Shown here piece after piece: positions 1 to 64,000 of a stretch of DNA of 64,000 bases (positions are counted from its first letter, which is position 1; each line of letters starts with the position of its first letter). Location: positions 76,635 through 140,634 of the forward strand of contig JABJOE010000009.1 of NCBI GenBank assembly GCA_018664485.1. Direction: 5' to 3'. The notes below the pieces were generated by a model. The model saw only the letters and a program-made list of their open reading frames with translations, was not told the DNA's origin and did no database searches. This DNA is from Candidatus Uhrbacteria bacterium. GTDB taxonomy: Bacteria > Patescibacteriota > Patescibacteriia > UBA9934. The position numbers and the translations under genes were made by a program.

Positions 1-105
1 TCCATACCCATGGTGGAGCGGTTCGATAGTCATGATCTGCTCATGAGCTATGTCGCCGTCCTGGAACGTCATTTTAGATGGTAGGAGGATGTTCTCCATA
101 AACAT
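1..105 (-). CDS. rpoA: DNA-directed RNA polymerase alpha subunit, N-terminal fragment (gene continues past window start)
   Basis: Minus-strand translation from ATG at about 105 gives MFMENILLPSKMTFQDGDIAHEQIMTIEPLHHGYG, matching the RpoA N-terminus (TIEPLERGFG motif region). It is in the expected position after rpsD. Confidence 0.7.
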   Translation of the reverse strand, partial: MFMENILLPSKMTFQDGDIAHEQIMTIEPLHHGYG

Positions 106-123
106 TGCTAAAAATAGTTGAAA

Positions 124-765
124 TTATCGAGAGTAAAATTCAACGATCAGCTTCGGGTCGTAAACCTCCTTGAGATCCTCCCCCTCAGGCAAACTGACAA
201 TCTTTCCGCTTCGGTTTGGCCCATCAGTATGTAGCCAACTTGGAACATTGTAACTTTGTAGGCGTTCATCCAAATCAACGAAAACCTTTTTCTCACGCTT
301 ATTATCACGAATCGCGATTACATCATCCACACGAACTTTGTAAGATGCGATGTTTACCTTCTGTCCGTTTACAGAAAATAGTGCGTGGCTAACCATCTGT
401 CGAGCCTGTGGTCGCGTTTTAGCGAAACCAAGTCTGAACACAACATTGTCCAGTCGAGTTTCTAGCAATCGAGCCAGATTCTCAGACGTATTACCCTGCA
501 TTCGTGTAGCCTTTGAGAAATAGTTTCGGAACTGCTTCTCCATAACGCCGTAAAGACGCTTAGCCTTCTGCTTTTCACGCAATTGCGTTCCATATACAGA
601 AACTCGTGCACGTCGTCGTCGTCCCCCACCTGTTCCGCTTGGGGAATTATGAACACCCGGTCCATATGCACGTCGTTGCATGACCTTCATGACTTTGCCA
701 CCTGTTGAGAGGGCAACACCCTCTCGGCGACTCATCTTTCCTAATTTTTTTAATGTCTTTCCCAT
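124..765 (-). CDS. rpsD: 30S ribosomal protein S4
   Basis: ORF 124..801 trimmed to the internal MGKTLKKLGKMSRREG start. S4 signature along the whole length (YGPGVHN..., KATRMQG). Conserved S13-S11-S4-rpoA order. Confidence 0.95.
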   Translation of the reverse strand: MGKTLKKLGKMSRREGVALSTGGKVMKVMQRRAYGPGVHNSPSGTGGGRRRRARVSVYGTQLREKQKAKRLYGVMEKQFRNYFSKATRMQGNTSENLARLLETRLDNVVFRLGFAKTRPQARQMVSHALFSVNGQKVNIASYKVRVDDVIAIRDNKREKKVFVDLDERLQSYNVPSWLHTDGPNRSGKIVSLPEGEDLKEVYDPKLIVEFYSR

Positions 766-770
766 ATGAA

Positions 771-1271
771 CTAGACACGACGTGGTCGACGAGCTCGGCA
801 TCCATTATGTGGAACCGGAGTCGTCTCACGCATTGATGTAATATTGAAACCTTGTGCATTTAGTGATCGGACAGCCGCATCTCGTCCATTTCCGATTCCC
901 TTTGTGAATACGCTCAACTCTTTGACACCATACTGCTGAGCCTTAGTAGCGAGCTTTTCAACCACTTTTCCAGCTGCATACGGTGTAGCCTTCTTAGGTC
1001 CACGGAATCCGCAGTTACCAGAGCTAGACCAACAAAGTACGTTTCCATTCACGTCGGTGATAGTAACGATCGTGTTATTCAGAGATGACTGAATATAAGC
1101 AAGACCTTTTGGTACCTGCTTAACGGCACGACGCTTACCTTTTGCAGTTCGAAAATACTTCGACTGCTTTTTCGTTGCAGATTCTTTTGAAGTAGAATCG
1201 TCTGAAGCCTTTACAGCCTCACCCTTCTTCTCTTCTGATTCTGCAGTAGATTGTTTTTTTTCTTCACTCAT
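771..1271 (-). CDS. rpsK: 30S ribosomal protein S11 with Lys/Glu-rich N-terminal extension
   Basis: The C-terminal 130 aa match S11 (ends HNGCRARRPRRV). There is an N-terminal low-complexity extension of about 35 aa. Confidence 0.95.
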   Translation of the reverse strand: MSEEKKQSTAESEEKKGEAVKASDDSTSKESATKKQSKYFRTAKGKRRAVKQVPKGLAYIQSSLNNTIVTITDVNGNVLCWSSSGNCGFRGPKKATPYAAGKVVEKLATKAQQYGVKELSVFTKGIGNGRDAAVRSLNAQGFNITSMRETTPVPHNGCRARRPRRV

Positions 1272-1274
1272 AGT

Positions 1275-1661
1275 CTAAGTCTTTGTAAGCGTTCGACGTC
1301 CAGAACCGGCCGTATTTCGCTTATTTCCTCTCACTGTTCGTGAGTTTGTCTTAGTTCTCTGACCATGCACAGGCAGATTGCGAGTGTGACGAACTCCACG
1401 GTAACAACCGATATCTTTCAATCGCTTGATGTTTTGAAGAACCTCACGACGTAACTCACCTTCAACTGTATATTCAGCATCGATAAGAGTTCGGATCTTG
1501 TTAATCTGATCGTCAGATAGATCCTTTACTCTGATACTGTGGTCAACCTGCGCAGCTGTCAAAATCTTCTTTGAAGCTGTTAGACCGATACCATAAATAT
1601 ACGTCAATGAGATCACGACGCGTTTATCAGATGGAATATTTACTCCGGAAATTCGTGCCAT
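1275..1661 (-). CDS. rpsM: 30S ribosomal protein S13
   Basis: [10 protein letters not shown]...GLRH-like motifs characteristic of S13. Confidence 0.95.
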
Positions 1662-1663
1662 AA

Positions 1664-1777
1664 TTATCCTTGACGTTGCTTATGCTTTGGAATTTTACAG
1701 ATTACCCAAACACGACCCTTTCGACGGATCACTCGACAGTCTCGACACATAGGTTTTACTGATGCTCGAACTTTCAT
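1664..1777 (-). CDS. rpmJ: 50S ribosomal protein L36
   Basis: Not in the ORF track (37 aa). Manual translation gives [37 protein letters not shown], the canonical zinc-ribbon L36, 2 nt upstream of the rpsM start. Confidence 0.9.
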
Positions 1778-1854
1778 AATTGGGTGTTGAAAATAGTTCT
1801 ATCACAAAGTCATCCTTAAAACTTGGATGACATTGTCAGGCAAGAGATACCGTA

Positions 1855-2070
1855 TCAGAAACGATACGTGATTCTTCCCTTTGTGAGATCATACGGACTG
1901 ATCTCGACTTTGACATCATCGCCTGGCATGACGCGAATACGGAACTTCCGTAGCCGGCCGGCCAATTTAGCGATAACTTCTTGTTCGTTCTCGAGTTTTA
2001 CGCGGAACGTAAGACCAGGCAGAGCCTCCTCTATTGTTCCTCGCATTTCGATGAATTGTTTTTCTGCCAT
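1855..2070 (-). CDS. infA: translation initiation factor IF-1
   Basis: Internal start [19 protein letters not shown]...; 72-aa S1-like OB fold typical of IF-1. Confidence 0.9.
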
Positions 2071-2162
2071 AACTACGAGCGGAATTCTATCAGAATTAGG
2101 CAAAAAGTACAAATGAACGTTGCGGCACGATTGTATTGCATGTTGATAGTTTAGTCAAGAAT

Positions 2163-4022
2163 CTACTGTGGATCACCCAAAATAGCCTTTATTCGGCGTA
2201 CTCCGGCTGACGAAGCCTGCTCCTTTTTTATCTTAAATTGGCCAAGTTCTGAAGTATTTTCAACATGAGGCCCTCCGCAGATCTCTTTTGAGTAATCTCC
2301 CACAAAATACACCTTAACCTTCCCTTCCATCTGTGCATACTTATCCTCAAATAATCCAATAGCTCCACGCTCTTTTGCTTCATCGACACCCAATAGCTCA
2401 AAATGGACCGGATAAGCAGCCTTAATTTGCTCATTTACAAGCCTTTCAACCTCGACCTTTTCCTCATCTGTCATCTTCTCATCATGTGAGAAATCAAAAC
2501 GAAGGCGTTCTTTGGTGATATTCGATCCACGCTGTGCAACATGATCACCTAAAACAGTACGCAGAGCCTGATGCAGCAAATGTGTAGCTGTATGCAAACG
2601 AGTAGATTCAGCAGAATCATCGGCTAAACCACCCTTAAACTTCTGTTGAGCACCTGCACGTGACAGGTCCTTATGCTTCTGAAACTCTTTCTTGAACATT
2701 TCACGATCTACATCTTGCCCCTCTTCCTGCGCAAGTTCTTCGGTTAGCTCAAGCGGAAATCCGTATGTCTGGTACAAATCGAATGCATCTTTTCCAGAAA
2801 TACTTCCACTCTTATCCCAAACCTTCTTAAACTCTCGGAGACCTTTCTCAAGAGTTTTAGCAAATTTTATTTCCTCTTTTTCTATTTCATCCAGGATTTT
2901 TTCGGATAACTCTGGATATGCTTCCTTATATGTTTCAATATAAGTCTTTGCAACGGCACTTAGAAGTGAATCTCTTACCCCAAGCTGACGAGCAAACCGA
3001 ACCGAACGCCTAAGCAATCGTCGAACAAAATAGCCCTGATCCTTATTAGCAGGGAAAACATTATCTCCTATAAGAAAAGTTGCAGCGCGGACATGGTCAA
3101 GAATTACTCGAAAAGCATAAGTATCCTTAATATCATCTCCATAGACCCTACCACTCACCTGCTCGATAACTTTCTTTGCACCATCGAATAGATCTGTCAT
3201 GAACACATCTGGCGCATCAAGCTTTGCTGCCAAAATACGCTCTAATCCACCTCCAAAATCTACATTTTTGTTTGGCAAGGATTCAAAACCGTCATCCGTC
3301 TTCTGATACTCCATGAAAACATTGTTCCCTATCTCAATGAAGCGGCCGCATTCACAAGTAACCTGACAGTGCTCACCCTTCCATTGCGAAGACTCGTGCA
3401 AACCGTGATGCTCACCAAAGTCCCAGAACATCTCTGAATCTGGACCACCCGGCTCACCACTAGGCATATTTTCTGGCATACCAGTGCGAGACCACCAATT
3501 TTCTTTTTCATCATAGTAAAAAATTCGACCTCCCTGCATACCGTTACTCTCCGCATCATCAACAATCTTTGCATCAACACCAACTTCAGTAAATTTATTT
3601 TGCCAATGCCCTGCCGAAACTTCGTCTCGATCAATCTTACTATTACCACTAAATACCGTAACGTATAAACGCGATGCATCAAGTCCAACCTCCTTTATGA
3701 GAAAATCAAACATCCACGGAATCTGTTCATCTTTAAAATAATCTCCCAAAGACCAGTTTCCCAACATTTCAAAAAACGTTGTGTGACGATTGTCCCCCAC
3801 TTCTTCAATATCTTGTGACCGAAAACACTTCTGAGAATCCGTAATTCGATTACCTGACGCATGTTCTTCACCTAGTAAATATGGAACCATGGGCTGCATA
3901 CCAGACCCAGTAAAGAGCGTCGTTGGATCATTCTCTGGAACCAAAGAAGCGGAAGGAATCTCCGAATGCCCCTTCTCTTTGAAGAAGTCTAAATACTTTC
4001 GCCGTAATTCATTTGCTTTCAT
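2163..4022 (-). CDS. alaS: alanine--tRNA ligase, short form (catalytic plus editing domains, no C-Ala domain)
   Basis: Class II AlaRS motifs at the N-terminus. Editing-domain HxxxH (HTATHLLH) and CGGPH motifs near the C-terminus. 619 aa against about 875 aa for full-length AlaRS. Confidence 0.9.
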   Translation of the reverse strand: MKANELRRKYLDFFKEKGHSEIPSASLVPENDPTTLFTGSGMQPMVPYLLGEEHASGNRITDSQKCFRSQDIEEVGDNRHTTFFEMLGNWSLGDYFKDEQIPWMFDFLIKEVGLDASRLYVTVFSGNSKIDRDEVSAGHWQNKFTEVGVDAKIVDDAESNGMQGGRIFYYDEKENWWSRTGMPENMPSGEPGGPDSEMFWDFGEHHGLHESSQWKGEHCQVTCECGRFIEIGNNVFMEYQKTDDGFESLPNKNVDFGGGLERILAAKLDAPDVFMTDLFDGAKKVIEQVSGRVYGDDIKDTYAFRVILDHVRAATFLIGDNVFPANKDQGYFVRRLLRRSVRFARQLGVRDSLLSAVAKTYIETYKEAYPELSEKILDEIEKEEIKFAKTLEKGLREFKKVWDKSGSISGKDAFDLYQTYGFPLELTEELAQEEGQDVDREMFKKEFQKHKDLSRAGAQQKFKGGLADDSAESTRLHTATHLLHQALRTVLGDHVAQRGSNITKERLRFDFSHDEKMTDEEKVEVERLVNEQIKAAYPVHFELLGVDEAKERGAIGLFEDKYAQMEGKVKVYFVGDYSKEICGGPHVENTSELGQFKIKKEQASSAGVRRIKAILGDPQ

Positions 4023-4147
4023 AATAGAGCCATCGTAGCCGATTTACCCTGTATGATCAAATAAAAATACAGCCGACAATTAATGATCGGCCGCCAATTT
4101 ATCTTAATTTTTGAGTTCTCAGAGATCGTCCATGACGAGCTCATTCA

Positions 4148-4174
4148 AACCCCCGAGATCGCTCGGTGGGTTTA
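4148..4174 (-). terminator. GC-rich hairpin (AAACCCCCGAG-ATCG-CTCGGTGGGTTT) after the last cassette of the array, before alaS
   Basis: Perfect inverted repeat seen in the sequence. The same CCCGAG...CTCGGG hairpin type follows every cassette ORF. Confidence 0.4.
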
Positions 4175-4237
4175 CAGACCTATATTAGAAAGCGGGCCTG
4201 CTAATAACGCTTTTTAGAAAGACTCCTAAAACTCAGA

Positions 4238-4669
4238 CTATGCCCAAAGCTTATTCAAGTCATTGCCGCTGATGAACTCAGGCATGTGAACACCTCTTTT
4301 TGTCTGACGAGAAGCCCTTGCCTGTCTACGAATCAACTGGCAAAGCTCCATTGCCCTGGGCACTTCGTTAGCGTCCACGTGTGCCCCTGAACTCATACGG
4401 CATGTAACACCGCCATCACCGTTCTCCATGTACTTCAACACACCTGGATGACGAACCATCTTAACGCCCAGATCCAGAACCTGCTGATAGGTGATGTCTC
4501 CAAAACCCAGCGCATGTGCCGAAACGACTGTCTGCCTACGACTCGTAGGAAGAGCGCCGTGCCCCAGAAGGGCTGTAGGACGAATTACTGTGACCGATGA
4601 ACCGTCTGCGAACCAAAAGGTCCTCATTCCGAGCTCATCCCTCTGATAAAGCGGCTGATTTTCAGCCAT
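4238..4669 (-). CDS. hypothetical protein, GC-rich cassette A (143 aa)
   Basis: ORF 4238..4762 trimmed to MAENQPLYQ..., which follows the conserved leader repeat directly. The N-terminal extension in the ORF track is just translation of the repeat. No recognisable family. Confidence 0.5.
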   Translation of the reverse strand: MAENQPLYQRDELGMRTFWFADGSSVTVIRPTALLGHGALPTSRRQTVVSAHALGFGDITYQQVLDLGVKMVRHPGVLKYMENGDGGVTCRMSSGAHVDANEVPRAMELCQLIRRQARASRQTKRGVHMPEFISGNDLNKLWA

Positions 4670-4729
4670 ATCGTCTCTTCTGAACCGTAGTTTTGTCCGG
4701 CTCGCAGCGCATCCCTGGGGAGATCCCAG
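4670..4729 (-). repeat. conserved cassette leader, copy A (about 48 nt plus covarying 5-bp hairpin)
   Basis: Gene-strand consensus CAGGGATGCGCTGCGAGCCGGACAAAACTACGGTTCAGAAGTAAAGAGGA then ATG. Four copies at 4670, 5162, 5601 and 6171. Confidence 0.85.
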
Positions 4730-4786
4730 AGTGTACGCATCTAAGCCCCCGAGTGATCGCACTCGGGAGACGCAGTATCTGTGGAC

Positions 4787-5161
4787 CTAAAGGCAAACCG
4801 GATAATGAATCACTCCTGATTGATCAGAAGCTACAGACTGCTCAGCGAGCATTCTCTCAACCTGCCTAACCTTGTCCATATCGCGAAGCACTTGTGTTAT
4901 TCCTTTGTCATCAACCCATTCAAACGCCACTCTGTAGCGACCCTTGAAGTGCTGCCGGAATATCTTCACCCCTCGGACTTCACGAGTTCCAGGAAGGAAC
5001 CAAGTCATAAGGAGTGACAAGAGCCACGGCCACTTCACGAAAAAGTTCGTGAGTCTCGTCTGCTCTCCAACAAGCCTTCTTCCACTGGAGAACCAGATTT
5101 CCAGCTCACCCTGTCCGTTCACTGCCGTGTGAACGGGAACCATTTCCTTGATAGATTTCAT
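4787..5161 (-). CDS. hypothetical protein, GC-rich cassette B (124 aa)
   Basis: The ATG sits immediately after the leader repeat, which ends in an AGAGGA Shine-Dalgarno sequence. No recognisable family. Confidence 0.5.
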   Translation of the reverse strand: MKSIKEMVPVHTAVNGQGELEIWFSSGRRLVGEQTRLTNFFVKWPWLLSLLMTWFLPGTREVRGVKIFRQHFKGRYRVAFEWVDDKGITQVLRDMDKVRQVERMLAEQSVASDQSGVIHYPVCL

Positions 5162-5225
5162 TCCTCTTTACTTCTGAACCGTAGTTTTGTCCGGCTCGCA
5201 GCGCCTCTTTGAAACCAATCAAAGA
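5162..5225 (-). repeat. conserved cassette leader, copy B
   Basis: Near-identical to copy A. The preceding hairpin TTTGA-ttggt-TCAAA covaries with CTGGG-atctc-CCCAG of copy A. Confidence 0.85.
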
Positions 5226-5276
5226 AGAGCGATAGAGCCCCAAAGCGTCACGCGCTTTGGGAAGGTCTGGACCTTT

Positions 5277-5600
5277 TTAGATCCGATCAATTCTTGCCAT
5301 GACACAAATACACCTAATAGTATCACCTAGTTCAAAGATGAAGCGCAGCGTTACCTGTCTAGCAGCTTGAATACAGGTGTAGACCAAAATGTTCATGGCA
5401 CCATCCTCACTGTAATGGCTTCCTGCACGGTACCAAAGTGGACTATCTCTAAGGATTTCGTCCAACTCTGCGAACCAGTCACTATTTCGAGACACCATCA
5501 CTCGATAATGAGACTCGTGAAGAAAGTCTCTCGGAATGAAATTCGGATTAGGCTCGAAGGTTCCATAAGGAACTGGAACTATGACTATAGAGCTACTCAT
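5277..5600 (-). CDS. hypothetical protein, GC-rich cassette C (107 aa)
   Basis: The ATG sits immediately after the leader repeat. No recognisable family. Confidence 0.45.
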   Translation of the reverse strand: MSSSIVIVPVPYGTFEPNPNFIPRDFLHESHYRVMVSRNSDWFAELDEILRDSPLWYRAGSHYSEDGAMNILVYTCIQAARQVTLRFIFELGDTIRCICVMARIDRI

Positions 5601-5661
5601 GTCTTTTTACAGAACCGTGGTTATTTCCGGCTCGCAGCGCATCCCTGAAACGAATTTTCAG
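5601..5661 (-). repeat. conserved cassette leader, copy C
   Basis: The GGGATGCGCTGCGAGCCGG core is conserved. The hairpin CTGAAA-attcg-TTTCAG covaries with the other copies. Confidence 0.8.
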
Positions 5662-5753
5662 AGCTGTGCAGTTGAGCCACCGAGAGAAAATCTCTCGAGT
5701 GACACGAACTTTTGTTTATGCGGTGTTCGTACGTAGAACCGCTAGATATGAAC

Positions 5754-6170
5754 TTATTTTACTGGCGGTCGAAGGAAGCGCTGATCAACCATTTTTTTGT
5801 ACTTTTCAGTTGACAGTTCTTCGTATGTGAGCTGAGTCGGGTAAACAATCCCCTCACAGATACTAGCAGCCTCCTGCTGTCCAGCAATCCGCAACAGGAG
5901 CTCTCTTCGATCGTCTGCGAGTGTGACGTGGTAGCCACCTCTCACGTCCAACCAATAGACAGTGTCACCTTCCTCATCATCAAAGTAAGCCAGAATTCCT
6001 GCAAAGAATCCGTACTCGACGTCATTGAGGACATTGTCAGGATCCTTCACCTTTCCGTACCTGTACTCCGTTCCTTTTGGGGCCCCGCAGCACCTTCCGT
6101 CCAGTGCGAAGATCCATTCTTTTCCGGTGATGATGACCTTGATCAGGTCACTAGATGTGCTATCGGGCAT
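5754..6170 (-). CDS. hypothetical protein, GC-rich cassette D (138 aa)
   Basis: ORF 5754..6293 trimmed to MPDSTSSDLIK..., which follows the leader repeat (…GTAAAGAG ATG). No recognisable family. Confidence 0.5.
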   Translation of the reverse strand: MPDSTSSDLIKVIITGKEWIFALDGRCCGAPKGTEYRYGKVKDPDNVLNDVEYGFFAGILAYFDDEEGDTVYWLDVRGGYHVTLADDRRELLLRIAGQQEAASICEGIVYPTQLTYEELSTEKYKKMVDQRFLRPPVK

Positions 6171-6233
6171 CTCTTTACTTCTGAACCGTGGTAGAACCGG
6201 CTCGCAACGCATCTCTAGAAAAGAACTTCCTAG
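6171..6233 (-). repeat. conserved cassette leader, copy D (first in transcription order)
   Basis: …GATGCGTTGCGAGCCGGTTCTACCACGGTTCAGAAGTAAAGAG ATG. Confidence 0.8.
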
Positions 6234-6366
6234 CTTATGCGTATTTAGGCCCCCGAGATAACTCGGATGTAAAAAAACTGGCAACCACAACAATTAAGTC
6301 GTAATCCCAGTAATCTGATCGCTGGTTCAGAGATATATTGTCTGACAATTCTTTACCTCTGAGACA

Positions 6367-6395
6367 AGGATAGCATAAAATCGCACTTTTGTCAA
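6367..6395 (-). promoter_or_regulatory. putative promoter of the cassette array (TTGACA, 17 nt, TGcTATCCT)
   Basis: Gene-strand ACTTGACAAAAGTGCGATTTTATGCTATCCT. About 24 nt are identical, spacer included, to the promoter at 18625 and highly similar to the one at 29905. Confidence 0.45.
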
Positions 6396-6427
6396 GTACG
6401 ACCGAACAAATAAATCGCTTATCTTAG

Positions 6428-8035
6428 CTAATTTTGTTCCAAAATTGCCTCTTCGGGGTGATTTTTACGCATAATCTTTCGGCGAAGTCCGCTAACTATA
6501 TTGAGTAGCTCCTCGCTTTTGAACAGATAAGCAATTGATACATAAACAAGAAGTCCAGCGCCACCTGCAACCAACAATTGAGCGAAAACGCCAACAAATG
6601 TATCGAGTGTAATCCACTCAACTACAACACCCTTAACAATCTGAGTAACGACCCCACAGCATGCCGCAGCAGCCACAAAGACCAATAGAGACTTTGCAAT
6701 GTGCAACTCGCCCAAGCTCCCCATCTTCACACGTAACCACCCCCATAGGAAGACGAACTGAATGACAACAGCAATCGAATATGCAGCGCCTAATCCGATT
6801 ACACCAAATTCTTGGGTTAATAACACCGCGGCAAATCCATGAAATACAGCCGCGAACGTTCCTATTATAAACGGAGCAACTGTCTGCCCACGTGAAAAGT
6901 ATACTCGCACCAATAAGTAAATTAGCGCCTGGATAGTCAGCGTCATAGCAAAGAGCCCCAATGTGTTCGCGGTAAGAATTGTAGCCTCCCAGTCGAATTG
7001 ACCAGCACCCACCACTAAACGGACAACCTGCGCACGAAGCATGATGAATAGAACTGTTGCAGGAACTAAAAAGAATAACATCTGCCTTGCCGTGGATGAG
7101 ATCGTTTGTACAAACGCTTTCTTCTTTTTATCATTCGCCAACTCGCACAATGTCGGATACGCAGCTATAGCGTACGACACCCCAATGATCCCAACTGCAA
7201 AAAAGTTCAAATTATATGCGAATTGCAAAACCGTTACTGACCCTACAGCTAACGTTGAAGCGATAGCAGTCATCAAAAAGATATTCACCTGCCCCACCGC
7301 AAGACCTAGGGTTCTCGGCATCATATGCTTAAGCGTATAGATAACGTCTTTGTCTTTGAGAACTAAACTAAATTTAAAACGATGACCAAGCGCCCTCGCC
7401 CCCATCCATTGCGTAAACATATGCAATGCGGCTCCGATAACAACACCCCAAGCCAGACCTATCGGCCACTCTTCCGTTGCAATCCATACAGCTCCAACGA
7501 TAATACCTACATTGTAAAAAATTGGAGCCAGCGAGTATATAAAGAACCGCTTAGCACCCTGTAGCACCGATCCGTAGATCATAGACACGGACAAAAGGAA
7601 CTGAGCTAAGAACATCACACGGGACATGTCAGCGACCATATCAAGCTTAGCCTGCGAGAATCCAGGGGCAACCATGGCGGCTAATGGATCGGCCGCAACC
7701 ATCATTATAAGCGTCACTACACCAAAACCGATAGCAACCAGTGTAAGCATGGTGTTTGTAAATTTCCACGCCTTCTTTATTCGTTTTTTGTGATAGTACT
7801 TTGTAAAAATCGGAATGAAACTAGCAGAAAGTGCTCCCACGACAATCATCTGAAACATCAAATCAGGAATCCGAAATGCTGCAAAATACACATCTAAGAC
7901 ATCAGAAGCTCCAAACAGTCCAGCCAAGATTCTATCGCGAACGAATCCTACAAGACGAGACAGAATCGAAAACAGTGCAACAATTGCTGCTGCACTTGTA
8001 ATCGTATTAGATTTTCCTGAGAGCCATGAAAACAT
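6428..8035 (-). CDS. murJ: lipid II flippase MurJ (MviN family)
   Basis: 535 aa polytopic membrane protein. The N-terminal VGFVRDRILAGLFGASDVLDVYFAAFRIPD is characteristic of MurJ. Confidence 0.85.
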   Translation of the reverse strand: MFSWLSGKSNTITSAAAIVALFSILSRLVGFVRDRILAGLFGASDVLDVYFAAFRIPDLMFQMIVVGALSASFIPIFTKYYHKKRIKKAWKFTNTMLTLVAIGFGVVTLIMMVAADPLAAMVAPGFSQAKLDMVADMSRVMFLAQFLLSVSMIYGSVLQGAKRFFIYSLAPIFYNVGIIVGAVWIATEEWPIGLAWGVVIGAALHMFTQWMGARALGHRFKFSLVLKDKDVIYTLKHMMPRTLGLAVGQVNIFLMTAIASTLAVGSVTVLQFAYNLNFFAVGIIGVSYAIAAYPTLCELANDKKKKAFVQTISSTARQMLFFLVPATVLFIMLRAQVVRLVVGAGQFDWEATILTANTLGLFAMTLTIQALIYLLVRVYFSRGQTVAPFIIGTFAAVFHGFAAVLLTQEFGVIGLGAAYSIAVVIQFVFLWGWLRVKMGSLGELHIAKSLLVFVAAAACCGVVTQIVKGVVVEWITLDTFVGVFAQLLVAGGAGLLVYVSIAYLFKSEELLNIVSGLRRKIMRKNHPEEAILEQN

Positions 8036-8036
8036 C

Positions 8037-9341
8037 CTATTTCTTCTTCGGCGTCTTCTTTGTGACTCGCTTTTTAACCGGCGTTTTTTTCTTCGTAACT
8101 ACTTTTTTCTTTACAGTTCGTTTTTTTACCACTCGCTTTTTAGGAGCAGATACCTCAGCTGGTTTAACTACATTGGTCTGCACACTCTCAGCGGCACGAT
8201 GAGCTTTACGCAATGCTACGCTCGACAGAATGAGCAGGATCAACAGAATTCCAATCAGCATCTGAATCATCGGGTTTGCAAGATGGAACAACGATATTGT
8301 AATCACCTGTGAATCAACTGTCGTCACTCCCTGTGCATCCGAAACGGTAAGCGACACAGTGTAGCGCCCTGCATTTAAAAACGTGTGTGAGATGGTTCTC
8401 TGAACAGAAGAAGTTCCGTCACCGAAATCCCATTTCAACGAATCGTATGATCCTTCAGGTGTAAGCGCTTCGAATTCATACGTCTTCCAATCACGGCGTA
8501 CATATACGAAAGAAGAATCTGGAGAAACATTCAAGACCGCACCCGAAGACCGCTCTAACAAAGTCGTATCAACTGATGTCGTCTCTTCAACTACTTCCAA
8601 CTCTTCAACAGCGTCCACAGATTCGTCGCTCACCTCAACCTCCTCCACTTCAACCACAACCTCCTCAGCAGCTTCTTCGACTGCTATTTCTTCAACTTCT
8701 TCAGCTACTTCTAACTCGCTTCGTGATGCATCCGTTGGATAAGCGTCACTTGCGTCAGGCACTCCATCACCATCTGAGTCTTTATCAAGTGGATCGGTAC
8801 CCAGCTCATCCTCGACATCATCATCAATACCATCGTTATCATCGTCATCGTCACAGACATCACCCTCACCGTCACCATCTGAATCAGTCTGATTTGCGTT
8901 TGAGACAGTTGGACAATTGTCGTCATCGTCATCCACACCATCGCCGTCCTGATCAAAGATCGGAGTATATAGTGGCGTAAGATATGAGTTGTTTGATGTA
9001 TCACTGTCTTCTGGAGTCGTGCTGTCAATCTGAATGAAAATATTGAAAGAATCAGATGGCACCGTGAAGTCAGCCCAGACCTCTTCATCATTTCCACCAG
9101 ACACAACCGTTACAACCTGGCTTCTGCCGAGTAAATCATCCGCGTGATAAAAAGCTACGTAGCCAGTCGTATCTTCATCTCCCGAATTTCTGATTGTTGC
9201 ATATACACGCACCTCATCGCCAACTGTAAACGTTTCTGTCGAAAAGCGAGTATGAGTTGATCGTAATTCAAGATCCGACGTGGCAAACGTGGCCATCGGG
9301 AACAAGAGTATTGCAAGACTTATAAAAAGTAATCGTTTCAT
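8037..9341 (-). CDS. cell-surface protein: signal peptide, acidic Asp-rich calcium-binding-like repeats, PKD-like domain, one TM helix, poly-Lys cytoplasmic tail
   Basis: Signal peptide at the N-terminus. DxDxDG-type runs (DSDGDGVPDASD) resemble thrombospondin type-3 repeats. WDFGDGTS...YTVSLTVSD resembles a PKD domain. TM helix, then a KKRVVKKRTVKKKVVTKKK tail. Confidence 0.6.
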   Translation of the reverse strand: MKRLLFISLAILLFPMATFATSDLELRSTHTRFSTETFTVGDEVRVYATIRNSGDEDTTGYVAFYHADDLLGRSQVVTVVSGGNDEEVWADFTVPSDSFNIFIQIDSTTPEDSDTSNNSYLTPLYTPIFDQDGDGVDDDDDNCPTVSNANQTDSDGDGEGDVCDDDDDNDGIDDDVEDELGTDPLDKDSDGDGVPDASDAYPTDASRSELEVAEEVEEIAVEEAAEEVVVEVEEVEVSDESVDAVEELEVVEETTSVDTTLLERSSGAVLNVSPDSSFVYVRRDWKTYEFEALTPEGSYDSLKWDFGDGTSSVQRTISHTFLNAGRYTVSLTVSDAQGVTTVDSQVITISLFHLANPMIQMLIGILLILLILSSVALRKAHRAAESVQTNVVKPAEVSAPKKRVVKKRTVKKKVVTKKKTPVKKRVTKKTPKKK

Positions 9342-9353
9342 AGCAAAATTATA

Positions 9354-9926
9354 TCATGATACGAGCCTGGCATGCGTTGGCCGTGTAATCCACAACTCTC
9401 TCGCGTGATCGGCATGTAAATCAACCTGAAGTTTAAAAGTAGGATGAACCCGTACCACAACGTTATCAATGCGTCGTGGACTATTCCCAATTATCTCAAT
9501 CGATACTTCGTCACCATTATTAATATGGAAAGATCTAGCATCTGACGGAGAGCATCGCAAATGCGGACGCATAACAATCACACCTTTTTTTAACTCAACC
9601 TCCCCTGCCGGGCCAACCAACCTACAAGAAGCAGCCTGAGACAAATCGCCAGACAATGCGTCTTTCGCATTAATACCTAAAAATGCAGACTCGGTAGATG
9701 TTATTTCAACAAAGCTGTGCTCCCACGACGGACCGAGCACTCGAAGTTTCATAGATCGCTTCAACTTTCCAAAAACTTCAACACTCTCCTCGTAGAAATG
9801 CTGTCCGCCTTGTGTAAGCGAACCCTCTATGGTCATTGCATAACCATGACCAAACAATGCCAGCTGGTCATCCTGGCTGAGGTATACATGTGACGGAATA
9901 ATATCTACTGGAATTGGGCGAGACAT
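9354..9926 (-). CDS. pduL: PduL-type phosphate acyltransferase (phosphotransacetylase/propanoyltransferase)
   Basis: Two-repeat architecture aligns block by block with Salmonella PduL (RPIPVDIIPSHVYLSQDDQLALFG; VIVMRPHLRCSPSDA; GDEVSIEI). Confidence 0.75.
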   Translation of the reverse strand: MSRPIPVDIIPSHVYLSQDDQLALFGHGYAMTIEGSLTQGGQHFYEESVEVFGKLKRSMKLRVLGPSWEHSFVEITSTESAFLGINAKDALSGDLSQAASCRLVGPAGEVELKKGVIVMRPHLRCSPSDARSFHINNGDEVSIEIIGNSPRRIDNVVVRVHPTFKLQVDLHADHARELWITRPTHARLVS

Positions 9927-9937
9927 ATGTAAGTAAG

Positions 9938-10846
9938 CTACCGCTTTTTATCGATCCAGAAAACAAATGCTACGAAAACCAATACTGAGATAGAGATAAT
10001 ACCCGTAACCGTTCCGACAGAATCAGAAAAAGGCAAACCATCTACATTCATTCCATAATAGCTCGCTATCAACGTCGGAGGCATGAAAATCACAGAAATA
10101 ACCGTGAGCCAACGAATAATCTGGTTAGTTCTATGCGAGAGAATTGCTTCATTCACATCGAATAAACTGTCGATGATATTCTTAAGATTTTCCGTTATCA
10201 CCCAAATACTATCCAGTGTATCTTTAACGTCATCGAAATAAACATCCAAATCTTTTGGAATGAACTTCTTTCGCGAGTTTAAAAACTGATGGATGATTAA
10301 ACGTTGCGGGTCAATCACATGCTGAAGATACAACAAGTTTCGCTTCATTAGACCAAGTTTTTCCGTTGTGCCACGGGACTGACTTCCGTACACTCCAGTT
10401 TCAATCTGACGAGTCTCACGAGTAAGCTCTCTTAGTATGATCTTTGAATCTCGGAAAACGTAATCAAGAAGTTTATACAAGAAATAACCTGTTGATTTTC
10501 CAAGAGCTTCACGTCTTAGTCCGGTACTCTTGCTGGCTCGTGCAAAAAATCGGTCCACTATATCAATCGGAGTACGTCCAACCGTAACCACGTAATCTGG
10601 TCCAATAAAAATTGCTAAATCTAGCTTATCTACCAGGTGATGTTCCGCACCATATTGTGGAATAGCTAGAACAGCAAACAAATAATATTTGTATACATCT
10701 AATTTTGGAAGCGCCGTATCGTCTCTCAAGTCGTCAAAATCCAAAGGATGGAATTTGAAATTCTTTTGTAGATAATCAAAATCGCTCTCAACGAGAGATG
10801 AAATATGATGCCAAGTAAACGATTTACCCTTTATTGTCTGTGCCAT
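9938..10846 (-). CDS. corA: magnesium/cobalt transporter CorA
   Basis: Two C-terminal TM helices with the YGMN signature. Typical CorA length of 302 aa. Confidence 0.85.
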   Translation of the reverse strand: MAQTIKGKSFTWHHISSLVESDFDYLQKNFKFHPLDFDDLRDDTALPKLDVYKYYLFAVLAIPQYGAEHHLVDKLDLAIFIGPDYVVTVGRTPIDIVDRFFARASKSTGLRREALGKSTGYFLYKLLDYVFRDSKIILRELTRETRQIETGVYGSQSRGTTEKLGLMKRNLLYLQHVIDPQRLIIHQFLNSRKKFIPKDLDVYFDDVKDTLDSIWVITENLKNIIDSLFDVNEAILSHRTNQIIRWLTVISVIFMPPTLIASYYGMNVDGLPFSDSVGTVTGIISISVLVFVAFVFWIDKKR

Positions 10847-10866
10847 ACCCCCTTGTATAGAATAAT

Positions 10867-11577
10867 CTATTTGTCTTTCAAAACTTTCTCTTCCCTTTTT
10901 ACAGCTGATTCAAGAGCTCCTCGATATTTTCTAAATCCCAACAGCATGAAAATAATAAATGTAGTCACGACGACTCCTGCAAGGTTTACTGCAAAAAGCA
11001 ATGCGGCGTCAGCCATAAGCTCCCAGTCCGTTCCACCAATTCCAATTCCGATAGTAACAAGCGGCGGCAACAAGGCGACAGAGATCGCAATACCCGTAAC
11101 AACCTCTTTGACGTTTTCGTAACAAATAGCGAATGCAGCAGCTACTCCTGCGGCAATAGCAATCGGTACCATGAATCCAAAGTTCGTCTGCTGAAGAATC
11201 TCGTGTGATGCCCCAAGTGGTACATAGAAGAAAGTAATGATCATGGCAGTACCAATAGCAATGATAATCGATGACACAATGCTAAATATAGAAAGTCTAA
11301 GCATTCGAGCGTCCAACAGTAAAACTCCCATACTCAGTCCTAATACAGGCCATAATAAAGGCGCTACCAACATAGCTCCGATCACAACCGCTGCACTATC
11401 GTTTAGAAGTCCCAACGCCGCGATAACACTTGAAATGAATATCAAAACAAGAAACGTCTTCCGTGGAGAGCTCTCAACTACCAACTTTTCAATAACATCC
11501 TTGTGATCAACTTGCTGAGCGTCGAATAATCTATTTTTCTTCCGTGGAATCAGAGCCATAATCAAATGTGTAGTCAA
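10867..11577 (-). CDS. DUF389-family integral membrane protein
   Basis: VIGAMLVAPLLWPVLGLSMGV resembles the conserved hydrophobic block of the DUF389/TIGR00341 family. Multi-TM protein. Confidence 0.5.
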   Translation of the reverse strand: MTTHLIMALIPRKKNRLFDAQQVDHKDVIEKLVVESSPRKTFLVLIFISSVIAALGLLNDSAAVVIGAMLVAPLLWPVLGLSMGVLLLDARMLRLSIFSIVSSIIIAIGTAMIITFFYVPLGASHEILQQTNFGFMVPIAIAAGVAAAFAICYENVKEVVTGIAISVALLPPLVTIGIGIGGTDWELMADAALLFAVNLAGVVVTTFIIFMLLGFRKYRGALESAVKREEKVLKDK

Positions 11578-12259
11578 AACTATTGTCTAAAATTGGTCCT
11601 CTGAAAATCAGATGCAATTCTGCTTTTATAAACTTCAATGCAATTGAGAACCGTCCGTCTTTATCGAACCTGCGAACCGATGTTGGAATCTTAACCGAAT
11701 TAAGAAAACCAAATTGTCCTTGTTTTGCTGCGCGACCGACATATTCATGGTCCTCACAAAATACAATTCGCTCATCAAAGCCACCGATCTTTGCGTGCAA
11801 TGCTCGACGGATTATAATGAAAAATCCTGGCGCATGTGCGCGGCGCGACCCCCAAGCACGAACGTATCTATTATACACCCAAAACGAAAACCGGTCATAC
11901 CGTCGTATACTCTTTGGGATAACATCTGCCGTCGCAACATCAAACGGCCTCGTTGCAAACTCATTCAATGCACGTGATAGAAAATTTTCGTCTGGCAAAA
12001 CAACGTCAGCATCTAAAAATAAAATGATATCTCCGGTCGCAACTTTAGCGCCTGCATTACGACCATATGACGGAAGTCCGCCGTCAACAACACGTGCTCC
12101 GAAAGACTCAGCTATCTTCTTTGTGTCATCAGTCGACTTGGCGTCGGCTACTATAACCTCAGCGTCTACAGTCTGCTTTTTGATGGAACTTAATAAATCC
12201 GAAAGGAGTTTCTCCTCATTTAATGCCGGGATAACGATGGATAAACTATGTGAGCGCAT
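11531..12259 (-). CDS. family 2 glycosyltransferase
   Basis: SIVIPALNEE...DDTKKIAESFGARV...LFLDADVVLPDENFL; GT-A fold DxD motif. Start trimmed to MRSHSLS. Confidence 0.7.
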   Translation of the reverse strand: MRSHSLSIVIPALNEEKLLSDLLSSIKKQTVDAEVIVADAKSTDDTKKIAESFGARVVDGGLPSYGRNAGAKVATGDIILFLDADVVLPDENFLSRALNEFATRPFDVATADVIPKSIRRYDRFSFWVYNRYVRAWGSRRAHAPGFFIIIRRALHAKIGGFDERIVFCEDHEYVGRAAKQGQFGFLNSVKIPTSVRRFDKDGRFSIALKFIKAELHLIFRGPILDNSFDYTFDYGSDSTEEK

Positions 12260-12677
12260 ACATCGCAACGCCTGAAGCAACTGACACATTTAACGACCGC
12301 TTCTTCCCCATTGGAATCTCTACAATTCCATCGAGCAACTCGAGAGTATCTTTATCAATTCCATCAACCTCACTCCCCAATACGAGCGCTATTTGTTTTT
12401 CTGTATCTACGTCTTTTATTGCGATTGCGTCAGCGCCAGTCTCGAGGCCATACACAATATAATCACGCCGGCGAACCCACTCTATTACTTGTGATATCTC
12501 ACCCTGCTCCCAATCAACTAAATCCTGGGCACCCAAGGCAACCTTGGCTATCTCTTTACGAGGAGGAGTTGCGGTAATTCCAGTCAAATAAAGTTTCTCA
12601 ACACCAAAAGCTGCCGCATTTCGGAAAATTGCACCTACATTGTGCAAGCTCCTTATATTGTGAGCGATTATAATCAT
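12246..12677 (-). CDS. SpoU/TrmH-family RNA 2'-O-methyltransferase (TrmL-like)
   Basis: 143 aa single-domain SPOUT methyltransferase; the NIRS..N.GAI.R and GLETG...LV.GSE motifs are present. Confidence 0.7.
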   Translation of the reverse strand: MIIIAHNIRSLHNVGAIFRNAAAFGVEKLYLTGITATPPRKEIAKVALGAQDLVDWEQGEISQVIEWVRRRDYIVYGLETGADAIAIKDVDTEKQIALVLGSEVDGIDKDTLELLDGIVEIPMGKKRSLNVSVASGVAMYALT

Positions 12678-12709
12678 TGCGAGCAGTATACAATAAATTT
12701 GATATTCCC

Positions 12710-12739
12710 TTGACTCTACGGACTTATAACGAGTTATAT
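12710..12739 (+). promoter_or_regulatory. putative promoter (TTGACT, 18 nt, TTATAT)
   Basis: Seen upstream of ORF 12797. Confidence 0.35.
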
Positions 12740-12796
12740 CTTGCTTTTTTGCTAATATTTGCTACGATCTTTGCGAACATCAGCCCGGATTATTGA

Positions 12797-13117
12797 ATGA
12801 GCCACGTGCTACCTGTTATTAGCAGTATTATTTTCACCGATCTTTTAGACTCGTTTCAGCCTGCTAGATTCACCGGCCAAGGCCCCGCCTACGACGTGAC
12901 ATCAGACACACCCCTTAAAAGTGGGCCAATCGGACTCTATCGTCCAAAGGAAAAGGGTGCTGCCCCCTACAGGGTCACGTTCCGACATGGACAAGGAGAC
13001 GATTTCATTGTCATCCAGGACCTATCCATGAACATCCGAGTCCCCAAAGGTCTCACAACCTTCGGCGCGCTTATCACCGCGTTGAACGAGACCATTAAAG
13101 CTGAAGAGACTAAATAG
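12797..13117 (+). CDS. hypothetical protein in a moderately GC-elevated patch
   Basis: ORF of 106 aa with no recognisable motifs. Local GC is visibly higher than the flanks. Confidence 0.4.
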   Translation: MSHVLPVISSIIFTDLLDSFQPARFTGQGPAYDVTSDTPLKSGPIGLYRPKEKGAAPYRVTFRHGQGDDFIVIQDLSMNIRVPKGLTTFGALITALNETIKAEETK

Positions 13118-13191
13118 TCAAGCGGCAGCAACAACTCTAGCCCTCTCCGCCGGCCCCTTGTGGTCGGCGCCCGTGCTTAAACAATATTTTT

Positions 13192-14370
13192 ATGGCTACA
13201 ACATCCAAATGTCCAAAACATGAAGTCTGCGGATCATGCAAATGGTCTCATATTCCATACAAAAAGCAGCTGAAGCAAAAGTTGTCAGATATCAACGGGT
13301 CTCTTGCTATCAAGAAGCTTGATTTAAAGTGTACGGAAATTCTTCCATCACCTGTCACAGACCATTACCGGAACCGAATGGATTTTGTGATCAACTTTGA
13401 AGGATTGGTTGGAATGCGAGAGAAAGGAAAATGGTGGCGCGTAATTGATAATCACACCTGCTTTTTATCAGACGAAAAAATCGAAAACTTATTTTCAAAA
13501 ATACACGCATGGTCCAAGTCTGCCGGCCTATCATATTTTGATCGTAAATCTCACGTTGGACTTCTACGCTACGCTGTAGTTCGCTCAACAAGTACCGGTG
13601 AGACTCTCATCAACATCATTACAAGCGATCCGTCGGTAAGTGAAGTTCCGGAAGATGATAAATCTACTCACAAGCCATGTGTCGAATCTGAGGAAGACAT
13701 TCGTGCGGTGCTTGAGAACCTGCAAGAATTAGCAGGGCCGACTACATTGATCTGGACTACAAACGCAACTATCTCTGACGTATCATTTGGAGAGAAAGAA
13801 ACTGTAATCACAGGGCCAGGTTATTTGACTGAGAACATTAACGGAGTTTCATACCGTATAAGTCCGCAGTCATTTTTCCAAACTAATCTATACGCGGCAC
13901 CCCTTCTGCAAGAAACCGTCGTTGGACTAATCGATGAGGATGCAAAAACTGTTTTGGACCTTTACTGTGGATCTGGATTCTTCAGCCTTCCGATTGCGCA
14001 GAAAGTAGATCATGTCACAGGTGTGGAGTTAAACGAGTTCGCCATTGCTGACGCCAAGATTAACGCTGAGCAAAATAAAATTACAAACGTTGAGTTCTTC
14101 TCTGCGAAAACTGAATCGCTAAAACTTACTGATTACAAGGCTGACACAATAGTTGTGGACCCTCCCCGCTCTGGAATGCACGACGATGCCCTTGCGTCCC
14201 TCATGGAGACCGGTGCCAAGCAAATCATATATATTTCATGTAGTTACAAAAATCTCGCGCGTGAACTCGTTACACTAACCGAGAAATACGAAGTGGCCGA
14301 CATGCTCGCAATCGACATGTTCCCCCACACGCCTCACGTAGAGGTAGTGTGTAATCTAAGGTTAAAGTAG
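13192..14370 (+). CDS. RNA (uracil-5-)-methyltransferase, RumA/RlmD/TrmA family
   Basis: N-terminal Cys cluster (CPKHEVCGSCKW). SAM-binding LDLYCGSGFF. Catalytic VDPPRSG near the C-terminus. Confidence 0.75.
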   Translation: MATTSKCPKHEVCGSCKWSHIPYKKQLKQKLSDINGSLAIKKLDLKCTEILPSPVTDHYRNRMDFVINFEGLVGMREKGKWWRVIDNHTCFLSDEKIENLFSKIHAWSKSAGLSYFDRKSHVGLLRYAVVRSTSTGETLINIITSDPSVSEVPEDDKSTHKPCVESEEDIRAVLENLQELAGPTTLIWTTNATISDVSFGEKETVITGPGYLTENINGVSYRISPQSFFQTNLYAAPLLQETVVGLIDEDAKTVLDLYCGSGFFSLPIAQKVDHVTGVELNEFAIADAKINAEQNKITNVEFFSAKTESLKLTDYKADTIVVDPPRSGMHDDALASLMETGAKQIIYISCSYKNLARELVTLTEKYEVADMLAIDMFPHTPHVEVVCNLRLK

Positions 14371-14381
14371 TGCAGCTCTTG

Positions 14382-14428
14382 AGGTTATAGGTTTCAAGTA
14401 TTAGGTTTTAGCGCCGATACCTAAAACT
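14382..14428. repeat. partial copy of the TAGGT-heptad palindromic (IVS-like) element
   Basis: GAGGTTATAGGTTTCAAGTATTAGGTTTTAG-cgccga-TACCTAAAAC. The left arm carries TAGGT heptads and the right arm is truncated. Confidence 0.3.
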
Positions 14429-14450
14429 CCGAGACTGATATAAACAGAAG

Positions 14451-14475
14451 AACCGTCCTTTCGGGCGGTTTTCTT
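14451..14475. terminator. bidirectional intrinsic terminator between convergent genes
   Basis: AACCGTCC-tttc-GGGCGGTT hairpin followed by TTTCTTATTCT. Confidence 0.6.
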
Positions 14476-14496
14476 ATTCTGAAAGTTCACCTTTTA

Positions 14497-14892
14497 CTAC
14501 CGCTCAAACAAAGACCATCGTGGTTTCATCAAGAAGTATAAAATCGCTGGCCCCACGAATCCAAGTAGTGAGCGAACGATATCGATTCCAATTACCAAAT
14601 TTATAACAAACGCTATAGCGGCTACAAAAACAATTGCATAAAACCCTGACACCTTGAAGCGTATCAACAATATTGCTGACACAATATTTACAACTCCCAA
14701 CAACCCAAGCATCACCAGCGCCCAAGACGGCGTAATCTCTGTAGCACCTTGAAGCGGACTTAACTGTGGTGAAATCACTGCTCCTAAATGCGCGATAGCT
14801 ACGATCACGTTTGAAATAAGCACAAGCCACAACCAAACCAATAACCACAATCCATGCTTCTTTACTCTTGCGCTCGGCTTTGAAGATTCCAT
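14497..14892 (-). CDS. hypothetical small integral membrane protein
   Basis: Four predicted hydrophobic helices; no family recognised. Confidence 0.5.
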   Translation of the reverse strand: MESSKPSARVKKHGLWLLVWLWLVLISNVIVAIAHLGAVISPQLSPLQGATEITPSWALVMLGLLGVVNIVSAILLIRFKVSGFYAIVFVAAIAFVINLVIGIDIVRSLLGFVGPAILYFLMKPRWSLFER

Positions 14893-14909
14893 AATAAAAA
14901 ACTGTAAAA

Positions 14910-15377
14910 TTAACTATTAGCTTTTAGTCGTTTAGCAACGTCCTCATCGAGCAGGCCTTTTTGTGAAGCACTATGCACCCACTGCGCGAATGTAGTTTTT
15001 GCAATCGGTAAAATATCCTGCAGGTCATCTAGTAAATCCTGATCTTTGCGAGATAAAATATCAGGGTGATCAATCAGTGACCGCCAATCAAGTCCCAGCA
15101 TTGCACGGGCCTCACGAACAAGTTCTGGCTTGCGTGTAAACTTCGCGAGAGCTCCCAGTACTTCTATTTCAAATCTGGCATCCGGGTAATGTTCAAACTC
15201 ATCTAATAACAACTGTCTCTCATGAGGATCCGACGGCAAGGAATTTAACACCGCGGCAATAGGCTCCCCGTCCAAAGACACAGCATCCTTGAAACGGATC
15301 TGGAAGTTCATGATCAAATTGTCGACTGGTGTAGTTCCCACAGTAACGTTTAAATATTTTATTGCGACGTTAATCAC
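14910..15377 (-). CDS. hypothetical protein
   Basis: ORF of 155 aa; the start may be the internal MNFQIRF. Confidence 0.45.
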   Translation of the reverse strand: MINVAIKYLNVTVGTTPVDNLIMNFQIRFKDAVSLDGEPIAAVLNSLPSDPHERQLLLDEFEHYPDARFEIEVLGALAKFTRKPELVREARAMLGLDWRSLIDHPDILSRKDQDLLDDLQDILPIAKTTFAQWVHSASQKGLLDEDVAKRLKANS

Positions 15378-15583
15378 ACTTACAACTTAAGTATAACTCA
15401 ATTCTCATAGTTACTGGGCTATACGTATGTGGATTAAATAAACCGTGTTGCGCTACATCTCACTATTACTGTCTATATAGTCATATCTTATATTCGGCTA
15501 ACACTCGGTAAATACCCTTGATTGAAACGCAAAAAGATGTTAGTCTTGGGCATAAGATAATATTTTCTTCCATCATTTTTATT

Positions 15584-16438
15584 ATGAAATCAGGATTTGC
15601 TGTCCTTATCGGGCGTTCAAACGTCGGTAAGTCGACTCTCATAAACAACCTAGTCGGTACAAAGGTAGCTATTACCACACCGAAACCGCAAACCACGCGA
15701 CGACCGTTGCAGGGTGTTTTGACACGTGATGATAGTCAGGTTGTTTTCGTTGACACGCCTGGGGTGATGCAGAAAAGCAAAGACCAGCTTACAAGCAAAC
15801 TTTTGCAGTTCATCAAAGATTCGCTCAAGGACATCGACATGATTCTGTATGTTGCCGACCCAACGCGCGAAATCGGTAATGAGGAAAAGCAAACGCTAAA
15901 GATGATCGAGCCGCTTACACAGCCTAAGCTCTTGATAATCAACAAGATCGATGATTCCCGATCTAAAATGTACATCGACGTTTACCGTGATTTGGGTGAA
16001 GAGCAGTTTGATAAAGTTATCGAAGTTTCAGCACTTAAAGGTTTGAACACAAATTATTTAAAAGATTGGATCTTTGAACAATTGCCTGAGGGTGAGTTCT
16101 ATTACCCTGAACACGCAGTTTCAAATATTACAAAAGAAGAACAGCTTGCAGAGATCGTTCGTGAAAAACTTTTCCTCCGATTACGTCAAGAAGTTCCCTA
16201 TTCAACACATGTTGAAGTGGATGAGATTAGCAATCGAAAAGATGGTACACTCTATATAAAGGCACGAGTGCTCACAACTGAGGAGCGCTATAAGGGAATG
16301 ATTATTGGCCTAGGTGGTCGTGGTATTAAAGAGATCGGTCAATCAACCCGAAAAGAACTCGAAGCCATGACTGATAAAAAAGTTTATATCGACCTGAGTG
16401 TTAAGGTAGATCCACGATGGATCGAACGACTGGTGTAA
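15584..16438 (+). CDS. era: GTPase Era
   Basis: Start trimmed to MKSGFAVLIGRSNVGKSTL (G1 box). G3 DTPG. C-terminal KH domain. Confidence 0.9.
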   Translation: MKSGFAVLIGRSNVGKSTLINNLVGTKVAITTPKPQTTRRPLQGVLTRDDSQVVFVDTPGVMQKSKDQLTSKLLQFIKDSLKDIDMILYVADPTREIGNEEKQTLKMIEPLTQPKLLIINKIDDSRSKMYIDVYRDLGEEQFDKVIEVSALKGLNTNYLKDWIFEQLPEGEFYYPEHAVSNITKEEQLAEIVREKLFLRLRQEVPYSTHVEVDEISNRKDGTLYIKARVLTTEERYKGMIIGLGGRGIKEIGQSTRKELEAMTDKKVYIDLSVKVDPRWIERLV

Positions 16439-16488
16439 GAACTCCTTCACCCTTCATTACCGATAAAAAGGTATTTTAATATCAATAT

Positions 16489-17709
16489 ATGAGACGAAGA
16501 GAATTTGGCAGTCCACCTCCAGAAGCCAAGGAACGAATTCGACCAGCTGTTTTAGCTGCACTAGTTTTTGGAGCGCTAAGCCTATCATCTGGAGAAGCAC
16601 GTGCCGACGCACCTTCTTTGGAAACTGGAAAAGATACCATCGAGGATATTGAAGGGGCTGCCGGAAATACTGACACACTTTTAAAAACTACAATCGACCA
16701 ATCAGCGCAAGAAGGTGAACGAATGGTTGAAGACGTTGAAAGCTCAGTACTTTCGACAGAAACTCTGATCGAAAAAACAATCGACCGCACAACCGCTGAG
16801 GGAGAAGCTGCTGCAGAAAAAGCTATTGATGAAGTTCTAGGTACTGCACTAGATTGTATTGGCGATGATTCTGCTGTTAGTGGAGTGAAAAAAATCCTCA
16901 TCACAGCCCAATCGCTCAACACACCTGATGGCCTTATGGGTGCTGCAAAAATCGCACAACAATGTGCCGACTTAAATGTAGAACTTGAACTCATAAAGAA
17001 GCACCCAAAGTGGAATCAAACCCTTCAGAATACAGCTAGCATTGGGTACCAGATTGTAATTGGTAACCCGATGGGGGCTGCCGATTCAGCAATTGGCAAC
17101 TTAAAAGAAAGAGGAACTAAACTCAGAGCCCTAAAGCTCTCTCCTGAAGCAGGTAATGCGTTAAACAGCATCGATGAGAAAGGTGAACAAATAAGTAGCG
17201 AAGTAGATAACGTTAACGAGACTGATTCAGAAACATTTGGCAAAGACCCTCAATGGGCAAAGTCTCTTTCCTTTGGGATCTCTAAAGATCTTGATACTTC
17301 AAGTATTGGAAGCGTTAAAGATGATCTTGCTAAAACTGGAATAAGTGCTAAAGACCTTCTCAACGCTCAAGCATATTCAGTCGGATTCTCACTAGAAAGA
17401 GATTTAGTAGACAACGGCCTGCAACTTGAGTTCAATGGCTCGCTAGTAGGTTCTCGGCAAGGGAAGGAATTTAATGGTCTTGCTGGATATCTCCAAGGAG
17501 GTATCGACCCAGGTGGAACAGTGCTGGGCCGCGACATAAGTACAGGTGGGCTTATTGGATACGGAACAGAAGGACTTGAAGCTGGAGGTTATTTACAATT
17601 CGACTCTGGAAGCTCTGCTGTGAAAGCCATCACAACGATCGACGATGATGGGAAGATTGGAGCGAGAGTAAGCTACCAAGTACAATTCGGACTAGAGAAA
17701 AAAACATAG
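16489..17709 (+). CDS. hypothetical secreted protein
   Basis: Signal peptide (…ALSLSSGEARA). Ser/Thr/Glu-rich repeats. No family recognised. The antisense ORF 16482..16994 is low-complexity and judged spurious. Confidence 0.55.
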   Translation: MRRREFGSPPPEAKERIRPAVLAALVFGALSLSSGEARADAPSLETGKDTIEDIEGAAGNTDTLLKTTIDQSAQEGERMVEDVESSVLSTETLIEKTIDRTTAEGEAAAEKAIDEVLGTALDCIGDDSAVSGVKKILITAQSLNTPDGLMGAAKIAQQCADLNVELELIKKHPKWNQTLQNTASIGYQIVIGNPMGAADSAIGNLKERGTKLRALKLSPEAGNALNSIDEKGEQISSEVDNVNETDSETFGKDPQWAKSLSFGISKDLDTSSIGSVKDDLAKTGISAKDLLNAQAYSVGFSLERDLVDNGLQLEFNGSLVGSRQGKEFNGLAGYLQGGIDPGGTVLGRDISTGGLIGYGTEGLEAGGYLQFDSGSSAVKAITTIDDDGKIGARVSYQVQFGLEKKT

Positions 17710-17761
17710 CCTTTGCGGGTTATGTTTTTACTTATACAGACGTACCTAAAAAGAAACAACC

Positions 17762-17793
17762 AAAAAACGCGGCTGTAATAGCCGCGCTTTTTG
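17762..17793. terminator. bidirectional intrinsic terminator
   Basis: AAAAAACGCGGC-tgtaata-GCCGCG-CTTTTTG. Confidence 0.7.
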
Positions 17794-17802
17794 AAATTTA
17801 TT

Positions 17803-18063
17803 TTACTTCCCTTCTGCCCAGGCTTTGAGTGAATCGTAATCTGTTGATCCGCAAATATGCTTACCTGAATCTGTATTGATGAAAAACGGGACTCCGCCAC
17901 ACAAACCCTTATCATACTCTTTTTGCTTTTGGGCGTTCTCGTCATTATTCCAAACTTCATTCTGCTCAACTTTCACTCCAAGCTCCTCTTCGAGCTTTGC
18001 AATAAGCGGCTTCATTTCAACACAATGTGGACAGGTTTCTCCGAAGAATTCTAGTAAGGCCAT
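17803..18063 (-). CDS. thioredoxin-fold protein (CPHC active site)
   Basis: FGETCPHCVEMKP; small size of about 86 aa. Confidence 0.6.
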   Translation of the reverse strand: MALLEFFGETCPHCVEMKPLIAKLEEELGVKVEQNEVWNNDENAQKQKEYDKGLCGGVPFFINTDSGKHICGSTDYDSLKAWAEGK

Positions 18064-18088
18064 AAATGTCACTTAGTTATTAAGTCAT

Positions 18089-18116
18089 TGAGTCATTAAG
18101 TCCTTGAGAGTATACT
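18089..18116 (+). promoter_or_regulatory. putative promoter (TTGAGT, 17 nt, TATACT) giving a near-leaderless mRNA
   Basis: The -10 element ends 8 nt before the ATG at 18125. Confidence 0.35.
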
Positions 18117-18124
18117 CAATATAC

Positions 18125-18592
18125 ATGAAGAATTTTAGCACATATATCATAGTTGGCATTGCCATTCTATCCACCGTTCTGCTGACCGGTCGTCTTTTTG
18201 ATACTACCTGGGCTGGAGGCGACGGATATAGCACTCAGGGCACTGCAGTCGCAGATGAAGCCGTCTATCAACGTGGAGAAACAATAGCTACTCTAGATGG
18301 CGAATGGCTGGAAGTGCAAATCGGCGACACGACAGTCTGGATGTACGAGAATACTGAATTGAAGCTCATCAACCTATCTGAGGATGGTCTCGAACTGACG
18401 GTAATTCAGGGACGAATCGTGCTATATGGTCACGCCGACATGCGAATACGCGATGAGGTCGAAACTTTGGATGGATTATATTCCTACGTTAACTATAGCT
18501 GGCTTTTAAAAACAGATGTCCAATACATAAATGACGATTTTAACTACTCCGAGTCTGAAGCTGCAGACTTCTACGATTGGGCTTTGTTTTAG
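18125..18592 (+). CDS. hypothetical membrane-anchored protein
   Basis: First ATG of ORF 18104..18592. N-terminal TM helix, then a beta-rich domain. Confidence 0.5.
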   Translation: MKNFSTYIIVGIAILSTVLLTGRLFDTTWAGGDGYSTQGTAVADEAVYQRGETIATLDGEWLEVQIGDTTVWMYENTELKLINLSEDGLELTVIQGRIVLYGHADMRIRDEVETLDGLYSYVNYSWLLKTDVQYINDDFNYSESEAADFYDWALF

Positions 18593-18624
18593 CTAAAATT
18601 AGCGACTTTTTTGCTCAAAGGTAC

Positions 18625-18653
18625 TTGACAAAAGTGCTTTTTTATGTCATTAT
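18625..18653 (+). promoter_or_regulatory. promoter module ACTTGACAAAAGTGCTTTTTTATGTCATTAT (shared with cassette arrays)
   Basis: Consensus -35 TTGACA, 17-nt spacer, CATTAT. Spacer sequence is identical to the array promoter at 6367..6395. Confidence 0.55.
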
Positions 18654-18753
18654 GGGCACGACGAAAGTCACTTCACCCAAAAACAACGGCTCAAAGCCAA
18701 AACGCGGCAACCCCGCAATCGAGAGACTATTGAAACTGAAGACACTGGTCGCA

Positions 18754-19122
18754 ATGGCCACCATCATGTTCGCAACCTTCGCCACCAAGACCGCCGAGGC
18801 ATGCGGAGGTGAAAACTTGCATATGTACTTCGGCTACGACTGGTTCGTCTACAGGTTGCCGAAGGATCACCCAAAGGGTGCTACGGTTGTAAGAGCGATC
18901 CCCAAATCGAAACTCACCGTTGTCATTGACGACGAGGGCGATAGCACGGTCGTCACTCTCCATGAGGGTGATAAAACCCTGATGACCGGAAAGATCTTCG
19001 CATGCTTCCGCTGTATGAGTTCCCCGACCTACATCAAATGGGAAGACCCTGAGACAAGAAAAGAACGAAAAGTGAACGACAAGGGTACCGCAGCGGCCCG
19101 ACTCGCATGCGTGAGCGAATAG
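18754..19122 (+). CDS. hypothetical protein in a GC-rich island (start uncertain)
   Basis: The upstream part of the ORF overlaps the promoter -10, so the start was moved to MATIMFATFATKTAEA (signal-peptide-like). The 5' UTR carries a GAC-GAAA-GTC tetraloop hairpin like the cassette leaders. Confidence 0.4.
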   Translation: MATIMFATFATKTAEACGGENLHMYFGYDWFVYRLPKDHPKGATVVRAIPKSKLTVVIDDEGDSTVVTLHEGDKTLMTGKIFACFRCMSSPTYIKWEDPETRKERKVNDKGTAAARLACVSE

Positions 19123-19200
19123 CGCTCTCACCCCGCATGACATCACCCCCTCCTGGTTCTCCGGGAGAGGGTGATTTGCTTTTGCGGTACCCTTCACCAA

Positions 19201-20574
19201 CTAAAACACAAACTCTTGCGAGAACATCGGAATGATTACCTCGCTATCAATTTCTTTTTCAATAAACTCTTTGAATTCTGGCTTTACCTTCTCATCACCG
19301 TGCACCAAAAATACCTGATCTATCTTCCCTTCTTTTGGTTTGAGCCAGGATCGTAGCTTGTTACGATCACCATGCGCCGAGAATGACCCGATAGCCTTGA
19401 TAGTCGCGTTTACATCTATATCCTTCTGGTGAATCTTAACTTTCTTTGCACCATCTTTAATCTGGCGCCCCAGAGTTCCCTCTGCCTGGTAACCGATGAT
19501 CAATACCCCGCTCTTTTTATCTGACAGATACCGAATAAGATGATGCAGGATTCTCCCACCTGTCATCATTCCGGATCCAGCAATAATAATCTTTGGGCCA
19601 CGATCGCTGTTGATCTTTTTCGACGCATCCATTCGCAACGTCTCCACCAAACGTGGGAACGTAAAGAAGTCATGGTCTGAACTTGAATGAATCGGCCGAT
19701 CAAAACGTAGATAATGTTTAAAATGTCTGTAAATTTCAGTAGCTTTAATTGCAAGCGGACTATCCAAATATACCGGAACCTTGGGTAGAACCCCCTCGTC
19801 TGCCAGCAGGTCCAACTCATAAAGTAACTCCTGTGTACGCTCGATCGAAAATGCAGGAATAAGCAATGTTCCTCCACGATTAATGATCGACGACACCATC
19901 TTTACCAACTCCTTATTACGTTGCGGAACAGGTTCATGATCGCGATTACCGTAAGTCGTCTCACATACAACTATATCCGCCTTCAAAATAGGCTCTGTGT
20001 CTGGTAGAATTGGTACCTCCTCATTTCCAATATCTCCACTAAATAGTAATCGTTTTGGTTTACCGTCTTCTGTTTCACTCCCTGGTACATCGATAGTTAC
20101 ATACGCAGAACCTAAGATATGACCTGCGTCGTGGAACATCACATTTACACCCGGAACAATCTCAAACTGAGTGTGGTATCCGATACCTTTCATCTGGGAT
20201 TCTGTTCTCTTTACATCATCAGGAGAAAATAAAATAATGTCACCATTACGCCGAGCATTTTCGGACATGACATGCTGAGCGTCTTCAAGCACGATAGATG
20301 CCAACGCTTTGGTTGGTGGAGTTGTATAAATCGTTCCCCGGAATCCCTGCTTCACGATGAGCGGATAGCGTCCGATGTGATCGTAATGAGCATGCGTGAT
20401 AATTCCAGCATCGATGTCCTTAGCATTAAATCCAACGTCTATCAGATTCTTATTAGACACCATTCGCTGACCCTGGAACATTCCACAGTCAACAAGTATT
20501 TTACTCTCTTTAAACTCCAACAAAAAACACGACCCGGTTACGCCGCGGACTCCTCCGTGAAAAGATAGCTTCAT
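19201..20574 (-). CDS. metallo-beta-lactamase / beta-CASP family ribonuclease
   Basis: HAHYDH metal-binding motif plus a beta-CASP region and C-terminal His, typical of the RNA-metabolising MBL family. Confidence 0.75.
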   Translation of the reverse strand: MKLSFHGGVRGVTGSCFLLEFKESKILVDCGMFQGQRMVSNKNLIDVGFNAKDIDAGIITHAHYDHIGRYPLIVKQGFRGTIYTTPPTKALASIVLEDAQHVMSENARRNGDIILFSPDDVKRTESQMKGIGYHTQFEIVPGVNVMFHDAGHILGSAYVTIDVPGSETEDGKPKRLLFSGDIGNEEVPILPDTEPILKADIVVCETTYGNRDHEPVPQRNKELVKMVSSIINRGGTLLIPAFSIERTQELLYELDLLADEGVLPKVPVYLDSPLAIKATEIYRHFKHYLRFDRPIHSSSDHDFFTFPRLVETLRMDASKKINSDRGPKIIIAGSGMMTGGRILHHLIRYLSDKKSGVLIIGYQAEGTLGRQIKDGAKKVKIHQKDIDVNATIKAIGSFSAHGDRNKLRSWLKPKEGKIDQVFLVHGDEKVKPEFKEFIEKEIDSEVIIPMFSQEFVF

Positions 20575-20580
20575 ATACTC

Positions 20581-21045
20581 CTATTTTTTCTGCAATTTAT
20601 ATAGCGAACCGGCAATGATCAGTATAGCGGCCTGTGATGCCAAACATAGTAAACACCATGTATGTAGAACGAAAGCCTCAATTCCCGTGAGATAGAGGCT
20701 AAAAACCAATCCACCCGCCCCTAAAATCAATAGTAGATCAAGAAGCTTTCGAGATTGATTCTGTGCATACATCATAATACCGACAAAAATCACAACGTAC
20801 GCTGCGATTCCCATAATTGATACTGGGATTCCAAAAATCTCAGAGTATGCACTTTGATTCACGAGATCACAATCAAACGTTTCGTTGATCTTGCAGAATC
20901 CTGTCGGTGCCGATCCGTAATGAGCTAATGCTGAATAGATTGAAACCAATACTCCAACTACCGCAGACACTGCGATGAGCGACGTTAGACGATCTACAGC
21001 GCTCGAACCGGCATCACAAATTGGTTGACTACACTTATCTTTCAT
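20581..21045 (-). CDS. vitamin K epoxide reductase (VKOR) family membrane protein
   Basis: Loop Cys pair (FCKINETFDCD) and TM CxxC (WCLLC). 4-5 TM helices. Confidence 0.65.
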   Translation of the reverse strand: MKDKCSQPICDAGSSAVDRLTSLIAVSAVVGVLVSIYSALAHYGSAPTGFCKINETFDCDLVNQSAYSEIFGIPVSIMGIAAYVVIFVGIMMYAQNQSRKLLDLLLILGAGGLVFSLYLTGIEAFVLHTWCLLCLASQAAILIIAGSLYKLQKK

Positions 21046-21124
21046 AATTTTCCGTATTATTTTACTGAAGTTTGTCGAGGAGCAGAGTTATAAGCCGACA
21101 ATAATCCGAAGATATTAATCCGGC

Positions 21125-21511
21125 TTATTCTGGCAGTTCACATCCAAACCACTCCCCTAGATCACTCATACTCTGAACACCACCATTACGCTCCCCCGTA
21201 TTTGTATTCTCCCAGGTTGGAGTCCCTGTAATGTCATCCTCGGCACAAAGGTCAAAGTTATTTGAACCACGTGAAGAACATTCCTTTTCATCAATGTATC
21301 TATACGCTGTTCCAAACATAGCCTCCTGAGTAGCACAATTACTACACCAATAAGCTGAGTAAACTTTTGCACCGTTATCATTAAGGCATTGCGCAAAATC
21401 ATCAAACTCTGATGGCGCAACGTTCTGCCATACGATTGAGCCCACCAAAAGTGCTAATACTGCTATTCCCCCAACAAAAACGCTCTTTGTAGATGACCAA
21501 GATGATGACAT
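21125..21511 (-). CDS. thioredoxin-like periplasmic partner of VKOR (WCSNC active site)
   Basis: Signal/anchor at the N-terminus. CxxC thioredoxin-fold motif. Sits directly upstream of VKOR. Confidence 0.55.
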   Translation of the reverse strand: MSSSWSSTKSVFVGGIAVLALLVGSIVWQNVAPSEFDDFAQCLNDNGAKVYSAYWCSNCATQEAMFGTAYRYIDEKECSSRGSNNFDLCAEDDITGTPTWENTNTGERNGGVQSMSDLGEWFGCELPE

Positions 21512-21598
21512 AACGCAAAAACTTACAGATTATGGATACATGATACGATGAACGTAAAGGATTGACAATCGCTCGATTTTTTAGCATACTACTGCCTT

Positions 21599-22597
21599 AT
21601 GAAACTCGACTGGAACAATATCGAGCGTCCAATATTGGCCCTATCACCAATGGCGGACATGACAGACTCTGCGTACTGCCAGATTGTACGTAATGTTGTT
21701 AATGGATCAATCCCACAATCCCGACTTATTGTTTTTCGTGAGATGGTATCGTCCGAAGCTGTTGTTCGTGGAAATGAAAAAACTCTCGGAATGACAGAAA
21801 TACATCCTGCAGAACGTCCGCTGGTTCAGCAAATTTTTGGATCAAATCCAGATGTAATGGCTCGCGCTGCAAGTTTTATACAAGAGAATTACAGTCCAGA
21901 AGGAATCGACATCAACATGGGATGCCCCGTTTACAAAATCACACACAACTTTAATGGATCAGCGCTCATGAAGGACCCTGATCTTGCGGTAAGCATCGTA
22001 AAAGCGATGAAGAAAACAATTACAGTACCTCTATCTGTAAAGATGCGTGCCGGTTGGTCAGATCACAACGAGTGCATCGAATTTGCAAAGATTATCGAAG
22101 ATGCTGGCGCTGACTTGATCACAGTACATGGCCGTACAAAAAAACAAGGCTACTCAGGGCTTTCAAATAGAGAGGTTGTAGCGAAGGTAAAACAGAGTGT
22201 ATCTATCCCCGTACTCTACAATGGAGATGTATTCACATGGCAAGATTATTTTGAAGCATTGGAGCAGACAAAATGTGACGGAGTGCTAATCGCACGAGGT
22301 GGACTCGGTAATCCCTGGATCTTCAAACAGATAGAGCAAAAACTGGCAGGACAAATACCAGACGAAGTTTCGCTTGAAGAACGTATCAAAGTAACAATCG
22401 AACATCTTGATCAACACCTCGCACAATATGGTCAAGACCGTCTACCAACTTTCCGAAAACACATATCGTGGTATCTCAAAGGTCTTTCAGGATTCAAGCC
22501 GTACAAACAAATTATTATGACGGCAAAAGATCGCGATACTGTTGTCAAAACGCTAGAGCAATTCCTACACGATCAACCATTGACATCAAAGGCTTAA
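21599..22597 (+). CDS. dus: tRNA-dihydrouridine synthase
   Basis: SPMADMTD...GIDINMGCPV...KMRAGW: the Dus family TIM-barrel FMN-binding signature. Confidence 0.85.
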   Translation: MKLDWNNIERPILALSPMADMTDSAYCQIVRNVVNGSIPQSRLIVFREMVSSEAVVRGNEKTLGMTEIHPAERPLVQQIFGSNPDVMARAASFIQENYSPEGIDINMGCPVYKITHNFNGSALMKDPDLAVSIVKAMKKTITVPLSVKMRAGWSDHNECIEFAKIIEDAGADLITVHGRTKKQGYSGLSNREVVAKVKQSVSIPVLYNGDVFTWQDYFEALEQTKCDGVLIARGGLGNPWIFKQIEQKLAGQIPDEVSLEERIKVTIEHLDQHLAQYGQDRLPTFRKHISWYLKGLSGFKPYKQIIMTAKDRDTVVKTLEQFLHDQPLTSKA

Positions 22598-22637
22598 AAG
22601 ACTAGAATAGCGGCGTTATCAACTCTCTCCCCTTTTT

Positions 22638-23579
22638 ATGAGAATTGGAATTCTTTCATTTGTTAGTAGCCCAAAAGGACTTGCCAAAGGAACAAAGAAG
22701 ATTATCAAAGAGGCAAAGTCCCGCGGCCACAAAGTTAACGTTTTATATACCCCTTATGTGGGGCTAGTTTTCGGGAACGGGAAACAACTGACATACAAAG
22801 GCAAGGTTTTAGCACCTGAGAAATACGATGTTATAGTGGTTCGTCCAGGATTTACAGCTGATCCAAGCGTAAATTCATCAATCATCAAACAATTCCAATT
22901 AGCAGGGTTCTACGTTCTAAACGGGTACATCGGAGTATTCCGCGCAAAGAACAAGATTCGAACGATGCAGATGCTTGATCATTTCGGTATCCCAGTTCCT
23001 AAAACAGTTGTACTGAAAGACTCTGGTTTACTTGCTGAGGCAGCGCAGGAATTCCGATACCCTATCATCATCAAAGCAGTCTACGGAACTCATGGGCGCG
23101 GAGTATTTCTCGCGGAATCAAAGCGATCACTAAAACCTATTGTTGAATACTTAACAGCGAAAGAGAAAGGGCCGGTCTTCATTCAGGAATATATAGCCGA
23201 AGCGAAAGGAAAAGATCTACGTGTATTCGTGCTTGGTAAGAAGATCGTTGCAGCCACAGAACGATTTGCCAAAGGTGGAGAGTTTCGCGCCAACTTCAGC
23301 ATTGGAGGAGGATTGCAAAATGTTGTACTTACAAAAGAAGAAAAAGATGTTTCAAAACGTGCCGCTCAAGTTTTGAACCTAGACATTGCCGGAGTAGACA
23401 TCCTTCGAACTAAAACGGGTCCAAAAGTTATCGAAGTGAATTCCAACCCAGGAATTACAAGTATTGAAAAAGGATCTGGAATAAACGTAACGGAGAAACT
23501 TGTAAACTTCATAGAGCATCGCGTTGAAAAATACGGCAAGAATAGAAAGCCTCTCAAAAAACGAGCAATGAAAGAATAG
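22638..23579 (+). CDS. RimK-family ATP-grasp ligase (alpha-L-glutamate ligase-like)
   Basis: ATP-grasp fold with the typical RimK layout and length. Confidence 0.75.
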   Translation: MRIGILSFVSSPKGLAKGTKKIIKEAKSRGHKVNVLYTPYVGLVFGNGKQLTYKGKVLAPEKYDVIVVRPGFTADPSVNSSIIKQFQLAGFYVLNGYIGVFRAKNKIRTMQMLDHFGIPVPKTVVLKDSGLLAEAAQEFRYPIIIKAVYGTHGRGVFLAESKRSLKPIVEYLTAKEKGPVFIQEYIAEAKGKDLRVFVLGKKIVAATERFAKGGEFRANFSIGGGLQNVVLTKEEKDVSKRAAQVLNLDIAGVDILRTKTGPKVIEVNSNPGITSIEKGSGINVTEKLVNFIEHRVEKYGKNRKPLKKRAMKE

Positions 23580-23580
23580 A

Positions 23581-23608
23581 AAAAATGACCTTTACAGGTC
23601 ATTTTTAC
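23581..23608. terminator. bidirectional intrinsic terminator
   Basis: AAAAAATGACCT-ttac-AGGTCATTTTTAC. Confidence 0.6.
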
Positions 23609-23969
23609 TTTCTAACAATTCACGACACAAGCCGATATCGTATATAATTTTTTGCCGCAGTCTTTCTGTCGAATATCCTCTCACGTACTCACTTATTTTC
23701 TCTACAATCTCGCATGAGAGTTCATGGCCAACGATATCTTTATCAAAATCTAGAATATGAATTTCCAACTTTCGCCCACCCTCATCTCCGTAGCATACTG
23801 AAGATCCATAACGAGTACCATCGTGCTCGACCCATGCAGCATAAATACCATGCTCCAGATCAGGCATAACAGCAGCCTCCATATTAGCTGTAGCAGCACC
23901 AAAGATTCGTTGCGCTACGCCATCACCCTTTACGACTTTTCCTTTAAAAGAAATATCCATAAAATTCAA
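23592..23969 (-). CDS. stand-alone riboflavin kinase domain protein
   Basis: KGKVVKGDG...GAATANM...GIYAAWV...EIHILDF...RLRQKI matches the RibF C-terminal riboflavin kinase domain. Confidence 0.65.
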   Translation of the reverse strand: MNFMDISFKGKVVKGDGVAQRIFGAATANMEAAVMPDLEHGIYAAWVEHDGTRYGSSVCYGDEGGRKLEIHILDFDKDIVGHELSCEIVEKISEYVRGYSTERLRQKIIYDIGLCRELLESKNDL

Positions 23970-24039
23970 CGGTAAGGAGTATAACAGGAAGTCTATCTGG
24001 GTTCAATCGTCTACTGTAAGGCTATAATTTACAAAAATG

Positions 24040-25341
24040 CTAGGTATTTAGCCATTTTCCATCTTGTCGAACCAATAGCTCATTTGCACGACCAGGCTCT
24101 GCCATAACGTCCTTTACAACTTTCTCCATCCTGGAGGACTGAGAACCCTTCACATAAACCACATCCCCCTGCTGAATGATGCCATCTAAGAAACGTCCAG
24201 CATCCTCACTATTGCCAAATATATGCACTGCATTTGCGTCCATTCCGGCCTCTTTTGCAGCATCAATTGCGATACCCATCCGATCACCAACTCCGATAAA
24301 TATATCAGCACACTCTGGCACCTTCATTCCAACGAAACGATGCTCTTGCTCGTCATACGCTCCCAACTCCGCCATCTGACCGAGTACGGCTATTCTACGG
24401 TCGACTTTTTCTCCAGGTTGAAATTGTTTTAGTACGTCCAATCCATGCTGCATCGCTGCAGGTGCTGCGTTGTACGAATCATCAATAATCAGTGAGCCCT
24501 TAATCCCCGCAAGTGGACGAAGCCGTCCTGGCAAAGCGTGAATATCTTTGTTAAGGGCATCGATTGAATCTGACATTGATACATTAAGATAATCCCCGAC
24601 AGTAAGTGCCGCTAAACACGTGAGTACCGGAGCGTACCCGATAGCATTCTCAAGCCTCAGCGATCCGACTGTATGACCTCCCACCTCTACAGACGCCGTT
24701 GTAATAGAAAATACTTCACCGATATCAAAGTCATCATCTAATCGGGTTGAAAGAGCAATGTTAGTCGCTCGCACATCCGACAACTCGCCGGCACCGTAAC
24801 GAAGAACATCAGCTTTCGTTTCGTCAGCCATTGCACTTACACGAGGATCGTCACCATTAAGTACCGCAAGACCAACACCTTTTCCTTTAAGTACTCGCAC
24901 GAGGTGAGCCTTCTCGGTAGTCAAAGCATCCAGATCCGCAAAATATTCGGCATGAACAGGCGACACTCCGGTTACAACTCCGATCTTTGGAGGAGCCAAC
25001 TCGCATAACGCTTTAATGTCACCTGGGTGATCTGCTCCGAATTCCAAAACCAATACCTCTGGCATTTCTTTTAGTCGACGAGCCCGCCATAACAACGACA
25101 GCCAACCGATAGACGACCGACCTGGACTCTTCATCCCGAGGATGGTGAGAGGAACGCCGATCTCGTTATTATAGTTCTTCTCAGCAGTACGTACTTTATA
25201 TTTAGTACGAAGAACCGTAGCTACAGCATCTTTGGTTGATGTCTTTCCAAACGATCCGGTTACAGCAACTATAATTGGCTTATGTTGCTCGATTGCTCGT
25301 TTAGCAGCCGACTGCAGTTTTGATACTAGAAATTTTTTCAT
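24040..25341 (-). CDS. murF: UDP-N-acetylmuramoyl-tripeptide--D-alanyl-D-alanine ligase
   Basis: P-loop VTGSFGKTSTKD; Mur ligase middle and C-terminal domains. Confidence 0.85.
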   Translation of the reverse strand: MKKFLVSKLQSAAKRAIEQHKPIIVAVTGSFGKTSTKDAVATVLRTKYKVRTAEKNYNNEIGVPLTILGMKSPGRSSIGWLSLLWRARRLKEMPEVLVLEFGADHPGDIKALCELAPPKIGVVTGVSPVHAEYFADLDALTTEKAHLVRVLKGKGVGLAVLNGDDPRVSAMADETKADVLRYGAGELSDVRATNIALSTRLDDDFDIGEVFSITTASVEVGGHTVGSLRLENAIGYAPVLTCLAALTVGDYLNVSMSDSIDALNKDIHALPGRLRPLAGIKGSLIIDDSYNAAPAAMQHGLDVLKQFQPGEKVDRRIAVLGQMAELGAYDEQEHRFVGMKVPECADIFIGVGDRMGIAIDAAKEAGMDANAVHIFGNSEDAGRFLDGIIQQGDVVYVKGSQSSRMEKVVKDVMAEPGRANELLVRQDGKWLNT

Positions 25342-25427
25342 ATTTGGAGCTTATTACTCTTTGATTTTAGCCCATAGACTGACCTAAATCAATGAACAGA
25401 CTTTCAACTGTGTACAAAGTTTGATCG

Positions 25428-27302
25428 CTATCTACTCGGAGCGATCTCCAGGTAATCAAGCATAAAATCTGCTATCTCACCGAAAATTGGTGCCGCAGTG
25501 TCGGCGGCCCACGGAGTTGCTCGAGGATGCTCTATCTTCACCACCATAACGAACTGTGGATTTTCAATCGGACCAAAACCTACAAAAGTAGCATTTGTGA
25601 GATCTTCTGAATAACCACCGCTATCGGCAACCTGAGCTGTACCAGTTTTTCCAGCAATGTAATACCCATCAACTCCAGCCAATCCGGCATGCCCATTCTC
25701 AATCACTGACACTAGCATTGCCCCTATCGTCGTTGCCGTTGTCTTGTCGAGTACCTGTCGCACACTGCGTGGGGACATATGCTCAACGGTCCCGTCAGTA
25801 TAACGTTTTTCATCAACCACATAGGGCTGCATCAGCCAACCGCCATTTGCAATCGCACCATAAGCAGCAGCGATCTGCATTGGCGTCGACGTTATACCCT
25901 GACCATAACTACCAGTAGCATAATAAATCTCGTGATCTTTATACAAAGATTCAATAGTTCCACTTACCTCGGTATCCAAATCGATCCCCGACAATGTTCC
26001 AAATCCAAAATCTTCGTAATATCGAGTCATTACAAGACCTGTCATCTGGCGCATCACGAAAATCATTCCCGTGTTTAATGATTCTTCCAGAACCTGCGTC
26101 ATGGTCTGCAGCCCATGTGACTTCAAGTCCGAGTTTCGAATAGTGTACTCTTCAATTTCCTCCTCCCCGGTATCAACATAGGTAGTACTTGGAGTAACCG
26201 CTCCCACATCAATCGCCCCAGCCATTACCAACGCCTTCATCACAGACCCCGGCTCATACGCTGTGAAAATGGCATCGTTGTTGTACACAGCGACATCTTC
26301 TACTTCATTATACGCATTAGGATCGAAGTCTGGTGCGCCACACATGGCGATTACACGTCCCGTTGCAGGCTCTAGGATGACCACAGACCCGCCATCGGCA
26401 TCATATCGCTCAACTCCCTCTTGAAGCTTCCTGCACGCAGCGTGCTGGATTGTGCGATCGATTGTAAGCAGTAAGTCTCCCCCATCTTTTGCAGCTTCAA
26501 ACTCACGGCGTCCAACACCAATCCATCGCCCTACAGAATCAGTCTGAGCGTCTAGGAATCCGTTATCTCCATCGAGAAAATCGTTATAATAACCTTCAAG
26601 GCCATACTGTCCATATATCCCTTCGTTGGTATTTGAAACAAAGCCAAAGAGATGACCTCCCATGTTTACCTCTGGGTAAGATCTGACATCTTCGAGAATA
26701 TAGTAAATACCATCCAGCTCCAGTTCTAGAATTTTGTCTAAAGTTGATTCTGGTACATGACGTTCTATCGGTTCATATGGATCGTTCTCTTTTGAAAGTC
26801 GTTCAAGTAAAATTTCGTATTCTGAAAATTCAGGAGCCACTTCAGCTTCCTCGACAGGTACAGTCTCCTCGCCGTCAATTTCATCTAGCAATAAATCCAG
26901 TACATCATCGGGTTCTGTAATTTCAATTTCGTATCCTAAAATTTTCGCTATTGCGAGCGCTGTATATTCGGGGTCTTCAATCTTTCGAGGTTCTGCGTAG
27001 ATGAATGCTCGAGCTTCATTTGTAGCTGCAGCGTACTCACTGTCGTCTTTCCAATCTTTTACATATATAGTCCCCCGTTCTGCAATGAGCTCTTTATATA
27101 CATCATGCTGTCCGGAAGCAAGTGACGCATAAAACCCAGCATTTACAACCTGCAATGTAAAAAGTCTAAAAACAAGTAATCCAGCAAAAACAAAAAAGAA
27201 CGCTCGAAGGGCATTGAAGCGCCAATCTTTGCGTGTCTTTGTTGATTTTCTCTTACGAGGAGGCATGAGCGCATTATAGCAGGAGGCGCCTATCACCTCC
27301 AC
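25428..27302 (-). CDS. ftsI: penicillin-binding protein 2 / FtsI-type transpeptidase
   Basis: N-terminal TM anchor. SxxK (SVMK), SxN and KTGT (AGKTGTAQV) motifs. Confidence 0.85.
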   Translation of the reverse strand: MEVIGASCYNALMPPRKRKSTKTRKDWRFNALRAFFFVFAGLLVFRLFTLQVVNAGFYASLASGQHDVYKELIAERGTIYVKDWKDDSEYAAATNEARAFIYAEPRKIEDPEYTALAIAKILGYEIEITEPDDVLDLLLDEIDGEETVPVEEAEVAPEFSEYEILLERLSKENDPYEPIERHVPESTLDKILELELDGIYYILEDVRSYPEVNMGGHLFGFVSNTNEGIYGQYGLEGYYNDFLDGDNGFLDAQTDSVGRWIGVGRREFEAAKDGGDLLLTIDRTIQHAACRKLQEGVERYDADGGSVVILEPATGRVIAMCGAPDFDPNAYNEVEDVAVYNNDAIFTAYEPGSVMKALVMAGAIDVGAVTPSTTYVDTGEEEIEEYTIRNSDLKSHGLQTMTQVLEESLNTGMIFVMRQMTGLVMTRYYEDFGFGTLSGIDLDTEVSGTIESLYKDHEIYYATGSYGQGITSTPMQIAAAYGAIANGGWLMQPYVVDEKRYTDGTVEHMSPRSVRQVLDKTTATTIGAMLVSVIENGHAGLAGVDGYYIAGKTGTAQVADSGGYSEDLTNATFVGFGPIENPQFVMVVKIEHPRATPWAADTAAPIFGEIADFMLDYLEIAPSR

Positions 27303-27733
27303 TACGTAGCACTCACATCATCCTCTGCAACGATCTGACCGATTGAAACCACTCGGTCTCCTGTAACGTCAGATATAACAACTCGGAGGAGCTCTCCCTC
27401 ACTTTCAAAGTCTTTAAACGTAACAGGCTCAATAACTACACCATCCTCGTCGATCACGTTACCCTTCCCTTCGTAAGAAAACTCAAAGTCTTTGTTGCGG
27501 AATACGACGATAGCCTCACTTGGGTCTACATCTTCATCAGCTTCTTCAAAAAGCATAATCTCATCAGATCCGATGTCGATAGATAGCCAACGTCCGCTCT
27601 CATTGCGAATCCAATAAACACTCTCACCTGTATCTAAAACGGCCTGATCGATTGTGTCTGGGTCGAAAGACAAGCTCTTAACAAGAACCGGCTGCTCCTC
27701 CTGTAGACGGCTTAATAGGTCTTGGATATTCAT
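27302..27733 (-). CDS. hypothetical acidic protein upstream of ftsI
   Basis: ORF 27302..28192 trimmed to MNIQDLLSRLQ. The upstream part overlaps the GC-rich plus-strand gene and was discarded. Confidence 0.45.
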   Translation of the reverse strand: MNIQDLLSRLQEEQPVLVKSLSFDPDTIDQAVLDTGESVYWIRNESGRWLSIDIGSDEIMLFEEADEDVDPSEAIVVFRNKDFEFSYEGKGNVIDEDGVVIEPVTFKDFESEGELLRVVISDVTGDRVVSIGQIVAEDDVSAT

Positions 27734-27929
27734 ACGAAAAGAGTATAACGCTCTGTGGGTTTTTTTGTAAATACCTAGCGCGGAATTGTCCACATTATTG
27801 ACTATTTGGCTCAAAATTGCTAACTTAATTCCTTCTTCGCTTTTCTGGCGTGGAGAGGGCTTACGGACCCTGGCAATGCCAAAGACGTAAAAACAACCTG
27901 AAACCTTGCGCCAGTGGCGCGGAGGTAAT

Positions 27930-28733
27930 ATGAGACGACCAGACGATACACCCCTTCCCAACCAGTCAACATTCGAAAAGGCCGTAATGGGACACGGTGA
28001 TTGCACGTACTTCGGTACCATGTTCACAAAGTCGCAGGCACAAGCCGGCAAGTCGGTAGATCGGGCGTACGAAGCAGCCGCTACGGCAGCGGGCATGCTG
28101 ACGACTGATGGAAGGGACGAAGTAGATATTCCCGGCGACTTTTTCGTAGGTCGCTGCTCTGCGGCAAATGAGAATGGACACTCGTGGTTCACGGCTCACT
28201 GGTTCGAATATAGGCTTCCTTTGTACGGAATGATGCTGACCAATCCCGAGTATCAAGCGACAGCGCTCCTGCTTGCAGGATATCTCCAGCTTGGCGAAGG
28301 GATAACCGGAAAGAAATTCGCTCACTACAGGGTACTCGAAGGACTGAAGTTTCTTCCAATCGTCCTGTCCCCCTCGGGCATTCGGTTCTACATGTATCGT
28401 CCGACCACAGAGAGTATGCGCAAAGCGGCGATACAGTTCGCAGAAGTCCTCACGCGCATGCGCGCTCACGGATTTCTGAGCAAAGAAGGTTTGATGAATG
28501 CATTCCTGAGCGTGCACACAATTCTGGGAATCAAGCGGGTACAGGACCTTGCTCGTAATGAAGTTACTGCAGAGTCAATTGCTGCCGCCATTGCAGCCCT
28601 CCATACAGAGTTCGTGGAATCCCTAGGCGGAATGACTGGCGGTTCCCTGGGCATGGTTCTCAGGGATGTCGGACACGGCCCGCACGATACAAAGCTCTTC
28701 GACGCTGGTAAAGGCAAAATTCGTCGGAGCTAG
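27930..28733 (+). CDS. hypothetical protein in a GC-rich island (267 aa)
   Basis: Start at the ATG 5 nt after a GGAGG SD. GC is clearly elevated over the flanks. A strong terminator follows. No recognisable family. Confidence 0.5.
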   Translation: MRRPDDTPLPNQSTFEKAVMGHGDCTYFGTMFTKSQAQAGKSVDRAYEAAATAAGMLTTDGRDEVDIPGDFFVGRCSAANENGHSWFTAHWFEYRLPLYGMMLTNPEYQATALLLAGYLQLGEGITGKKFAHYRVLEGLKFLPIVLSPSGIRFYMYRPTTESMRKAAIQFAEVLTRMRAHGFLSKEGLMNAFLSVHTILGIKRVQDLARNEVTAESIAAAIAALHTEFVESLGGMTGGSLGMVLRDVGHGPHDTKLFDAGKGKIRRS

Positions 28734-28744
28734 CTGCCACTCGT

Positions 28745-28784
28745 CCGCCATCGACCCTCGTGTCGGTGGCGGGCTGTTGCTTTT
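28745..28784 (+). terminator. intrinsic terminator of the GC-rich gene
   Basis: CCGCCATCGAC-cctcgt-GTCGGTGGCGG followed by GCTGTTGCTTTT. Confidence 0.65.
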
Positions 28785-28815
28785 AACCAACTATTCACCA
28801 CACGCTTTAAAATAT

Positions 28816-29403
28816 TTAAAAATCCAATCCCTCGCGAGCTTTTACTCCTGAATAGAAATAGTGACGTTCAAGTTTTGATTCTGTAATTAAATGGGCGGCT
28901 TCTAAAAATTCAGGACATGGATCACGGCCGGTCAAAATAACTTCTACATCTTCGTTCTTTTGCGCAAGAGCATCTAAAACCAGCTTTGAATCGAGCATCC
29001 CAAGATCAGTTGTAGAGTTTATTTCATCGAGGATAACAAGACTGTATTCACCGCTCGTTAAAAACCCTCGTGTTAACTCAAGTCCGCGACTCGCTTCTTT
29101 CTTATCGATGTCTGTAATTGAAAAATCAAAGCGTCCATTCACAGGATCTATTCGATCACGACCTGTTACGAAATAATCAATGTTTTCTATTTTATCTAGC
29201 GCAAGGCGCTCGAAGTAATGATCATTCCCACCTTTATCAAAATAAACAATAGTCACTTTGCGACCTGATCCAGCACAACGAATTGCCTGCCCAAGCGCCG
29301 CCGTTGTCTTTCCTTTACCATGCCCGTGAATGAGCTGAATAAGTCCATACCCTTGCCTTCCAAGGATTCGTTTATCCGCTATTGGTTGTTGTTTTTCCGT
29401 CAT
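28816..29403 (-). CDS. cobO: cob(I)yrinic acid a,c-diamide (corrinoid) adenosyltransferase, CobO/BtuR type
   Basis: P-loop GHGKGKTTAA. Conserved ILDEI and the C-terminal HYFYSGVKAREGLDF block. Confidence 0.8.
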   Translation of the reverse strand: MTEKQQPIADKRILGRQGYGLIQLIHGHGKGKTTAALGQAIRCAGSGRKVTIVYFDKGGNDHYFERLALDKIENIDYFVTGRDRIDPVNGRFDFSITDIDKKEASRGLELTRGFLTSGEYSLVILDEINSTTDLGMLDSKLVLDALAQKNEDVEVILTGRDPCPEFLEAAHLITESKLERHYFYSGVKAREGLDF

Positions 29404-29537
29404 AAAATTGACAAAGCCTTGTTTTGTATTAAAATTTGATCAAATTCCTGCGTCACATACCAGGTCGGTTTACGAAAGTGAACTAAGTAGGAAAATTTCA
29501 CCTCACCAAATGAAATCTATTGAAGCTGGAGGATACC

Positions 29538-29753
29538 ATGGCTCTGGATGACGTTTTGGCAAGAGAGATGGGTCGTGAACCTGCAGCCGGCCACCAAGGA
29601 CAGACACGCGCACCCACTGACCAATCAATCGGTAATGCGATGAGATTCGCTGCCGCATGTAGACGACTCTCAGCGAGAGCGAGGCACGGCCACCACAAGC
29701 GACTCCCACGACGCCAAACAGAACAAGAAACGCCCCATTGGCACATCGACTAG
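29538..29753 (+). CDS. hypothetical small basic protein, GC-rich tandem cassette 1 (71 aa, ends PHWHID)
   Basis: ATG 5 nt after a GGAGGA SD. The last 6 codons lie inside the 123-bp direct repeat. Confidence 0.45.
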   Translation: MALDDVLAREMGREPAAGHQGQTRAPTDQSIGNAMRFAAACRRLSARARHGHHKRLPRRQTEQETPHWHID

Positions 29754-29860
29754 CCCGCGTCACCATCTTGGCGTGAGGAGCACCCGTACGATCTGATCGT
29801 GCGGGTGCCTTGCTTTTTACATGTAAAAAAACCGCTCTACCCTCACAACAAAACTTTCTA
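29738..29860 (+). repeat. 123-bp direct repeat copy 1 (ORF 3' end + terminator + T/A palindrome)
   Basis: Near-identical to 30421..30543. Contains the hairpin GCACCCGTACGATC-tga-TCGTGCGGGTGC, then CTTGCTTTTTACATGTAAAAAAA. Confidence 0.9.
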
Positions 29861-29904
29861 CGCATACACAACCAAATTACGTATTTTTTTGCTACTCATA
29901 TACT

Positions 29905-29933
29905 TGACAAAAGACCTATTTTATGACAATATT
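29905..29933 (+). promoter_or_regulatory. promoter module ACTTGACAAAAGACCTATTTTATGACAATAT for cassette 2
   Basis: TTGACA, 17 nt, CAATAT. Homologous to the modules at 18625 and 6395. Confidence 0.5.
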
Positions 29934-30040
29934 TTATCCTAATTCCTGTGCTATATGCCAGGTCGGTTCACGAAAGTGAGCTCAGGAGGACCAGGTTTCC
30001 ATCCTTATCCAATGGGGACATCAGAGACAAGGAGGGCTAC

Positions 30041-30436
30041 ATGCCCGCAACCGGAGACAAGGACTACGTCCGCTATCTCGTCAGAACCAGTGGAGGAGTC
30101 AAACGATTCCGTGACTCACAGGATTCGCCTGATGGCGGCCGCGTTGAAGTCCCGTTCGAACTCAGCATCATGTCCTGGAATGGCAAGAGATGGGTCCACC
30201 CGCAGCCTACCAATAACTGGATCGTGATCATCGACGGCACGCATCGTGGCAATATCGCTGGAAGTGTTCTTCTTCGAGGTAAAATGCGTCGACGGCACCA
30301 TGACGCAGGTATCCGTAAAGAATACGACTTCAAGGGCATCCGGTTCTTCGGCCATAGCCCTCTTGTAGGAAGTGCTCTCGGATTCCTCAACGTCTGGGAT
30401 CACGGCACAAGCCCGCCCGCTTGGCACATCGACTAG
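30041..30436 (+). CDS. hypothetical protein, GC-rich tandem cassette 2 (131 aa, ends PPAWHID)
   Basis: ORF 29948..30436 trimmed to MPATGDKDY, 6 nt after an AAGGAGG SD. The C-terminal 6 codons are shared with cassette 1 through the direct repeat. Confidence 0.45.
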   Translation: MPATGDKDYVRYLVRTSGGVKRFRDSQDSPDGGRVEVPFELSIMSWNGKRWVHPQPTNNWIVIIDGTHRGNIAGSVLLRGKMRRRHHDAGIRKEYDFKGIRFFGHSPLVGSALGFLNVWDHGTSPPAWHID

Positions 30437-30543
30437 CCCGCGTCACCATCTTGGCGTGAGGAGCACCCGTACGATCTGATCGTGCGGGTGCCTTGCTTTT
30501 TACATGTAAAAAAACCGCTCTACCCACGCAACAAAACTTTCTA
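30421..30543 (+). repeat. 123-bp direct repeat copy 2
   Basis: See copy 1. Confidence 0.9.
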
Positions 30544-30668
30544 TATATACGCAACCGGGTTGCGTATTTTTTACTACCAACAACCCCAGGTCTTCTCGAC
30601 CCGGGGCTTTCGTATTCCTTCTCTTAAAACCTTCAGAATTGCGTTAGATCTGGCTGTGAAGCTTCGGT

Positions 30669-30792
30669 GTAAAAATGGCTAAGTCGCCATGTCGCTAGGC
30701 GTAAGCCGAGCACTAGTTGAGCCGTACTCAAATGTACGGTGAGACTAGCGCAGGGTTACAACAACGCGAGATGGCGACTTGGGCCGTTTTTA
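30669..30792. terminator. bidirectional structured terminator: about 100-nt long-range stem flanked by T-runs on both strands
   Basis: AAGTCGCCATGTCGC pairs with GCGAGATGGCGACTT (14 of 15). GGGCCGTTTTTA on the plus strand and AGCCATTTTTAC on the minus strand. Lies directly after the nrdJ stop. Confidence 0.45.
30713..30747. repeat. REP-like palindrome copy 1 (outer stem - TGAG-CCGTAC-loop-GTACGG-TGAG - outer stem)
   Basis: CTAGT-TGAGCCGTACtcaaatGTACGGTGAG-ACTAG. The second copy at 54124 has the same core with a different outer stem. Confidence 0.5.
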
Positions 30793-33700
30793 GCTACAAC
30801 CGGAGGTTGATCCGCAGTTCAGGCATTTATAGCACGCCCCATTCCTCACCATCATAGACCCGCAAGTATCACACGCTGGTGCATCTGCAGAGTTATCAAA
30901 TGTCATAGTATGAGCACCTGCAGCGCCTACATCCGGCGTAACCTGCTCAACTACTTCTGCAACAGCGGTCTGCACTGTCTTTTCAAACAAATTTGTCTGG
31001 TCAACAGCATTCACTTCTACCTTCGCTACCTCTTCTTTTTCTAGATTATTCAATCCAACCTGCTCTTGCGCATCTGACGGCAAGAACTTCAATGCCATCC
31101 ATCGGAAGATATAGTCAATCAAAGACTTCGCCATTCGAATGTTCGGGTTGTTCGTAAATCCAGATGGCTCAAAGCGCATATGAACAAACTTATTCACCAG
31201 AACTTGCAATGGCACACCATACTGCAACGCCATTGAAATACTTGTAGCAAATGCATCCATTAAACCGGAAATCACCGAACCTTCTTTTGCCATTGTAATG
31301 AACAGCTCACCTGGAGTTCCGTCATCGTATTTACCAACTGTAATATACCCCTTATGGCTCGCAACATTAAAACGATGCGTGATTGAATTTCGTTCATCTG
31401 GCAAACGTCGTCGTCGAGGTGCCACAACCTGTGAAACTGGTACTGAAACTTCCTGCTCTGTAACCGCCGGAGCCGCTACAGCCGCCGGAGCAACCTCTTC
31501 TTTCGCTTCATGACCCTTCTTTGAGTCACTCTCCTTTGACGTTGTAAGAGCCTGCTGACGCTTAGAACCATCTCGGTACACGGCGATAGCTTTCAGACCC
31601 ATGCGCCATCCCTCCATGTAAACCTCTTGAATATCTTCGATCGTTGCCTCATGTGGCATGTTTACAGTCTTTGAAATTGCACCTGAGATAAACGGTTGAA
31701 CTGCTGACATCATTCGAAGATGTCCCATATAATCAATCGTTCGCTTTCCATTCTTCGCTTTAAACGCGCAATCAAATACAGCAGTATGCTCGTCGGTAAT
31801 ATGCGGAGCACCCTCGATGGTATCCATCTTGTCGATGTAGTCCATTATTTCCTTTACCTGCACTTCGCTGTAACCCATTCGTGCCAAAGCTTCCGGTACC
31901 GTCTTGTTTACAATTTTCATCATTCCGCCACCGACAAGCCACTTGTACTTCACAAGAGCAATATCAGGCTCAACTCCAGTTGTATCGCAGTCCATCAAGA
32001 AAGAGATGGTTCCGGTTGGCGCAAGTACAGAGATCTGCGCGTTTCGCATACCGTGTTCTCGTCCATGCGTTACGACATTATCCCAAGACTTTCGAGCTTC
32101 GAACAACAAGTCAGCAGGTACGCCTTCTGGAGAAATTTGATATGACGCATTGCGGTGCATCTGCATCACCTCAAGCATTGGTTCCTCATTTTGAGCATAA
32201 CCGGCAAACGCTCCAATCTTTTCTGCGATCTTTGAAGACTGATAGAATGTCTGACCTGAAAGTAATGACATGATCGCTCCTGCCAAGTTACGACCTTCGT
32301 CTGAGTCGTATGCCAAACCACGGCTCATAAGTAGAGCTCCTAGGTTTGCAAAACCTATTCCAAGTGGTCGGTAGTCATGGCTGTTCTGCTCGATTGCTGG
32401 TGTTGGATAGCTAGAGTTTCCAACTGCGATTTCCATTGCAGTAATCATCACTGATGCTGTGTGCTTAAAAGACTCAACATCAAATTCCATTACGCCATTG
32501 ATTTCCTTTCGGAACTTCAATAGGTTCAGTGAAGATAGGTTACACGCAGAATCATCCAAGAACATGTACTCAGAACATGGGTTTGATGCGTAAATTCGAT
32601 CCGTGTTCTTACACGTGTGCCAGTCATTGATAGCTGTATCGTACTGGATTCCAGGGTCCCCACATTCCCACGTAGCCTTTGCCATTTTATGCATCAAATC
32701 TCGTGCACGGTATGTAGTAGCTGGATTTCCAGTAGTAACTTCGCGTGTTGACCATTCTCCATCTGTGTCCACGGCACGCATGAATTCATCTGTAACACGT
32801 ACTGAGTTGTTTGCGTTCTGGAAGAAGATTGATCCGTACGCCTCTCCGTCCATTGAAGAATCATATCCAGCATCAATAAGTGCCCATGCCTTCTTTTCTT
32901 CTTTAGCTTTGCAATCAATAAATTCCTCTACGTCAGGGTGCGCAATGTCCAAGATAACCATTTTAGCTGCCCGCCGCGTCTTTCCACCGGACTTTACGAT
33001 TCCGGCAAACGCATCAAATCCCTTCATGAAAGACACAGGACCAGATGACTTTCCGTTTGATCGACTCAAAAATTCAAAACTAGATCGTAATTTTGAAAGG
33101 TTAGAACCAGTCCCAGACCCTCCCTTGAACAACATACTTTCAGTTGTACAAAGGTGCAGGATTGAACGCATGTCATCTTGAACTGAGTTGATGAAACATG
33201 CAGAACACTGTGGGTGTGGGTTCACTCCAACGTTAAACCATACAGGACTGTTGAAAGCCGCCATCTGGTTTATAAGAATATGCGTAAGCTCTTCTTGGAA
33301 AACCTGCGCGTCTTGAGCACTCTGGAAATATCCGTCATTTCGGCCCCATCCAGACATAGTGTCTGCCACACGAGAGATCAATTGCTTCATTGAAGCCTCA
33401 CGATCAGGCTCCCCAATCTTTCCTCGGAAGTACTTCTGCGCCACAACATTTGTTGCAGTCTGTGACCACTCTGTTGGCGTTTCGATATTATTCTGTTCAA
33501 AAACGACATTTCCCTTAGCATCCGAAATCTTTGCAGTACGCATCTCCCAATTGATCGCATCGTATGGGTGCACACCTTCTTTTGTATAGTAACGATCAAA
33601 TCGAACTCCGTTTCCGTAAACCGGCATGTTGCCCTTTGCTGGAGACATCTTCTGCTTGAACACCATGTACTTGCGCGCAATATGTACCAGGTTGTTATCA

Positions 33701-34005
33701 ATAAAAGTCATTGACACCACTTCTCGGATGTCGCCGGTAGACGGAGTAGTGTGTCCGTTGTAGATCTTCTGCAATCGAGACAAGACCTGTCCGGTAACAC
33801 GATCGATCACCTGCTCGTTTTTCATCCCGCCGGCCTCAAGGGCACCGCGTATCGATCCATTCAATTTCTGAGAATTAAAATCAACCTCCTGTCCGCCGCG
33901 CTTTTGCACAGCTTTAAGTGAGGTCATATATTGCCAAACGGAATCACTGACGGTTCCCGCTTTGACATTGGGATCAACAGCTTTTGTAGCCTGAGACTGA
34001 TTCAT
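30790..34005 (-). CDS. nrdJ: adenosylcobalamin-dependent ribonucleotide reductase (class II), ATP-cone plus C-terminal zinc ribbon
   Basis: N-terminal ATP-cone. Class II active-site region (NPCSEYMFLDDSACNLSSLNL). C-terminal CDTC...CYKCLNCG. 1071 aa with no intein-like insertion. Confidence 0.9.
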   Translation of the reverse strand: MNQSQATKAVDPNVKAGTVSDSVWQYMTSLKAVQKRGGQEVDFNSQKLNGSIRGALEAGGMKNEQVIDRVTGQVLSRLQKIYNGHTTPSTGDIREVVSMTFIDNNLVHIARKYMVFKQKMSPAKGNMPVYGNGVRFDRYYTKEGVHPYDAINWEMRTAKISDAKGNVVFEQNNIETPTEWSQTATNVVAQKYFRGKIGEPDREASMKQLISRVADTMSGWGRNDGYFQSAQDAQVFQEELTHILINQMAAFNSPVWFNVGVNPHPQCSACFINSVQDDMRSILHLCTTESMLFKGGSGTGSNLSKLRSSFEFLSRSNGKSSGPVSFMKGFDAFAGIVKSGGKTRRAAKMVILDIAHPDVEEFIDCKAKEEKKAWALIDAGYDSSMDGEAYGSIFFQNANNSVRVTDEFMRAVDTDGEWSTREVTTGNPATTYRARDLMHKMAKATWECGDPGIQYDTAINDWHTCKNTDRIYASNPCSEYMFLDDSACNLSSLNLLKFRKEINGVMEFDVESFKHTASVMITAMEIAVGNSSYPTPAIEQNSHDYRPLGIGFANLGALLMSRGLAYDSDEGRNLAGAIMSLLSGQTFYQSSKIAEKIGAFAGYAQNEEPMLEVMQMHRNASYQISPEGVPADLLFEARKSWDNVVTHGREHGMRNAQISVLAPTGTISFLMDCDTTGVEPDIALVKYKWLVGGGMMKIVNKTVPEALARMGYSEVQVKEIMDYIDKMDTIEGAPHITDEHTAVFDCAFKAKNGKRTIDYMGHLRMMSAVQPFISGAISKTVNMPHEATIEDIQEVYMEGWRMGLKAIAVYRDGSKRQQALTTSKESDSKKGHEAKEEVAPAAVAAPAVTEQEVSVPVSQVVAPRRRRLPDERNSITHRFNVASHKGYITVGKYDDGTPGELFITMAKEGSVISGLMDAFATSISMALQYGVPLQVLVNKFVHMRFEPSGFTNNPNIRMAKSLIDYIFRWMALKFLPSDAQEQVGLNNLEKEEVAKVEVNAVDQTNLFEKTVQTAVAEVVEQVTPDVGAAGAHTMTFDNSADAPACDTCGSMMVRNGACYKCLNCGSTSGCS

Positions 34006-34158
34006 AGGGAAAACATTAGGTAGAACGCAAAACGAATCTACTCGGAGTTAAAATCGACGAAAACGGCAACAATCAGAAGGAAATTTTGGATTATAAAAAT
34101 CCCTTTCGGGACCACTAATTTCCCCCATTTAGATTTGCATACATGCAGTTTCTTGTAC

Positions 34159-34204
34159 CACTACATGTTGTGCCACTGGAGAGATTATACCACTATATGT
34201 TGTG
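34159..34204 (-). promoter_or_regulatory. tandem NrdR boxes overlapping an extended -10 promoter of nrdJ
   Basis: Gene-strand CACAACATATAGTGgTATAAT...(32-nt pitch)...CACAACATGTAGTG. Matches the NrdR box consensus (acaCwAtATaTwGtgt) and the typical 31-32 bp spacing. Confidence 0.6.
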
Positions 34205-34359
34205 TCGGAGAATTTTCTGGGTGTGGATAAAATTTACCGGCAAAAGTACTTGGCTAGCATTGGCGGAGCTACATTGACACGACTCGTAATCTTGTATAAT
34301 ATCCCGTACGACCACTGCAGTAAATTTCTTCTCTGTATTTACAACCTATTGGAGACCGC

Positions 34360-34851
34360 ATGTGCCCCCTTTTGGTCACAGCTACTTCGCAACCCGACTT
34401 TTCAAACCCCTTCTCCATTGTTGGATTTCTGGTACAAAATGCAGCCGACCGTGAAGATGTACAACAAAATGAAATCGACCGGTGGGTAGCTGCAATCGCA
34501 AATATCGACTCTATTACCCGGCACGAAGATCCCGATTTGCGATACAGGCTCGCACAGTGTATTGCCAGATGCGGCTTCGGCCACAGTACCGGGCGCGACG
34601 TCTCGGGCAGTATGCTGCTCAACGAACTGAGCAGCACGGAATGCTACATGGATGGAAGCGAACCGAAAACCGCCCAAGAGATACGTGTAATGCTCTATTG
34701 CGGAAACCTGAATTCTCTTGCAGAAGCACAAGAAGGCGACATTCGTGCTGCGATCTTCGCAGCCTGCGCACTGAAGTATGCGGTTAGAGAATTCGCCTCA
34801 GAGCACCCCGTGCTCGCAATCCAAGTCTACTTGTTTGGTCACGGTAACTGA
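34360..34851 (+). CDS. hypothetical protein in a GC-rich island (163 aa), divergent from nrdJ
   Basis: ATG after a GGAGA SD. Extended -10 TGTATAAT upstream. GC clearly elevated. A strong terminator follows. Confidence 0.45.
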   Translation: MCPLLVTATSQPDFSNPFSIVGFLVQNAADREDVQQNEIDRWVAAIANIDSITRHEDPDLRYRLAQCIARCGFGHSTGRDVSGSMLLNELSSTECYMDGSEPKTAQEIRVMLYCGNLNSLAEAQEGDIRAAIFAACALKYAVREFASEHPVLAIQVYLFGHGN

Positions 34852-34865
34852 TCAACGCCCCTCAC

Positions 34866-34902
34866 CCCCGTTTCCTCCTTGGAGACGGGGGATGTCTGTT
34901 TA
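34866..34902 (+). terminator. intrinsic terminator
   Basis: CCCCCGTTTCC-tcctt-GGAGACGGGGG followed by ATGTCTGTTT. Confidence 0.6.
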
Positions 34903-35484
34903 AAATCCCATTGTGAGATTGATTCCTGATGACTCTTTTTTCGGAACGGAGAAATCAATATCTACCTTCTTACGCTCGCCACCTCTATCATCAAAAAGAA
35001 TGAAACCATTCTCTACTCCAAACTCAAAAACCTCTTTTGTAACTTTAACGTCCTGCATACAATAATCAATGATCTCCTGTACCTTCCCTTCTTTCCACCA
35101 TGCAACAGCCTGCAAACCATGTGCACTTTTCTTTGCACCTATCGTAGCGGACGCAACATCATCAAGCTTGATTCGAAAGCCTAGACTCAATCGAATTTTC
35201 TCAAGCATGTCGATCTGCGGAATCTTCAAAAAGTCACCTGCGTAATATTTGTTCAAAATCGGAACATCAAAACCGATTGAGTTGTATCCGATAATAGAGT
35301 CAGCCTGTTCTAGTCGTATAAATAAATCCTGCAATGTCTCTTGAGTGTACGACTCCCAAGAATCATCTTCATAAAAATATGCACACACAACAGATAGATC
35401 CAGCTTGGTAGGAAAATACCCACCAACATCCTGAAATGTATTTCTCGTTTCAATATCTAGGACAACAGCTTTTGACATACGCAA
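34900..35484 (-). CDS. DEDD-family 3'-5' exonuclease (DnaQ/RNase T-like fold)
   Basis: Exo I LDIETRNT; Exo II YNSIGFDVPIL; Exo III YCMQDV (DEDDy). Confidence 0.6.
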   Translation of the reverse strand: MRMSKAVVLDIETRNTFQDVGGYFPTKLDLSVVCAYFYEDDSWESYTQETLQDLFIRLEQADSIIGYNSIGFDVPILNKYYAGDFLKIPQIDMLEKIRLSLGFRIKLDDVASATIGAKKSAHGLQAVAWWKEGKVQEIIDYCMQDVKVTKEVFEFGVENGFILFDDRGGERKKVDIDFSVPKKESSGINLTMGF

Positions 35485-35539
35485 GGCATTGTAGCATATC
35501 TACTTAAACCAACAGAATATAGCAGGCTATCAGGAAAAA

Positions 35540-36076
35540 CTATGCTAAATCTTTAACGTGATAGATATAAAAAGTACTTCCATCTACTTTAAAGCTACGC
35601 ATCGGAATAACTCCAGTAAACGGAAAACCTCGCGAAATTACTCGAGTAGTCTGAGGGAGCTTACTTAATGGTGCGCGCAATCTATCAACCGCTTTTGGAA
35701 ATAGATACATGAAGATGACATCTGTTTTCTCCAGCGATGAATTGAACATATTCTCACGTGAAATTGTTACATTTCCGCCACGAAGACGAAAACGCGCGAT
35801 GTATGCAAGGATCGGGTTAATCTCATACCCAACAAGCTTGCCGGCACCAGACTTGCGAGCAGCGAGCAATACAGAACCATCACCGCACCCTATATCTGTC
35901 ACAGACTGACCTTCTTTCAAACCAGCTTTCACAAAAGCTTTCTCCATCATCTTCTGCTTCGTCGCAACAAATGGAGCGCCAAACAAAATACTTACCCCGA
36001 ATGACCCAATCACAAGCGAAAGGAGCATCAAGATAATGACTAGCAAAAACATTAACAGTAGAAATATATTATTCAT
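35540..36076 (-). CDS. membrane-anchored class I SAM-dependent methyltransferase
   Basis: N-terminal TM helix; DIGCGDG SAM-binding motif. Confidence 0.65.
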   Translation of the reverse strand: MNNIFLLLMFLLVIILMLLSLVIGSFGVSILFGAPFVATKQKMMEKAFVKAGLKEGQSVTDIGCGDGSVLLAARKSGAGKLVGYEINPILAYIARFRLRGGNVTISRENMFNSSLEKTDVIFMYLFPKAVDRLRAPLSKLPQTTRVISRGFPFTGVIPMRSFKVDGSTFYIYHVKDLA

Positions 36077-37454
36077 AGCGTCCTAGTGCCGCAGCAATAC
36101 TTTCAGAATATGTCGGGAATGCGTGGATCATGGTACTAAGATCCTTTGCGGTTGCGCCCAAATGCATCCCTAGAGCAATTTCGTGGATTACCTCTCCGGC
36201 ACACGCACCGATCATATGACCACCTAAAATTAAACCTGTTTTCTTTTCAACAACAATCTTTATGATTCCAACTCTATTATTATCAGTCACCGAACGACCT
36301 AGGCCGCCAACTGGAAACTTAGCAACTTCAACCTTAATCTTTCTATCAGCAGCCTCTTTCGCCGTAATACCCACAGATGCAACTTCTGGATGAATAAAGG
36401 TAGCACGAGGCACAACACGCATATCGCGCTTTTTCATAGAACGAGTTGTCTTTGAAAGTGCATTGTGAGCCGCGATAGTACCTTCCAGATGTGCTGTATG
36501 GGTAAACTGCATTCCACCATCAACATCACCTGCTGCGAATATGTGTTTTATATTTGTACGCTGATATTCATCTGTATGCAAGCGTCCAACTTCATCTAAC
36601 TTAACTCCCGCTTTATCTAACGACAACTCGGTTACAGCAGCTCTTTTACCGGCAGCCAGCAAAACATGGTCAACTAGAATGCTCTGTCTTTTTTGCGCCC
36701 CAACCTGATACTCAACTCTAACCCTCTTCCCCTCCTTCTTTACAGACAATGTTTTTGTACTTAGTTTAATGTCTACCCCAATCTCCTGGAGTTGAGCGCC
36801 AGCAATAGCACCGATCTCAGAGTCCTCTCGTTGCAGAACCTGCTCCGACAACTGAAGGACCTTTACCTGGGTTCCAAGCATCGCAAAAAACGTTGCAAAC
36901 TCACAACCAACCGGGCCACCGCCAATAATAGCTATGGACTTAGGCTGCACTGTGAGTGAAACTGCGTCATGGAAAGTGAGATACCCAGATTTTTTCAAAC
37001 CATCAATAGGCGGAACGAATGTAGTGGTTCCAGTAGCTAAAATTATACTCTTACCTTTGTACTTATTCTTTCCGACTCTGACAGTGTGGTCATCAACAAA
37101 CACAGCAGAACCGCGAACAACATCTATGCCAAGCTCTTTTGCAATCCGATCCATCTTTTTACCCTTCCCGGTTATAGCGCTTACCACAGCGTCCTTACGC
37201 GCCATAATTTCCTTAAAGCTAAATGACACAGATGAAGCATGGATTCCAAAATCTTTCAGATCATTTTTGGCTTCGTGATACAGCTTTGCGCTACGAAGAA
37301 GTGCCTTTGTTGGTACACATGCCCAATTTGGACACTCGCCACCCATGCGGCCTTTCTCAATTATGCAAACACTAGCTCCGGTGTTTGCCGCAACCTCAGC
37401 CGCACTAAATCCGGCTGACCCTCCTCCAATCACAATAACGTCGTACATCGCCAT
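36069..37454 (-). CDS. FAD-dependent pyridine nucleotide-disulfide oxidoreductase (dihydrolipoyl dehydrogenase / mercuric reductase-like)
   Basis: N-terminal GxGxxG FAD site. Redox-active GGECPNWACVPTK. C-terminal dimerisation domain with HAFPT. Confidence 0.75.
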   Translation of the reverse strand: MAMYDVIVIGGGSAGFSAAEVAANTGASVCIIEKGRMGGECPNWACVPTKALLRSAKLYHEAKNDLKDFGIHASSVSFSFKEIMARKDAVVSAITGKGKKMDRIAKELGIDVVRGSAVFVDDHTVRVGKNKYKGKSIILATGTTTFVPPIDGLKKSGYLTFHDAVSLTVQPKSIAIIGGGPVGCEFATFFAMLGTQVKVLQLSEQVLQREDSEIGAIAGAQLQEIGVDIKLSTKTLSVKKEGKRVRVEYQVGAQKRQSILVDHVLLAAGKRAAVTELSLDKAGVKLDEVGRLHTDEYQRTNIKHIFAAGDVDGGMQFTHTAHLEGTIAAHNALSKTTRSMKKRDMRVVPRATFIHPEVASVGITAKEAADRKIKVEVAKFPVGGLGRSVTDNNRVGIIKIVVEKKTGLILGGHMIGACAGEVIHEIALGMHLGATAKDLSTMIHAFPTYSESIAAALGRYE

Positions 37455-37456
37455 AG

Positions 37457-38458
37457 CTATTCATTTATTATTTCTCGAGCACCATCCCATAATCTTGGTT
37501 CGCCCTGCTGTGCTAAACGGGCCCACCATTCTACTCCCCAAAAATATACCTCACTCACCCCAACTTGCTGCGCGAAAGCAACGTTAGCTTCAAGATCTTC
37601 TACTGGAAAAGCAGCATACAAATCTTCTGTAGTTCCACTCTGTTCATACAGACCTCCATCAAACCACGGTTCAGCCTGCAATTCTGACACTATCACCTCA
37701 TCTATAAATGGTTCTACAATCGCTCTTTGTATGGAATAAAAGACTGGTGAGTGCGGAAATACAAAAGGTCCTATGACCGGGGTGTGAACCTCTCTATACA
37801 AACTAATACCTAATATATCAACGCGTTCTGCAGAAAAAATCCAAAGCGACTGTTCTCCACTCGTCGTTGACTGAATCGGATGACCAGGATCTAGCCGCCT
37901 GACAATCTCGAACTCATCTGCAATGCGTTCTGGACTTGGTGACGGACATTCACCAAACGGAAAGAAAGGTTCGTTCTCAATCTGCCAACGATGCAAAGCT
38001 TCATGATCCTTATATTGATCGACTGTATTTTTTAACAGTGCATAGGTATGAACATCAAGCTCTGATACCTCATAATCCTTCGCCCAATCAGGCAAAAAAC
38101 ATTCCGGCCATCTTGGAACCTTCAATCCAACAGCAAGTGTTACATCTACTCCACGAGTAGCCGCCTCATCCATCATCCAGTCCAAATCTTCGAAGTCATA
38201 TACATTGGGCTCAACTTCGATCTCTGACCAGTACACAGGAATCCTCCACGCCTCGATTCCCAGATCATCCATTCCTGCAATATAAACTTCACGCCAATCA
38301 AGCTCAAGATACTCAGCGTAAACATTCGAAAATGTAGCTCCGTACGTTATATCTTCTTTTGGTGCCAACCATTTAAAATACCAAATACCAGTCGCGGCTA
38401 TAACGACTAGCGCGAGGATAATGACTAGAATAATTTTCCTCAACCCCCTCTTTTTCAT
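37457..38458 (-). CDS. membrane-anchored TIM-barrel glycoside hydrolase (GH5/GH113-like)
   Basis: N-terminal anchor. The NEP catalytic acid motif (IENEPFFPFGE) is typical of clan GH-A. Confidence 0.5.
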   Translation of the reverse strand: MKKRGLRKIILVIILALVVIAATGIWYFKWLAPKEDITYGATFSNVYAEYLELDWREVYIAGMDDLGIEAWRIPVYWSEIEVEPNVYDFEDLDWMMDEAATRGVDVTLAVGLKVPRWPECFLPDWAKDYEVSELDVHTYALLKNTVDQYKDHEALHRWQIENEPFFPFGECPSPSPERIADEFEIVRRLDPGHPIQSTTSGEQSLWIFSAERVDILGISLYREVHTPVIGPFVFPHSPVFYSIQRAIVEPFIDEVIVSELQAEPWFDGGLYEQSGTTEDLYAAFPVEDLEANVAFAQQVGVSEVYFWGVEWWARLAQQGEPRLWDGAREIINE

Positions 38459-38537
38459 AGTCCAATTAATACATCACGCTTCTTTTCCTGCATCTCTCGC
38501 CGATAATTATAAATAGGCTAAATATTTTGGGAACTCT

Positions 38538-38636
38538 GAGGTACGTTTGCTTGGTCCACCACATTTCTACTAAGGCGGAAACGTACCGAGGTGTTAGATG
38601 AGCTGCCGCAGGAGCAGCGAGTCGTCCCATAAATAA
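38538..38636. other. GC-rich intergenic structured element (9-bp perfect stem GGTACGTTT/AAACGTACC plus second hairpin)
   Basis: Inverted repeats seen in the sequence; function unknown. Confidence 0.3.
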
Positions 38637-38649
38637 TTAGTCGTATTTA

Positions 38650-40230
38650 TCATGATAGCTCCTCCTTCTTCTCTTTTACAAATTCAAACCATTCTTCCGT
38701 GAAGCGTACAGCAACTTTGTATGGAGCCTCAATAATGAAGTCGAAGAAATAGATAAAGACATTCACCTTTGCAACCTTCACAGATAACCATCGTCCTGCA
38801 CGCACTATTGGAAGCATTAGAAGGTCAAACATTGAACCGATGATACCGCGGCGGGACTTTGAAAGTATAATATCCCTTGTAAGCCCACGAATGCGAATTC
38901 CAAAGAATGTTACAAGCGACAGGAAGAACAAGAACAATGCAATAGAAAAAGCATTGAAACCAAGCTTATGCAAGAAAAATGCGATAGCACCGTATATAAC
39001 AAAGAACAATAGAGAATATACTACCGCAAAAATCTGCTTCCACGCACCGAATCTATTGACTTGCACCTTAACATTCAACATATCGTGGCTCGCACCTACT
39101 ACAAGAGCGCGTGCTGCTGACTTATAGTCCTCAGCATTACGACGTTCCGGCAAAGTTACAGTAAGTCCTATGATGGCCAAGAAGATCGGGTGGAATAAAA
39201 TATTTACAATAAGTGGAACTATAAATAGCTCACCATGTACAAGTAAGTCGTATGGAATCTCGAGTATCAGAGCTAAGAACATCTTTGTTATGAACAAAAA
39301 TGCTACTGCCCGCACAACCGTTCTCCGTAAACGTTTTCGGAATGTACTAGTCTGTACTTTTAACCTCTTCCACATTGCACGACCTAACAAATCCGGTTCC
39401 TGTGTAACATACCCCTCAAACTCATGTGGAAAATTTTCAATGACATCCAGCAACACGCGGAACAATCCAGCCTTACGACGAACGCGATGAGTAAGCTTCT
39501 CAGTCAACCAATGCTCAATCTGCAAATCAACGGTCGCTATTACAGTTTCTAGATTTTGTGCAATCTCCAAAATTCGAGCCCGCGATGATGCGCCAACCCA
39601 ATCCGGATAATACAGTGTCATCAACCTGTAACGAAGTGTTGCATGGTTAGATTTGAGTAATGTCTTGTGGCATGCAACGAAAAGTCTAATGTCCCTATCC
39701 TCTTCACTTACATCAAGTTTAGTATCCCACGCGGTTCTCTTCTTTAACTCCTCATACATGTAACTTGCCATGTACTCCTCTCTATCATGCGAAATCAATG
39801 TATATTCAACTTCTGTCGACAATACATCTAACACCCATGTCATTGCATATTCTGGGTTTGATGTCTTCTGAGCTGCGTCAAAGATTGGTCCGTACTTTAA
39901 AAAGACTGGTTTTAAATCGTTAATAAATGATGTTGGGACCTGCTTATTTGGAAGATATTTTGCCCAAACAAGTTCCTGCAATAAAAGTGATGCCATGTCT
40001 TCCAGAACCGTATCGGAACCCAAATACCTACGCAATATTCGCGTAATGGCATTCCGTCTAAGAAGATGCTCTTCCTGATATTCAAGCGTTGTACGAACAC
40101 GTTCATACAGTGCTGCGGCAGTAGATGCCGGAACACTAACCTCAATAGTCTCCTCCCCATCACCTTCAGGTGGAACCATTGGTTTTGAGCCGATAATAGC
40201 TTGGCCGATTTGTGAGAGTCGATTGGACAT
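38650..40230 (-). CDS. hypothetical membrane protein (about 270-aa cytosolic N-domain plus about 6 TM helices)
   Basis: Hydrophobic C-terminal half; no recognisable catalytic motif. Confidence 0.5.
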   Translation of the reverse strand: MSNRLSQIGQAIIGSKPMVPPEGDGEETIEVSVPASTAAALYERVRTTLEYQEEHLLRRNAITRILRRYLGSDTVLEDMASLLLQELVWAKYLPNKQVPTSFINDLKPVFLKYGPIFDAAQKTSNPEYAMTWVLDVLSTEVEYTLISHDREEYMASYMYEELKKRTAWDTKLDVSEEDRDIRLFVACHKTLLKSNHATLRYRLMTLYYPDWVGASSRARILEIAQNLETVIATVDLQIEHWLTEKLTHRVRRKAGLFRVLLDVIENFPHEFEGYVTQEPDLLGRAMWKRLKVQTSTFRKRLRRTVVRAVAFLFITKMFLALILEIPYDLLVHGELFIVPLIVNILFHPIFLAIIGLTVTLPERRNAEDYKSAARALVVGASHDMLNVKVQVNRFGAWKQIFAVVYSLLFFVIYGAIAFFLHKLGFNAFSIALFLFFLSLVTFFGIRIRGLTRDIILSKSRRGIIGSMFDLLMLPIVRAGRWLSVKVAKVNVFIYFFDFIIEAPYKVAVRFTEEWFEFVKEKKEELS

Positions 40231-40238
40231 GTGTTGTT

Positions 40239-40690
40239 TTAGGGATTAGGGATTAGGTGTTAGGTATCAAAACTCATCAGAGACCAGCTTTCAATGAACG
40301 GATTGAGCTATTTAACATCTTCATAACCTCAGTAAGTGACCCCAATAACGGGTTGACACCGTCATCGTCAACAAACTTTAAACGTTTTGCGATCTCTATC
40401 TGTGTTTCCAATTCTGACCCTGAAGCATACGCAATATAAACAAAACGCAGAAATTCTTTTCTGGAGCCCCTGCCACGTCCCTCTGCAATATTAGAGGGAA
40501 TAGAAACGGCGCATCTCCTCATCTGTGATATAAGTCCATATTGTTCTTCTTTGGGGAAACTCGCAGTCATACGATAGACCGATACCACTAAGTCCATTGC
40601 CTTTTGCCACATGACTAAATCTTTATAACTCTTCACCTCCATACCTATAAGATAGTGTCTATCACCTAATACCTGATACCTATAACCTGA
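40239..40690. mobile_element. IVS-like element: long imperfect inverted repeat of TAGGT heptads enclosing a four-helix-bundle protein gene
   Basis: Left arm TTAGGGATTAGGGATTAGGTGTTAGGTATCA (40239-40270). Right arm TGATACCTATAACCTGA region (40661-40690). The arms are reverse-complementary with wobble pairs and abut the ORF stop and start. Confidence 0.45.
40277..40642 (-). CDS. four-helix-bundle protein (23S rRNA intervening-sequence protein family; Avd-like)
   Basis: 121 aa; …VYRMTASFPKEEQYGLISQMRRCAVSIPSNIAEG… is the hallmark block of the PF05635/TIGR02436 family. Confidence 0.8.
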   Translation of the reverse strand: MEVKSYKDLVMWQKAMDLVVSVYRMTASFPKEEQYGLISQMRRCAVSIPSNIAEGRGRGSRKEFLRFVYIAYASGSELETQIEIAKRLKFVDDDGVNPLLGSLTEVMKMLNSSIRSLKAGL

Positions 40691-40693
40691 CCA

Positions 40694-41416
40694 CTAAAAG
40701 AAGGTTCTGTCTTTTGAGCCCTTGATAAGGTTAAAAGCCTCCTCTCCTGAATCAACAATTTTTACAAGATCCAAGTCCTCCGGGGAGATCGTTTCAAACT
40801 CCTCCGCCATTGTCTCTTTGACCCACGAGAATAAGCCGTTCCAATAGTCTTTACCGATTAAAATAACTGGGATCGTTTCAGATTTCCCTGTCTGAATGAG
40901 TGTAAGGATTTCAAACAACTCATCCATTGTTCCAAATCCACCAGGCATATATACATACGCCTGAGCAGAAGCTGCAAGCATCACTTTTCTGGTGAAGAAA
41001 TAATGAAATCCCAATCCCTTGTTTACAAAAGGATTTAAACTCTGCTCCATTGGTAATTGAATGTTCATTCCAACAGAAATACCACCACCTTCGTGTGCAC
41101 CTTTATTTGCCGCTTCCATCATTCCGCCGCCACCTCCTGTAACGACAGTAAAGTCATTCTCTGCCAGTAAGCGTCCAAGAGTAACTGCTTCTCCGTACCA
41201 CTTACTAGTCGGAGCGGTACGTGCAGATCCAAAGATGGTCACCTCGCGTTTGAGCGTAGAGAGGAACTGAAAACCTTCCACGAACTCAGCCATTATTCGA
41301 AAAATCCTCCAAGTGATGTCTGACATCTTTGGTGGTTCTCCCGCCTGTTTTTTTGACTCAATTTCATCCGCGGCTAAAGGAATGCGGCAAATATCTTCTT
41401 GATGTTTTTTTCCCAT
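40694..41416 (-). CDS. LOG-family protein (cytokinin riboside 5'-monophosphate phosphoribohydrolase-like)
   Basis: GGGxGxMEAANKGA and PGGFGTMDE motifs. Confidence 0.8.
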   Translation of the reverse strand: MGKKHQEDICRIPLAADEIESKKQAGEPPKMSDITWRIFRIMAEFVEGFQFLSTLKREVTIFGSARTAPTSKWYGEAVTLGRLLAENDFTVVTGGGGGMMEAANKGAHEGGGISVGMNIQLPMEQSLNPFVNKGLGFHYFFTRKVMLAASAQAYVYMPGGFGTMDELFEILTLIQTGKSETIPVILIGKDYWNGLFSWVKETMAEEFETISPEDLDLVKIVDSGEEAFNLIKGSKDRTFF

Positions 41417-41481
41417 ATAACAGAATTATAACACGTCTAAAAACCAAAAACGAGACCTTGCGACAGTCTCGTTTCTAAGCT

Positions 41482-41859
41482 CTAGTCAGTGTACTCTCTA
41501 ATCTTTTTAATTACGGTTTCAAGTGTCGTATCCGATTTTACAATATAATCAACTACGCCAAGTGTTTTCGCCCTATCAACATCAGTAACCTGACCTAAGT
41601 TAGTAAGCATTATTACAGGTATATCCTTAAGCTCATCATCTTCTCTCATAGCATCGAGCACGCCAAACCCATCTAACTTTGGCATGATAATATCCAACAA
41701 AACCAGAACGGGTTTTCGTGAACGCATCAACTCTAAACCAATTTCACCATTCTCAGCTACTTCAGCAACAAAGCCTTCTTTATCGAGCTTTGTATTGTAT
41801 ATATTCGCTAAAAACTTGTCGTCTTCAACAATAAGAACATATTTTTTTGAATCCTCCAT
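41482..41859 (-). CDS. single-domain response regulator (receiver only)
   Basis: LIVEDD; phospho-Asp LLDIIMP; T and K positions present. No output domain. Confidence 0.8.
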   Translation of the reverse strand: MEDSKKYVLIVEDDKFLANIYNTKLDKEGFVAEVAENGEIGLELMRSRKPVLVLLDIIMPKLDGFGVLDAMREDDELKDIPVIMLTNLGQVTDVDRAKTLGVVDYIVKSDTTLETVIKKIREYTD

Positions 41860-41862
41860 ACA

Positions 41863-42285
41863 TTAGGCGATCGCCCCCTGCAGATCAGTTGCGGGCAACT
41901 CAATTATTAACTTCACTCTAGAAATAATATCAGTCAATCTATGTTCAGCTTTCACAAAGAATACAGTAGCTTCAAGTTCAAAAGCCTGAGCCACTACCTC
42001 CTCTGATCCTACATTTGAAACAATCACAACTGCAATATGCTTCCATTTTGAGTTTGCACGAACTCGTTTCAAAAAATCTATTCCACTCATTCCGGGTAAC
42101 ATAACATCAAGCCAAATTAGATCAAAAGATCCACCACCCTCTAACTTCTCGAGCGCCTTTTCAGCTGTAACAACAGTCACCACTTCAAAACCCTCTTGCT
42201 TCAGCTTCCTTGAAACCGCTGATTGCAACGGGACCTCATCCTCTACAACTAGAATCCTTTTTGTCTCGTTTTTTGAAATGGCCAT
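41863..42285 (-). CDS. single-domain response regulator (receiver only)
   Basis: LVVEDE; IWLDVMLPGMSG. Confidence 0.8.
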   Translation of the reverse strand: MAISKNETKRILVVEDEVPLQSAVSRKLKQEGFEVVTVVTAEKALEKLEGGGSFDLIWLDVMLPGMSGIDFLKRVRANSKWKHIAVVIVSNVGSEEVVAQAFELEATVFFVKAEHRLTDIISRVKLIIELPATDLQGAIA

Positions 42286-42287
42286 AA

Positions 42288-42614
42288 TTATTTATCAAGT
42301 ATTTTTTTTATCTTTTCTATCGTATTATCCAAAGACACTTCTGCTTTTACAAAAAAGTATGTCTTACCATCCTCAAGATAATCCTCATAAGCTTTCTCAT
42401 CTGAAGTATTTGTAACTACAAATACCGGAATATTTTTCCAATTATCACTATTCCTTATGTTTTTTAAAACCTCCAAACCATTCATGTTTGGCAAATAGTG
42501 ATCCAGCCAAATTACAGAAGGTGAAGGGTCTAGGTGATCCAAATAATCTAATGCTTGAGCACCATCCCGAGCAGTCACAACATCAAACCCAGAAATACCG
42601 AACTTCCGCACCAT
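42288..42614 (-). CDS. N-terminally truncated or atypical receiver domain protein
   Basis: Phospho-Asp (VIWLDHYLP), T and K are present. The beta1 acidic pair is missing and there is a stop 8 codons upstream in frame. Confidence 0.45.
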   Translation of the reverse strand: MVRKFGISGFDVVTARDGAQALDYLDHLDPSPSVIWLDHYLPNMNGLEVLKNIRNSDNWKNIPVFVVTNTSDEKAYEDYLEDGKTYFFVKAEVSLDNTIEKIKKILDK

Positions 42615-43962
42615 GCGGCGTAACTTTTGGCATTAACAATCCAAGTACCAACATTAATGCTCCACAAATCACACATGCAATACCTACAAAAAGTCCAATA
42701 AATGCAAACGCCATCGGTGAAAAGAAAAGGAACGGGAAACTAATCAATATTCCAACTACCTGGCGAATAAATGATCCTCTTACAAAATACCCATCATCAA
42801 CTAACTTGCGCGTTATCGCTCGTTTAATCTTGGTAACATCTGAAGGCAAAATTCTATTCTTTACCTTGTTTAGCTTAACCTCCGTCTTCTTCTTAAATAG
42901 AAGATCAAACAAGAGCTTATGAGCTTCATCTAAGTCGTCGCCCTCTTTCTTTTTGATGATCGTGATATTACCTGGATGCTTTTTCTTTGTATTCCCCTTT
43001 ACATCCATGTCCAAATACCCCTTAGAAGCAAGCTGGATCACCATTGATGACAATAACCTCTGGCTTGGCTGATGAGATAAAAACGAACCTACATACACAG
43101 CCCAAAGTCCATCAGGTGGATCATACTGGGCTATTATTGTGTCATTACGCTTTGGATCTCGACCGGCCCTAGTCCACCAAAAGAACATTGCGCACAAAGC
43201 CATTAACGGAATAACTCCAGCCCAATTATCCATCAAAAACCACAACACTCTATCAAGCGACGTTGGCCGCCAGATTACGCCCGCTGGAACATCCACGGAA
43301 ACGGTCATAAATCCGTCTGTCGCAAAAGCAATTATATTGTCATCTTGTGCTGAACCACAATCCTGTGACGTAGAACCATATGCGCCCGTATAACAGGACC
43401 ACTGAGTGGGCATAAGTCCATCAGGGAAAATAATTGCAGTCGAACTTTCGTTGATTGGCACCTCCCAATCCGTTCCAGTCACATTCCAATATAATGTCGT
43501 TGCAGTATCGCTATACAACAGTGCACGCTCAACCTCATACACAATCGTATACTCATGCTCACCCGTAATGGTAAGGCTAGGATTACCGATCTTAATAGTT
43601 CTGTCCCCTCCTGATTTATATATATCAACCTGAACTTCCTCTCCATCCAATAAAACACCTTGAACGTTCAAATCTATAGTTTGTCGATTTCCAAGATGGT
43701 CCCGATATACAACTGGAATATCCCGATATATTCCATGCTTCTCAGCATTAAACGTGACATCAATCGTTTCTGTAACTAAAAACGATGCATCTTCACGCAC
43801 CTCAATCTCAGAATCAAAATGATCTATTGACCAGCCGTAAAGATCAACATACATGTCATCTTCAAAATAATCGTATCGATCGTACTCAAGTGCTTGGGCC
43901 GGCAATACAAAAACAACCAACAAAAAAATACTTGCAATAACGCCTGAAAAGAATCTAAACAT
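42583..43962 (-). CDS. DUF2207-family membrane protein
   Basis: The HGIYRDIP block after the signal/anchor is the signature of the DUF2207 N-domain. C-terminal TM helices. Confidence 0.6.
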   Translation of the reverse strand: MFRFFSGVIASIFLLVVFVLPAQALEYDRYDYFEDDMYVDLYGWSIDHFDSEIEVREDASFLVTETIDVTFNAEKHGIYRDIPVVYRDHLGNRQTIDLNVQGVLLDGEEVQVDIYKSGGDRTIKIGNPSLTITGEHEYTIVYEVERALLYSDTATTLYWNVTGTDWEVPINESSTAIIFPDGLMPTQWSCYTGAYGSTSQDCGSAQDDNIIAFATDGFMTVSVDVPAGVIWRPTSLDRVLWFLMDNWAGVIPLMALCAMFFWWTRAGRDPKRNDTIIAQYDPPDGLWAVYVGSFLSHQPSQRLLSSMVIQLASKGYLDMDVKGNTKKKHPGNITIIKKKEGDDLDEAHKLLFDLLFKKKTEVKLNKVKNRILPSDVTKIKRAITRKLVDDGYFVRGSFIRQVVGILISFPFLFFSPMAFAFIGLFVGIACVICGALMLVLGLLMPKVTPHGAEVRYFWV

Positions 43963-44347
43963 TTTCTTTGGTCTCGTTAGCACAGACATGTATTATATCA
44001 ATAATATCCTGAATTTTAACCTCTGTTTTTACTAAATATTTTGTTACCCCAAAGCGGCCCGCCTCTAATTTATCAGACTCCTGTCCAAGGTTGGTGAGCA
44101 TCACTACCTCAACATCTTTCCCACCATCTATTCCACGAAGTTTTTCTAAAAACTCAAAACCATTCATCTTTGGCATCATAACGTCCAACAGAATAATCGA
44201 CGGCATCTGATTCTCAACATATTCCATTGCTTCCAAACCGTTTGCCGCTGACACAACGTCTACTCCCCCCTTGGAAAGCTGTTCAGTGTAAACACTTCTC
44301 AGGAACTCATCGTCGTCTACAATTAAAACTGTGCAATTTTTATTCAT
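43955..44347 (-). CDS. single-domain response regulator (receiver only)
   Basis: LIVDDDEFLR...ILLDVMMPKMNG. Confidence 0.8.
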   Translation of the reverse strand: MNKNCTVLIVDDDEFLRSVYTEQLSKGGVDVVSAANGLEAMEYVENQMPSIILLDVMMPKMNGFEFLEKLRGIDGGKDVEVVMLTNLGQESDKLEAGRFGVTKYLVKTEVKIQDIIDIIHVCANETKENV

Positions 44348-44350
44348 ACA

Positions 44351-46228
44351 CTAATCAAAATGAATCCAAAATCGTGAACCCTCACCTTCAGTTGAGTTAA
44401 ATCCAACATTTAAATCCATTACATCGGCTAGCTGTTTAAAGGCGTACAGACCGAGCCCTATACCGTCATTACGACCTCTATCTACGTTGGAGCCACGATG
44501 GAATTTAGAAAATATCTTATCCTGCTCCCCTGCCGGAATACCTACACCTGTATCTGTTACTGAAAATAGTTTTCCAGTGCTATCAGATTTAACATCAATA
44601 ATAATCGAACCTTTCTGTTGAGTATATTTCATTGCGTTTGAAATTAGAATCGTACAGAGCTCACGAACAAGCAGAGGGTCAGCAAAAACGTAAATCTTTT
44701 CTTCGCGTAAAGTCTCTACATCAAATTCTTTATTTTCAATTACATCCTCGTATTTGTGCAGTATCTTCTGCACCAATGTCACGAGTTCAACACGTTCTGG
44801 ATTACTTTTCACAAGACGGCTATCAATGCGGGATATGTTTAAGAACCCATCAACCAATTCAACCATCTCTACTGTCGACTCGTTCATACGAGCGATGTAC
44901 TTATGCTGTTCATCTGACAATTTACCAACCTTTTCATCTGACAGTAATTCTCCTGACCATTTAAGTACAGCTAAAGGCTTTCGGAGCTGATGCGAAGCGA
45001 GAGAAATGAACTCTGTTTTCATGGTGTCAATAACATTAAGCCTTTCAGCCATGTTATTAAACAACCCTCCTAGAACACCGATCTCATCTGAACCACTCGG
45101 ATGCGCACGCGCTGTAAAATCGTGACCATCCATTTTCTTTACAGCGGAACTCAAATCTCTCAATGGCACCAAAATACCACGCGCAGGAAGTATCGTGAGT
45201 AACAATGCAATAATCAAAACTACAAAACTAGATATTGCAACATTACGTTTCAACCTAGCCAACCCTTCAAGCGCTGCATCCTCTTCCACCTCCACTACCA
45301 GAACCCAGCCTCTTGGCAAACAAGATGAAGCACCTATGACGGGAATACCGAACACATTACTGTACCTAAACTCTGCACTATAATTTTCGTCACAAGCAGT
45401 TGCAGCCGGTGTATCAACTTCCTGACTTAATATCACCTGAGCTACATACCTCGACTCACTAATCATCAGCCCCTCACTGTTAACTAAATACATCTCTGAT
45501 GAATATTCAGAACTATCGTCGTCCCAAGTTCCTCCCAAGTCGGTTTGACGTCCTCCGTTTAAAACAGCATTCAGCTCATCTAGTTCAACGTATAAAGCCA
45601 ATACACCCAAGAGCTCCCCCGTGTCACGATGTGTAAGAGGTGCCGATACAACGATCAATTCCTGACCTATATCAAAGTGAGTCTGCACAATCACATCACT
45701 CACAGACGCTTCCCCATATTCATTATTCAACGTATCTAATACGTATAAATGGTCAGATATATCGTACCCCTTAGTTAACTCTACTAAATCTGAAGAAGCG
45801 ACGATATTTATATCTCTATCGAAAATATTGATTCCCGAGATTGTTCTATCTAATGACATCTTATTATCAACGAGATGTCGTTGAAGTTCTTGAGACATGT
45901 CTTCTCCTAAAATAATCTGATTCGTTGCATCTCGAATGAAGCCATCTGACGCAAAATCTACAGCACGCCCTTTTTCTGACTCCAAAAACTCAAGAACATA
46001 TCCTTGCATTACAGAATTAATATCCATTACATTCCGAGACGCTGCATCCGTTAGACTCTCTTGAGCGATATCAAATGCAAAATATGCCGTTGCTCCAACT
46101 GAAAATAAAGAAATGAAAACAAAACCAATAGCGAGCTTAACTGTAATACTAAGATCTCTCCACCAACCGAACTTCTTACCGGAGGTAGATGTTTTTGTTT
46201 TGGACGTGCTGGTCGTGAGTCGTTGCAT
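44351..46228 (-). CDS. sensor histidine kinase with N-terminal TM, Cache-like periplasmic domain, HAMP, HisKA and HATPase
   Basis: H-box ISLASHQLRKPL; C-terminal N/G1/G2 ATPase boxes. Extracytoplasmic domain between two TM helices. Confidence 0.8.
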   Translation of the reverse strand: MQRLTTSTSKTKTSTSGKKFGWWRDLSITVKLAIGFVFISLFSVGATAYFAFDIAQESLTDAASRNVMDINSVMQGYVLEFLESEKGRAVDFASDGFIRDATNQIILGEDMSQELQRHLVDNKMSLDRTISGINIFDRDINIVASSDLVELTKGYDISDHLYVLDTLNNEYGEASVSDVIVQTHFDIGQELIVVSAPLTHRDTGELLGVLALYVELDELNAVLNGGRQTDLGGTWDDDSSEYSSEMYLVNSEGLMISESRYVAQVILSQEVDTPAATACDENYSAEFRYSNVFGIPVIGASSCLPRGWVLVVEVEEDAALEGLARLKRNVAISSFVVLIIALLLTILPARGILVPLRDLSSAVKKMDGHDFTARAHPSGSDEIGVLGGLFNNMAERLNVIDTMKTEFISLASHQLRKPLAVLKWSGELLSDEKVGKLSDEQHKYIARMNESTVEMVELVDGFLNISRIDSRLVKSNPERVELVTLVQKILHKYEDVIENKEFDVETLREEKIYVFADPLLVRELCTILISNAMKYTQQKGSIIIDVKSDSTGKLFSVTDTGVGIPAGEQDKIFSKFHRGSNVDRGRNDGIGLGLYAFKQLADVMDLNVGFNSTEGEGSRFWIHFD

Positions 46229-47219
46229 ATATCACTTCACCCTCGTCTGTAGTGAGGAAATAATAATATTGATTTGATGTCGGATTCAATACTGCCATTA
46301 TAGCATCCATCCCCGGACTACTAATAGGCCCCGGTGGCAATCCAGCATACTGGTAGGTATTATACAACGAATCAATGTCCCGATCTGTAAGTGAAATCGC
46401 TGGTGTGTCCGCGCCTGTAATATAATTGACAGTTGAGTCCGCCTGAAGTGGCATTCCAATCTCTAAACGCTTTAAGAAAATATCAGCAACCATCGCCATC
46501 TCTGACGGAACCATAACTTCTCGCTGAATAATCGATGCGAGAGTTAGTACGTCGTGATTTGTTTCAAGTTGAGACGGGATATTGTTAGCCGAGACCTCTT
46601 CGAGTAACCGGTCTTCCATTGTACCCAATAGCTTCTCTACAACATCTTCACCGCTTGCGTCTGTATAAAATCGATACGTGTCTGGAAATAAATAACCTTC
46701 GAGGTCAACATTGTCAGGTTTTTGTGACTGTACGATGAGATCATTTGACTCATATACAGAATTCATTCCGACAAGTTGATCCCACTCACTTTCTGAAACT
46801 GGAAAAATTGCCATTAAACGTTCACCTATTTGTGCCAAGGTGAACCCCTCTGGAATAGTAAACAGCAAGTCGTCATGAGTTGCATCATGAAGGCTTATCA
46901 CCACAGATGCATAGCTGCTCCCCGGAGTAAGCTCAAACAATCCTGCCTGGATAGATTTTGAGTCTCCGCCAATCACTGTATAAACCTTGAACCAAAAAGC
47001 GCTTGCGATAATGCCATCGTCTTCCAGTGCGCTCGCTATATCGCCTAAAGATGTACCGCTTTCTACTTCAAAAACTATAGTCTCTACATCTTCGCTAGGG
47101 CTCTGCAACCAAAATCTGTAGAGCTGAGAAAATGCGGTAATAGCAAAAATTGCTGACACCAACACAATGAACGCCATGAATCCTAAAAATCCTGCAGCAA
47201 CCTGTTTCGTTGAGATCAT
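46176..47219 (-). CDS. mltG: endolytic murein transglycosylase MltG (YceG-like)
   Basis: N-terminal TM plus YceG fold. The conserved GLPPGPI block near the C-terminus. Confidence 0.8.
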   Translation of the reverse strand: MISTKQVAAGFLGFMAFIVLVSAIFAITAFSQLYRFWLQSPSEDVETIVFEVESGTSLGDIASALEDDGIIASAFWFKVYTVIGGDSKSIQAGLFELTPGSSYASVVISLHDATHDDLLFTIPEGFTLAQIGERLMAIFPVSESEWDQLVGMNSVYESNDLIVQSQKPDNVDLEGYLFPDTYRFYTDASGEDVVEKLLGTMEDRLLEEVSANNIPSQLETNHDVLTLASIIQREVMVPSEMAMVADIFLKRLEIGMPLQADSTVNYITGADTPAISLTDRDIDSLYNTYQYAGLPPGPISSPGMDAIMAVLNPTSNQYYYFLTTDEGEVIYATTHDQHVQNKNIYLR

Positions 47220-48271
47220 AGGTAATCGTTATGGTTTTGATCTTTTAGAATTTGACGAACTTCTTTTAGGCGTTGTGAATCTTCCAACTTGCAAACCAAT
47301 AATGCATCAGATGTATCAACAACGACAACACCTTCCAACCCCACAATAGTAACCAACTTTTCTGGCGGACCGTACACTAGCGATCGTTTTGTATCTACAC
47401 AAACAACCTTTCCTTTTGTAACGTTTCCACCCTCTTCATCACATAGCCTGTCGTGAAGAGAATCCCACGCACCAATATCACTCCAACCGAAGTCACCACG
47501 GATGATTAGCACGTCTTGTGTATCCATCTTTTCTGTCACTGCGTAATCAAAAGAAATTCTTTCAATCTCAGAGTATAAAGCGTTGTCGCCTGTCTTTTGG
47601 ATCTTCCTAAGAAGCGCCCCTGTTTCTGGCGCGTAACGATCAAACGCATCGAGGAAAGCGCGCGGCGTCCACATGTAATAGTTTGCATGCCAAAAGTACG
47701 ATCCGTCTTGCAAATACTGTTTTGCAACTTCGTAATTCGGCTTCTCTGTATGTCCTGCAAATTCAAACACCTCTATGTCTTCAATCGTTTCAAATTGTGA
47801 AGCAACTTTCGTATACCCCATCGCTGTACTTGGAAATACTGGAGGGATTGCAATGTCGAGCAACTTACCTGTTTTTATAATTAAATCCGCACCAACCTTC
47901 AAACACCGCAGGAATAACTCTTCGTCGTTTATATAGTGATCGGACGGAACGAAAACTATCGGTTCGTCCGGGCAAATGTTCATCAGGTGCGCTGCAACGT
48001 ATCCCATCGCAGGACCTGTATCACGCTTTTCAGGTTCGATGATTATGTGATCGTCTTCTACTTCAGGAAAATGCTCGGAAAGTAGCGACGCAAATTCAGG
48101 AGAGGTTGATATATAAATGTCTTCGGGAGCGAAAGATTTCGCCAACCGTTCATACGCATCACGAACTAAAATTTGGTCTCCAACAATGTTGAAAAACTGT
48201 TTCGGCCGATTAGATCGACTCATTGGCCACATGCGTGTACCCGCTCCTCCAGCTAGTAGAATTGCTTTCAT
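47216..48271 (-). CDS. mannose-1-phosphate guanylyltransferase (nucleotidyltransferase domain only)
   Basis: MKAILLAGGAGTRMWPMSR...; NDP-sugar pyrophosphorylase G-rich loop. No cupin isomerase domain. Confidence 0.75.
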   Translation of the reverse strand: MKAILLAGGAGTRMWPMSRSNRPKQFFNIVGDQILVRDAYERLAKSFAPEDIYISTSPEFASLLSEHFPEVEDDHIIIEPEKRDTGPAMGYVAAHLMNICPDEPIVFVPSDHYINDEELFLRCLKVGADLIIKTGKLLDIAIPPVFPSTAMGYTKVASQFETIEDIEVFEFAGHTEKPNYEVAKQYLQDGSYFWHANYYMWTPRAFLDAFDRYAPETGALLRKIQKTGDNALYSEIERISFDYAVTEKMDTQDVLIIRGDFGWSDIGAWDSLHDRLCDEEGGNVTKGKVVCVDTKRSLVYGPPEKLVTIVGLEGVVVVDTSDALLVCKLEDSQRLKEVRQILKDQNHNDYL

Positions 48272-48441
48272 ATCAACAGTATTAAGTGCAGACATATTAG
48301 CACGCTACAGCCTACCGGGCTAATACCGCCGAATGCACAAAACTCCGGCCCTTGAGAGAGCGCGGAGTTGAGAGTGGTAGAGGTGATGTAACTCTAGAAA
48401 AAGCTCCACGTAGAAGCACGTTCTAGAGTTGCACCGGTCAA

Positions 48442-49161
48442 TCACTGGTCGGGGTCTGCTTCGTCAGTCAGGTCAACGAATGGCATGTCGTCGCGGTGCG
48501 CGACCATGATGACGCGACCGTCCTCGTACTCACAGGCCACAGAGTAGTTCATTCCCAAGTACCAACGGTATGCAGGAGAGGCTCTCTTTGTACGAGCTAC
48601 AAATACCTTGAGACCGGCCATTGCCAACTTCCGGTAGCGAGCACGGAACAGGCGTTTGCCAATGCCGTTGGACCAGAGACGTTCAAGAACGAAGATCTCG
48701 TCCTGGTAAGCCACGTGCCCTTCTTCAGGATACCTTCGGTTTAGAAATTCTGCGATCTTTTCATGCCCGGTGGTTCGCTGTACACGACTGGGACGCAGAG
48801 CATATCCCCACGTACCCCCCACTACACCAGGCTTTCCGTCCTGTGTAGCGACAACACAAACCGCGTGCGGATTTTGCATTTGCTTGTGGAGATCAGCGAG
48901 AACATCACTAGCAGGCCAATACGGCACAACGAGTCCGCTACACTTCGGGCAACTCCCATGTGCCGGTGGGCTATCAAGTGGCCAAACGTACGAGCTGCCG
49001 TTGCTCTTGCAGTTTGTACACTTCCACCCCTCATTCCAAGGAGATCCTCCAAATACCCAGGTGTAGCATGTGATGACGTCAGACGCCAAGTCACACACAA
49101 CTGCTTTTTTCTCACCAGCAAGAGGTAAGTACCTGATGCGAATATCCTCAATCAATGCCAT
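48442..49161 (-). CDS. hypothetical protein in a GC-rich island (Cys-rich zinc-ribbon-like segment plus possible GNAT-like C-terminus)
   Basis: Start trimmed to MALIEDIRIR after a GGAGAGG SD. CTNCK...CPKCSG. IGKRLF...AGLKVFV resembles acetyltransferase motif A. GC clearly elevated. Confidence 0.45.
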   Translation of the reverse strand: MALIEDIRIRYLPLAGEKKAVVCDLASDVITCYTWVFGGSPWNEGWKCTNCKSNGSSYVWPLDSPPAHGSCPKCSGLVVPYWPASDVLADLHKQMQNPHAVCVVATQDGKPGVVGGTWGYALRPSRVQRTTGHEKIAEFLNRRYPEEGHVAYQDEIFVLERLWSNGIGKRLFRARYRKLAMAGLKVFVARTKRASPAYRWYLGMNYSVACEYEDGRVIMVAHRDDMPFVDLTDEADPDQ

Positions 49162-49284
49162 GGCCTCTCCTGCGTTACAGGGTTTGCGGTTGATGTGAGT
49201 TTCTCGAATTGAGAAACGGTAAAAGAACACATTTCATATAAACACAAAAATCCCCATATGTCCAGGAGGACTTTACATGGAAAC

Positions 49285-49367
49285 TTAGGTGGTAGGTATT
49301 AGGTACTAGGTTTTAGGCAGGTAACTCATCGCTGATACTTATAACCTAATACCTAGAACCTATAACC
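49285..49367. repeat. empty-site copy of the TAGGT-heptad IVS-like palindrome (no ORF)
   Basis: TTAGGTGGTAGGTATTAGGTACTAGGTTTTAGG - caggtaactcatcgctgatac - TTATAACCTAATACCTAGAACCTATAACC. The loop retains AACTCATC, as found next to the ORF stop in the full copy. Confidence 0.5.
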
Positions 49368-49649
49368 TTTCGAGCGTGCAGAGTGGGTAATGCGGTCGCT
49401 CGCAAAGCCCCGACCTCTGCGAACAGCCATGTTCCAGATTCAATCAAAAGAATGTTTGTACTAAACCATGTCTGTTCACTAAGCCCAGGTTCTTGTAATT
49501 AGTTATGTTCTTGATTTATTTGGATGAATATTTAGACGAAATGGATGACAGGCAAGGAAGCATAGCAGAGCTACGCTGACGAGCCTGGAGTGCATTGCAG
49601 TCAAATATACGACAAATAGATCAGAACGATAACTGATTTCAATAACCCC

Positions 49650-50810
49650 CTACTCCCACTTGTCGACTATTAATCGATACGCTTTTTCAAATCGTTCAAT
49701 TGCAGGGATTTCCACGTATTCATCGCTTCCATGCATGTTCTTTCCCTTAGGCCCCCAAACAACTGTTGGGACATCCCATACCTCGGCAAGCATCTGTGCA
49801 TCTGAGTATCCAAACTGATCTACAGGATAATAACTTACAGCTCCCATAACCTCTTCCTGTACTTCCTCGAGCATCTTCAAATCTTCTGTCGATGTCACAA
49901 ATGAACCAAGATTCATAGAAGTCTGAATTGACTCAACAACCGTACGATGCTTTTTCAAACCACTATTGAATGCATCAAGGATACCCTGGTGAGTAACTGC
50001 CGGAATAGTGCGAACTTCCAATGTTGCTTCACAATAATCCGGGATAACATTTCCCATCGATCCTAACATCGGACCATCATCAGGGTTCTTGGAAGGTCCC
50101 TGCAGTGCTCCACATCGAATCATTCCAATATTCAAAGTTGCAGGCCCAAGTAATTCGTCTACTTCTTGTGACAGATACTCACGCAGAGAATCTACTCCCA
50201 TCATGAATCCGGCGAATGCATCAATACCCGTATGCGGACGTGCAGCATGACCAGTCTTTCCTCGCAGTATCACGCGGAATTCAATAATCCCACGAGCTCC
50301 ACGCAACAACATGTCCTGCGTAATCTCGGGACACACAACCAAACGTGGCTTCAGCCGATCAGCATATCCCTTCACAAACTGCTTCATTCCTAAAAAGTCG
50401 TACTCCTCATCACAATAAAACAACGCAGCGATTCCCTTTTTACCAGTATCTCGAGCCTGATCAAGTGCAGCTAAAATTGCAACGAGCCCTGCTTTCATGT
50501 CGGCGGCACCACGACCATACAGTCGTCCACCTTTTCGCTCACCGCGAACGCTGTGTTTCCAACCCGCCCCCTCTTCAACCGTATCCATATGACCAACCAT
50601 CAAAAGGCCAACAGAAGTACCATCATGTACATACAAGTTAACTCGGCCTGGATCGATCTCCTGTTCCTCAATGATAAGATCTGGGAAATTCTTTTCCAAA
50701 TAGGCTTTTAAAAACATCGCTACACCGTATTCCACTCTTCCACCTTCCGGATTAGCGTGTCTGTCACTACGAATAGCGATCAAGTCTTCAAGTACTTTTA
50801 ATGAATCCAT
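49650..50810 (-). CDS. M20-family metallopeptidase (ArgE/DapE-like)
   Basis: GHMDTV and GRGAADMKAG motifs. Confidence 0.75.
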   Translation of the reverse strand: MDSLKVLEDLIAIRSDRHANPEGGRVEYGVAMFLKAYLEKNFPDLIIEEQEIDPGRVNLYVHDGTSVGLLMVGHMDTVEEGAGWKHSVRGERKGGRLYGRGAADMKAGLVAILAALDQARDTGKKGIAALFYCDEEYDFLGMKQFVKGYADRLKPRLVVCPEITQDMLLRGARGIIEFRVILRGKTGHAARPHTGIDAFAGFMMGVDSLREYLSQEVDELLGPATLNIGMIRCGALQGPSKNPDDGPMLGSMGNVIPDYCEATLEVRTIPAVTHQGILDAFNSGLKKHRTVVESIQTSMNLGSFVTSTEDLKMLEEVQEEVMGAVSYYPVDQFGYSDAQMLAEVWDVPTVVWGPKGKNMHGSDEYVEIPAIERFEKAYRLIVDKWE

Positions 50811-50902
50811 ATCTAAACTATTTTCTAATTTCTATCTTTAAGATAACTCGTCAATTGATGCTTTTGTTTAACATATTTGACCGTAGTGGTCAATCAAGAC
50901 AT

Positions 50903-51436
50903 CTAGCTCAACCCGAACATTAGAAGAGTCACAAACGTTCCAAGAAATGCACCGGCTAGTACATCTCCGGCATAATGTACCCCGACAACAATACGGGACA
51001 ACGATATAACCACAGCCAATAGGAAAAATCCGATGACAAAAATCCACGCAAGTTCAAACGACGATTCTAAAAATGCATATGACAATGATGTAGCCACTGC
51101 AAAGCTAGATCCAGCGTGATTAGATGGAAAGGAATATGTAGGAACGATTGGTTTGTAAGGAGTTTTTGTTTCCTGCGGTCGAGGTCGTTTAACTATAGCT
51201 TGCAGTATAACCGTTGTAATCGCAGTGACTAAAACTGGAATCAGCCAGATAAATACTCGATGGTCTTGCAAGAAGAGCAGGAGTGCGAGCATTATAACAG
51301 CGTACACAAAAGCACCCTTCGAGGAGCTTATCTCCCAAAACATCTTATGCCACTTATCACCGTATTTTGGTCCACGGCGACCTGAAAAAACTTCCTGTAT
51401 TTTTTTTGAAACTTTTACATCGTATGCGTGGAACAT
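50903..51436 (-). CDS. PAP2-family phosphatase
   Basis: KxxxxxxRP, PSxH (SFPSNHA) and SRxxxxxHxxxD (SRIVVGVHYAGD) motifs. Confidence 0.7.
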   Translation of the reverse strand: MFHAYDVKVSKKIQEVFSGRRGPKYGDKWHKMFWEISSSKGAFVYAVIMLALLLFLQDHRVFIWLIPVLVTAITTVILQAIVKRPRPQETKTPYKPIVPTYSFPSNHAGSSFAVATSLSYAFLESSFELAWIFVIGFFLLAVVISLSRIVVGVHYAGDVLAGAFLGTFVTLLMFGLS

Positions 51437-51438
51437 AT

Positions 51439-52155
51439 CTATATAATAGCTTGTTCACGTAATAATTGTAATTCCGCTTCCCGTCTATCTATGTCAGCAA
51501 TGATTTTCTCTGAGTCTTTTGGAGATTCGAGTTGCTTATTTTTAAATGCACACATATCTGCAACCGGACATGCCCAACACCGCGGGTTCTTGATGCAAAT
51601 GTAACGACCGTGTTTTACAAACACACGATTGACTGTGGGCGACAGATCCGAGGGTATTAAAGCGAGCAATGCCTGCTCTGTTTTCTCTGGAGTTTTTGTA
51701 TCAACCCATCCGAGACGATTCGTAACGCGGTGGACATGCGTGTCGACTGCAATTGCCGGTTTGTTGAATTGGTACGGAAGAATAACGCTCGCCGTTTTAC
51801 GACCTACGCCCGCAAGCGTGATGAGCTCGTCGAGAGTTCCCGGAATCTCACCGCCATACTCACCCACAACACGTTTTGCTAAAGCTGAAAGATTCTTCGC
51901 TTTTTGTCGGAACATTCCAATAGTGTTGATCTTCTTTTGGATTTGCTCGGGAGTTGCGCCTGCGAGTTTTTCAACCGTAGGATATGCTTTAAAAAATCCT
52001 GGCAACAATTTTAGCACTTGTTCGTCGCGCGTGCGTGCCGTCAACATCACAGCAACCAAAGACTGATACGCATCACCAAACTCCATCGCACCCGGCGTTG
52101 GGAAACGTTTTTTCAATCTCGCGAGTGTATCGACGATTGTTTTCTTACTCGTCAT
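51439..52155 (-). CDS. nth: endonuclease III
   Basis: HhH-GPD (LAGVGRKTAS), catalytic Lys/Asp, and a C-terminal 4Fe-4S Cys cluster (CIKNPRCWACPVADMC). Start trimmed to MTSKKT. Confidence 0.8.
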   Translation of the reverse strand: MTSKKTIVDTLARLKKRFPTPGAMEFGDAYQSLVAVMLTARTRDEQVLKLLPGFFKAYPTVEKLAGATPEQIQKKINTIGMFRQKAKNLSALAKRVVGEYGGEIPGTLDELITLAGVGRKTASVILPYQFNKPAIAVDTHVHRVTNRLGWVDTKTPEKTEQALLALIPSDLSPTVNRVFVKHGRYICIKNPRCWACPVADMCAFKNKQLESPKDSEKIIADIDRREAELQLLREQAII

Positions 52156-53017
52156 CCGGGATATATTCGCGACCACAAATAATTTCACGTCCTTCAATTG
52201 AATTTCCTTCATCGTCTGATGCAGGACCCGCAGTGCAGCCCTCAAGGAAATCGCTTGTATACACAGAAGAGTCTAATGAATAGTATTCCCAGAACGACCA
52301 ACCAGCATCACCATACCCAAGACTGACTACGGGATATCCATTTCCGGTCAAATCTCCATACATAGAAAAATATGTATCTGTAATTCCACCAATTGGTTGA
52401 TGAACTACGAAACGCGAGTTTGTTATCAGTTCTTCTGGATTCCAGACCAACATCCGAAGAGAGCTTGAATCGTCTAAAAATGCCGAATATAACCGATTAT
52501 CAAAGTTACATTGAGCTATAAGACGTGACTCATAACGGTCTAACAAATCACTCATCTTCTCATAATATACTTGGGTCCACCCAGCTCCAACTACAAGTTC
52601 TGGTGCAATCGCTGTATAAACACCTTCATCGAGAAGAGCTGCGGGCGTAAGCCCTCCGAAAGAATAATAACCCTCATCTAATGTATCTGTATCAATCTGT
52701 TCATATACATCTGTACAGAGGTCATGCCCAGCGTCTATAACCATCTGATGAAGATAGGTTACCTCAGACGAATCACGCTCTTCCGCCTCCTCAGATTCTT
52801 CTTTCACGATCGCTTCGTACTCATTTATATTATCCTGAAGTACGCCAACAGTTTCCTCTAAATCATCAACCCGATCTTGCCCGGCGTTACTTTGAGACCA
52901 GAAGAATATTGCGAGCACCAAGAAAACTAGAGCCGGCAGAGAAAGTATAGCTAAGACAATGATGCCTTTTCTACTACGTTTAGGTGTGGTTGGTAATTCA
53001 TCTGACATATATTCCAT
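52145..53017 (-). CDS. hypothetical single-pass membrane protein (paralog 1)
   Basis: TM, then a conserved FWSQSNAGQDRVDDLEETV coiled segment. Paralogous to the next gene. Confidence 0.5.
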   Translation of the reverse strand: MEYMSDELPTTPKRSRKGIIVLAILSLPALVFLVLAIFFWSQSNAGQDRVDDLEETVGVLQDNINEYEAIVKEESEEAEERDSSEVTYLHQMVIDAGHDLCTDVYEQIDTDTLDEGYYSFGGLTPAALLDEGVYTAIAPELVVGAGWTQVYYEKMSDLLDRYESRLIAQCNFDNRLYSAFLDDSSSLRMLVWNPEELITNSRFVVHQPIGGITDTYFSMYGDLTGNGYPVVSLGYGDAGWSFWEYYSLDSSVYTSDFLEGCTAGPASDDEGNSIEGREIICGREYIPDDE

Positions 53018-53911
53018 TTAACCGCCAATAAACCCTTTTGATAAGTCCGATGTACCGATAAACTCCGTATCCTTCATACATCCAACGAGCTCACCTTCAA
53101 ATCGAGAACCTAATCTAAATATAGCTTTAACCGAATCACCCTCGCTGCTGTCATTAATATCTCTTGTATTAAACCATGCTGATTCAATCGCAGCACCTGA
53201 CTCACCGAGAATAATCAAAGGATCTCCACCGTAATGGCTACTACGTACATCGAGGAATGCCATAGCCTCCCATGGTCCATCTGTTACATAAAATGCCTTA
53301 CAGGAAGCCGGCTCTCCGCTACCATCCAGAGTTGTGACCATATCTACATCCACGACATATCCTTCAAGCTCCGCAACTCCAGCATAACCAGCGCCTGGGC
53401 CATCGAAAGTATGTACAAGGATCTCGCTCAATTCATCAATTAAAACGCCTTCTTCCTCCTCAGATTCAAGTGCTTCGAGCGCTTCTTGCTGATAATCAGC
53501 TACTCTAGTTTGAAGAGTTGAAACCGTTTCCTGCAAATCATCAACTTGATCCTGTCCGGCGTTACTTCTACTCCAAAAAACAATCATTAAAACGAACAAA
53601 GTAAGTGCGACAAGCGACACAAGTATCATGAGAACCCTTCCCATCTTATTTGGAGCAGCGTCAACAATACGTACAGTCCCGGCTGCAGACACAGGAGGTG
53701 CTGGTGGAACATGAGGCGCTGCGGGCGCAGGAGCAGGCTTGGGTGCCGGCTGCGGAGTAGGTGCAGTTATCGGCGGAGCCTCTGGAACTACTTTCTTTTT
53801 CGGAGCGGGCGCTACCAGCGGCGCTGGTGCAGGCGCCGGCTTTGCAGCTGGCACAGGCTTAGGTGCAGGTGCTGGCGTAGGATTCTTTTTAGCCGGTTGA
53901 TTCTCTGGCAT
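53018..53911 (-). CDS. hypothetical single-pass membrane protein with Pro/Ala-rich N-terminus (paralog 2)
   Basis: PAPAPKP repeats, TM, then FWSRSNAGQDQVDDLQETV. Confidence 0.5.
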   Translation of the reverse strand: MPENQPAKKNPTPAPAPKPVPAAKPAPAPAPLVAPAPKKKVVPEAPPITAPTPQPAPKPAPAPAAPHVPPAPPVSAAGTVRIVDAAPNKMGRVLMILVSLVALTLFVLMIVFWSRSNAGQDQVDDLQETVSTLQTRVADYQQEALEALESEEEEGVLIDELSEILVHTFDGPGAGYAGVAELEGYVVDVDMVTTLDGSGEPASCKAFYVTDGPWEAMAFLDVRSSHYGGDPLIILGESGAAIESAWFNTRDINDSSEGDSVKAIFRLGSRFEGELVGCMKDTEFIGTSDLSKGFIGG

Positions 53912-54123
53912 ATGTGAACTTACTAATATATAAAATTGTACTCACTCTTAATTGTAATTTATTATTTCATCCAATTTCCAGTAAACGCACGTATTTTAGA
54001 CTAGCCTAGGTGCCTGCCTACCGGCAAGGTAGGTGTGGGTGGCAGACTACGAAGCCAGCGGCTATCCCAGATACCCTTATTTCTTAATCGCATATATTTG
54101 AGGACAGTTTCGACGCATGGAGA

Positions 54124-54164
54124 TGTTTGATTGAGCCGTACTAATCGTACGGTGAGGTCAAACA
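54124..54164. repeat. REP-like palindrome copy 2
   Basis: TGTTTGA-TTGAGCCGTACtaatcGTACGGTGAGG-TCAAACA. The outer stem covaries with copy 1. Confidence 0.5.
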
Positions 54165-54207
54165 GAGGCTCTATAAGTCAAAAATGTGCCAAATAGATGT
54201 GATTAAG

Positions 54208-55818
54208 CTACATAAGGGAAGCTCCTGTCATTTCTGGTGGCTGCTCCAGCCCTAGTTGCGCCAATATAGTCGGAGCAACATCGGCAAGCATCCCAATCGG
54301 TGGCACCAATGACAAATCACCATTAGGTATATCACCAGATGGACCGGGCTGCCCCTCAAGCTCATTGCTTACAACCCAAAATGGAACCGGATTTGTACTG
54401 TGTTCTTTATCCATATCTCCGGTCTGTAAATTCTGAACCTCCTCGGCGTTACCGTGATCTGCAGTAATGAAAACTATTCCATCCTTTTTCAAAACAGCGT
54501 CGACAATTCTTCCGACAGATTCGTCTACAACCTCGACGGCCTTAATCGTGGCATCCAAATTTCCGGTATGCGCAACCATATCCGGATTAGCAAAGTTCAT
54601 AATGATCATGTCGTAGTTATCTGTCTTCAACTCCTTTAAAACACGATCCGTAATCTCTCTCGCTGACATTTCCGGCTGCTTATCATAAGACGCAACCTGA
54701 GGTGACGGAATAATTGCACGATCCTCATGCTCGAAAGGCTCCTCGCGTGTTCCGTTGAAGAAAAAAGTTACGTGAGCATACTTTTCCGTTTCAGCAATAT
54801 GCAGTTGCACTAAACCATTTTTTGAAACAACCTCGGATAATCCATTTTGGATAACCGACGGTGGATACGCTACATCAACCGGCAACCCCTTTTCATATTG
54901 AGCCATCGTAACGAATGTAACGTTCTCAATATAGGTTCGTTCAAACTTATCAAACGATGGAAGTACAAAAGCTTTTGTAATTTGTCGCGCACGGTCAGGT
55001 CGATAATTAAAGAAAATAACAGCATCTCCAGACTTCACCGTAGCCACAGGCTCACCCTTTTTGGTAACGACTGTCGGCGGAAATTCTTCATCGTACACCT
55101 CATTACCATACGAAGCCTTGATAGCCTCAAATACATCCTCAGTCATTGCTTGAGACTCCCCTTTTACAATTGCGTTATATGCTTTACCTGTTCGATCCCA
55201 ACGATTGTCACGATCCATCGCAAAATACCGACCAGAAAGTGTGGCAATTCTCCCAACTCCAATATCTTTAATCTTTTGATCCAACGCAGTTATAAAATCG
55301 ATCCCCGAATTATACAAAGTATCGCGACCATCCATGAACGCATGAATAGCCACATCTTTTATTCCATGTTTTTTGGCAAGATCAAGAAGAGCATGACAAT
55401 GAGCGTCGTATCCGTGAACTTTTCCAGCACTCACAATCCCCATTAAATGCAATGTCCCCCCTGTCTGTTTCACCTGACTCACAGCCTTCAGTAAAGCTTC
55501 ATTTTCAAAAAAACCACCGCCTTGAATATCCTGCTCAATACGCGGCATCGTTTGGTAGTACACGCGACCAGCACCGATCGTAAGGTGGCCAACTTCTGAA
55601 TTCCCCATCTCCCCCCAAAGCAAACCAACCGTCTCGCCCGAAGCACGAACTGTCATCGTTGGGTAACGCTGAATTAGCTTATCGAATGTAGGGGTTTTAG
55701 CGCGAGAAATAGCATTCCCCTCACCATCTGGTGCGGCGCCAAGACCATCTATCACCATCAACACCGCTGGTCGTGGTCGTTTATTTGTATTTGGTATAGG
55801 GGTAGGCAAATCAGACAT
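54208..55818 (-). CDS. gpmI: 2,3-bisphosphoglycerate-independent phosphoglycerate mutase
   Basis: VIDGLG...SEVGHL...; alkaline-phosphatase-superfamily metal ligands; about 535 aa. Confidence 0.85.
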   Translation of the reverse strand: MSDLPTPIPNTNKRPRPAVLMVIDGLGAAPDGEGNAISRAKTPTFDKLIQRYPTMTVRASGETVGLLWGEMGNSEVGHLTIGAGRVYYQTMPRIEQDIQGGGFFENEALLKAVSQVKQTGGTLHLMGIVSAGKVHGYDAHCHALLDLAKKHGIKDVAIHAFMDGRDTLYNSGIDFITALDQKIKDIGVGRIATLSGRYFAMDRDNRWDRTGKAYNAIVKGESQAMTEDVFEAIKASYGNEVYDEEFPPTVVTKKGEPVATVKSGDAVIFFNYRPDRARQITKAFVLPSFDKFERTYIENVTFVTMAQYEKGLPVDVAYPPSVIQNGLSEVVSKNGLVQLHIAETEKYAHVTFFFNGTREEPFEHEDRAIIPSPQVASYDKQPEMSAREITDRVLKELKTDNYDMIIMNFANPDMVAHTGNLDATIKAVEVVDESVGRIVDAVLKKDGIVFITADHGNAEEVQNLQTGDMDKEHSTNPVPFWVVSNELEGQPGPSGDIPNGDLSLVPPIGMLADVAPTILAQLGLEQPPEMTGASLM

Positions 55819-55986
55819 ATATAACATCAGTATACCACTTATTTGAAACTTACTTTCCCTGGCTATGACTACTCAAGTTTTTTATGTGTATACCTTGACG
55901 AAAGCATTAGACTATAATACTTTTCAAAAAGAATCTGAGCAGCATATTCACGCTGTCTGGAACCCTCACTCCAACAAAGAGTCACT

Positions 55987-56124
55987 ATGAGCCCTTTGGA
56001 AATCGGCTGCCTCCTTGCGATCATCGCCATCATGCAAATGTTTGGCAATGACAATGACTTCTCACACCAAGTAGGAACGAAAAAGAAGATGAACGCATTT
56101 CTCACCAACTCGCCCTCAATCTGA
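55987..56124 (+). CDS. possible small hydrophobic protein (45 aa), not in ORF track
   Basis: Manual translation gives MSPLEIGCLLAIIAIMQMFGNDNDFSHQVGTKKKMNAFLTNSPSI, with an AAAGAG SD-like sequence upstream. It ends inside the first trailer repeat. Confidence 0.25.
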   Translation: MSPLEIGCLLAIIAIMQMFGNDNDFSHQVGTKKKMNAFLTNSPSI

Positions 56125-56196
56125 GGGCATTTCCAGAGCAGATCAAAAGATGGTCAATTCTGGAAAATACAAAATCGCCTTAACAGCGTTTTTTGC
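56111..56196 (+). repeat. trailer repeat copy 1 (covarying hairpin plus TGGTCAATTCTG...AAAATCGCCTTAAC(A/G)GCG T-run)
   Basis: GCCCTCA-atc-TGAGGGC here against GCCCTT-tctc-AAGGGC in copy 2. About 45 nt of the downstream part are conserved. Confidence 0.6.
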
Positions 56197-56235
56197 TTTT
56201 ATATCGAAAGTAACCCAAAAACCGTTCACTGCAAC

Positions 56236-56264
56236 TTGACAAAAAGGCTAAAATCTGCTATTAT
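56236..56264 (+). promoter_or_regulatory. strong consensus promoter (TTGACA, 17 nt, TATTAT) for the candidate small RNA
   Basis: ACTTGACAAAAAGGCTAAAATCTGCTATTAT. Confidence 0.55.
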
Positions 56265-56270
56265 ACGCAT

Positions 56271-56410
56271 GTGTTAGAGAAGTAATCTAGTTACGATTAC
56301 TTCAAAGTATCTTCAAAACTCATGGGCCACTCGCCTCGCCCAAAAGTAGGCAAAAACATGAAATCATGTTCCCTTACGTTGACCCGTAAGATTTTGGACA
56401 TGAGTTTTTT
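56271..56410 (+). ncRNA. candidate small RNA of about 140 nt with three internal hairpins, a closing helix and a U7 tail
   Basis: GAAGTAATC/GATTACTTC 9-bp stem. CATG-aaat-CATG. CTTACG-ttgacc-CGTAAG. Closing CTCATG...CATGAG then TTTTTTT. No ORF of meaningful size. Confidence 0.4.
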
Positions 56411-56491
56411 TATAATCAGACTTTGGTACCTCGCGATGATACATAAACGTATTTCGCGCAGCAGGAGCTACACAACATAACAGTCTCGCTA

Positions 56492-56549
56492 CTTGCGGGC
56501 GGTCACATCAAGCACAGAAATCCTTCTGTTCTTGCCATGACCTTTGGAG
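56492..56549 (+). repeat. leader repeat copy 1 (…GGTCACATCAAGCACAGAAATCCTTCTG…GCCATGACCTTTGGAG)
   Basis: About 55 nt are shared with 57276..57335. It contains the CAGAA-atcc-TTCTG hairpin and ends in a GGAG SD. Confidence 0.7.
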
Positions 56550-56554
56550 ACCAA

Positions 56555-57229
56555 ATGTTCCTTATAGCCATTCTTCTGAACCTTCTTGGAAGCATCGCTG
56601 TCGCTTCTGATGACTGCAAACAAGTTGTCAGCGTTTACCACTACACGCTAGCTGAAGGAGTTGTCTTTCTGGCAGGAGAATCGAACAAAAAGATGGAGAT
56701 ATTCGACAACGAATTCTTCTGTGTTACAGGCGACACCTTCACGGCCAGCTACATGAAAAATGGTGAAACTCTAAAAAAATTCACCACCCCAATTGAAGCG
56801 GGAAATCACTACGTATACGAAGGTAGTATGCCCGACCATCCAGATGATGAGTATCTTGTGAAGATTCAACAGCCAACTCAAGAGAACCTCATCTTCCGTT
56901 TTGGAGACGACTGGAAAGCACAGACACTTACTCCGACTGAAAGTAAATGTGTAAAGCTGACCGCCAGAATAACATGCAGCGCAAATACAAACTCCTCACT
57001 TATCGTTGGTGACGAAGTTGTTGAGCAAGGCGACAACGTTGAGCTATGCATCAAACCTTTAAAGAGCATCATCCCCGTAGAAGTAGCAACACAAAATAAC
57101 GCTTGGTATGCAGACGAAGGTGATGAGTGGATCAGAAACTACGGAACCTACTTGTCAAAAGGAAACAACTGGGAATGGAACGCTAGCAGGAATTACTGCA
57201 CAGTAGACATATCCCAAACCAATCAGTAA
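56555..57229 (+). CDS. hypothetical secreted protein
   Basis: ORF 56537..57229 trimmed to MFLIAILLNLLGSIAVASDDC, after a GGAGA SD. Signal peptide; no family recognised. Confidence 0.5.
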   Translation: MFLIAILLNLLGSIAVASDDCKQVVSVYHYTLAEGVVFLAGESNKKMEIFDNEFFCVTGDTFTASYMKNGETLKKFTTPIEAGNHYVYEGSMPDHPDDEYLVKIQQPTQENLIFRFGDDWKAQTLTPTESKCVKLTARITCSANTNSSLIVGDEVVEQGDNVELCIKPLKSIIPVEVATQNNAWYADEGDEWIRNYGTYLSKGNNWEWNASRNYCTVDISQTNQ

Positions 57230-57275
57230 AAGTAAGGCACTTCAACCGCCATACATTCGACCCGCGGCACCTCGT

Positions 57276-57335
57276 TGCCTGCGGGGGTCACATCGAGTGC
57301 AGAAATCCTTCTGCTTTCGCCATGACCTTTGGAGG
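57276..57335 (+). repeat. leader repeat copy 2
   Basis: See copy 1. Confidence 0.7.
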
Positions 57336-57339
57336 ATTC

Positions 57340-57582
57340 ATGACCAAACAGCTAACCAAGACGCCACGAAATCTCACAATATTACTGATTTTATCCCTCA
57401 TTTCCAGCAGCGCATTTCTAGGGGTAGTTCTCAATAACTGGAAATCTGTATTCTTTGGACAGGAGTGGATACCGAGAACAACTTACCTATACGTAAGTAT
57501 AGGTTTATATAGCCTCAGTCTCATTCTCATTACCTTATCAATTATATCCATGTACTCGTGGATCAAAAAAAGTTACTCGTAA
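57340..57582 (+). CDS. hypothetical small two-TM membrane protein
   Basis: ORF 57322..57582 trimmed to MTKQLTK, after a GGAGGA SD. Confidence 0.45.
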   Translation: MTKQLTKTPRNLTILLILSLISSSAFLGVVLNNWKSVFFGQEWIPRTTYLYVSIGLYSLSLILITLSIISMYSWIKKSYS

Positions 57583-57605
57583 AGTAACAATATACTGAAC
57601 TCTTA

Positions 57606-57688
57606 CCCTTTCTCAAGGGCCTCACCAGAGAAGATCACTCAGTGGTCAATTCTGAGAAATAAAAAATCGCCTTAACGGCGCTTTTTTG
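57606..57688 (+). repeat. trailer repeat copy 2 with small terminator
   Basis: See copy 1. CGCC-ttaa-CGGCG then TTTTTT. Confidence 0.6.
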
Positions 57689-57733
57689 TTATTGCAAACT
57701 AGCTATTACTGGCCTGGTCGCGCTCGAATATAC

Positions 57734-58054
57734 CTATCGATTAACTGCAACGGCTGAATCTCCTCCCACCACATATTTAACTTCTTCCATCTCTACCAAT
57801 CCTAGCATCTGCATTCGTGTCGTTACGCTATCCACACTTTGCAATCGAGAAACTGTAAGCTTGAGCCGTTCGTTATCATGCTCCAGCGCAGAAATTCCAC
57901 GATCCAAATCGCGCATAGCGTATCCGGACGTTGCAGCTACATTAACTTGCCAAATATAGGAGAATCCAAGTACGACCGTCGTAATCAACAACGCGCGCAT
58001 CATCCAATTCCCTTGGCTAGTTAGATTCTTCAGTTTTGTGATGGGATTCATCAT
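57734..58054 (-). CDS. ftsL: FtsL-like cell division protein (start uncertain)
   Basis: Small bitopic protein with a TM helix, then a coiled-coil, directly downstream of rsmH in dcw order. Confidence 0.45.
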   Translation of the reverse strand: MMNPITKLKNLTSQGNWMMRALLITTVVLGFSYIWQVNVAATSGYAMRDLDRGISALEHDNERLKLTVSRLQSVDSVTTRMQMLGLVEMEEVKYVVGGDSAVAVNR

Positions 58055-58919
58055 ATTCCTCCAAATTTCTTTCTGCAATACGTAATTTAGCGCTGCGTGC
58101 ACGTGGGTTCTGTAAAACTTCGTCGTGTGAAGCGCGAATCACGTGTTTGTTTATAGGGTCAAGATACGCAGACCCTTTAATGAATCGCTTAACTATACGA
58201 TCTTCCAACGAATGGAATGTAAGTACTGCTAGTCGGCCACCGGGAACAAGTGCCTCTTCAATCGCATCTAGTCCTCGTACCAATTCACCGAACTCATCGT
58301 TAACTACAATGCGTAAGGCTTGGAAAACGCGCGTTGCCGGATGCATCCTGCCACGACGACGAACAGTTTGAGCAATAAAGTCAGCCAACTGTGTCGTACG
58401 TTCAAATCTCTCACGCTTTCTCTGCTTTGTGATGGCGTCGGCAATTTGTGCCGCCATTGGCTCTTCTCCCAATTGACGAAACAATGCTGCTAACTCATCT
58501 TTTGTCCAACTGTTTATCACTCCGTCTGCCGTCATCTCCTGTCGAGTGTCGTAACGCATGTCGAGTGGTCCATCTTTTTGGAATGAGAAACCACGAGTCG
58601 CATCATCGACATGTACGGACGAATACCCAAGGTCATACACTGCTGCATCAATGGAATCCAATTCATATTCTCCTAAGTTTGCATATGAGTCGTGAATAAA
58701 CTTGATACGCTTTGCGTCACTCTTCAAATTCCTTTGTGCCAGATCCAAGTTACGAACATCACGATCAAACGCGATAAGTTCACCATCTGGAGCATTGGCA
58801 GCAAGAAGCAAGCGGGCATGACCACCTAATCCGACAGTTGCGTCTAAAACGCGCATGCCGGGTTTGATATTCAACCCTTCAATTACTTCACCTGCAAGAA
58901 CTGGTATATGTTCCGCCAT
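58017..58919 (-). CDS. rsmH: 16S rRNA (cytosine1402-N4)-methyltransferase
   Basis: MAEHIPVL...DATVGLGGH… is the MraW signature. Confidence 0.9.
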   Translation of the reverse strand: MAEHIPVLAGEVIEGLNIKPGMRVLDATVGLGGHARLLLAANAPDGELIAFDRDVRNLDLAQRNLKSDAKRIKFIHDSYANLGEYELDSIDAAVYDLGYSSVHVDDATRGFSFQKDGPLDMRYDTRQEMTADGVINSWTKDELAALFRQLGEEPMAAQIADAITKQRKRERFERTTQLADFIAQTVRRRGRMHPATRVFQALRIVVNDEFGELVRGLDAIEEALVPGGRLAVLTFHSLEDRIVKRFIKGSAYLDPINKHVIRASHDEVLQNPRARSAKLRIAERNLEEYDESHHKTEESN

Positions 58920-58939
58920 AACTCTGAGAGATATTTAGA

Positions 58940-59380
58940 CTATAATCCCATCTCTCCTAACTCCTCAGCAATGTCGACCGCATCTTTTTCTGTCTGCGTT
59001 CGATATGCCTCCCATTTATCTTTGTCCCACACTTCAAGTCGTGAATGGACACCGACAATAACTACGCCCTTTTTCAAGGATGCGTAATCGCGTAAATACT
59101 CAGGGATTACGAATCGTCCCTGCTTGTCCAATCGCACATCCATAGCGCCCGCAAGCATGAGTCGGGCGAAGGCGCGTGATCGAGCTTGCCCCAAGGGTAA
59201 ACTAGCAATCTTGTCAGATAGTTTCCCCCACTCCTCCAAGGGCAGCAGGAACAACGAAGAATCCAGACCTCGCGTGACAACCGCCCCCTTCGCAAGATCT
59301 GAACGAAATTTCGTCGGAACGGCGAGCCGTCCTTTTTCGTCGATTGAGTGATTATATTCCCCTATGAAATGCATAGGCAT
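58940..59380 (-). CDS. mraZ: transcriptional regulator MraZ
   Basis: Two MraZ/SpoVT-like repeats (…DEKGRLAVP… and …DKQGRFVIP…). Confidence 0.85.
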   Translation of the reverse strand: MPMHFIGEYNHSIDEKGRLAVPTKFRSDLAKGAVVTRGLDSSLFLLPLEEWGKLSDKIASLPLGQARSRAFARLMLAGAMDVRLDKQGRFVIPEYLRDYASLKKGVVIVGVHSRLEVWDKDKWEAYRTQTEKDAVDIAEELGEMGL

Positions 59381-59810
59381 AGAAAGAGCACGGCGGTTTG
59401 TCCCCGATCACAATCCATTTAGAACTCTGATAGATGATTCTAAGCGGTTTATGATAAGGGGAAGATTCCTGAAACGGCTTTCACATTTGGATCACTTTAC
59501 TGATCTCAAATCTGTAAGCCGCTACCGCGCGCTCTTTTTTTATTTAAGAAAAAAAGCCGAAGATAGCTGAATGAGCTTTGAAATATCTCAACGAGACAAA
59601 TCTTTTCTCATTCCCCACTTCGTGCCAGTACTACTCCACTCTAACCCACTACTCACCTAGAGTCAACCAAAGTTATCCACCGAGCTGAGCTCGGTTTAAA
59701 CCTGGTTTTATATTTTTCATGTAAGAAAATTCGGATAAAATAAAAAAACCTGTATGATTTATACAGATACGCTACTCTTGTGTGTCATAAACCCCCGACC
59801 TGGAGTCGGC

Positions 59811-59951
59811 ATGGGAGAGAGAAGAAAACCACAACCACCAAACATGCTCTTTGGTCTCGTCTGCCTGTTCATAGCCCTCACATTGTGGGTCGTGATCAAC
59901 AGCGATTCACTTGAACCACTAGACAGCATCGTCGCACTCGCCGCCAGATAG
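59811..59951 (+). CDS. possible small single-TM peptide (46 aa)
   Basis: MGERRKPQPPNMLFGLVCLFIALTLWVVINSDSLEPLDSIVALAAR, after a GGAG SD. Followed by the terminator CCGCGCC-ctcactcgaga-GGCGCGG + T-run. Confidence 0.3.
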   Translation: MGERRKPQPPNMLFGLVCLFIALTLWVVINSDSLEPLDSIVALAAR

Positions 59952-60072
59952 CTACCGAAGACTCCGCAGAGTCACCCGTTCGCCGCCGCGCCCTCACTCG
60001 AGAGGCGCGGTACATTGCTTTAAAAAAATTACATTACTATTTTTATACAAGATCCGGGGGCACGGCAAACCC

Positions 60073-60101
60073 TTGACAAATGCGTAGAATTCGTGTACTT
60101 T
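60073..60101 (+). promoter_or_regulatory. putative promoter (TTGACA, 17 nt, TACTTT)
   Basis: Seen upstream of the second small peptide gene. Confidence 0.35.
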
Positions 60102-60123
60102 GGCACGTCACCCCAGGAGACAG

Positions 60124-60264
60124 ATGGTCAAACAAAACCTTAACCTGATCGGCCTCATGATAGCTGGAGCCGTTCTTGCCCTTGCACTGTTTGCAGACGA
60201 TGGACAAATCACTCTTCTCAACGCTGACGTCCGTAAAGCTCGCAGTCGATTCAATCAACGGTAA
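60124..60264 (+). CDS. possible small single-TM peptide (46 aa), paralog of 59811..59951
   Basis: MVKQNLNLIGLMIAGAVLALALFADDGQITLLNADVRKARSRFNQR, after an AGGAGA SD. Followed by a near-identical terminator (CCGCGCC-ctcgtaactcgagt-GGCGCGG + T-run). Confidence 0.3.
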   Translation: MVKQNLNLIGLMIAGAVLALALFADDGQITLLNADVRKARSRFNQR

Positions 60265-60343
60265 ACGCTCCGTTGTCTGCCGCGCCCTCGTAACTCGAGT
60301 GGCGCGGTAACTGTTTTATATAATCAGAAAAAACAAAACCACC

Positions 60344-61663
60344 CTATTTTTTTCGGCGTTTTATTCCAGATGCTTTTGTTCGCAACGTACGATGATACTT
60401 AACTGCAAAACGATGGGCTTCATCTCGTGCTTTTTGAAAAATCTCCTTCCCTGCAGCAGCGACACGAGCCAACTCTAAATCACTCCTGTCAAAAACTAAA
60501 CGATCCTGTTTACGATCAAAACCTTTTGCAATACCGATCACCGGAACATGTACATCAAACTCCTCCATCACCTCACGTACTCGATTCACTTGCCCCAATC
60601 CCCCGTCAATAACCATAACCTCAGGCAATGCCCATGCATGTTCGTATTGCTTGGCGCGCTTCAACCGTCTTCGCATCACCTCCTCCATGCACCCTACATC
60701 ATCTGACCCTTCAACAGTTTTTATCTTAAATTTTCGGTACTGATCTTTTGCAGGCTGTCCTTCCATAAATACAACCATCGAACCTACTGCTGACGTTCCA
60801 GAAATATTACTAATGTCGTACGCCTCAATACGACCATTCAAATCAAACACAAAATCGTATACCTTCTTGTACGGCAATGTAACATCCTCTTTTGTGATAA
60901 GCGCTACGTCTTGGATATGTTCAAGTGAGAAAATTTGCCGTCGCAGCACAGCGGCCTCTTCAAACTCTTCGTCCTTAGCACGAGCCTTCATTTCTTTTTT
61001 TAATCGACGAATCAAAACCTCTTTCTTACCATCAAAAAATAACATCAATCTTCGAATCGTCTTTTTATATTCTGTCTTGCTGATCGCCTCAGTACATACT
61101 CCCGGACACTTCTTGATATGTGCATCAAAACAAGGACGCTTTCGCCCAGGCTGACAAATACTCCAGGGAATACTTCCACGAATCAACTCCAACGACTTCT
61201 TCAAAGAACGTGAGCTTGTAAAAGGTCCGTATACAGCTAAAAATTTCTTCTTCGTTTTTGCAGACAAAGTTTTATCAAATGGATTAATCCCCAATCGCTC
61301 AATCTCCTGCCCTCGCATTAAAAGCGGACGCGGATAATCTTCATTCGTGATAACGAGGTACATGAACGTCTTATCGTCCTTCAACAAAACATTGTAATAC
61401 GGGTTGTAAGCTTTTATCTGGTTAGCCTCGAGTACCAAAGCTTCAATGACCGTCGGTGTAATAATAAAATCAATTCGCGCAATCCTTGAAACAAGTTGCG
61501 CTATTCGATTATCATGAGCCTTTGTAAAATATGACCCCACCCGCTTCTTTAGCGATGTCGCCTTACCTATATACAGAAGCTCATCGTCCGCACCATAATA
61601 AAAGTACACCCCTGGTAAATCCGGGAGCTGCCCTTCTTTAATTTTTATATTCTCTGGTATCAT
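60344..61663 (-). CDS. uvrC: excinuclease ABC subunit C, short form
   Basis: N-terminal GIY-YIG (GVYFYYGADDELLYIGKA), UvrBC region and RNase H-like endonuclease domain. 439 aa, without the C-terminal HhH pair. Confidence 0.8.
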   Translation of the reverse strand: MIPENIKIKEGQLPDLPGVYFYYGADDELLYIGKATSLKKRVGSYFTKAHDNRIAQLVSRIARIDFIITPTVIEALVLEANQIKAYNPYYNVLLKDDKTFMYLVITNEDYPRPLLMRGQEIERLGINPFDKTLSAKTKKKFLAVYGPFTSSRSLKKSLELIRGSIPWSICQPGRKRPCFDAHIKKCPGVCTEAISKTEYKKTIRRLMLFFDGKKEVLIRRLKKEMKARAKDEEFEEAAVLRRQIFSLEHIQDVALITKEDVTLPYKKVYDFVFDLNGRIEAYDISNISGTSAVGSMVVFMEGQPAKDQYRKFKIKTVEGSDDVGCMEEVMRRRLKRAKQYEHAWALPEVMVIDGGLGQVNRVREVMEEFDVHVPVIGIAKGFDRKQDRLVFDRSDLELARVAAAGKEIFQKARDEAHRFAVKYHRTLRTKASGIKRRKK

Positions 61664-61665
61664 CC

Positions 61666-64000
61666 CTACTTCAAATATGGAGCCAGGTATTTTCCGGTGT
61701 AACTGAGTGTGCTACGTCGCGCCACGTCTTCAGGTGTTCCCTCGGCAATAATTGTTCCACCCTCATCTCCACCTTCCGGTCCAAGGTCGATAATCCAGTC
61801 GGCTGTTTTTATTACATCCAAGTTATGTTCAATTACCAATACTGAATTACCTTTATCAACTAACTTGTGAAGAATCTCCATCAACTTTCCAATATCTTCA
61901 AAGTGCAGTCCGGTTGTCGGCTCATCAAGAATATAAAGTGTACGACCAGTTTGTCGTTTCGCAAGCTCGGACGCCAGCTTCACGCGCTGCGCCTCTCCAC
62001 CAGACAATGTAGTTGCTGACTGACCAAGTTTTAGATAACCCAGTCCAACTTCGTTTAAAGTTTTAAGCTTCACAAAAACCTGAGGAACATCTTTAAAGAA
62101 GTCTTTCGCCTCTTCAATCGTTAAAGCTAGAACATCCCAAATAGTTTTTTCGTTCCACTTCACTTCCAGCGTCTCTCGGTTGAACCGCTTACCCTGGCAG
62201 ACATCGCATTCCACATATACAGTTGGTAAAAAGTGCATCTCAATCGCTATCTCCCCATGCCCCTCACAGTTCTCACAACGGCCACCAGGAACGTTAAAGC
62301 TAAATCGCCCTGGTTTATATCCACGGAATCTAGCCTCTTCAGTTGCGGTGAACAGCTCTCGAATAGGACCCCAAGCACCTGTGTATGTAGCCGGGTTTGA
62401 TCGAGATGTACGACCAATTGCAGACTGATCCATCAAGATCATCTTGTCGATGTACTCAATGCCCATGATCGCTTTATGCTTCCCTGGTTTAGTTTTTCGT
62501 TTATTCAACCGTTTTGCAATCGTCTTGAAGAGAATGTCATGGATCAATGTTGACTTACCAGACCCCGAGACACCAGTAACACATACAAATCGCCGAAGAG
62601 GAATCTCAACGTCAATATTTTTTAAGTTATGTTCTTTTGCACCAACGATCTTTAACCGATCCCGTCCGATCTTACGACGCTCCTTCGGAACCTCAATCTT
62701 CATATCACCTCGCAAGTACGCGGCAGTCTTTGATTTCTTATTCTGAAAAATCTCAGGCACAGCTCCCGCACAAACAATTTCTCCACCATACGCACCTGCG
62801 TCAGGGCCAATCTCAACCATCATGTCGCTCGCACGAATAGTATCTTCATCATGCTCAACAACGATAATCGTATTTCCCAAATCACGTAGCTCATGGAGTG
62901 TATTGATCAACTTTTCATTGTCTCGTTGATGCAGTCCAATAGTCGGCTCGTCCAACACATACAAAGCTCCAACTAATCGTGACCCAATCTGTGACGCCAA
63001 ACGAATTCGCTGCGCCTCTCCACCAGACAATGTCCCAGCACGACGATCCAATGTCAGATAATGCAAACCAACATCCAGCATGAATGTTAGACGATTTTCA
63101 ACCTCTTTTAATGCCATGCTAGCAATCTCCAACTGCCGCTCGGACAAAGTAACACTCTGGATAAACTCCGTAGCCTTTTTTACAGAGCCGCCAACGAACT
63201 CCGCAATATTCATCCCGCCAATCTTTACGCTTAACGACTCTTTTCGAAGTCGATCTCCATCACAAACCTTACAAACCTCATCTGAAAACAACTCAACAGT
63301 TCCGATTCCGTCACAACCCTGACAAGCACCATAAGGTGAGTTAAATGAGAATAGTCGCGGCTCGATTTCTGGGAAAGCAAAACCACAATCAACACAACTA
63401 AACTTTGTAGAAAAAATCTGCTCTGTCTTATCTGGGAACACAACGAGAGCTGAGTCCTTTCCATAATCCACTGCCGACTCCAACGCCTCACTCAAACGCT
63501 GACGATCATCTTTCTTCACTCGACCTTCAAACATCGCGTATGAAAGTTGGTCAATTACGACCTCAATCGTATGTTTTTTATATCGTGACAATTCGATCTT
63601 CTTTGAAAGGTCATGCATCTTCCCGTCAATCCGGACTCGAGCAAAACCACTATTATAAAGATCGTACAAAAGCTGATAGTACTCACCTTTGCGCCCACGA
63701 ATAACAGGAGCCATAATAGCAACAACCCCCTTCTTAGGCTTATCGGCTCGCACTCGAGATATCACACCATCGACCATTTCATCAATGGTTAACTTGGCAA
63801 TTGATTTTCCGCATGTCGGACAGAACGCCTCTCCTATACGCGCGTATAACACACGCAGATAGTCATAAATCTCCGTCACCGTTGCAACCGTTGATCGCGG
63901 ATTCCGTGAATGAGCCTTCTGATCAATCGAAATAGCCGGCGACAGTCCCTCAATTTCATCAACATCCGGCTTTTGCATCTGACCCAAGAACTGACGTGCA
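61666..64000 (-). CDS. uvrA: excinuclease ABC subunit A (N-terminal about 90 aa lie beyond window end)
   Basis: The two ABC ATPase modules and zinc-finger Cys pairs of UvrA are present. The sequence begins in-frame at …LGQMQKPDVDEIEGLSPAISIDQK, downstream of the true N-terminus. Confidence 0.85.
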   Translation of the reverse strand, partial: ARQFLGQMQKPDVDEIEGLSPAISIDQKAHSRNPRSTVATVTEIYDYLRVLYARIGEAFCPTCGKSIAKLTIDEMVDGVISRVRADKPKKGVVAIMAPVIRGRKGEYYQLLYDLYNSGFARVRIDGKMHDLSKKIELSRYKKHTIEVVIDQLSYAMFEGRVKKDDRQRLSEALESAVDYGKDSALVVFPDKTEQIFSTKFSCVDCGFAFPEIEPRLFSFNSPYGACQGCDGIGTVELFSDEVCKVCDGDRLRKESLSVKIGGMNIAEFVGGSVKKATEFIQSVTLSERQLEIASMALKEVENRLTFMLDVGLHYLTLDRRAGTLSGGEAQRIRLASQIGSRLVGALYVLDEPTIGLHQRDNEKLINTLHELRDLGNTIIVVEHDEDTIRASDMMVEIGPDAGAYGGEIVCAGAVPEIFQNKKSKTAAYLRGDMKIEVPKERRKIGRDRLKIVGAKEHNLKNIDVEIPLRRFVCVTGVSGSGKSTLIHDILFKTIAKRLNKRKTKPGKHKAIMGIEYIDKMILMDQSAIGRTSRSNPATYTGAWGPIRELFTATEEARFRGYKPGRFSFNVPGGRCENCEGHGEIAIEMHFLPTVYVECDVCQGKRFNRETLEVKWNEKTIWDVLALTIEEAKDFFKDVPQVFVKLKTLNEVGLGYLKLGQSATTLSGGEAQRVKLASELAKRQTGRTLYILDEPTTGLHFEDIGKLMEILHKLVDKGNSVLVIEHNLDVIKTADWIIDLGPEGGDEGGTIIAEGTPEDVARRSTLSYTGKYLAPYLK

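Follow-up and report, generated by a model that had tools for sequence, protein, structure and literature searches.

Two tandem units with duplicated flanks and species-specific orphan genes lie between nrdJ and cobO in a Candidatus Uhrbacteria bacterium

Analysis of a 64-kb window from Candidatus Uhrbacteria bacterium (the window being the whole stretch of DNA that was analysed) revealed two head-to-tail units on the plus strand, at 29408-29889 and 29904-30572, which place two species-specific small orphan genes with duplicated flanks between nrdJ and cobO. The shared signals most likely derive from an old tandem duplication. We favor a reading in which a single moron-like expression unit was duplicated in tandem long ago, one body was later remodelled and the 3' core was recently gene-converted, and we give this reading a probability of roughly 0.55. 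No dedicated cassette-swapping system is in evidence, and cassette exchange is not supported. Each unit comprises, from 5' to 3', a sigma-70-like promoter, a leader of approximately 95-100 nt, a GGAGG ribosome-binding site (RBS), its own ORF (71 aa in unit 1 versus 131 aa in unit 2) and a common 3' module. The features of the locus are as follows.

27930..28774, plus strand: ORF3, a third GC-rich orphan of 267 aa, with its own hairpin terminator at 28743-28774 and TGTTGCTTTT
28816..29403, minus strand: cobO (ATP:corrinoid adenosyltransferase), the left neighbour (Pfam PF02572, E 3.8e-45)
29408..29435, plus strand: promoter-like site of unit 1, TTGACA-16-TAAAAT (11/12 matches, best in the region)
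29443..29537, plus strand: 5' leader of unit 1, with its first 50 nt (29443-29492) conserved and a GGAGG RBS at 29528-29532
29538..29753, plus strand: ORF1, 71 aa, Arg/Ala/His-rich and of low complexity, without a Pfam, PHROG or PADLOC match
29731..29889, plus strand: 3' repeat copy R1, with an exact core at 29738-29842, a small hairpin at 29756-29775, a terminator hairpin at 29780-29808 with CTTGCTTTTT, a palindrome at 29814-29831 and a decayed distal second hairpin
29904..29933, plus strand: promoter-like site of unit 2, TTGACA-18-AATATT (10/12 matches)
29941..30040, plus strand: 5' leader of unit 2, with its conserved 50 nt at 29941-29990, a GAAA hairpin at 29965-29981 and GGAGG at 30031-30035
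30041..30436, plus strand: ORF2, an orphan protein of 131 aa, without a Pfam, PHROG or PADLOC match
30414..30572, plus strand: 3' repeat copy R2, facing the nrdJ 3' end, with an exact core at 30421-30525, a terminator hairpin at 30463-30491, a palindrome at 30497-30514 and an intact second terminator hairpin at 30547-30567 with a T-run
30790..34005, minus strand: nrdJ (class II B12-dependent ribonucleotide reductase; Pfam), the right neighbour, convergent with unit 2

An earlier note on this DNA had described two adjacent plus-strand units, each with a promoter-like region, a leader, a differing ORF and a near-identical 3' segment, and all of these elements were present. The units are real, and their anatomy was amended: ORF1 starts at 29538, the repeat is longer than 123 nt, and the homology on the 5' side also takes in the promoter, RBS and start codon. 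The two-unit arrangement was the same in independent assemblies from several samples and several pipelines, and is therefore not an assembly artefact. Both units are oriented against the conserved nrdJ-cobO-DUF4178-PBP2 string, on the other strand, and the gene content of the window (PBP2, MurJ, ribosomal proteins, alanyl-tRNA synthetase and others) is that of a bacterial chromosome.

Comparison with relatives supported the suggestion of the earlier note that the pair was inserted into a formerly contiguous cobO-nrdJ region. The order nrdJ-cobO-DUF4178-PBP2 is tight in eight relatives, and the gap between nrdJ and cobO measures approximately 48-308 nt in six of the seven relatives that span the junction compared with 1387 nt here. 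Since relatives keep this string tight, the unit pair and ORF3 are insertions, with ORF3 placed between cobO and the DUF4178 gene as a unit of like kind whose flanks differ from those of units 1 and 2. The nrdJ-cobO site is also occupied in a relative whose CobO is 68% identical (L012), where two tandem GC-rich units lie on the opposite strand in the same layout. The L012 units share a promoter/leader region that is 82% identical and a 3' end that is 85% identical (approximately 94% in the last 130 nt), and their ORFs encode pentapeptide-repeat proteins (122 and 273 aa) that are clear paralogues. No similarity was detected between the units of the window and either the L012 units or the relatives' intergenic regions. 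Because the L012 pair are paralogues at the nrdJ-cobO site, duplication is favored over cassette capture, and tandem duplication in which the flanks outlast the bodies does occur at this site.

The 5' sides of the two units are homologous. Their promoter-like sites are the top two in the region and each lies 7 nt upstream of its own leader; that of unit 1 is divergent from cobO, the start codon of which occupies 29401-29403. Alignment of 29400-29492 with 29896-29990 gave 76% identity, with homology of promoter, leader, RBS and start codon between the units, and the conserved leader segments (29443-29492 versus 29941-29990) were 82% identical. The leader core CCAGGTCGGTTYACGAAAGTGA occurs twice in the 64 kb compared with 0 occurrences expected by chance. 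In the leader of unit 1, a stem formed by UCCUGC and GUAGGA encloses the hairpin GGUUUAC-GAAA-GUGAACU (29467-29483). As read from the sequence, the stem of the GAAA hairpin differs by two substitutions between copies, both neutral for pairing (U-G to C-G and U-A to U-G). GGAGG stands 5-6 nt ahead of the ATG in both units. A search of Rfam (the whole window at the gathering threshold; 27000-31200 and 30560-30820 at E<=10) returned nothing relevant, and identification of the leader as a known riboswitch was rejected on this result. A relic B12 riboswitch in the nrdJ-cobO gap was likewise not supported, and we found no functional link of either unit to B12.

At the 3' side, 29731-29889 and 30414-30572 form a direct repeat of 159 nt with 92% identity and a spacing of 683, within a wider alignment (29718-29889 versus 30402-30572) of 90% identity. 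The earlier note had described a near-identical 123-bp segment that begins in the coding region, so that both proteins end in WHID; this was borne out, with 119 of 123 positions identical over 29731-29853 and C-termini of ...PHWHID* in ORF1 and ...PAWHID* in ORF2. The repeat itself extends beyond this segment to a second terminator hairpin, which is intact only in copy 2 (30547-30567), and identity falls to 79% over its distal 47 nt. The 123-nt module spans the last codons (WHID-stop), the small hairpin, a 13-bp terminator and a T5-ACATGT-A7 palindrome. The terminator hairpin GCACCCGTACGATC-TGA-GATCGTGCGGGTGC (29780-29808 and 30463-30491) has 13 pairs including one G-U and is followed by CTTGCTTTTT, and the palindrome TTTTTACATGTAAAAAAA occupies 29814-29831 and 30497-30514. 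The module also holds an exact block of 105 nt (29738-29842 and 30421-30525), which sits inside flanks of 76-82% identity in the leader and promoter and 79% on the distal 3' side. With a background divergence of approximately 20%, the probability of a chance exact run of 105 nt is below 1e-10. Such identity amid diverged flanks is the signature of a conversion tract, and comparison of the two sequences suggests gene conversion. Such identity would equally follow if the 3' module were under strong purifying selection, although compensatory change is normally tolerated in terminator stems.

In contrast to their common flanks, the bodies differ. Beyond the last six residues, the ORF1 and ORF2 proteins showed no significant similarity (z -0.1). 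A colinear, frame-shifted DNA patch of 37 nt with 76% identity (ORF1 29557-29593 versus ORF2 30181-30212) is weak and marginal (pairwise E 0.02; z 2-4 depending on scoring) and could be chance. The GC content of the bodies is 0.57 and 0.55 compared with 0.44 in host genes, and GC3 across the orphan bodies is 0.49-0.60 compared with 0.39 in host genes. This composition suggests a foreign or otherwise unusual origin of the GC-rich orphan bodies, for which duplication alone offers no explanation. Pfam, PHROGs and PADLOC gave no match for ORF1, ORF2 or ORF3. ORF2 returned only itself in a word search of 5.8 billion clustered proteins and in phmmer against 1.84 billion representatives, and the same was true in protein homology searches with the ORF3 protein and with the minus-strand translation of the repeat core. 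ORF1 was never gene-called in the public collection and may be a leftover of remodelling and not a conserved protein. Overall, ORF2 is probably the better candidate for a real protein, and ORF1 a degenerate or novel product. The strong hairpin with a TTGCTTTT tail is common to four independent orphan units, namely ORF3, the R1/R2 module, the unit at 18652-19122 and L012. Inspection of the sequence also identified the promoter TACTTGACAAAAG in both unit 2 and the unit at 18625.

The favored reading, an old duplication followed by remodelling and conversion, can be set out as follows. The region would consist of two autonomous moron-like units with lineage-specific orphan ORFs, predicted to be transcribed and translated. 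One whole unit, from the promoter through the second terminator, would have been duplicated head to tail at an early date, after which the flanks diverged by approximately 20-25%. One body would then have been remodelled by deletion, frameshift or replacement, and the 105-nt exact block would stem from a recent exchange between the copies, by gene conversion or unequal crossing-over, rather than mark the recombination site of a dedicated system. The leader stem with its GNRA-loop hairpin may stabilise the mRNA at its 5' end or serve as a regulatory handle, and the terminators, double in unit 2, may block antisense read-through into the convergent nrdJ. In support of the duplication, promoter, leader, RBS, start codon and 3' end are colinear in the two units, with the same order and orientation, and the marginal patch in the bodies has an identity (76%) level with that of the flanks. 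Against it stand the lack of significant protein similarity between the bodies and the marginal nature of the DNA patch, and common descent of the bodies is therefore offered only as a proposal. ORF1 may also be open by chance (see below). Replacement of one body by unrelated DNA, a cassette-like event, is also compatible with the data.

The locus resembles known tandem duplications shaped by gene conversion or unequal crossing-over in its head-to-tail order, its colinear ends, its perfect tract within flanks of approximately 20% divergence and a possible crossover product (see below), and the pair at the same site in L012 are real paralogues. It differs in that its coding bodies are not detectably homologous and homology does not reach beyond the regulatory flanks and the final 6-8 codons. 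Phage morons are independent transcription units inserted between two genes (PMC3594210). In the window, too, each unit has its own promoter and strong terminator and lies between genes that are adjacent in relatives; the units differ in composition from their surroundings, and their role is accessory or unassigned. In contrast to phage morons, the host replicon here is an Uhrbacteria chromosome with housekeeping genes and with synteny kept in other Uhrbacteria, without a PHROG or phage DNA match, and the duplicated common flanks of the two units are not part of the moron definition.

We also examined the proposal of the earlier note that the locus is a module whose body is exchanged by recombination. 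Its description of shared flanks around differing bodies stands, with common flanks and no detectable protein similarity between the bodies, but its reading of this pattern as cassette exchange is not supported. The leader core had 0 matches in GTDB species representatives and 0 in IMG/VR, and was found in JGI metagenomes at this locus only. The terminator and palindrome of the 3' core had 0 matches in IMG/VR, and the core was also absent elsewhere as a translated ORF. Approximately 20 contigs from approximately 15 samples all carried the same two bodies, in an arrangement that was 99.9-100% identical. Neither a recombinase (among precomputed Pfam matches in approximately 0-56 kb of the window) nor an attC-type site (in 29390-30640) nor terminal inverted repeats were found. 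One condition that the earlier note set for refuting its own reading, absence of the repeat elsewhere, thus holds within the collections searched.

These data weigh against the alternative in which the leader and 3' repeat are portable adaptors where homologous recombination, perhaps following natural transformation, swaps the bodies in and out. Such swapping would fit unrelated bodies in common flanks, the contig breaks seen at unit borders in several assemblies, and a 683-bp circular MEGAHIT path (L004) with a hybrid repeat, R2-type on its 5' side and R1-type on its 3' side, which is the expected product of a crossover inside the 105-nt core. This path is the sole hint of recombination between the repeats; however, it comes from a low-coverage assembly and may be a graph artefact, because losing the collapsed core's two chromosomal edges at k=99 leaves exactly such a cycle. 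Moreover, a crossover between direct repeats requires no cassette system, no alternative body was found between these flanks in any collection searched, and only two units exist, at a single locus with a near-invariant arrangement. We consider swapping unlikely.

A second alternative, which we regard as doubtful, holds that the units were acquired horizontally in two separate events, as true morons that both came from a single unsampled pool of donors (such as Uhrbacteria phages or plasmids) with a common style of promoter/leader and terminator, and that the second insertion targeted the 3' end of the first unit as a homology or attachment site. Atypical GC3 in every orphan unit, a promoter and terminator of its own in each unit, the hairpin and TTGCTTTT tail of the four orphan units, the TACTTGACAAAAG promoter of unit 2 and the unit at 18625, and the occupied nrdJ-cobO site of L012 all point in this direction. 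However, the units had no match in IMG/VR, and blastn against GenBank phages and PLSDB plasmids gave none either; L012 and ORF3 motifs likewise had 0 matches in IMG/VR. No protein homologue was found, nor an integrase, nor any duplication of an attachment site besides the repeat itself, and homology of the entire 5' region including RBS and start codon fits duplication of a single unit better.

It is improbable that the units lack protein genes altogether and are non-coding RNA or decaying junk, with ORFs open because GC-rich, T-poor sequence has few stops. For ORF1, the chance of openness over 59 T-poor codons is approximately 0.16 under hand-assumed base frequencies (A 0.27, C 0.33, G 0.25, T 0.15). 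In line with this view, ORF1 is never called by gene finders, callers in some assemblies chose minus-strand ORFs over those of the units, homologues are lacking, and AlphaFold models are of low confidence (the single-sequence model of ORF2 was uninformative at pLDDT 34.5; ORF2 and ORF3 models ranged from 34 to 38). In contrast, GGAGG is correctly spaced ahead of both ATGs, codon statistics identified the annotated frame as the best of six for ORF1, ORF2 and ORF3, the G-U pairs of the terminator stems fit the plus strand alone, and the equivalent units in L012 code for bona fide pentapeptide-repeat proteins. The bodies fold no better than shuffled sequences (z 0.1 and -0.6), which makes a structured RNA unlikely.

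We give little credence to a broader scenario in which the nrdJ-cobO junction serves Uhrbacteria as a dedicated hotspot that captures and expresses new GC-rich ORFs in a portable promoter/leader and terminator frame. Units there would increase in copy number, be released as small circles (683 bp here) and be exchanged by recombination in the 3' module. CPR bacteria would thereby have an 'expression cassette' system that works without a recombinase, of which this pair and the L012 pair would be two snapshots.

An integron-like or other site-specific cassette array, with the 123-nt repeat or the ACATGT palindrome as recombination site, is largely refuted. In length the repeat is similar to chromosomal attC sites, a comparable stretch of approximately 120 nt with internal dyad symmetry follows each of the unrelated ORFs, and the 683-bp circular path makes a circular form conceivable; however, neither RYYYAAC nor GTTRRRY core sites were found on either strand of 29390-30640 (regex), and no tyrosine or serine recombinase domain among precomputed Pfam matches of called genes in approximately 0-56 kb of the window. 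Integron cassettes are generally promoterless and Pc-driven, whereas the units here have their own promoters, lack attC core sites, an integrase and attI, and number two only, with no repeat copy upstream of unit 1.

Other known systems were rejected. Like the VR/TR pair of a diversity-generating retroelement, the locus has a direct repeat of approximately 100-150 nt over a gene 3' end followed by a GC-rich hairpin, but the repeat here is nearly all non-coding, its core is identical, and four of the ten distal mismatches are not at R1 adenines. The window annotation contains no RT domain, and a bAvd-like 23S-IVP family protein (40277-40642) has no nearby repeat pair. For a MITE or IS-derived element, neither the units nor the core are bordered by inverted repeats, and the two copies are both local. 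A type I toxin-antitoxin system of the LDR-like type has a small hydrophobic toxin, a repeated whole unit and an overlapping antisense RNA, whereas ORF1 is hydrophilic and Arg-rich, ORF2 has 131 aa and the bodies are not repeated.

If the 683-bp circle were real, or if other strains were shown to have different bodies between these flanks, a simple cassette mechanism based on recombination would be indicated, in a lineage with poorly known mobile-element biology. If the plain reading of duplication, remodelling and conversion is true, it would be a clean example of accessory orphan genes in a very small, streamlined CPR genome, in which self-contained opposite-strand units are wedged into conserved gene strings, their flanks duplicated and homogenised as the body turns over. 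The locus is also useful for annotation, because gene callers disagree on it and sometimes choose the wrong strand, and it provides a small case study of orphan-gene turnover.

Comparison loci were found via CobO in GTDB genomes and came from Uhrbacteria MAGs (CobO identity 64-75%), in which nrdJ, cobO, a DUF4178-like gene and PBP2 are tightly consecutive on one strand. The nrdJ-cobO gap was ~48-308 nt in six of the seven relatives spanning the junction, compared with 1387 nt in the window, which bears out the earlier note's proposal that a pair of units was inserted into a formerly contiguous cobO-nrdJ region. The cobO-DUF4178 gap was 43-174 nt in relatives and 1083 nt in the window. Because the window gaps far exceed those of the relatives, units 1 and 2 (the putative transcription units between cobO and nrdJ, with bodies ORF1 and ORF2) and ORF3 (a third orphan, on the other side of cobO) represent insertions compared with the common arrangement. 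Two relatives contain a G+C-rich nrdJ-cobO intergenic segment of 250-310 nt (L011, 2804-3057; L015, 5693-6001); neither matched Rfam at the gathering threshold, and the L015 segment gave nothing meaningful at E<=10 either. In a third (L013), a non-coding insertion of 562 nt separates the DUF4178 gene from PBP2. Four MAGs with Uhrbacteria-type synteny (L008, L009, L012 and L017; CobO 68-75%) are titled 'uncultured Gammaproteobacteria bacterium' and the record of L014 is titled Methylococcaceae; these titles are probably erroneous or a result of contaminated bins.

The tandem two-unit arrangement was present between cobO and nrdJ as first described, and was the same in independent assemblies.

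Features of the window (position, strand, description)
18652-19122, plus: 156-aa orphan (unit 18625-19190)
27930-28733, plus: ORF3, 267 aa, GC-rich, between cobO and the DUF4178-like gene (with terminator to 28774)
28816-29403, minus: cobO, left neighbour
29408-29435, plus: promoter-like site of unit 1, TTGACA-16-TAAAAT
~29443 (start), plus: leader of unit 1
29528-29532, plus: GGAGG of unit 1
29538-29753, plus: ORF1 of unit 1, 71 aa
29731-29889, plus: R1, 3' repeat of unit 1
29904-29933, plus: promoter-like site of unit 2, TTGACA-18-AATATT
~29941 (start), plus: leader of unit 2
30031-30035, plus: GGAGG of unit 2
30041-30436, plus: ORF2 of unit 2, 131 aa
30414-30572, plus: R2, 3' repeat of unit 2
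30790-34005, minus: nrdJ, right neighbour
34360-34851, plus: GC-rich (0.52) orphan, 163 aa, just upstream of nrdJ

Comparison of R1 and R2 revealed 92% identity over 159 nt. The segment of 123 nt previously noted as near-identical matched at 119/123 positions, and a 105-nt core was exact (29738-29842 = 30421-30525), far too long for chance at ~20% background divergence. This 3' module comprises the final codons (…WHID-stop), a 7-bp hairpin, a G+C-rich 13-bp hairpin followed by CTTGCTTTTT, the palindrome TTTTTACATGTAAAAAAA and a second terminator hairpin intact in R2 only (30547-30567), and its fold was significantly more stable than those of shuffled sequences (z -3.6 to -4.2). The promoter-like sites of units 1 and 2 were the top two in the scanned 3.4-kb region, each 7 nt upstream of its conserved leader. 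The leaders are 82% identical across the first 50 nt, which contain a stem enclosing a GNRA-loop hairpin; two substitutions between the copies in this hairpin keep the pairing, and the 22-mer leader core occurs only at these two places in the window. Homology extends from the cobO start codon through promoter and leader (29400-29492 versus 29896-29990, 76%) and, as judged by eye, over the ribosome-binding site and ATG. The common 5' stem-loop could plausibly serve in mRNA stability or regulation, and the strong, partly doubled terminators may shield convergent nrdJ against antisense transcription.

No protein similarity between ORF1 and ORF2 was detected outside the last six residues. One colinear DNA patch was identified between the bodies (29557-29593 versus 30181-30212), with 76% identity, which equals that of the diverged flanks; this patch lies in shifted frames (pairwise E 0.02; z 2-4 by scoring) and is a hint, not proof, of common descent. 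We consider it most likely, with a probability of roughly 0.55, that a single autonomous orphan unit underwent an ancient head-to-tail duplication; one of the two bodies would have been remodelled afterwards, and the 3' core would have been homogenised recently by gene conversion or unequal crossing-over between the copies. The closest evolutionary process is ordinary tandem duplication with partial gene conversion.

A parallel pair was identified in the relative L012 (CAZMTL010000001.1; CobO 68% identical), where the nrdJ-cobO gap of 2.2 kb holds two tandem opposite-strand units (3790-5563) with TTGACT promoters. Identity between these units was 82% in promoter and leader and 85% over 176 nt at the 3' ends (~94% over the last 130 nt), and the conserved 3' region covers the last ~20 codons and a double hairpin ending in CTTGCTTTT. 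The units are GC-rich (0.56-0.58 versus 0.47-0.49), encode clearly paralogous pentapeptide-repeat proteins of 122 and 273 aa, and have no sequence similarity to the window units. This pair demonstrates tandem duplication at the nrdJ-cobO site in which the flanks have remained more similar than the bodies. The cobO gene of L012 is fused to an N-terminal NUDIX domain (332 aa).

Flank-mediated exchange of gene bodies, by recombination in repeat and leader as the earlier note proposed, is unlikely. The same two bodies were present on ~20 contigs from ~15 samples, all 99.9-100% identical to the window. The sole exception among the cassette tests was L004 (ENA ERZ27250210, k141_831240), an 824-bp MEGAHIT contig whose 141-nt end overlap yields a 683-bp circle carrying unit 2 and a hybrid repeat whose 5' side is of R2 type and whose 3' side is of R1 type. 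This is the expected product of a crossover inside the 105-nt core, as a circle or a tandem duplication. Excision as a circle, tandem amplification and faulty assembly are all possible origins of L004. The source assembly is fragmented and apparently low-coverage, and L004 is counted only as a lead because the same cycle would arise if the collapsed core lost both its chromosomal edges at a smaller k.

Two acquisitions out of one common unsampled pool also seem doubtful. In favour of such an origin, the orphan bodies have an atypical GC content of 0.54-0.58 compared with 0.44 in host genes (GC3 0.49-0.60 versus 0.39). Sequence searches run as tests of a cassette system detected no leader core in 185,579 species-representative genomes or IMG/VR, and the only JGI metagenome contig bearing it was identical to the window; terminator and palindrome were absent from IMG/VR, the translated core matched only itself, and no DNA matches were found in GenBank phages or PLSDB plasmids.

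That the units are non-coding sequence or junk is improbable. In favour of that reading, phmmer run across all 1.84 billion representatives returned only ORF2 itself, ORF2 and ORF3 had no homologues but themselves among 5.8 billion clustered proteins, the ORFs had no match in Pfam, PHROGs or PADLOC, and structure models of the orphan proteins were uninformative. Against it, translation is favoured by a GGAGG-to-ATG distance of 5-6 nt in both units, by the top score of the annotated frame among six, by G-U pairs in the terminator stems that work on the plus strand only, and by ORF bodies whose structure as RNA is not unusual. ORF1 is Arg-rich, of low complexity and without a gene call in public data; its chance of being open at random is ~0.16 (base frequencies assumed by hand, not measured), and it is possibly a remnant. 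No link between the ORF products and B12 chemistry was found.

A site-specific cassette array is very improbable, with no attC core sites found on either strand of 29390-30640, no inverted terminal repeats found, and no recombinase, transposase or reverse-transcriptase domains in the annotated genes over ~0-56 kb of the window. Integron, DGR, MITE and type I toxin-antitoxin array were rejected, as the defining features tested for each were not found.

Further orphan units were identified in the window. ORF3 has its own 13-bp terminator hairpin with the tail TGTTGCTTTT; in two samples it is alone on short contigs (L028, L029; contig starts 27844-27846), which may reflect presence/absence polymorphism or only low coverage. 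For the 163-aa orphan, neither Pfam nor PADLOC gave a match; it is flanked by a promoter-like site (TTGACA-17-TAATAT, 34274-34302) and a hairpin terminator (34865-34891) of its own. Counting this one, opposite-strand orphan units occupy all the gaps around nrdJ and cobO. The 156-aa orphan is preceded by the promoter TACTTGACAAAAG..., a near match to that of unit 2, and followed by a 15-bp hairpin and TTGCTTTT. Within the window, a strong hairpin with a TTGCTTTT tail occurs only behind these GC-rich orphan units. A long imperfect hairpin of ~125 nt extends from the nrdJ stop codon (30670-30793; z ~-6 on both strands), with no Rfam match and no second copy in the window or relatives; a further hairpin lies at 30585-30606. 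At 38650-40642 (minus), a 121-aa 23S rRNA-intervening-sequence family protein with a weak bAvd-like hit adjoins a 526-aa protein without a Pfam match; this locus was rejected as a DGR, as neither a reverse transcriptase nor a template/variable repeat pair was found nearby.

The closest architecture is that of phage morons (PMC3594210), from which the units differ in being located in a bacterial chromosome. There is little likelihood of a recombination-driven expression-cassette hotspot in Uhrbacteria. The orphan genes of units 1 and 2 are new and their arrangement is of a known kind, a real, tidy and modest finding, and the pair in L012 suggests that the nrdJ-cobO site tolerates or attracts such units.

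Follow-up and report, generated by a model that had tools for sequence, protein, structure and literature searches.

Intervening sequences (IVSs) of 23S rRNA are cut out of the precursor by RNase III, and the rRNA is not religated afterwards. To our knowledge, the protein family encoded by IVSs has been without a known function since 1993, and we know of no explanation so far for the over-representation of heptanucleotide repeats in bacteria. In Coxiella, the 23S IVS contains two to three tandem GACAGAT units 5' of its S23p ORF, and its 28-bp terminal stem is cut by RNase III (PMC4990558). A crystallised homologue, XCC0516, is accompanied by four GGGAATC-type units, two of them exact, which overlap its annotated start, 6 nt after bccP (PMC4692102). 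The title of Lin et al. (2006) names a pentameric form of a homologue, and Zhang (2013) gives GxxRxxxSxxxNxxE as the conserved helix-face motif of the family, PF05635.

Here we describe a member of this family from an Uhrbacteria-like genome, in a 64-kb stretch of DNA that was analysed as a whole and is referred to as the window. A 463-nt cassette with a small four-helix-bundle gene (40231-40693, minus strand) is wedged there between two tightly linked operon genes. It occupies the entire gap between the stop codon of the upstream host gene, assigned by Pfam to the LOG/SLOG family (PF03641; 40694-41416, minus strand), and the start codon of the downstream host gene, which encodes a 526-aa membrane protein without Pfam match (38650-40230, minus strand) that served for the empty-site comparison described below. 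Because nine further contigs, originating from seven metagenome samples, contain the same sequence save for one 1-nt deletion, the cassette is not an assembly artefact. The cassette gene (40277-40642, minus strand) terminates in tandem stops, TGA TGA, and encodes a 121-aa protein that matches PF05635 over profile positions 1-106 of 106 (E 1.7e-40, 138 bits with a cut-off of 33.8) and TIGR02436, '23S rRNA intervening sequence protein' (E 9e-40, 135 bits with a cut-off of 24). Its PDB matches, 2GSC (1.7e-23) and 2RLD (7.5e-7), were both deposited with five chains. R43, S47, N51 and E54 are invariant across 26 relatives of the protein, and the helix-face motif is present, but its first position is Q40 instead of G.

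A first-pass annotation of this DNA had placed a PF05635-type gene of 121 aa inside inverted arms, and the profile matches and the 30-nt arms bear this out. Its description of the arms as tandem 7-nt units stands in so far as they are inverted heptad arrays of about 30 nt, but the heptads are imperfect, and the stem usually has mismatches at the variable position or positions of the units. Read in gene sense, the 5' arm (40663-40692, minus strand) reads GGTCAGG, TTATAGG, TATCAGG, TATTAGG and TG (on the plus strand CACCTAA, TACCTGA, TACCTAT, AACCTGA and CC); it is rich in G and poor in C, is separated by 20 nt from the start codon of the gene, and has its outer end 1 nt from the LOG stop codon (40694-40696). 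The 3' arm (40239-40268, minus strand), C-rich in gene sense, reads TTAGGGA, TTAGGGA, TTAGGTG, TTAGGTA and TC on the plus strand, lies 8-10 nt from the stop of the PF05635 gene, and has its outer end 8 nt from the downstream ATG (40228-40230). A solitary heptad unit abuts the ATG of the gene (40643-40649, minus strand; TATAGGT in sense, ACCTATA on the plus strand) and is located within a direct repeat, ATACCTATAA, found at 40641-40650 and 40676-40685. The best inverted repeat of the cassette comprises 28 nt with 82% complementarity.

The heptad tracts are not randomly distributed in the window. With at most one mismatch, TAGGTNNTAGGT occurs 15 times where 2.27 occurrences are expected, a count that none of 100 shuffles reached, and 14 of the 15 matches fall within the three sites named in the first-pass annotation (40239, 49285 and 14382). 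Runs of at least three AGG (or CCT) at period 7 are found at only two places in 64 kb, 40241-40264/40665-40688 and 49287-49317/49345-49368, both with an inverted partner, compared to a mean of 0.38 in shuffles. The arm-arm score of the cassette is 18, while all 574 controls of the same geometry, taken from related loci, stayed below 14. When the sense transcript of 481 nt (40225-40705, minus strand) is folded, the MFE and centroid structures alike are predicted to have the arms paired and the ORF in the loop, in agreement with the earlier proposal; the ensemble expectation is about 24.5 arm-arm pairs, and the arm duplex amounts to -26.4 kcal/mol (z = -3.5), compared to -33.9 kcal/mol for the antisense duplex, which is the stronger one in the window. 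No rRNA, tRNA or other Rfam family was detected in the 64-kb window, confirming that no rRNA is nearby. No promoter-like or terminator-like site was found inside the cassette, the arms lack a T-run terminator, and a function of the arms as terminator or promoter was rejected.

The distance from the LOG stop codon to the downstream ATG is 463 nt in the window, but only 3 nt in the related locus L086, in which the LOG C-terminus, ending in RTFF, is retained, and 10 nt in L087; the downstream proteins of these two loci are 65% and 52% identical to that of the window, respectively. This makes an insertion of the entire 463-nt unit, and, judging from this comparison of filled and empty sites at the sequence level, the cassette is a block gained in one piece, as expected for the small element that had been postulated. 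No target-site duplication is visible at 40231/40693, and the exact boundaries of the cassette are uncertain because the empty-site relatives, only 52-65% identical in the flanking protein, are too divergent to define them.

The two additional copies pointed out in the first-pass annotation proved to be real hairpins that are homologous to the cassette ends. The ORF-less copy (49285-49369) consists of two arms, at 49285-49318 (TTAGGTG, GTAGGTA, TTAGGTA, CTAGGTT and TTAGGC) and 49335-49369, and a 16-nt loop that retains AACTCATC, the complement of the stop-codon region of the cassette, as well as GATACT, for which the cassette has GATAGT. It aligns with both cassette ends, with the match extending 8 nt past the arm, and has a predicted folding energy of -32 to -35 kcal/mol (z = -3.6 and -3.9); by its sequence, it looks like an internal-deletion derivative of the cassette. 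In L110, the closest relative, the spacer downstream of M20 lacks the hairpin; as an empty site, this is suggestive only. An Rfam search with the hairpin and its 280-nt neighbour returned no family, only sub-threshold miRNA-like matches. The partial third copy (14382-14428, plus strand) is composed of a 30-nt 5' arm (14382-14411), identical to the cassette 5' arm at 27 of 30 positions, after which come CGCC and a short 3' arm, GATACCTAAAAC. It also folds as a hairpin (z = -3.2), and a terminator-like hairpin is located 3' of it, at about 14450-14476.

The arrangement seen in the window recurs throughout the family. Among 78 PF05635 loci from Patescibacteria, Bacteroidota, Planctomycetota, Acidobacteriota, Clostridia and others, 76% are surrounded by inverted repeats scoring at least 12, compared to 0.7% of 574 shifted controls; of the cross-locus arm pairs, 5% score at least 12. 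The arms, on whose conservation around other copies of the gene the earlier proposal had been made to depend, thus recur, in their architecture, around most relatives. Heptads were scored by autocorrelation and column-consensus measures, which tolerate imperfect arrays, and the autocorrelation of the flanks peaks at lags of 7, 14 and 21 (0.41 versus 0.27), with a minor peak at 8. Arms hold a median of four units, and within a unit about five positions are conserved and about two are free. The sequence of the heptamer varies between copies, such that the units of the arms agree inside one locus (distance 1.2) and disagree from locus to locus (3.25). Among 51 clear units, the triplets found most often are TAG and AGT, with 26 and 29 occurrences, and in the PF05635 loci compared the G-rich arm is always the 5' arm. 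The heptad-hairpin bracket is a hallmark of the whole PF05635 gene family, which is very large (7,997 of 8,000 scored candidates were hits), and its occurrence around most relatives across many phyla suggests one widespread selfish element.

At an orthologous Flavobacterium junction, both arms of locus L068 have been altered jointly, from CAAAGG/CCTTTG to CTAAGG/CCTTAG, and its own arms score 26 with each other, versus 6-17 for cross pairs. This own-versus-cross arm test took the place of alignment-based covariation: an alignment of five Flavobacterium orthologues, with 4 of 24 pairs compensatory and an unfavourable covariation term, is uninformative because the repeat registers do not align. 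Across Flavobacteriaceae, the cassette is found at one orthologous junction, so inheritance there is mostly vertical. PF05635 paralogues on the same contig are 36-59% identical and have different heptamers, and there is thus no sign of recent ORF-bearing transposition. Conserved rRNA motifs were absent from the loci fetched, including all 80 genome loci.

We consider it probable that the cassette is a selfish element of the IVS type, located in an mRNA operon rather than in 23S rRNA, with arms that pair in the read-through transcript. A PF05635 gene and its bracketing inverted arms, of three to five tandem heptads each, would have been inserted in sense orientation into an intergenic spacer of a few nucleotides. 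Since it has no promoter-like or terminator-like site, the cassette probably relies for its transcription on read-through of the host operon; among the related loci, co-orientation with both neighbours is seen in 75%, compared to a baseline of 63%, a difference that is not significant (p = 0.12). In the transcript, pairing of the arms is predicted to give about 25-30 bp of stem, interrupted by periodic mismatches, and to close off the ORF as a loop. By analogy, the most likely role of this stem would be either to serve as a substrate of RNase III, as the stems of genuine 23S IVSs do, or just to keep the flanks together and thereby limit the harm of the insertion. The heptamer would drift fast while the arms of each copy remain complementary, and ORF-less hairpins with the same heptamer would represent deletion derivatives left at other sites. 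This fits the 40 other loci in which additional heptad arrays were compared with the arms of the local PF05635 gene, the unit being shared in 44% of cases versus 4.8% across loci. Several observations argue against this reading, however. Nothing favours selection on the sense RNA specifically, be it the types of mismatches (59 of the G-U type versus 49 of the A-C type, p = 0.39) or duplex stability (sense more stable than antisense in 21 of 37 loci, p = 0.10), and a DNA hairpin or cruciform would fit equally well. An RNase III stem by itself accounts neither for the strictness of the 7-nt period nor for the fact that the G-rich arm is universally the 5' one. In addition, no target-site duplication was seen, ORF-bearing copies give no indication of recent transposition, and the Flavobacteriaceae junction points mostly to vertical descent.

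It is also conceivable, although in our view rather unlikely, that the cassette belongs to a mobile system operating at the DNA level, like REP/RAYT (REPINs). The heptads would then be cis sites for the PF05635 pentamer or a recruited host factor; the ORF-bearing hairpin would be the 'autonomous' form, and the ORF-less hairpins would be non-autonomous copies spread or maintained by it. The architecture equals that of a RAYT gene flanked by inverted REPs, with an own heptamer for each paralogue. Additional heptad arrays in 40 other loci share the unit of the local PF05635 arms in 44% of cases, versus 4.8% across loci, and two such ORF-less copies lie in the window. Moreover, Xanthomonas has 186 arrays of GGGAATC, the unit that precedes XCC0516, including 70 convergent pairs. 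The division of each unit into conserved and free positions is as one would expect of a repeated binding site, the three to five units per arm may be set beside the pentameric state of homologues, and arm pairing has no strand preference. A weak correlation links protein identity with heptamer similarity (rho = -0.17, permutation p < 0.0005), but it is small, and taxonomy as well as GC content are confounders. PF05635 is not known to have the fold or a motif of a nuclease or recombinase, nor has it been reported to be catalytically active; the missing target-site duplication, the lack of recent ORF-bearing duplicates and the vertical inheritance at one Flavobacteriaceae locus count against this explanation as well.

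An autoregulatory RNA switch appears more doubtful still. In such a switch, the 5' arm in front of the protein's own gene would wind around the pentamer ring by its four to five heptads while these are single-stranded, and this binding would compete with the stem and thereby control translation or processing of the cassette mRNA. RNA with (G/U)AG repeats wraps around a protein ring in the case of TRAP, and the homologue Avd is said to bind RNA in diversity-generating retroelements (DGRs). The existence of pentameric homologues, the median of four units per arm, the conservation of a core and a spacer within units and the prevalence of the triplets TAG and AGT would be compatible with such a mechanism, which is nevertheless purely inferential. 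It leaves the ORF-less hairpins and the matching 3' arm unexplained, and the Coxiella protein is seemingly not made.

The first-pass annotation had further suggested that the G-rich heptads resemble telomeric repeats and might form a two-tetrad G-quadruplex (G4), and action through G4 is a reading that we think very improbable. According to PMC4692102, (GGGAATC)n folds into a G4 in vitro; the window arms hold four or more GG runs at 5-nt spacing, and the constant 5' position of the G-rich arm would fit. However, the window arms could form two tetrads at most, in competition with a hairpin of -26 to -34 kcal/mol, and units that are incapable of G4 formation, such as TTAGCTN, CAGTTGT and AGTAGTC, are common among relatives, where GG is present in only 27 and GGG in 8 of the 51 clear units. 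G4 formation is not a family-wide principle, and the likeness to telomeres is one of resemblance alone.

A link to DGRs, likewise raised early on, did not hold up either, and we find it hardly credible that the gene is a remnant or orphan Avd accessory gene of such an element. Its matches to bAvd (PF22296, 28.8 bits) and to the Avd equivalog NF033474 (26.6 bits) remain under the curated cut-offs of 40 and 80 bits, respectively, and, together with a match to the PHROG 'Avd protein of DGR' (2.8e-9), are far surpassed by those to PF05635 and TIGR02436. No reverse transcriptase (RT) family was matched by any of 17 window ORFs scanned, two of which, the 526-aa downstream gene and a 406-aa ORF at 16489-17709, are without any Pfam match; the neighbours are housekeeping genes, and the 463-nt insertion carries one gene only. 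A connection to defence systems was considered separately and rejected, as PADLOC gave no hit. Finally, although heptamer arrays also exist away from PF05635 genes (also PMC4679880), it is exceedingly unlikely that the hairpins are ordinary host regulatory stem-loops unconnected with the gene, given the flanking arms at 76% of loci versus 0.7% of controls, their absence from empty sites and the lack of a T-run terminator.

If the architecture is general, it joins the question of the IVS protein family with that of the heptanucleotide-repeat excess. By the present results, most members of a very large family are located inside a stereotyped heptad hairpin, a unit that is gained as a block. A more far-reaching idea, which we regard as unlikely, is that the PF05635 pentamer acts in trans on its own heptamer arrays, by binding, protecting or propagating them, within one ancient pan-bacterial selfish system. 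Were this true, the ORF-less hairpins would be non-autonomous progeny of the protein, as in the REP/RAYT-like reading, and the ORF-containing rRNA IVSs would be explained by the same selfish system. It would also account for the long-noted over-representation of heptanucleotide repeats in bacteria, such as the cyanobacterial STRR and the Xanthomonas GGGAATC arrays, and for many 'orphan' four-helix-bundle genes in operons, including cas operons, and the mechanism of propagation would have left its footprint in the universal polarity with the G-rich arm 5'. For annotation, the findings on the family entail a warning, as PF05635 genes in cas or other operons may be selfish inserts and not functional partners. 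In the literature searched, which covered few subscription journals, we found no statement of a general association between PF05635 genes and heptad hairpins, and an earlier description is possible.

Among the systems to which the cassette can be compared, DGR Avd has a homologous four-helix bundle and, judging from homologues, the pentameric state in common with it; unlike Avd, the cassette protein scores below the Avd equivalog cut-off, none of the 17 window ORFs scanned matched an RT family, and no TR/VR pair is apparent. The terminal inverted repeats, the presence of three copies in 64 kb, the deleted ORF-less copy and the filled and empty sites are reminiscent of MITEs and their autonomous parents. 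However, no transposase family was matched, no target-site duplication was detected, and the terminal repeats are themselves tandem repeats. With REP/RAYT (REPIN) systems, the cassette shares a small gene between inverted short repeats, a repeat that is also dispersed as hairpin doublets, and a repeat sequence of its own for each gene lineage. Yet RAYT is a Y1 (HUH) transposase, while the central gene of the cassette matches only PF05635 and bAvd and has no known catalytic activity; REPs, moreover, are single palindromes, and the cassette arms are tandem heptads. In this respect, they resemble the dispersed heptamer arrays of Xanthomonas (GGGAATC), Nostoc (GGGGA(T/C)T, STRR-type) and Beggiatoaceae (TAACTGA), which are intergenic tandem 7-nt units, typically about four, with conserved and free positions in each. 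The Xanthomonas arrays include 70 convergent, that is inverted, pairs with the G-rich strand 5', as in the cassette, whereas the Beggiatoa repeats are mostly direct (PMC4679880). The papers on dispersed arrays treat them as G4 or regulatory repeats and make no connection to PF05635 genes. Compared to the 23S IVSs, the cassette differs in its host, an mRNA operon junction instead of helix 9, 25 or 45 of 23S rRNA, and RNase III excision, which has been demonstrated for rRNA copies only, would apply to it by analogy. Nevertheless, the IVS-like architecture outside rRNA that the first-pass annotation had recognised is substantiated by this comparison: as in the ORF-containing 23S IVSs of Leptospira and Coxiella burnetii, the encoded protein belongs to PF05635, the size of 463 nt is similar to the 428-444 nt in Coxiella, the two ends are complementary and pair in a stem of some 28 bp, the ORF has the sense of the host transcript, and tandem G/A-rich heptamers, whose number in IVSs varies between strains, are found 5' of the ORF.

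The PF05635 four-helix-bundle gene (121 aa; 40277-40642, minus strand) was identified by profile matches: its product covers the entire PF05635 (23S_rRNA_IVP) profile (E 1.7e-40), matches TIGR02436 'four helix bundle protein' (9e-40), and has as structural homologues 2GSC (XCC0516, E 1.7e-23) and 2RLD, each deposited with five chains. Read on the plus strand, the heptad arm TTAGGGA TTAGGGA TTAGGTG TTAGGTA TC (40239-40268) lies to the left of the gene and the arm CACCTAA TACCTGA TACCTAT AACCTGA CC (40663-40692) to its right, with an extra heptad unit (40643-40649) touching the start codon. The arms are complementary over 28 nt at 82%. Throughout the 64 kb, the pattern TAGGTNNTAGGT has 15 matches where 2.3 would be expected, and period-7 AGG/CCT runs of at least three units are found at only two places, each with an inverted partner. 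When the 481-nt sense transcript was folded, the arms were paired in both the MFE and the centroid structure, with ~24.5 arm-arm pairs expected in the ensemble; the antisense arm duplex of this cassette is more stable than the sense duplex. The first-pass annotation had described the gene as bracketed by inverted TAGGT-type arms able to pair around it, as an IVS-like hairpin outside any rRNA, and these observations are confirmed, the Rfam search of the 64-kb window returning no rRNA, tRNA or other family. No promoter-like or terminator-like sites were found inside the cassette. Since seven metagenome samples yield nine further contigs with the same sequence, the cassette is not an assembly artefact; the sole change is the loss of 1 nt close to the ORF's 3' end in one metagenome variant (L109:1501-1869), which frameshifts the last residues and yields 122 instead of 121 aa.

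The cassette is an inserted block. On the minus strand, the cassette separates a LOG-family gene (41416 to 40694) from a downstream gene for a 526-aa product (40230 to 38650); its 5' arm begins 1 nt past the LOG stop codon and its 3' arm stops 8 nt short of the downstream ATG. Two metagenome relatives carry the same gene pair with short spacers: L086, whose version of the 526-aa protein is 65% identical, has TAA-ACT-ATG at the junction, and L087 (52% identical) has a 10-nt spacer, compared to 463 nt in the window, indicating that arms and ORF were gained, or lost, together. Directly upstream of LOG, on the same strand, lie three successive single-domain response-regulator receiver genes (125, 140 and 108 aa; 41482-42614).

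We then examined 80 fetched loci that code for relatives with 46-64% identity, drawn from Patescibacteria, Bacteroidota, Ignavibacteriota, Planctomycetota, Acidobacteriota, Gemmatimonadota, Clostridia, Desulfobacterota, Gammaproteobacteria and other groups; an archaeal MAG is among them. By eye, most have a tandem heptamer array on the upstream side of the gene and its reverse complement on the downstream side. With the two 90-nt flanks compared for inverted matches without gaps and the best match taken as the arm score, a score of at least 12 was reached by 76% of 78 PF05635 loci, by 0.7% of 574 same-geometry controls placed elsewhere in the same loci, and by 5% of cross-locus pairings, in which the 5' arm of one locus was matched to the 3' arm of another; the arms are thus kept around other copies of the gene family. 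Flank autocorrelation has maxima at lags 7, 14 and 21 (0.41 and 0.40, against 0.27 in controls) and weaker ones at 8 and 16, contributed by a few octamer users; arrays mostly comprise 3-5 units (median 4). PF05635 genes on viral contigs have the same arms. Conserved 16S/23S motifs were absent from the loci fetched before that check, all 80 genome loci included, so that a non-rRNA location is the norm in this sample. Co-orientation with neighbouring genes was not significant (75% versus 63% background, p = 0.12). Some contigs bear very long expansions of the same short units: a Planctomycetaceae contig has ~30 GGTCAGT/GGGCAGT units, 570 nt downstream (L064:3933-4157), a Buchananbacteria contig over 10 CCTCCTAA octamers (L007:3373-3450), and a Gemmatimonadaceae contig over 15 units of the GGGCGAC type (L034:3404-3510). 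Another contig, whose local PF05635 gene has AGGCAAT arms, contains a second family of ORF-less heptad hairpins (AGTAGGA / CCTACTC; L024:4017-4102 and 5842-5872); because these have additional flanking sequence in common (TACTACGGCGTTAAATCAG), they look like dispersed copies of one further element.

Complementarity of the arms is maintained across the PF05635 family, while the heptamers themselves vary widely among loci (TTAGCTN, TAGTGGT, CAGTGGA, AGGCAAT, GGGCGGC, GTGAAAA and others). The upstream unit and the reverse-complemented downstream unit differ at 1.2 positions within a locus, compared to 3.25 between loci. Three contigs with two paralogues each (L029, L058, L081; 36-59% identity) have different heptamers for each paralogue, which argues that the heptamer is a feature of each copy and not of the genome that carries it. 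The Flavobacteriaceae cassettes occupy a single orthologous junction (L028, L039, L047, L060, L068, L033 and L041, at about 2850-3450 each), between an upstream gene ending in ...FEENWN* and a downstream gene starting with MINLFNTHIE, indicating vertical inheritance on at least the genus scale. In one of them, L068, both arms are altered together in a compensatory manner (CAAAGG/CCTTTG to CTAAGG/CCTTAG), its own arms scoring 26 with each other versus 6-17 against those of other species. This co-change and the low within-locus distance imply that pairing is maintained, by selection or by arm-to-arm conversion. Wobble-compatible mismatches show no excess on the sense strand (59 versus 49), nor do sense and antisense arm-duplex energies differ significantly; these comparisons favour neither RNA nor DNA as the relevant paired molecule.

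The arms also share a polarity: in all 37 loci with a significant arm duplex the 5' arm is rich in G and poor in C (pooled units: G 139, T 123, A 107, C 51); exceptions were seen only on two viral contigs (L097, L102). As an inverted repeat reads identically on both strands, this polarity is a property of the hairpin, not of the gene, and it recurs in the ORF-less hairpins observed in this analysis and in convergent heptamer pairs of Xanthomonas. A G-quadruplex, proposed earlier for the G-rich arm, fails as a family principle, with GG in only 27/51 clear units and GGG in only 8/51. Stop triplets, mainly TAG, occur in 61% of units versus 45% with permuted letters (p = 0.0025), so that in many copies translation running in from either side would halt whatever its frame; they are absent from high-GC units. 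The 7-nt period and the 3-5 units per arm fit both the 21-bp minimum of RNase III and one unit per pentamer subunit.

Two further copies in the window had been suspected to be related to the cassette, and alignments to its ends and hairpin folds bear this out. The ORF-less hairpin (49285-49369) has arms of five and four to five TAGGT-type units around a 16-nt loop (ΔG -32 to -35 kcal/mol, z about -3.6 to -3.9) and aligns to both cassette ends in a single orientation. At its left end the match runs 8 nt past the arm, AACTCATC, the complement of the TGA-TGA stop region of the cassette; at its right end it has GATACT where the cassette has GATAGT. Judging from these alignments, the simplest reading would be an internal-deletion derivative of an ORF-bearing cassette. 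Its 419-nt spacer is consistent with insertion, less cleanly than for the ORF-bearing copy: in relatives with an M20 gene 63-67% identical, an NTP-transferase gene follows M20 after 2-13 nt, and in L110 (M20 81% identical) a distantly related GNAT-like gene lies beyond a 119-nt spacer free of heptads. The window carries an extra 1.35 kb between the M20 peptidase and NTP-transferase genes (48296-49649), containing the hairpin, a gene for a 262-aa GNAT-like protein and a 280-nt unassigned non-coding stretch (49370-49649) without Rfam match. The partial copy (14382-14428), a 30-nt arm 27/30 identical to the cassette 5' arm plus a short 3' arm, also folds into a hairpin. Directly after it, between convergent genes, a GC-rich stem followed by a T-run (14448-14476; GAACCGTCCTTTCGGGCGGTTTTCTT) looks like an ordinary intrinsic terminator. 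Elsewhere, a 406-aa plus-strand ORF without Pfam match (16482-17709) overlaps an ORF of 170 aa on the minus strand.

We propose that the cassette is transcribed by read-through and that its arms would close a stem of ~25-30 bp, the base of which would bring the upstream stop codon close to the downstream start codon; the stem could serve as an RNase III substrate, by analogy with rRNA IVSs, or as a structural insulator that lets the insertion be tolerated. The strongest competing explanation is a system of the REP/RAYT type, the pentamer recognising the heptads of its own cassette; it is favoured by copy-specific heptamers, by ORF-less arrays sharing the local unit (44% versus 4.8%) and by the 5+2 conservation pattern inside units, yet no catalytic fold is known for the protein, and recent duplicates are absent. 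That a protein-plus-heptad selfish system also accounts for bacterial heptamer repeats seems to us rather unlikely. The earlier idea of a DGR connection is not supported, and the first-pass interpretation as a whole stands only in part, for its hairpin architecture and related copies.

The cassette has parallels in the literature. The 428-nt 23S IVS of Coxiella burnetii is closed by a 28-bp terminal stem cut by RNase III and carries, upstream of its PF05635 ORF, 2-3 tandem GACAGAT heptamers in strain-variable count (PMC4990558). In Xanthomonas campestris, Rehm et al. 2015 described 186 GGGAATC arrays, mostly of four units and including 70 convergent inverted pairs (PMC4692102); the PF05635 family goes unmentioned there. 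One array lies 6 nt past bccP and overlaps the annotated start of XCC0516 (PMC4692102 supplementary table), the crystallised PF05635 protein. PF05635 genes are also known from rRNA insertions of CPR bacteria (bioRxiv 2024.02.27.582315) and from within cas operons, one of them lying between cmr3 and cmr2 (PMC3936711). The literature lists 'CRISPR-linked' 23S_rRNA_IVP genes, with 18 in cas loci, among them the one between cmr3 and cmr2 with gaps of 86 nt and 6 nt, and others on the FLSHclust list; these may be operon-junction cassettes like the one in the window, not functional cas partners. Our full-text search, of incomplete coverage, returned no statement of a general PF05635-heptad hairpin rule. 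The window element is one case of a stereotyped, very widespread cassette whose general architecture we did not find described; it is a new variant of the ORF-containing IVS, lying outside rRNA.

Follow-up and report, generated by a model that had tools for sequence, protein, structure and literature searches.

Gene content and organization of the locus

The genes described here lie on the minus strand of a 64-kb stretch of a Candidatus Uhrbacteria (CPR) genome, hereafter the window. Six open reading frames (ORFs), all confirmed where the original prediction had placed them, encode in minus-strand order a sensor histidine kinase (HK; 44351..46228, 625 aa), a stand-alone receiver that begins 3 nt after the HK stop codon (REC1; 43955..44347, 130 aa), a DUF2207 membrane protein (42583..43989, 468 aa), an N-truncated receiver (REC2; 42288..42614, 108 aa) and two further stand-alone receivers (REC3; 41863..42285, 140 aa and REC4; 41482..41859, 125 aa), followed by a terminator and a LOG-family gene. 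Upstream, on the same strand, are two resident housekeeping genes, ManC (47216-48295; Pfam NTP_transferase/ManC) and YceG/MltG (46176-47219; Pfam YceG), which overlap by 4 nt and are 65-80% identical to their counterparts in three related loci (L001, L004 and L005). As overlaps and gaps of 2-4 nt extend back to YceG and ManC, the genes likely form a single transcription unit, ManC-YceG-HK-REC1-DUF2207'-REC2'-REC3-REC4, in which the primes mark truncated genes; a terminator-like site (48417-48403) lies upstream of ManC. The predicted position of LOG after REC4 is right as to order, but the two genes are separated by an intrinsic terminator (41478-41444, minus strand) with a 14-bp stem and a T-run, the strongest site in our scan, after which come a TATAAT -10 box of LOG's own and the LOG start.

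Our own receiver and kinase profiles, applied to six-frame ORFs, detected exactly four receivers and one kinase in the 64 kb. Pfam and NCBIfam assign Response_reg and nothing else to the receivers (108-140 aa), and NCBIfam gave neither a family-level assignment nor an output domain for any protein of the locus, in keeping with the claim that no receiver carries an output domain. For the rest of the window, Pfam searches of ORFs of at least 110 aa, run here or precomputed, returned housekeeping functions and several ORFs without a match. A CheA-type kinase (Hpt plus CheW-like), CheW and MCP were absent from these searches, so that the predicted lack of chemotaxis machinery holds for the whole 64 kb, in which no output domain and no pilus gene (T2SSE, T2SSF or PilM among them) was found either.

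Several stand-alone receivers behind one kinase could represent the first step of a Spo0F-like multistep phosphorelay, in which an Hpt or Spo0B-like protein would link the receivers to a DNA-binding regulator encoded elsewhere, and a further ~920 kb of genome lie beyond the 64 kb searched. We consider this quite unlikely: no Hpt, Spo0B-like phosphotransferase, hybrid kinase or DNA-binding regulator is encoded in the window, no such partner gene adjoins the kinase in any of five homologue contexts, and two-component genes are scarce in CPR genomes, at 0.29 HK per 100 genes (PMC10805038).

The sensor kinase and its adjacent receiver

Pfam places HAMP, HisKA (E 3.5e-13) and HATPase_c (E 1.4e-18) above threshold in the kinase, while dCache_1, with E 2.7e-8, falls below its gathering score (34 bits versus 45). 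The sensor as modelled (pLDDT 88) comprises a long N-terminal helix and two alpha/beta modules, and completes the architecture as TM1, dCache_1, TM2, HAMP, HisKA and HATPase_c. Because Foldseek pairs this model with dCache ligand-binding domains from amino-acid chemoreceptors (E values of 1e-12 to 1e-10, and probability 1.00 for Mlp37, Mlp24, Tlp3 and PctA), the label 'Cache-type' given to the kinase is correct.

The translation contains SHQLRKPL, NAMKYT, DTGVGIP, FSKFHRG and GIGLGL, that is, the H-box His and a HATPase_c domain with N, G1, F and G2 boxes expected of a HisKA-type kinase, with His413 in SHQLRKPL as the candidate phospho-acceptor. In HisKA kinases an acidic residue at H+1 is needed for kinase activity and Thr or Asn at H+4 for phosphatase activity (PMC3510030). 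The H-box of the window kinase, HQLRK, has neither, carrying Gln at H+1 and Lys at H+4, which suggests that its catalytic behaviour may be atypical; HQLRT is found in 82 of 104 family matches. Classical HisKA kinases of the WalK/PhoR type with a dCache_1 sensor share the entire TM-dCache-TM-HAMP-HisKA-HATPase_c architecture, and in NCBIfam the catalytic core scores best against WalK, PnpS and PhoR, in each case far under the cut-off. The window kinase differs from this type in its H-box (H-E/D-x-x-T/N in the classical enzymes), in being partnered by a receiver without an output domain instead of an OmpR-type regulator, and in an N-terminus of 17 residues that appears to be borrowed from another gene.

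The nearest full-length relatives of the kinase are merely 34-37% identical to it. In four of the five homologue contexts the dCache kinase is followed immediately by a stand-alone receiver of 125-134 aa, and the fifth homologue closes a type IV pilus cluster whose first gene is a receiver; a kinase with a stand-alone receiver is a recurrent CPR module. This uncharacterized module, present in Kerfeldbacteria and on other Patescibacteria contigs, shows the same kinase architecture and receiver order as the window. Most of its copies differ in carrying an extra PAS domain, and only the window copy sits in a ManC-YceG unit with further receivers after it. Among the window receivers, REC1 is closest to the kinase-adjacent ones, being 41-43% identical to the receivers directly 3' of the kinase homologues in L010 and L012, and from sequence it is likely the cognate partner of HK.

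The stand-alone receivers

REC1 (DD11-12, D55, T and K), REC3 (ED, D, S and K in the alignment) and REC4 are complete, full-length Response_reg domains with their catalytic residues in place and nothing else attached. The best relatives of REC3 are at most 39% identical. REC4 is 62% identical to a receiver of the syntenic relative L062, encoded there 3' of DUF2207 behind a different, GAF-containing kinase, and 47% (L013) and 43% (L019) identical to receivers encoded between PilB and PilT. REC2 spans only positions 20-100 of 111 in the Pfam profile and 22-126 of our own; it lacks beta1/alpha1 and with them the acidic pair of the Mg2+ pocket, and an in-frame stop codon lies six codons 5' of it. 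It is probably non-functional, so that of the four receivers predicted to serve one kinase three are intact and the fourth appears to be a dead fragment.

Stand-alone receivers are known to act by partner binding, by phosphate shuttling or as sinks (PMC5964349, PMC12802240, PMC7029496), and action through protein contacts, or in a sink or branch, as originally proposed, is still the best reading of the intact receivers. They resemble PilG/PilH, DivK, MrrA, EpsW and Spo0F in being single-domain proteins with a complete phospho-acceptor set, although the identity is to the generic receiver fold and no NCBIfam equivalog is reached. Unlike known CheY-like receivers, they have no CheA/ChpA-type kinase at the locus, the input being a classical membrane HisKA kinase, and no target gene adjoins them.

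Relatives of the window receivers lie inside PilB-REC-PilT-PilC operons (L013 and L019), a T2SSE-REC arrangement occurs in L042 and a PilD-REC-PilB cluster in L008. The encoding of related CPR receivers between PilB and PilT makes the pilus motor a candidate target; since the window itself has no pilus gene, this assignment comes solely from relatives at 34-47% identity.

A resident DUF2207 gene with a new start and a truncated 3' end

The window DUF2207 protein is an orthologue of the full-length proteins encoded in the related loci. It is 64, 61 and 53% identical to its relatives P0002, P0003 and P0004, the same level as is seen for the flanking YceG. In seven syntenic relatives (L001, L004 and L005, and the more distant L061, L062, L063 and L081), the gene immediately after YceG encodes a full-length DUF2207 protein (~570 aa). 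LOG lies directly 3' of DUF2207 in four of these, L004, L005 and L061 among them, and in L001 only a PilB-like ATPase gene intervenes. No kinase or receiver adjoins DUF2207 in any of the seven; none was found in the stretches fetched for L001, L004, L005 and L061, nor within the 6-kb DUF2207 flanks of L063 and L081. The window, L005 and the L001-L004 pair form a three-way split of undecided branching order, so that the polarity of change has to be taken from the outgroups at greater distance.

Relative to its family (PF09972 plus PF20990; S. mutans SMU.243 is an example, PMC10457818), the window protein retains the extracellular N-terminal domain together with the bulk of the membrane/cytoplasmic part, with DUF2207_C covering profile positions 3-203 of 247. 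It differs in that its N-terminal start has been replaced, by one inside the 3' end of REC1, and in that the last ~105 residues, kept in all six aligned relatives, are missing. The missing stretch includes AKGF..YLPYAIAL..DEWAK, a conserved region, as well as the Gly-rich tail, and the complete architecture (PF09972, full PF20990 and Gly-rich tail) is thus not present in the window protein.

Sequence and alignments place the 3' breakpoint at a single out-of-frame junction (DUF2207 ...GAEV / RKFG... REC2; 42600..42615, minus strand), at which both the DUF2207 C-terminus and the beta1/alpha1 portion of REC2 were lost. At the other end, the first 17 HK codons (MQRLTTSTSKTKTSTSG; 46178..46228, minus strand) fall in the 53-nt overlap with the 3' end of YceG and appear to be a captured ancestral DUF2207 start and leader. 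When aligned as DNA with the overlapping YceG/DUF2207 ends in L001, L004 and L005, the region matches up to the YceG stop codon and diverges after it, HK-specific sequence starts directly past that stop, and HK homologues lack the 17-codon extension. Reading of the sequence revealed no other in-frame HK start before TM1.

Two truncated genes meeting at one point in a metagenome-assembled genome might raise the suspicion of a chimeric contig or a binning error. This is extremely unlikely, given that the ENA assembly L006 spans the DUF2207/REC2 junction with 100% identity, that L007, which covers only the YceG-HK-REC1 part, is likewise 100% identical, and that the genes called on a 986-kb JGI contig are the same, including the 468-aa and 108-aa ORFs; some of these three may come from one and the same sample.

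Origin of the gene combination

The original prediction treated the kinase, four receivers and DUF2207 as a functional combination, with the receivers perhaps acting on the DUF2207 protein. In favour of one dedicated system, the genes share a strand with overlaps or spacings of 2-4 nt, and DUF2207, a protein without a known function, includes a cytoplasmic segment. Co-orientation is uninformative here, as nearly all genes of the window share that strand, and 83 other DUF2207 loci include none with a receiver or kinase within 1 kb. A receiver occurs within ~6 kb of DUF2207 in three of 83 loci. In L062, alone among the seven syntenic relatives, a kinase-receiver pair lies ~1.5 kb downstream, past a transposase-like ORF, which leaves room for some recurrent association with the neighbourhood. 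Against a dedicated system stand three of the closest syntenic relatives, in which DUF2207 lies directly between YceG and LOG, and a fourth, L001, with the PilB-like gene before LOG, none of which has signalling genes there, as well as the junction that cost DUF2207 a conserved region while reducing one receiver to a stump. Such a system is thus very improbable: DUF2207 belongs to a vertically inherited YceG-DUF2207-LOG arrangement, the signalling genes were inserted later and truncated it, and action of the receivers on DUF2207 is unsupported.

A further question is whether REC3, REC4 and the REC2 stump were left behind by a second two-component module, whose kinase, once located between DUF2207 and REC2, was lost in the truncating deletion, so that the receivers either decay or depend on cross-talk with the kinase upstream. 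The order in L062 (DUF2207, Y1-transposase-like ORF, PAS protein, GAF-HisKA kinase and the REC4-like receiver) provides a possible template, its kinase core being just 28% identical to that of the window. The junction cuts into REC2, the region's lowest GC values are those of REC2 and REC4 (0.35 and 0.37, compared with 0.41 for HK and ~0.43 for the neighbours), and REC3 and REC4 are no closer than REC1 to kinase-adjacent receivers. Yet REC3 and REC4 keep all catalytic residues, a spacing of 2-3 nt and a good terminator at their end, all consistent with genes in current use, and the genomes at hand include no intermediate. We regard this origin as a real possibility, albeit one that is probably not correct.

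We favour, with some confidence, the interpretation that the locus is a lineage-specific mosaic of Candidatus Uhrbacteria comprising an ordinary two-component pathway and a bystander DUF2207 gene, with no dedicated system. The landing of signalling genes on both sides of a resident DUF2207 gene, truncating it, does not point to a new signalling system. From an ancestral order ManC-YceG-DUF2207-LOG, a dCache-HAMP kinase and REC1 would have inserted as a module into the first DUF2207 codons, such that HK is now translated from the former DUF2207 start codon inside the 3' end of YceG, and DUF2207 restarts at an ATG in the 3' end of REC1. In a separate event, a promoter-less piece of a receiver array, consisting of REC2 without its first ~20 codons, REC3, REC4 and the terminator, would have replaced the last ~105 DUF2207 codons. 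In line with this origin, the inserted genes (HK, REC2 and REC4, with the values given above) are lower in GC than their neighbours. In the resulting pathway, the kinase would sense a small extracellular ligand through dCache, autophosphorylate at His413 and transfer the phosphoryl group to REC1 and perhaps also to REC3 and REC4, which would then be competing acceptors with a sink or branch role. The phosphorylated receivers would bind other proteins, the type IV pilus motor being the best candidate; REC2 would be dead and DUF2207 a damaged bystander.

Implications

A broader extension of this model, which is speculative and rather unlikely, is that Che-less CPR bacteria steer their type IV pili by means of classical membrane dCache kinases that signal solely to stand-alone receivers, which in turn bind the PilB/PilT motor. 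The locus described here would then be a multi-receiver version, in which an HQLRK kinase devoid of the canonical phosphatase residue is accompanied by extra receivers acting as phosphate sinks. In a still less likely version, the shortened DUF2207 protein would have been recruited by these receivers as a partner in the membrane. If true, such steering would bear on attachment to hosts, twitching and DNA uptake in these organisms.

Gene content and authenticity of the locus

The minus-strand region from 41482 to 46228 comprises six ORFs, which encode a histidine kinase (HK, 625 aa), a stand-alone receiver (REC1, 130 aa), a DUF2207 protein (468 aa), a receiver fragment (REC2, 108 aa) and two further receivers (REC3, 140 aa; REC4, 125 aa). 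Pfam confirmed the HAMP, HisKA and HATPase_c domains of the kinase, gave a sub-threshold match to dCache_1, matched both DUF2207 domains of the membrane protein and assigned Response_reg, with no further domain, to the four small proteins. NCBIfam returned neither an equivalog or family-level assignment nor an output domain for any protein of the locus. According to our own REC and kinase-core profiles, the 64 kb contains exactly four receivers and one kinase. Elsewhere in the window, Pfam searches of long ORFs (≥110 aa), together with the precomputed calls on the source contig, identified ribosomal proteins, AlaRS, MurJ, PBP, Mur ligase, RNR, UvrA/C and MraZ/MraW, along with several ORFs lacking a Pfam match; genes of the Che, Hpt or pilus type, or with any other role in signalling, were absent. 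Scans for Rfam families and tRNAs gave no matches in the window. The original prediction, which described six ORFs devoid of output domains and of accompanying Che genes, is therefore an accurate account of what is present.

The proteins are annotated as Candidatus Uhrbacteria (Patescibacteria/CPR) in public data, and the same arrangement recurs in other assemblies. An ENA contig is 100% identical across 9.7 kb that span the DUF2207/REC2 junction, and a Logan contig is identical across YceG-HK-REC1. The gene calls on a 986-kb JGI contig agree as well, down to the products of 468 and 108 aa. The arrangement is unlikely to be an assembly artefact, although these three contigs may not be independent samples.

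A transcript running from ManC through REC4 is likely. The HK start overlaps the 3' end of YceG by 53 nt, and YceG and ManC overlap by 4 nt. Just 3' of REC4, a hairpin of 14 pairs with a trailing T-run forms the strongest terminator-like site of the region; a TATAAT box comes next, ahead of LOG, so that LOG constitutes a separate transcription unit. Most of the listed ORFs in the window lie on the minus strand, and 31 of 32 2-kb windows show a negative GC skew, which fits a single replichore; given this strand bias, co-orientation is no evidence of operon membership here. A scan for promoter-like sites yielded 17, against 18.2 expected from shuffles. Its best minus-strand match (43992-44019; TTAAAA-16-TATAAT with an extended TG) lies inside the 3' end of REC1, just 5' of the DUF2207 start; the scan as a whole did not exceed the shuffles.

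Two junctions record the rearrangement of a resident gene

In Pfam, the match to DUF2207_C extends no further than profile position 203 of 247, and that of REC2 begins only at position 20 of 111. When the DUF2207 protein was aligned with five full-length relatives (559-576 aa), it was found to terminate directly after '...MPKVTPHGAEV' and to lack approximately 105 conserved residues, among them the AKGF..YLPYAIAL..DEWAK block and a tail rich in glycine. REC2 starts in a different frame, with a 32-nt overlap, at the equivalent of the end of helix alpha1, and consequently lacks the beta1 strand and the acidic Mg2+ pocket; an in-frame stop six codons 5' of REC2 excludes a longer version. The two truncations coincide at 42600-42615, and this single meeting point is the hallmark of a deletion or replacement.

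At the other end, the DNA matches the YceG/DUF2207 overlap of the relatives as far as the YceG stop and diverges directly beyond it. The first 17 codons of the kinase (MQRLTTSTSKTKTSTSG) are thus the old DUF2207 leader, for which the full-length relative P0002 offers a comparison (MTNTSKTRLSICVS). Since the kinase homologues begin 0-5 residues ahead of the first TM helix, without an N-terminal extension, and no alternative in-frame start codon was seen ahead of TM1, HK is expressed from the captured DUF2207 start. Its translation is probably coupled to that of YceG. Homology to DUF2207 restarts in the signal-peptide region, the present start being an ATG in the 3' end of REC1. In-frame capture of a neighbour's start codon provides an example of how a new gene may be expressed in a tightly packed genome.

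The mode of insertion was also considered. Local alignment of the YceG/HK and REC1/DUF2207 junctions scored 14, below the shuffle mean of 15.6, and so gives no evidence of target-site or tandem duplication. A search for transposon-like repeats flanking the inserted blocks returned only short chance matches and a 34-nt motif shared by the paralogues REC1 and REC2. The GC content of the inserted genes is 0.35 (REC2), 0.37 (REC4), 0.39 (REC1) and 0.41 (HK), with neighbours at approximately 0.43.

The ancestral order and the recurrence of the arrangement

The three nearest DUF2207 relatives are 64, 61 and 53% identical to the window protein, and the flanking YceG proteins are about equally conserved (65, 64 and 61%). 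The order in these genomes is ManC-YceG-DUF2207 (full length)-LOG-525-aa protein-GH42-like, and no kinase or receiver is present in that neighbourhood. In the closest relative genome, a gene for a PilB-like MshEN-T2SSE ATPase (9726-11249 in L001/L002/L003) sits between DUF2207 and LOG, the same spot that REC2-REC4 occupy in the window. Rooting gain versus loss on the three nearest relatives alone was abandoned, because the window, L005 and the pair L001 and L004 form an unresolved three-way split and distant outgroups are needed; more distant syntenic loci settled the matter. In L061, L062, L063 and L081, whose DUF2207 proteins are 32-42% identical, YceG lies directly 5' of DUF2207, and in L061 LOG lies directly downstream. 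To judge from these comparisons, YceG-DUF2207-LOG is the ancestral order, to which the signalling genes are a derived addition.

It had been proposed that HK, the four receivers and DUF2207 together represent a new signalling system. Recurrence would be the only defining feature of such a system, and it fails on this point: across 83 DUF2207 loci, of which 80 come from GTDB species representatives of many phyla and three from the nearest relatives, a REC or HK never occurs within 1 kb of DUF2207, and at only three loci do the flanks of approximately 6 kb contain any REC. The gene order in the window is an evolutionary accident of one lineage. It contains an intact-looking sensor kinase and the truncated gene of a resident membrane protein. 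A literature search found no paper linking DUF2207 with two-component systems.

The distant locus L062 carries, downstream of DUF2207, an IS200-like Y1-transposase-like ORF, a PAS protein, a GAF-HisKA kinase and a 120-aa receiver. This receiver is 62% identical to REC4, making it the closest relative of any receiver in the window, and the core of the GAF-HisKA kinase shares only 28% identity with the window kinase. REC4 may have come in together with another kinase, since lost, and the region 3' of DUF2207 is suggested to be a site where mobile signalling modules insert repeatedly. The same locus encodes PilM, a weak REC-like 125-aa protein, a putative pilin-like ORF (no Pfam match) and PilD (866-3706), four genes upstream of YceG-DUF2207.

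Other parts of the neighbourhood also vary. LOG and the gene for the 525/526-aa protein are directly adjacent in L001, L004 and L005, and the 23S_rRNA_IVP/bAvd-like four-helix-bundle gene that separates them in the window (40277-40642, minus strand) is therefore a third lineage-specific insertion within 6 kb. The 526-aa multi-TM protein itself (38650-40230, minus strand), which has no match in Pfam or NCBIfam, always follows LOG and is the most conserved gene of the neighbourhood, with 79-83% identity among relatives. Each relative carries different genes between the M20 peptidase and ManC, which makes this slot another variable spot. A 262-aa ORF with paired CxxC motifs (48442-49230, minus strand) has a GC content of 0.53, against 0.44 for the window, and no match in Pfam or NCBIfam.

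The kinase and its adjacent receiver

A structural model of the sensor (kinase residues 50-345; mean pLDDT 88) found its top PDB matches in the dCache ligand-binding domains of the amino-acid chemoreceptors Mlp37, Mlp24, Tlp3 and PctA (Foldseek probability 1.00), which upholds the initial labelling of the kinase as Cache-type. No protein is closely related to the kinase, identity falling to 37 and 34% in the next full-length matches. Of five homologue contexts, four show a dCache-HAMP(-PAS) kinase with a stand-alone receiver of 125-134 aa directly behind it; the fifth kinase gene is the last in a type IV pilus cluster (PilD, a 121-aa receiver, PilB, PilC and pilins). REC1 is closest to these kinase-adjacent receivers (41-43% identical). 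On the basis of these contexts and this similarity, HK-REC1 belongs to a two-gene module that recurs in CPR and has no output domain.

The H-box of the window kinase (44978-44992, minus strand) reads HQLRK. HQLRT occurs in 82 of the 104 family members with a recognisable H-box (homologues P0121-P0240), so that Gln in place of Glu/Asp beside the phospho-histidine is common to most of the clade. HQLRK is found in the window kinase alone, its nearest relatives having A, S or G at H+4. In HisKA kinases, Thr/Asn at H+4 is needed for phosphatase activity and an acidic residue at H+1 for kinase activity (PMC3510030). Gln at H+1 may accordingly signify atypical catalysis in the window kinase, and, if the phosphatase residue is missing, receiver phosphate would have to be drained by another route, a point that bears on the idea of a phosphate sink.

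Receivers, pili and a possible output

REC1, REC3 and REC4 retain all phospho-acceptor residues, and REC2 is a fragment that is probably dead. Recent tandem duplication of the four was discounted, their pairwise identity being only 27-41%. Scanning JGI metagenomes with REC3 for the source of the array gave no match above 39% identity. Receiver searches recovered mostly Patescibacteria REC-REC proteins of 276-326 aa, and a concatenated four-REC query returned mainly CPR REC-REC proteins at 29-48% identity. Two annotated CPR contigs from JGI metagenomes (L015 and L034, about 4400-9800) share a context of HisKA_7TM kinase, UDP-glucose/GDP-mannose dehydrogenase, REC-REC (272-273 aa) and MFS transporter.

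Receivers also lie within CPR pilus operons. L013 (3614-10717) and L019 (3565-11128) contain a type IV pilus operon with the order PilM-x-PilO-PilB-REC-PilT-PilC, and L042 has a single receiver in a T2SSE-REC arrangement. The embedded receiver is 47% (L013) or 43% (L019) identical to REC4, 33-38% to REC1 and REC3, and 31-37% to REC2. Our literature search returned no publication that describes receivers in pilus operons of CPR bacteria. CPR genomes are poor in kinases (0.29 per 100 genes; PMC10805038), and CheY-like genes are reported to be enriched among ultra-small bacteria attached to sediment (PMC9938205); a role at the cell surface would fit both observations.

Stand-alone receivers such as PilG/PilH, DivK, MrrA, EpsW and Spo0F form a well-known class (PMC5964349, PMC12802240, PMC7029496), and the window locus is a two-component pathway of this kind. 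It is not a Che cluster, since the defining genes are absent from the window, nor demonstrably a phosphorelay, since no Hpt lies within reach. In the most likely scheme, HK would bind a small extracellular ligand and then phosphorylate REC1; REC3 and REC4 would either compete for the same phosphoryl groups, as a sink or branch, or be remnants of a lost second module. Phosphorylated receivers would act by binding other proteins. This part of the original prediction is probably right for receivers without output domains, but its suggestion of DUF2207 as their target is not supported. The pilus motor is the best-supported candidate target, in view of the PilB-REC-PilT operons in relatives.

Conclusions

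The apparent kinase-receivers-DUF2207 operon is the trace left by two or more insertions or deletions at a plastic spot in a reduced genome. Its main value is corrective, and no function for DUF2207 should be inferred from it. For CPR biology, the examined dCache kinase clade is almost always paired with an output-less receiver. A pathway from dCache kinase through stand-alone receiver to type IV pilus motor is offered as a general lead in CPR, to which the window locus is only weakly tied. Related receivers, encoded between PilB and PilT in CPR pilus operons, offer a testable explanation of how such host-dependent bacteria could link sensing to their pili although chemotaxis proteins are lacking.
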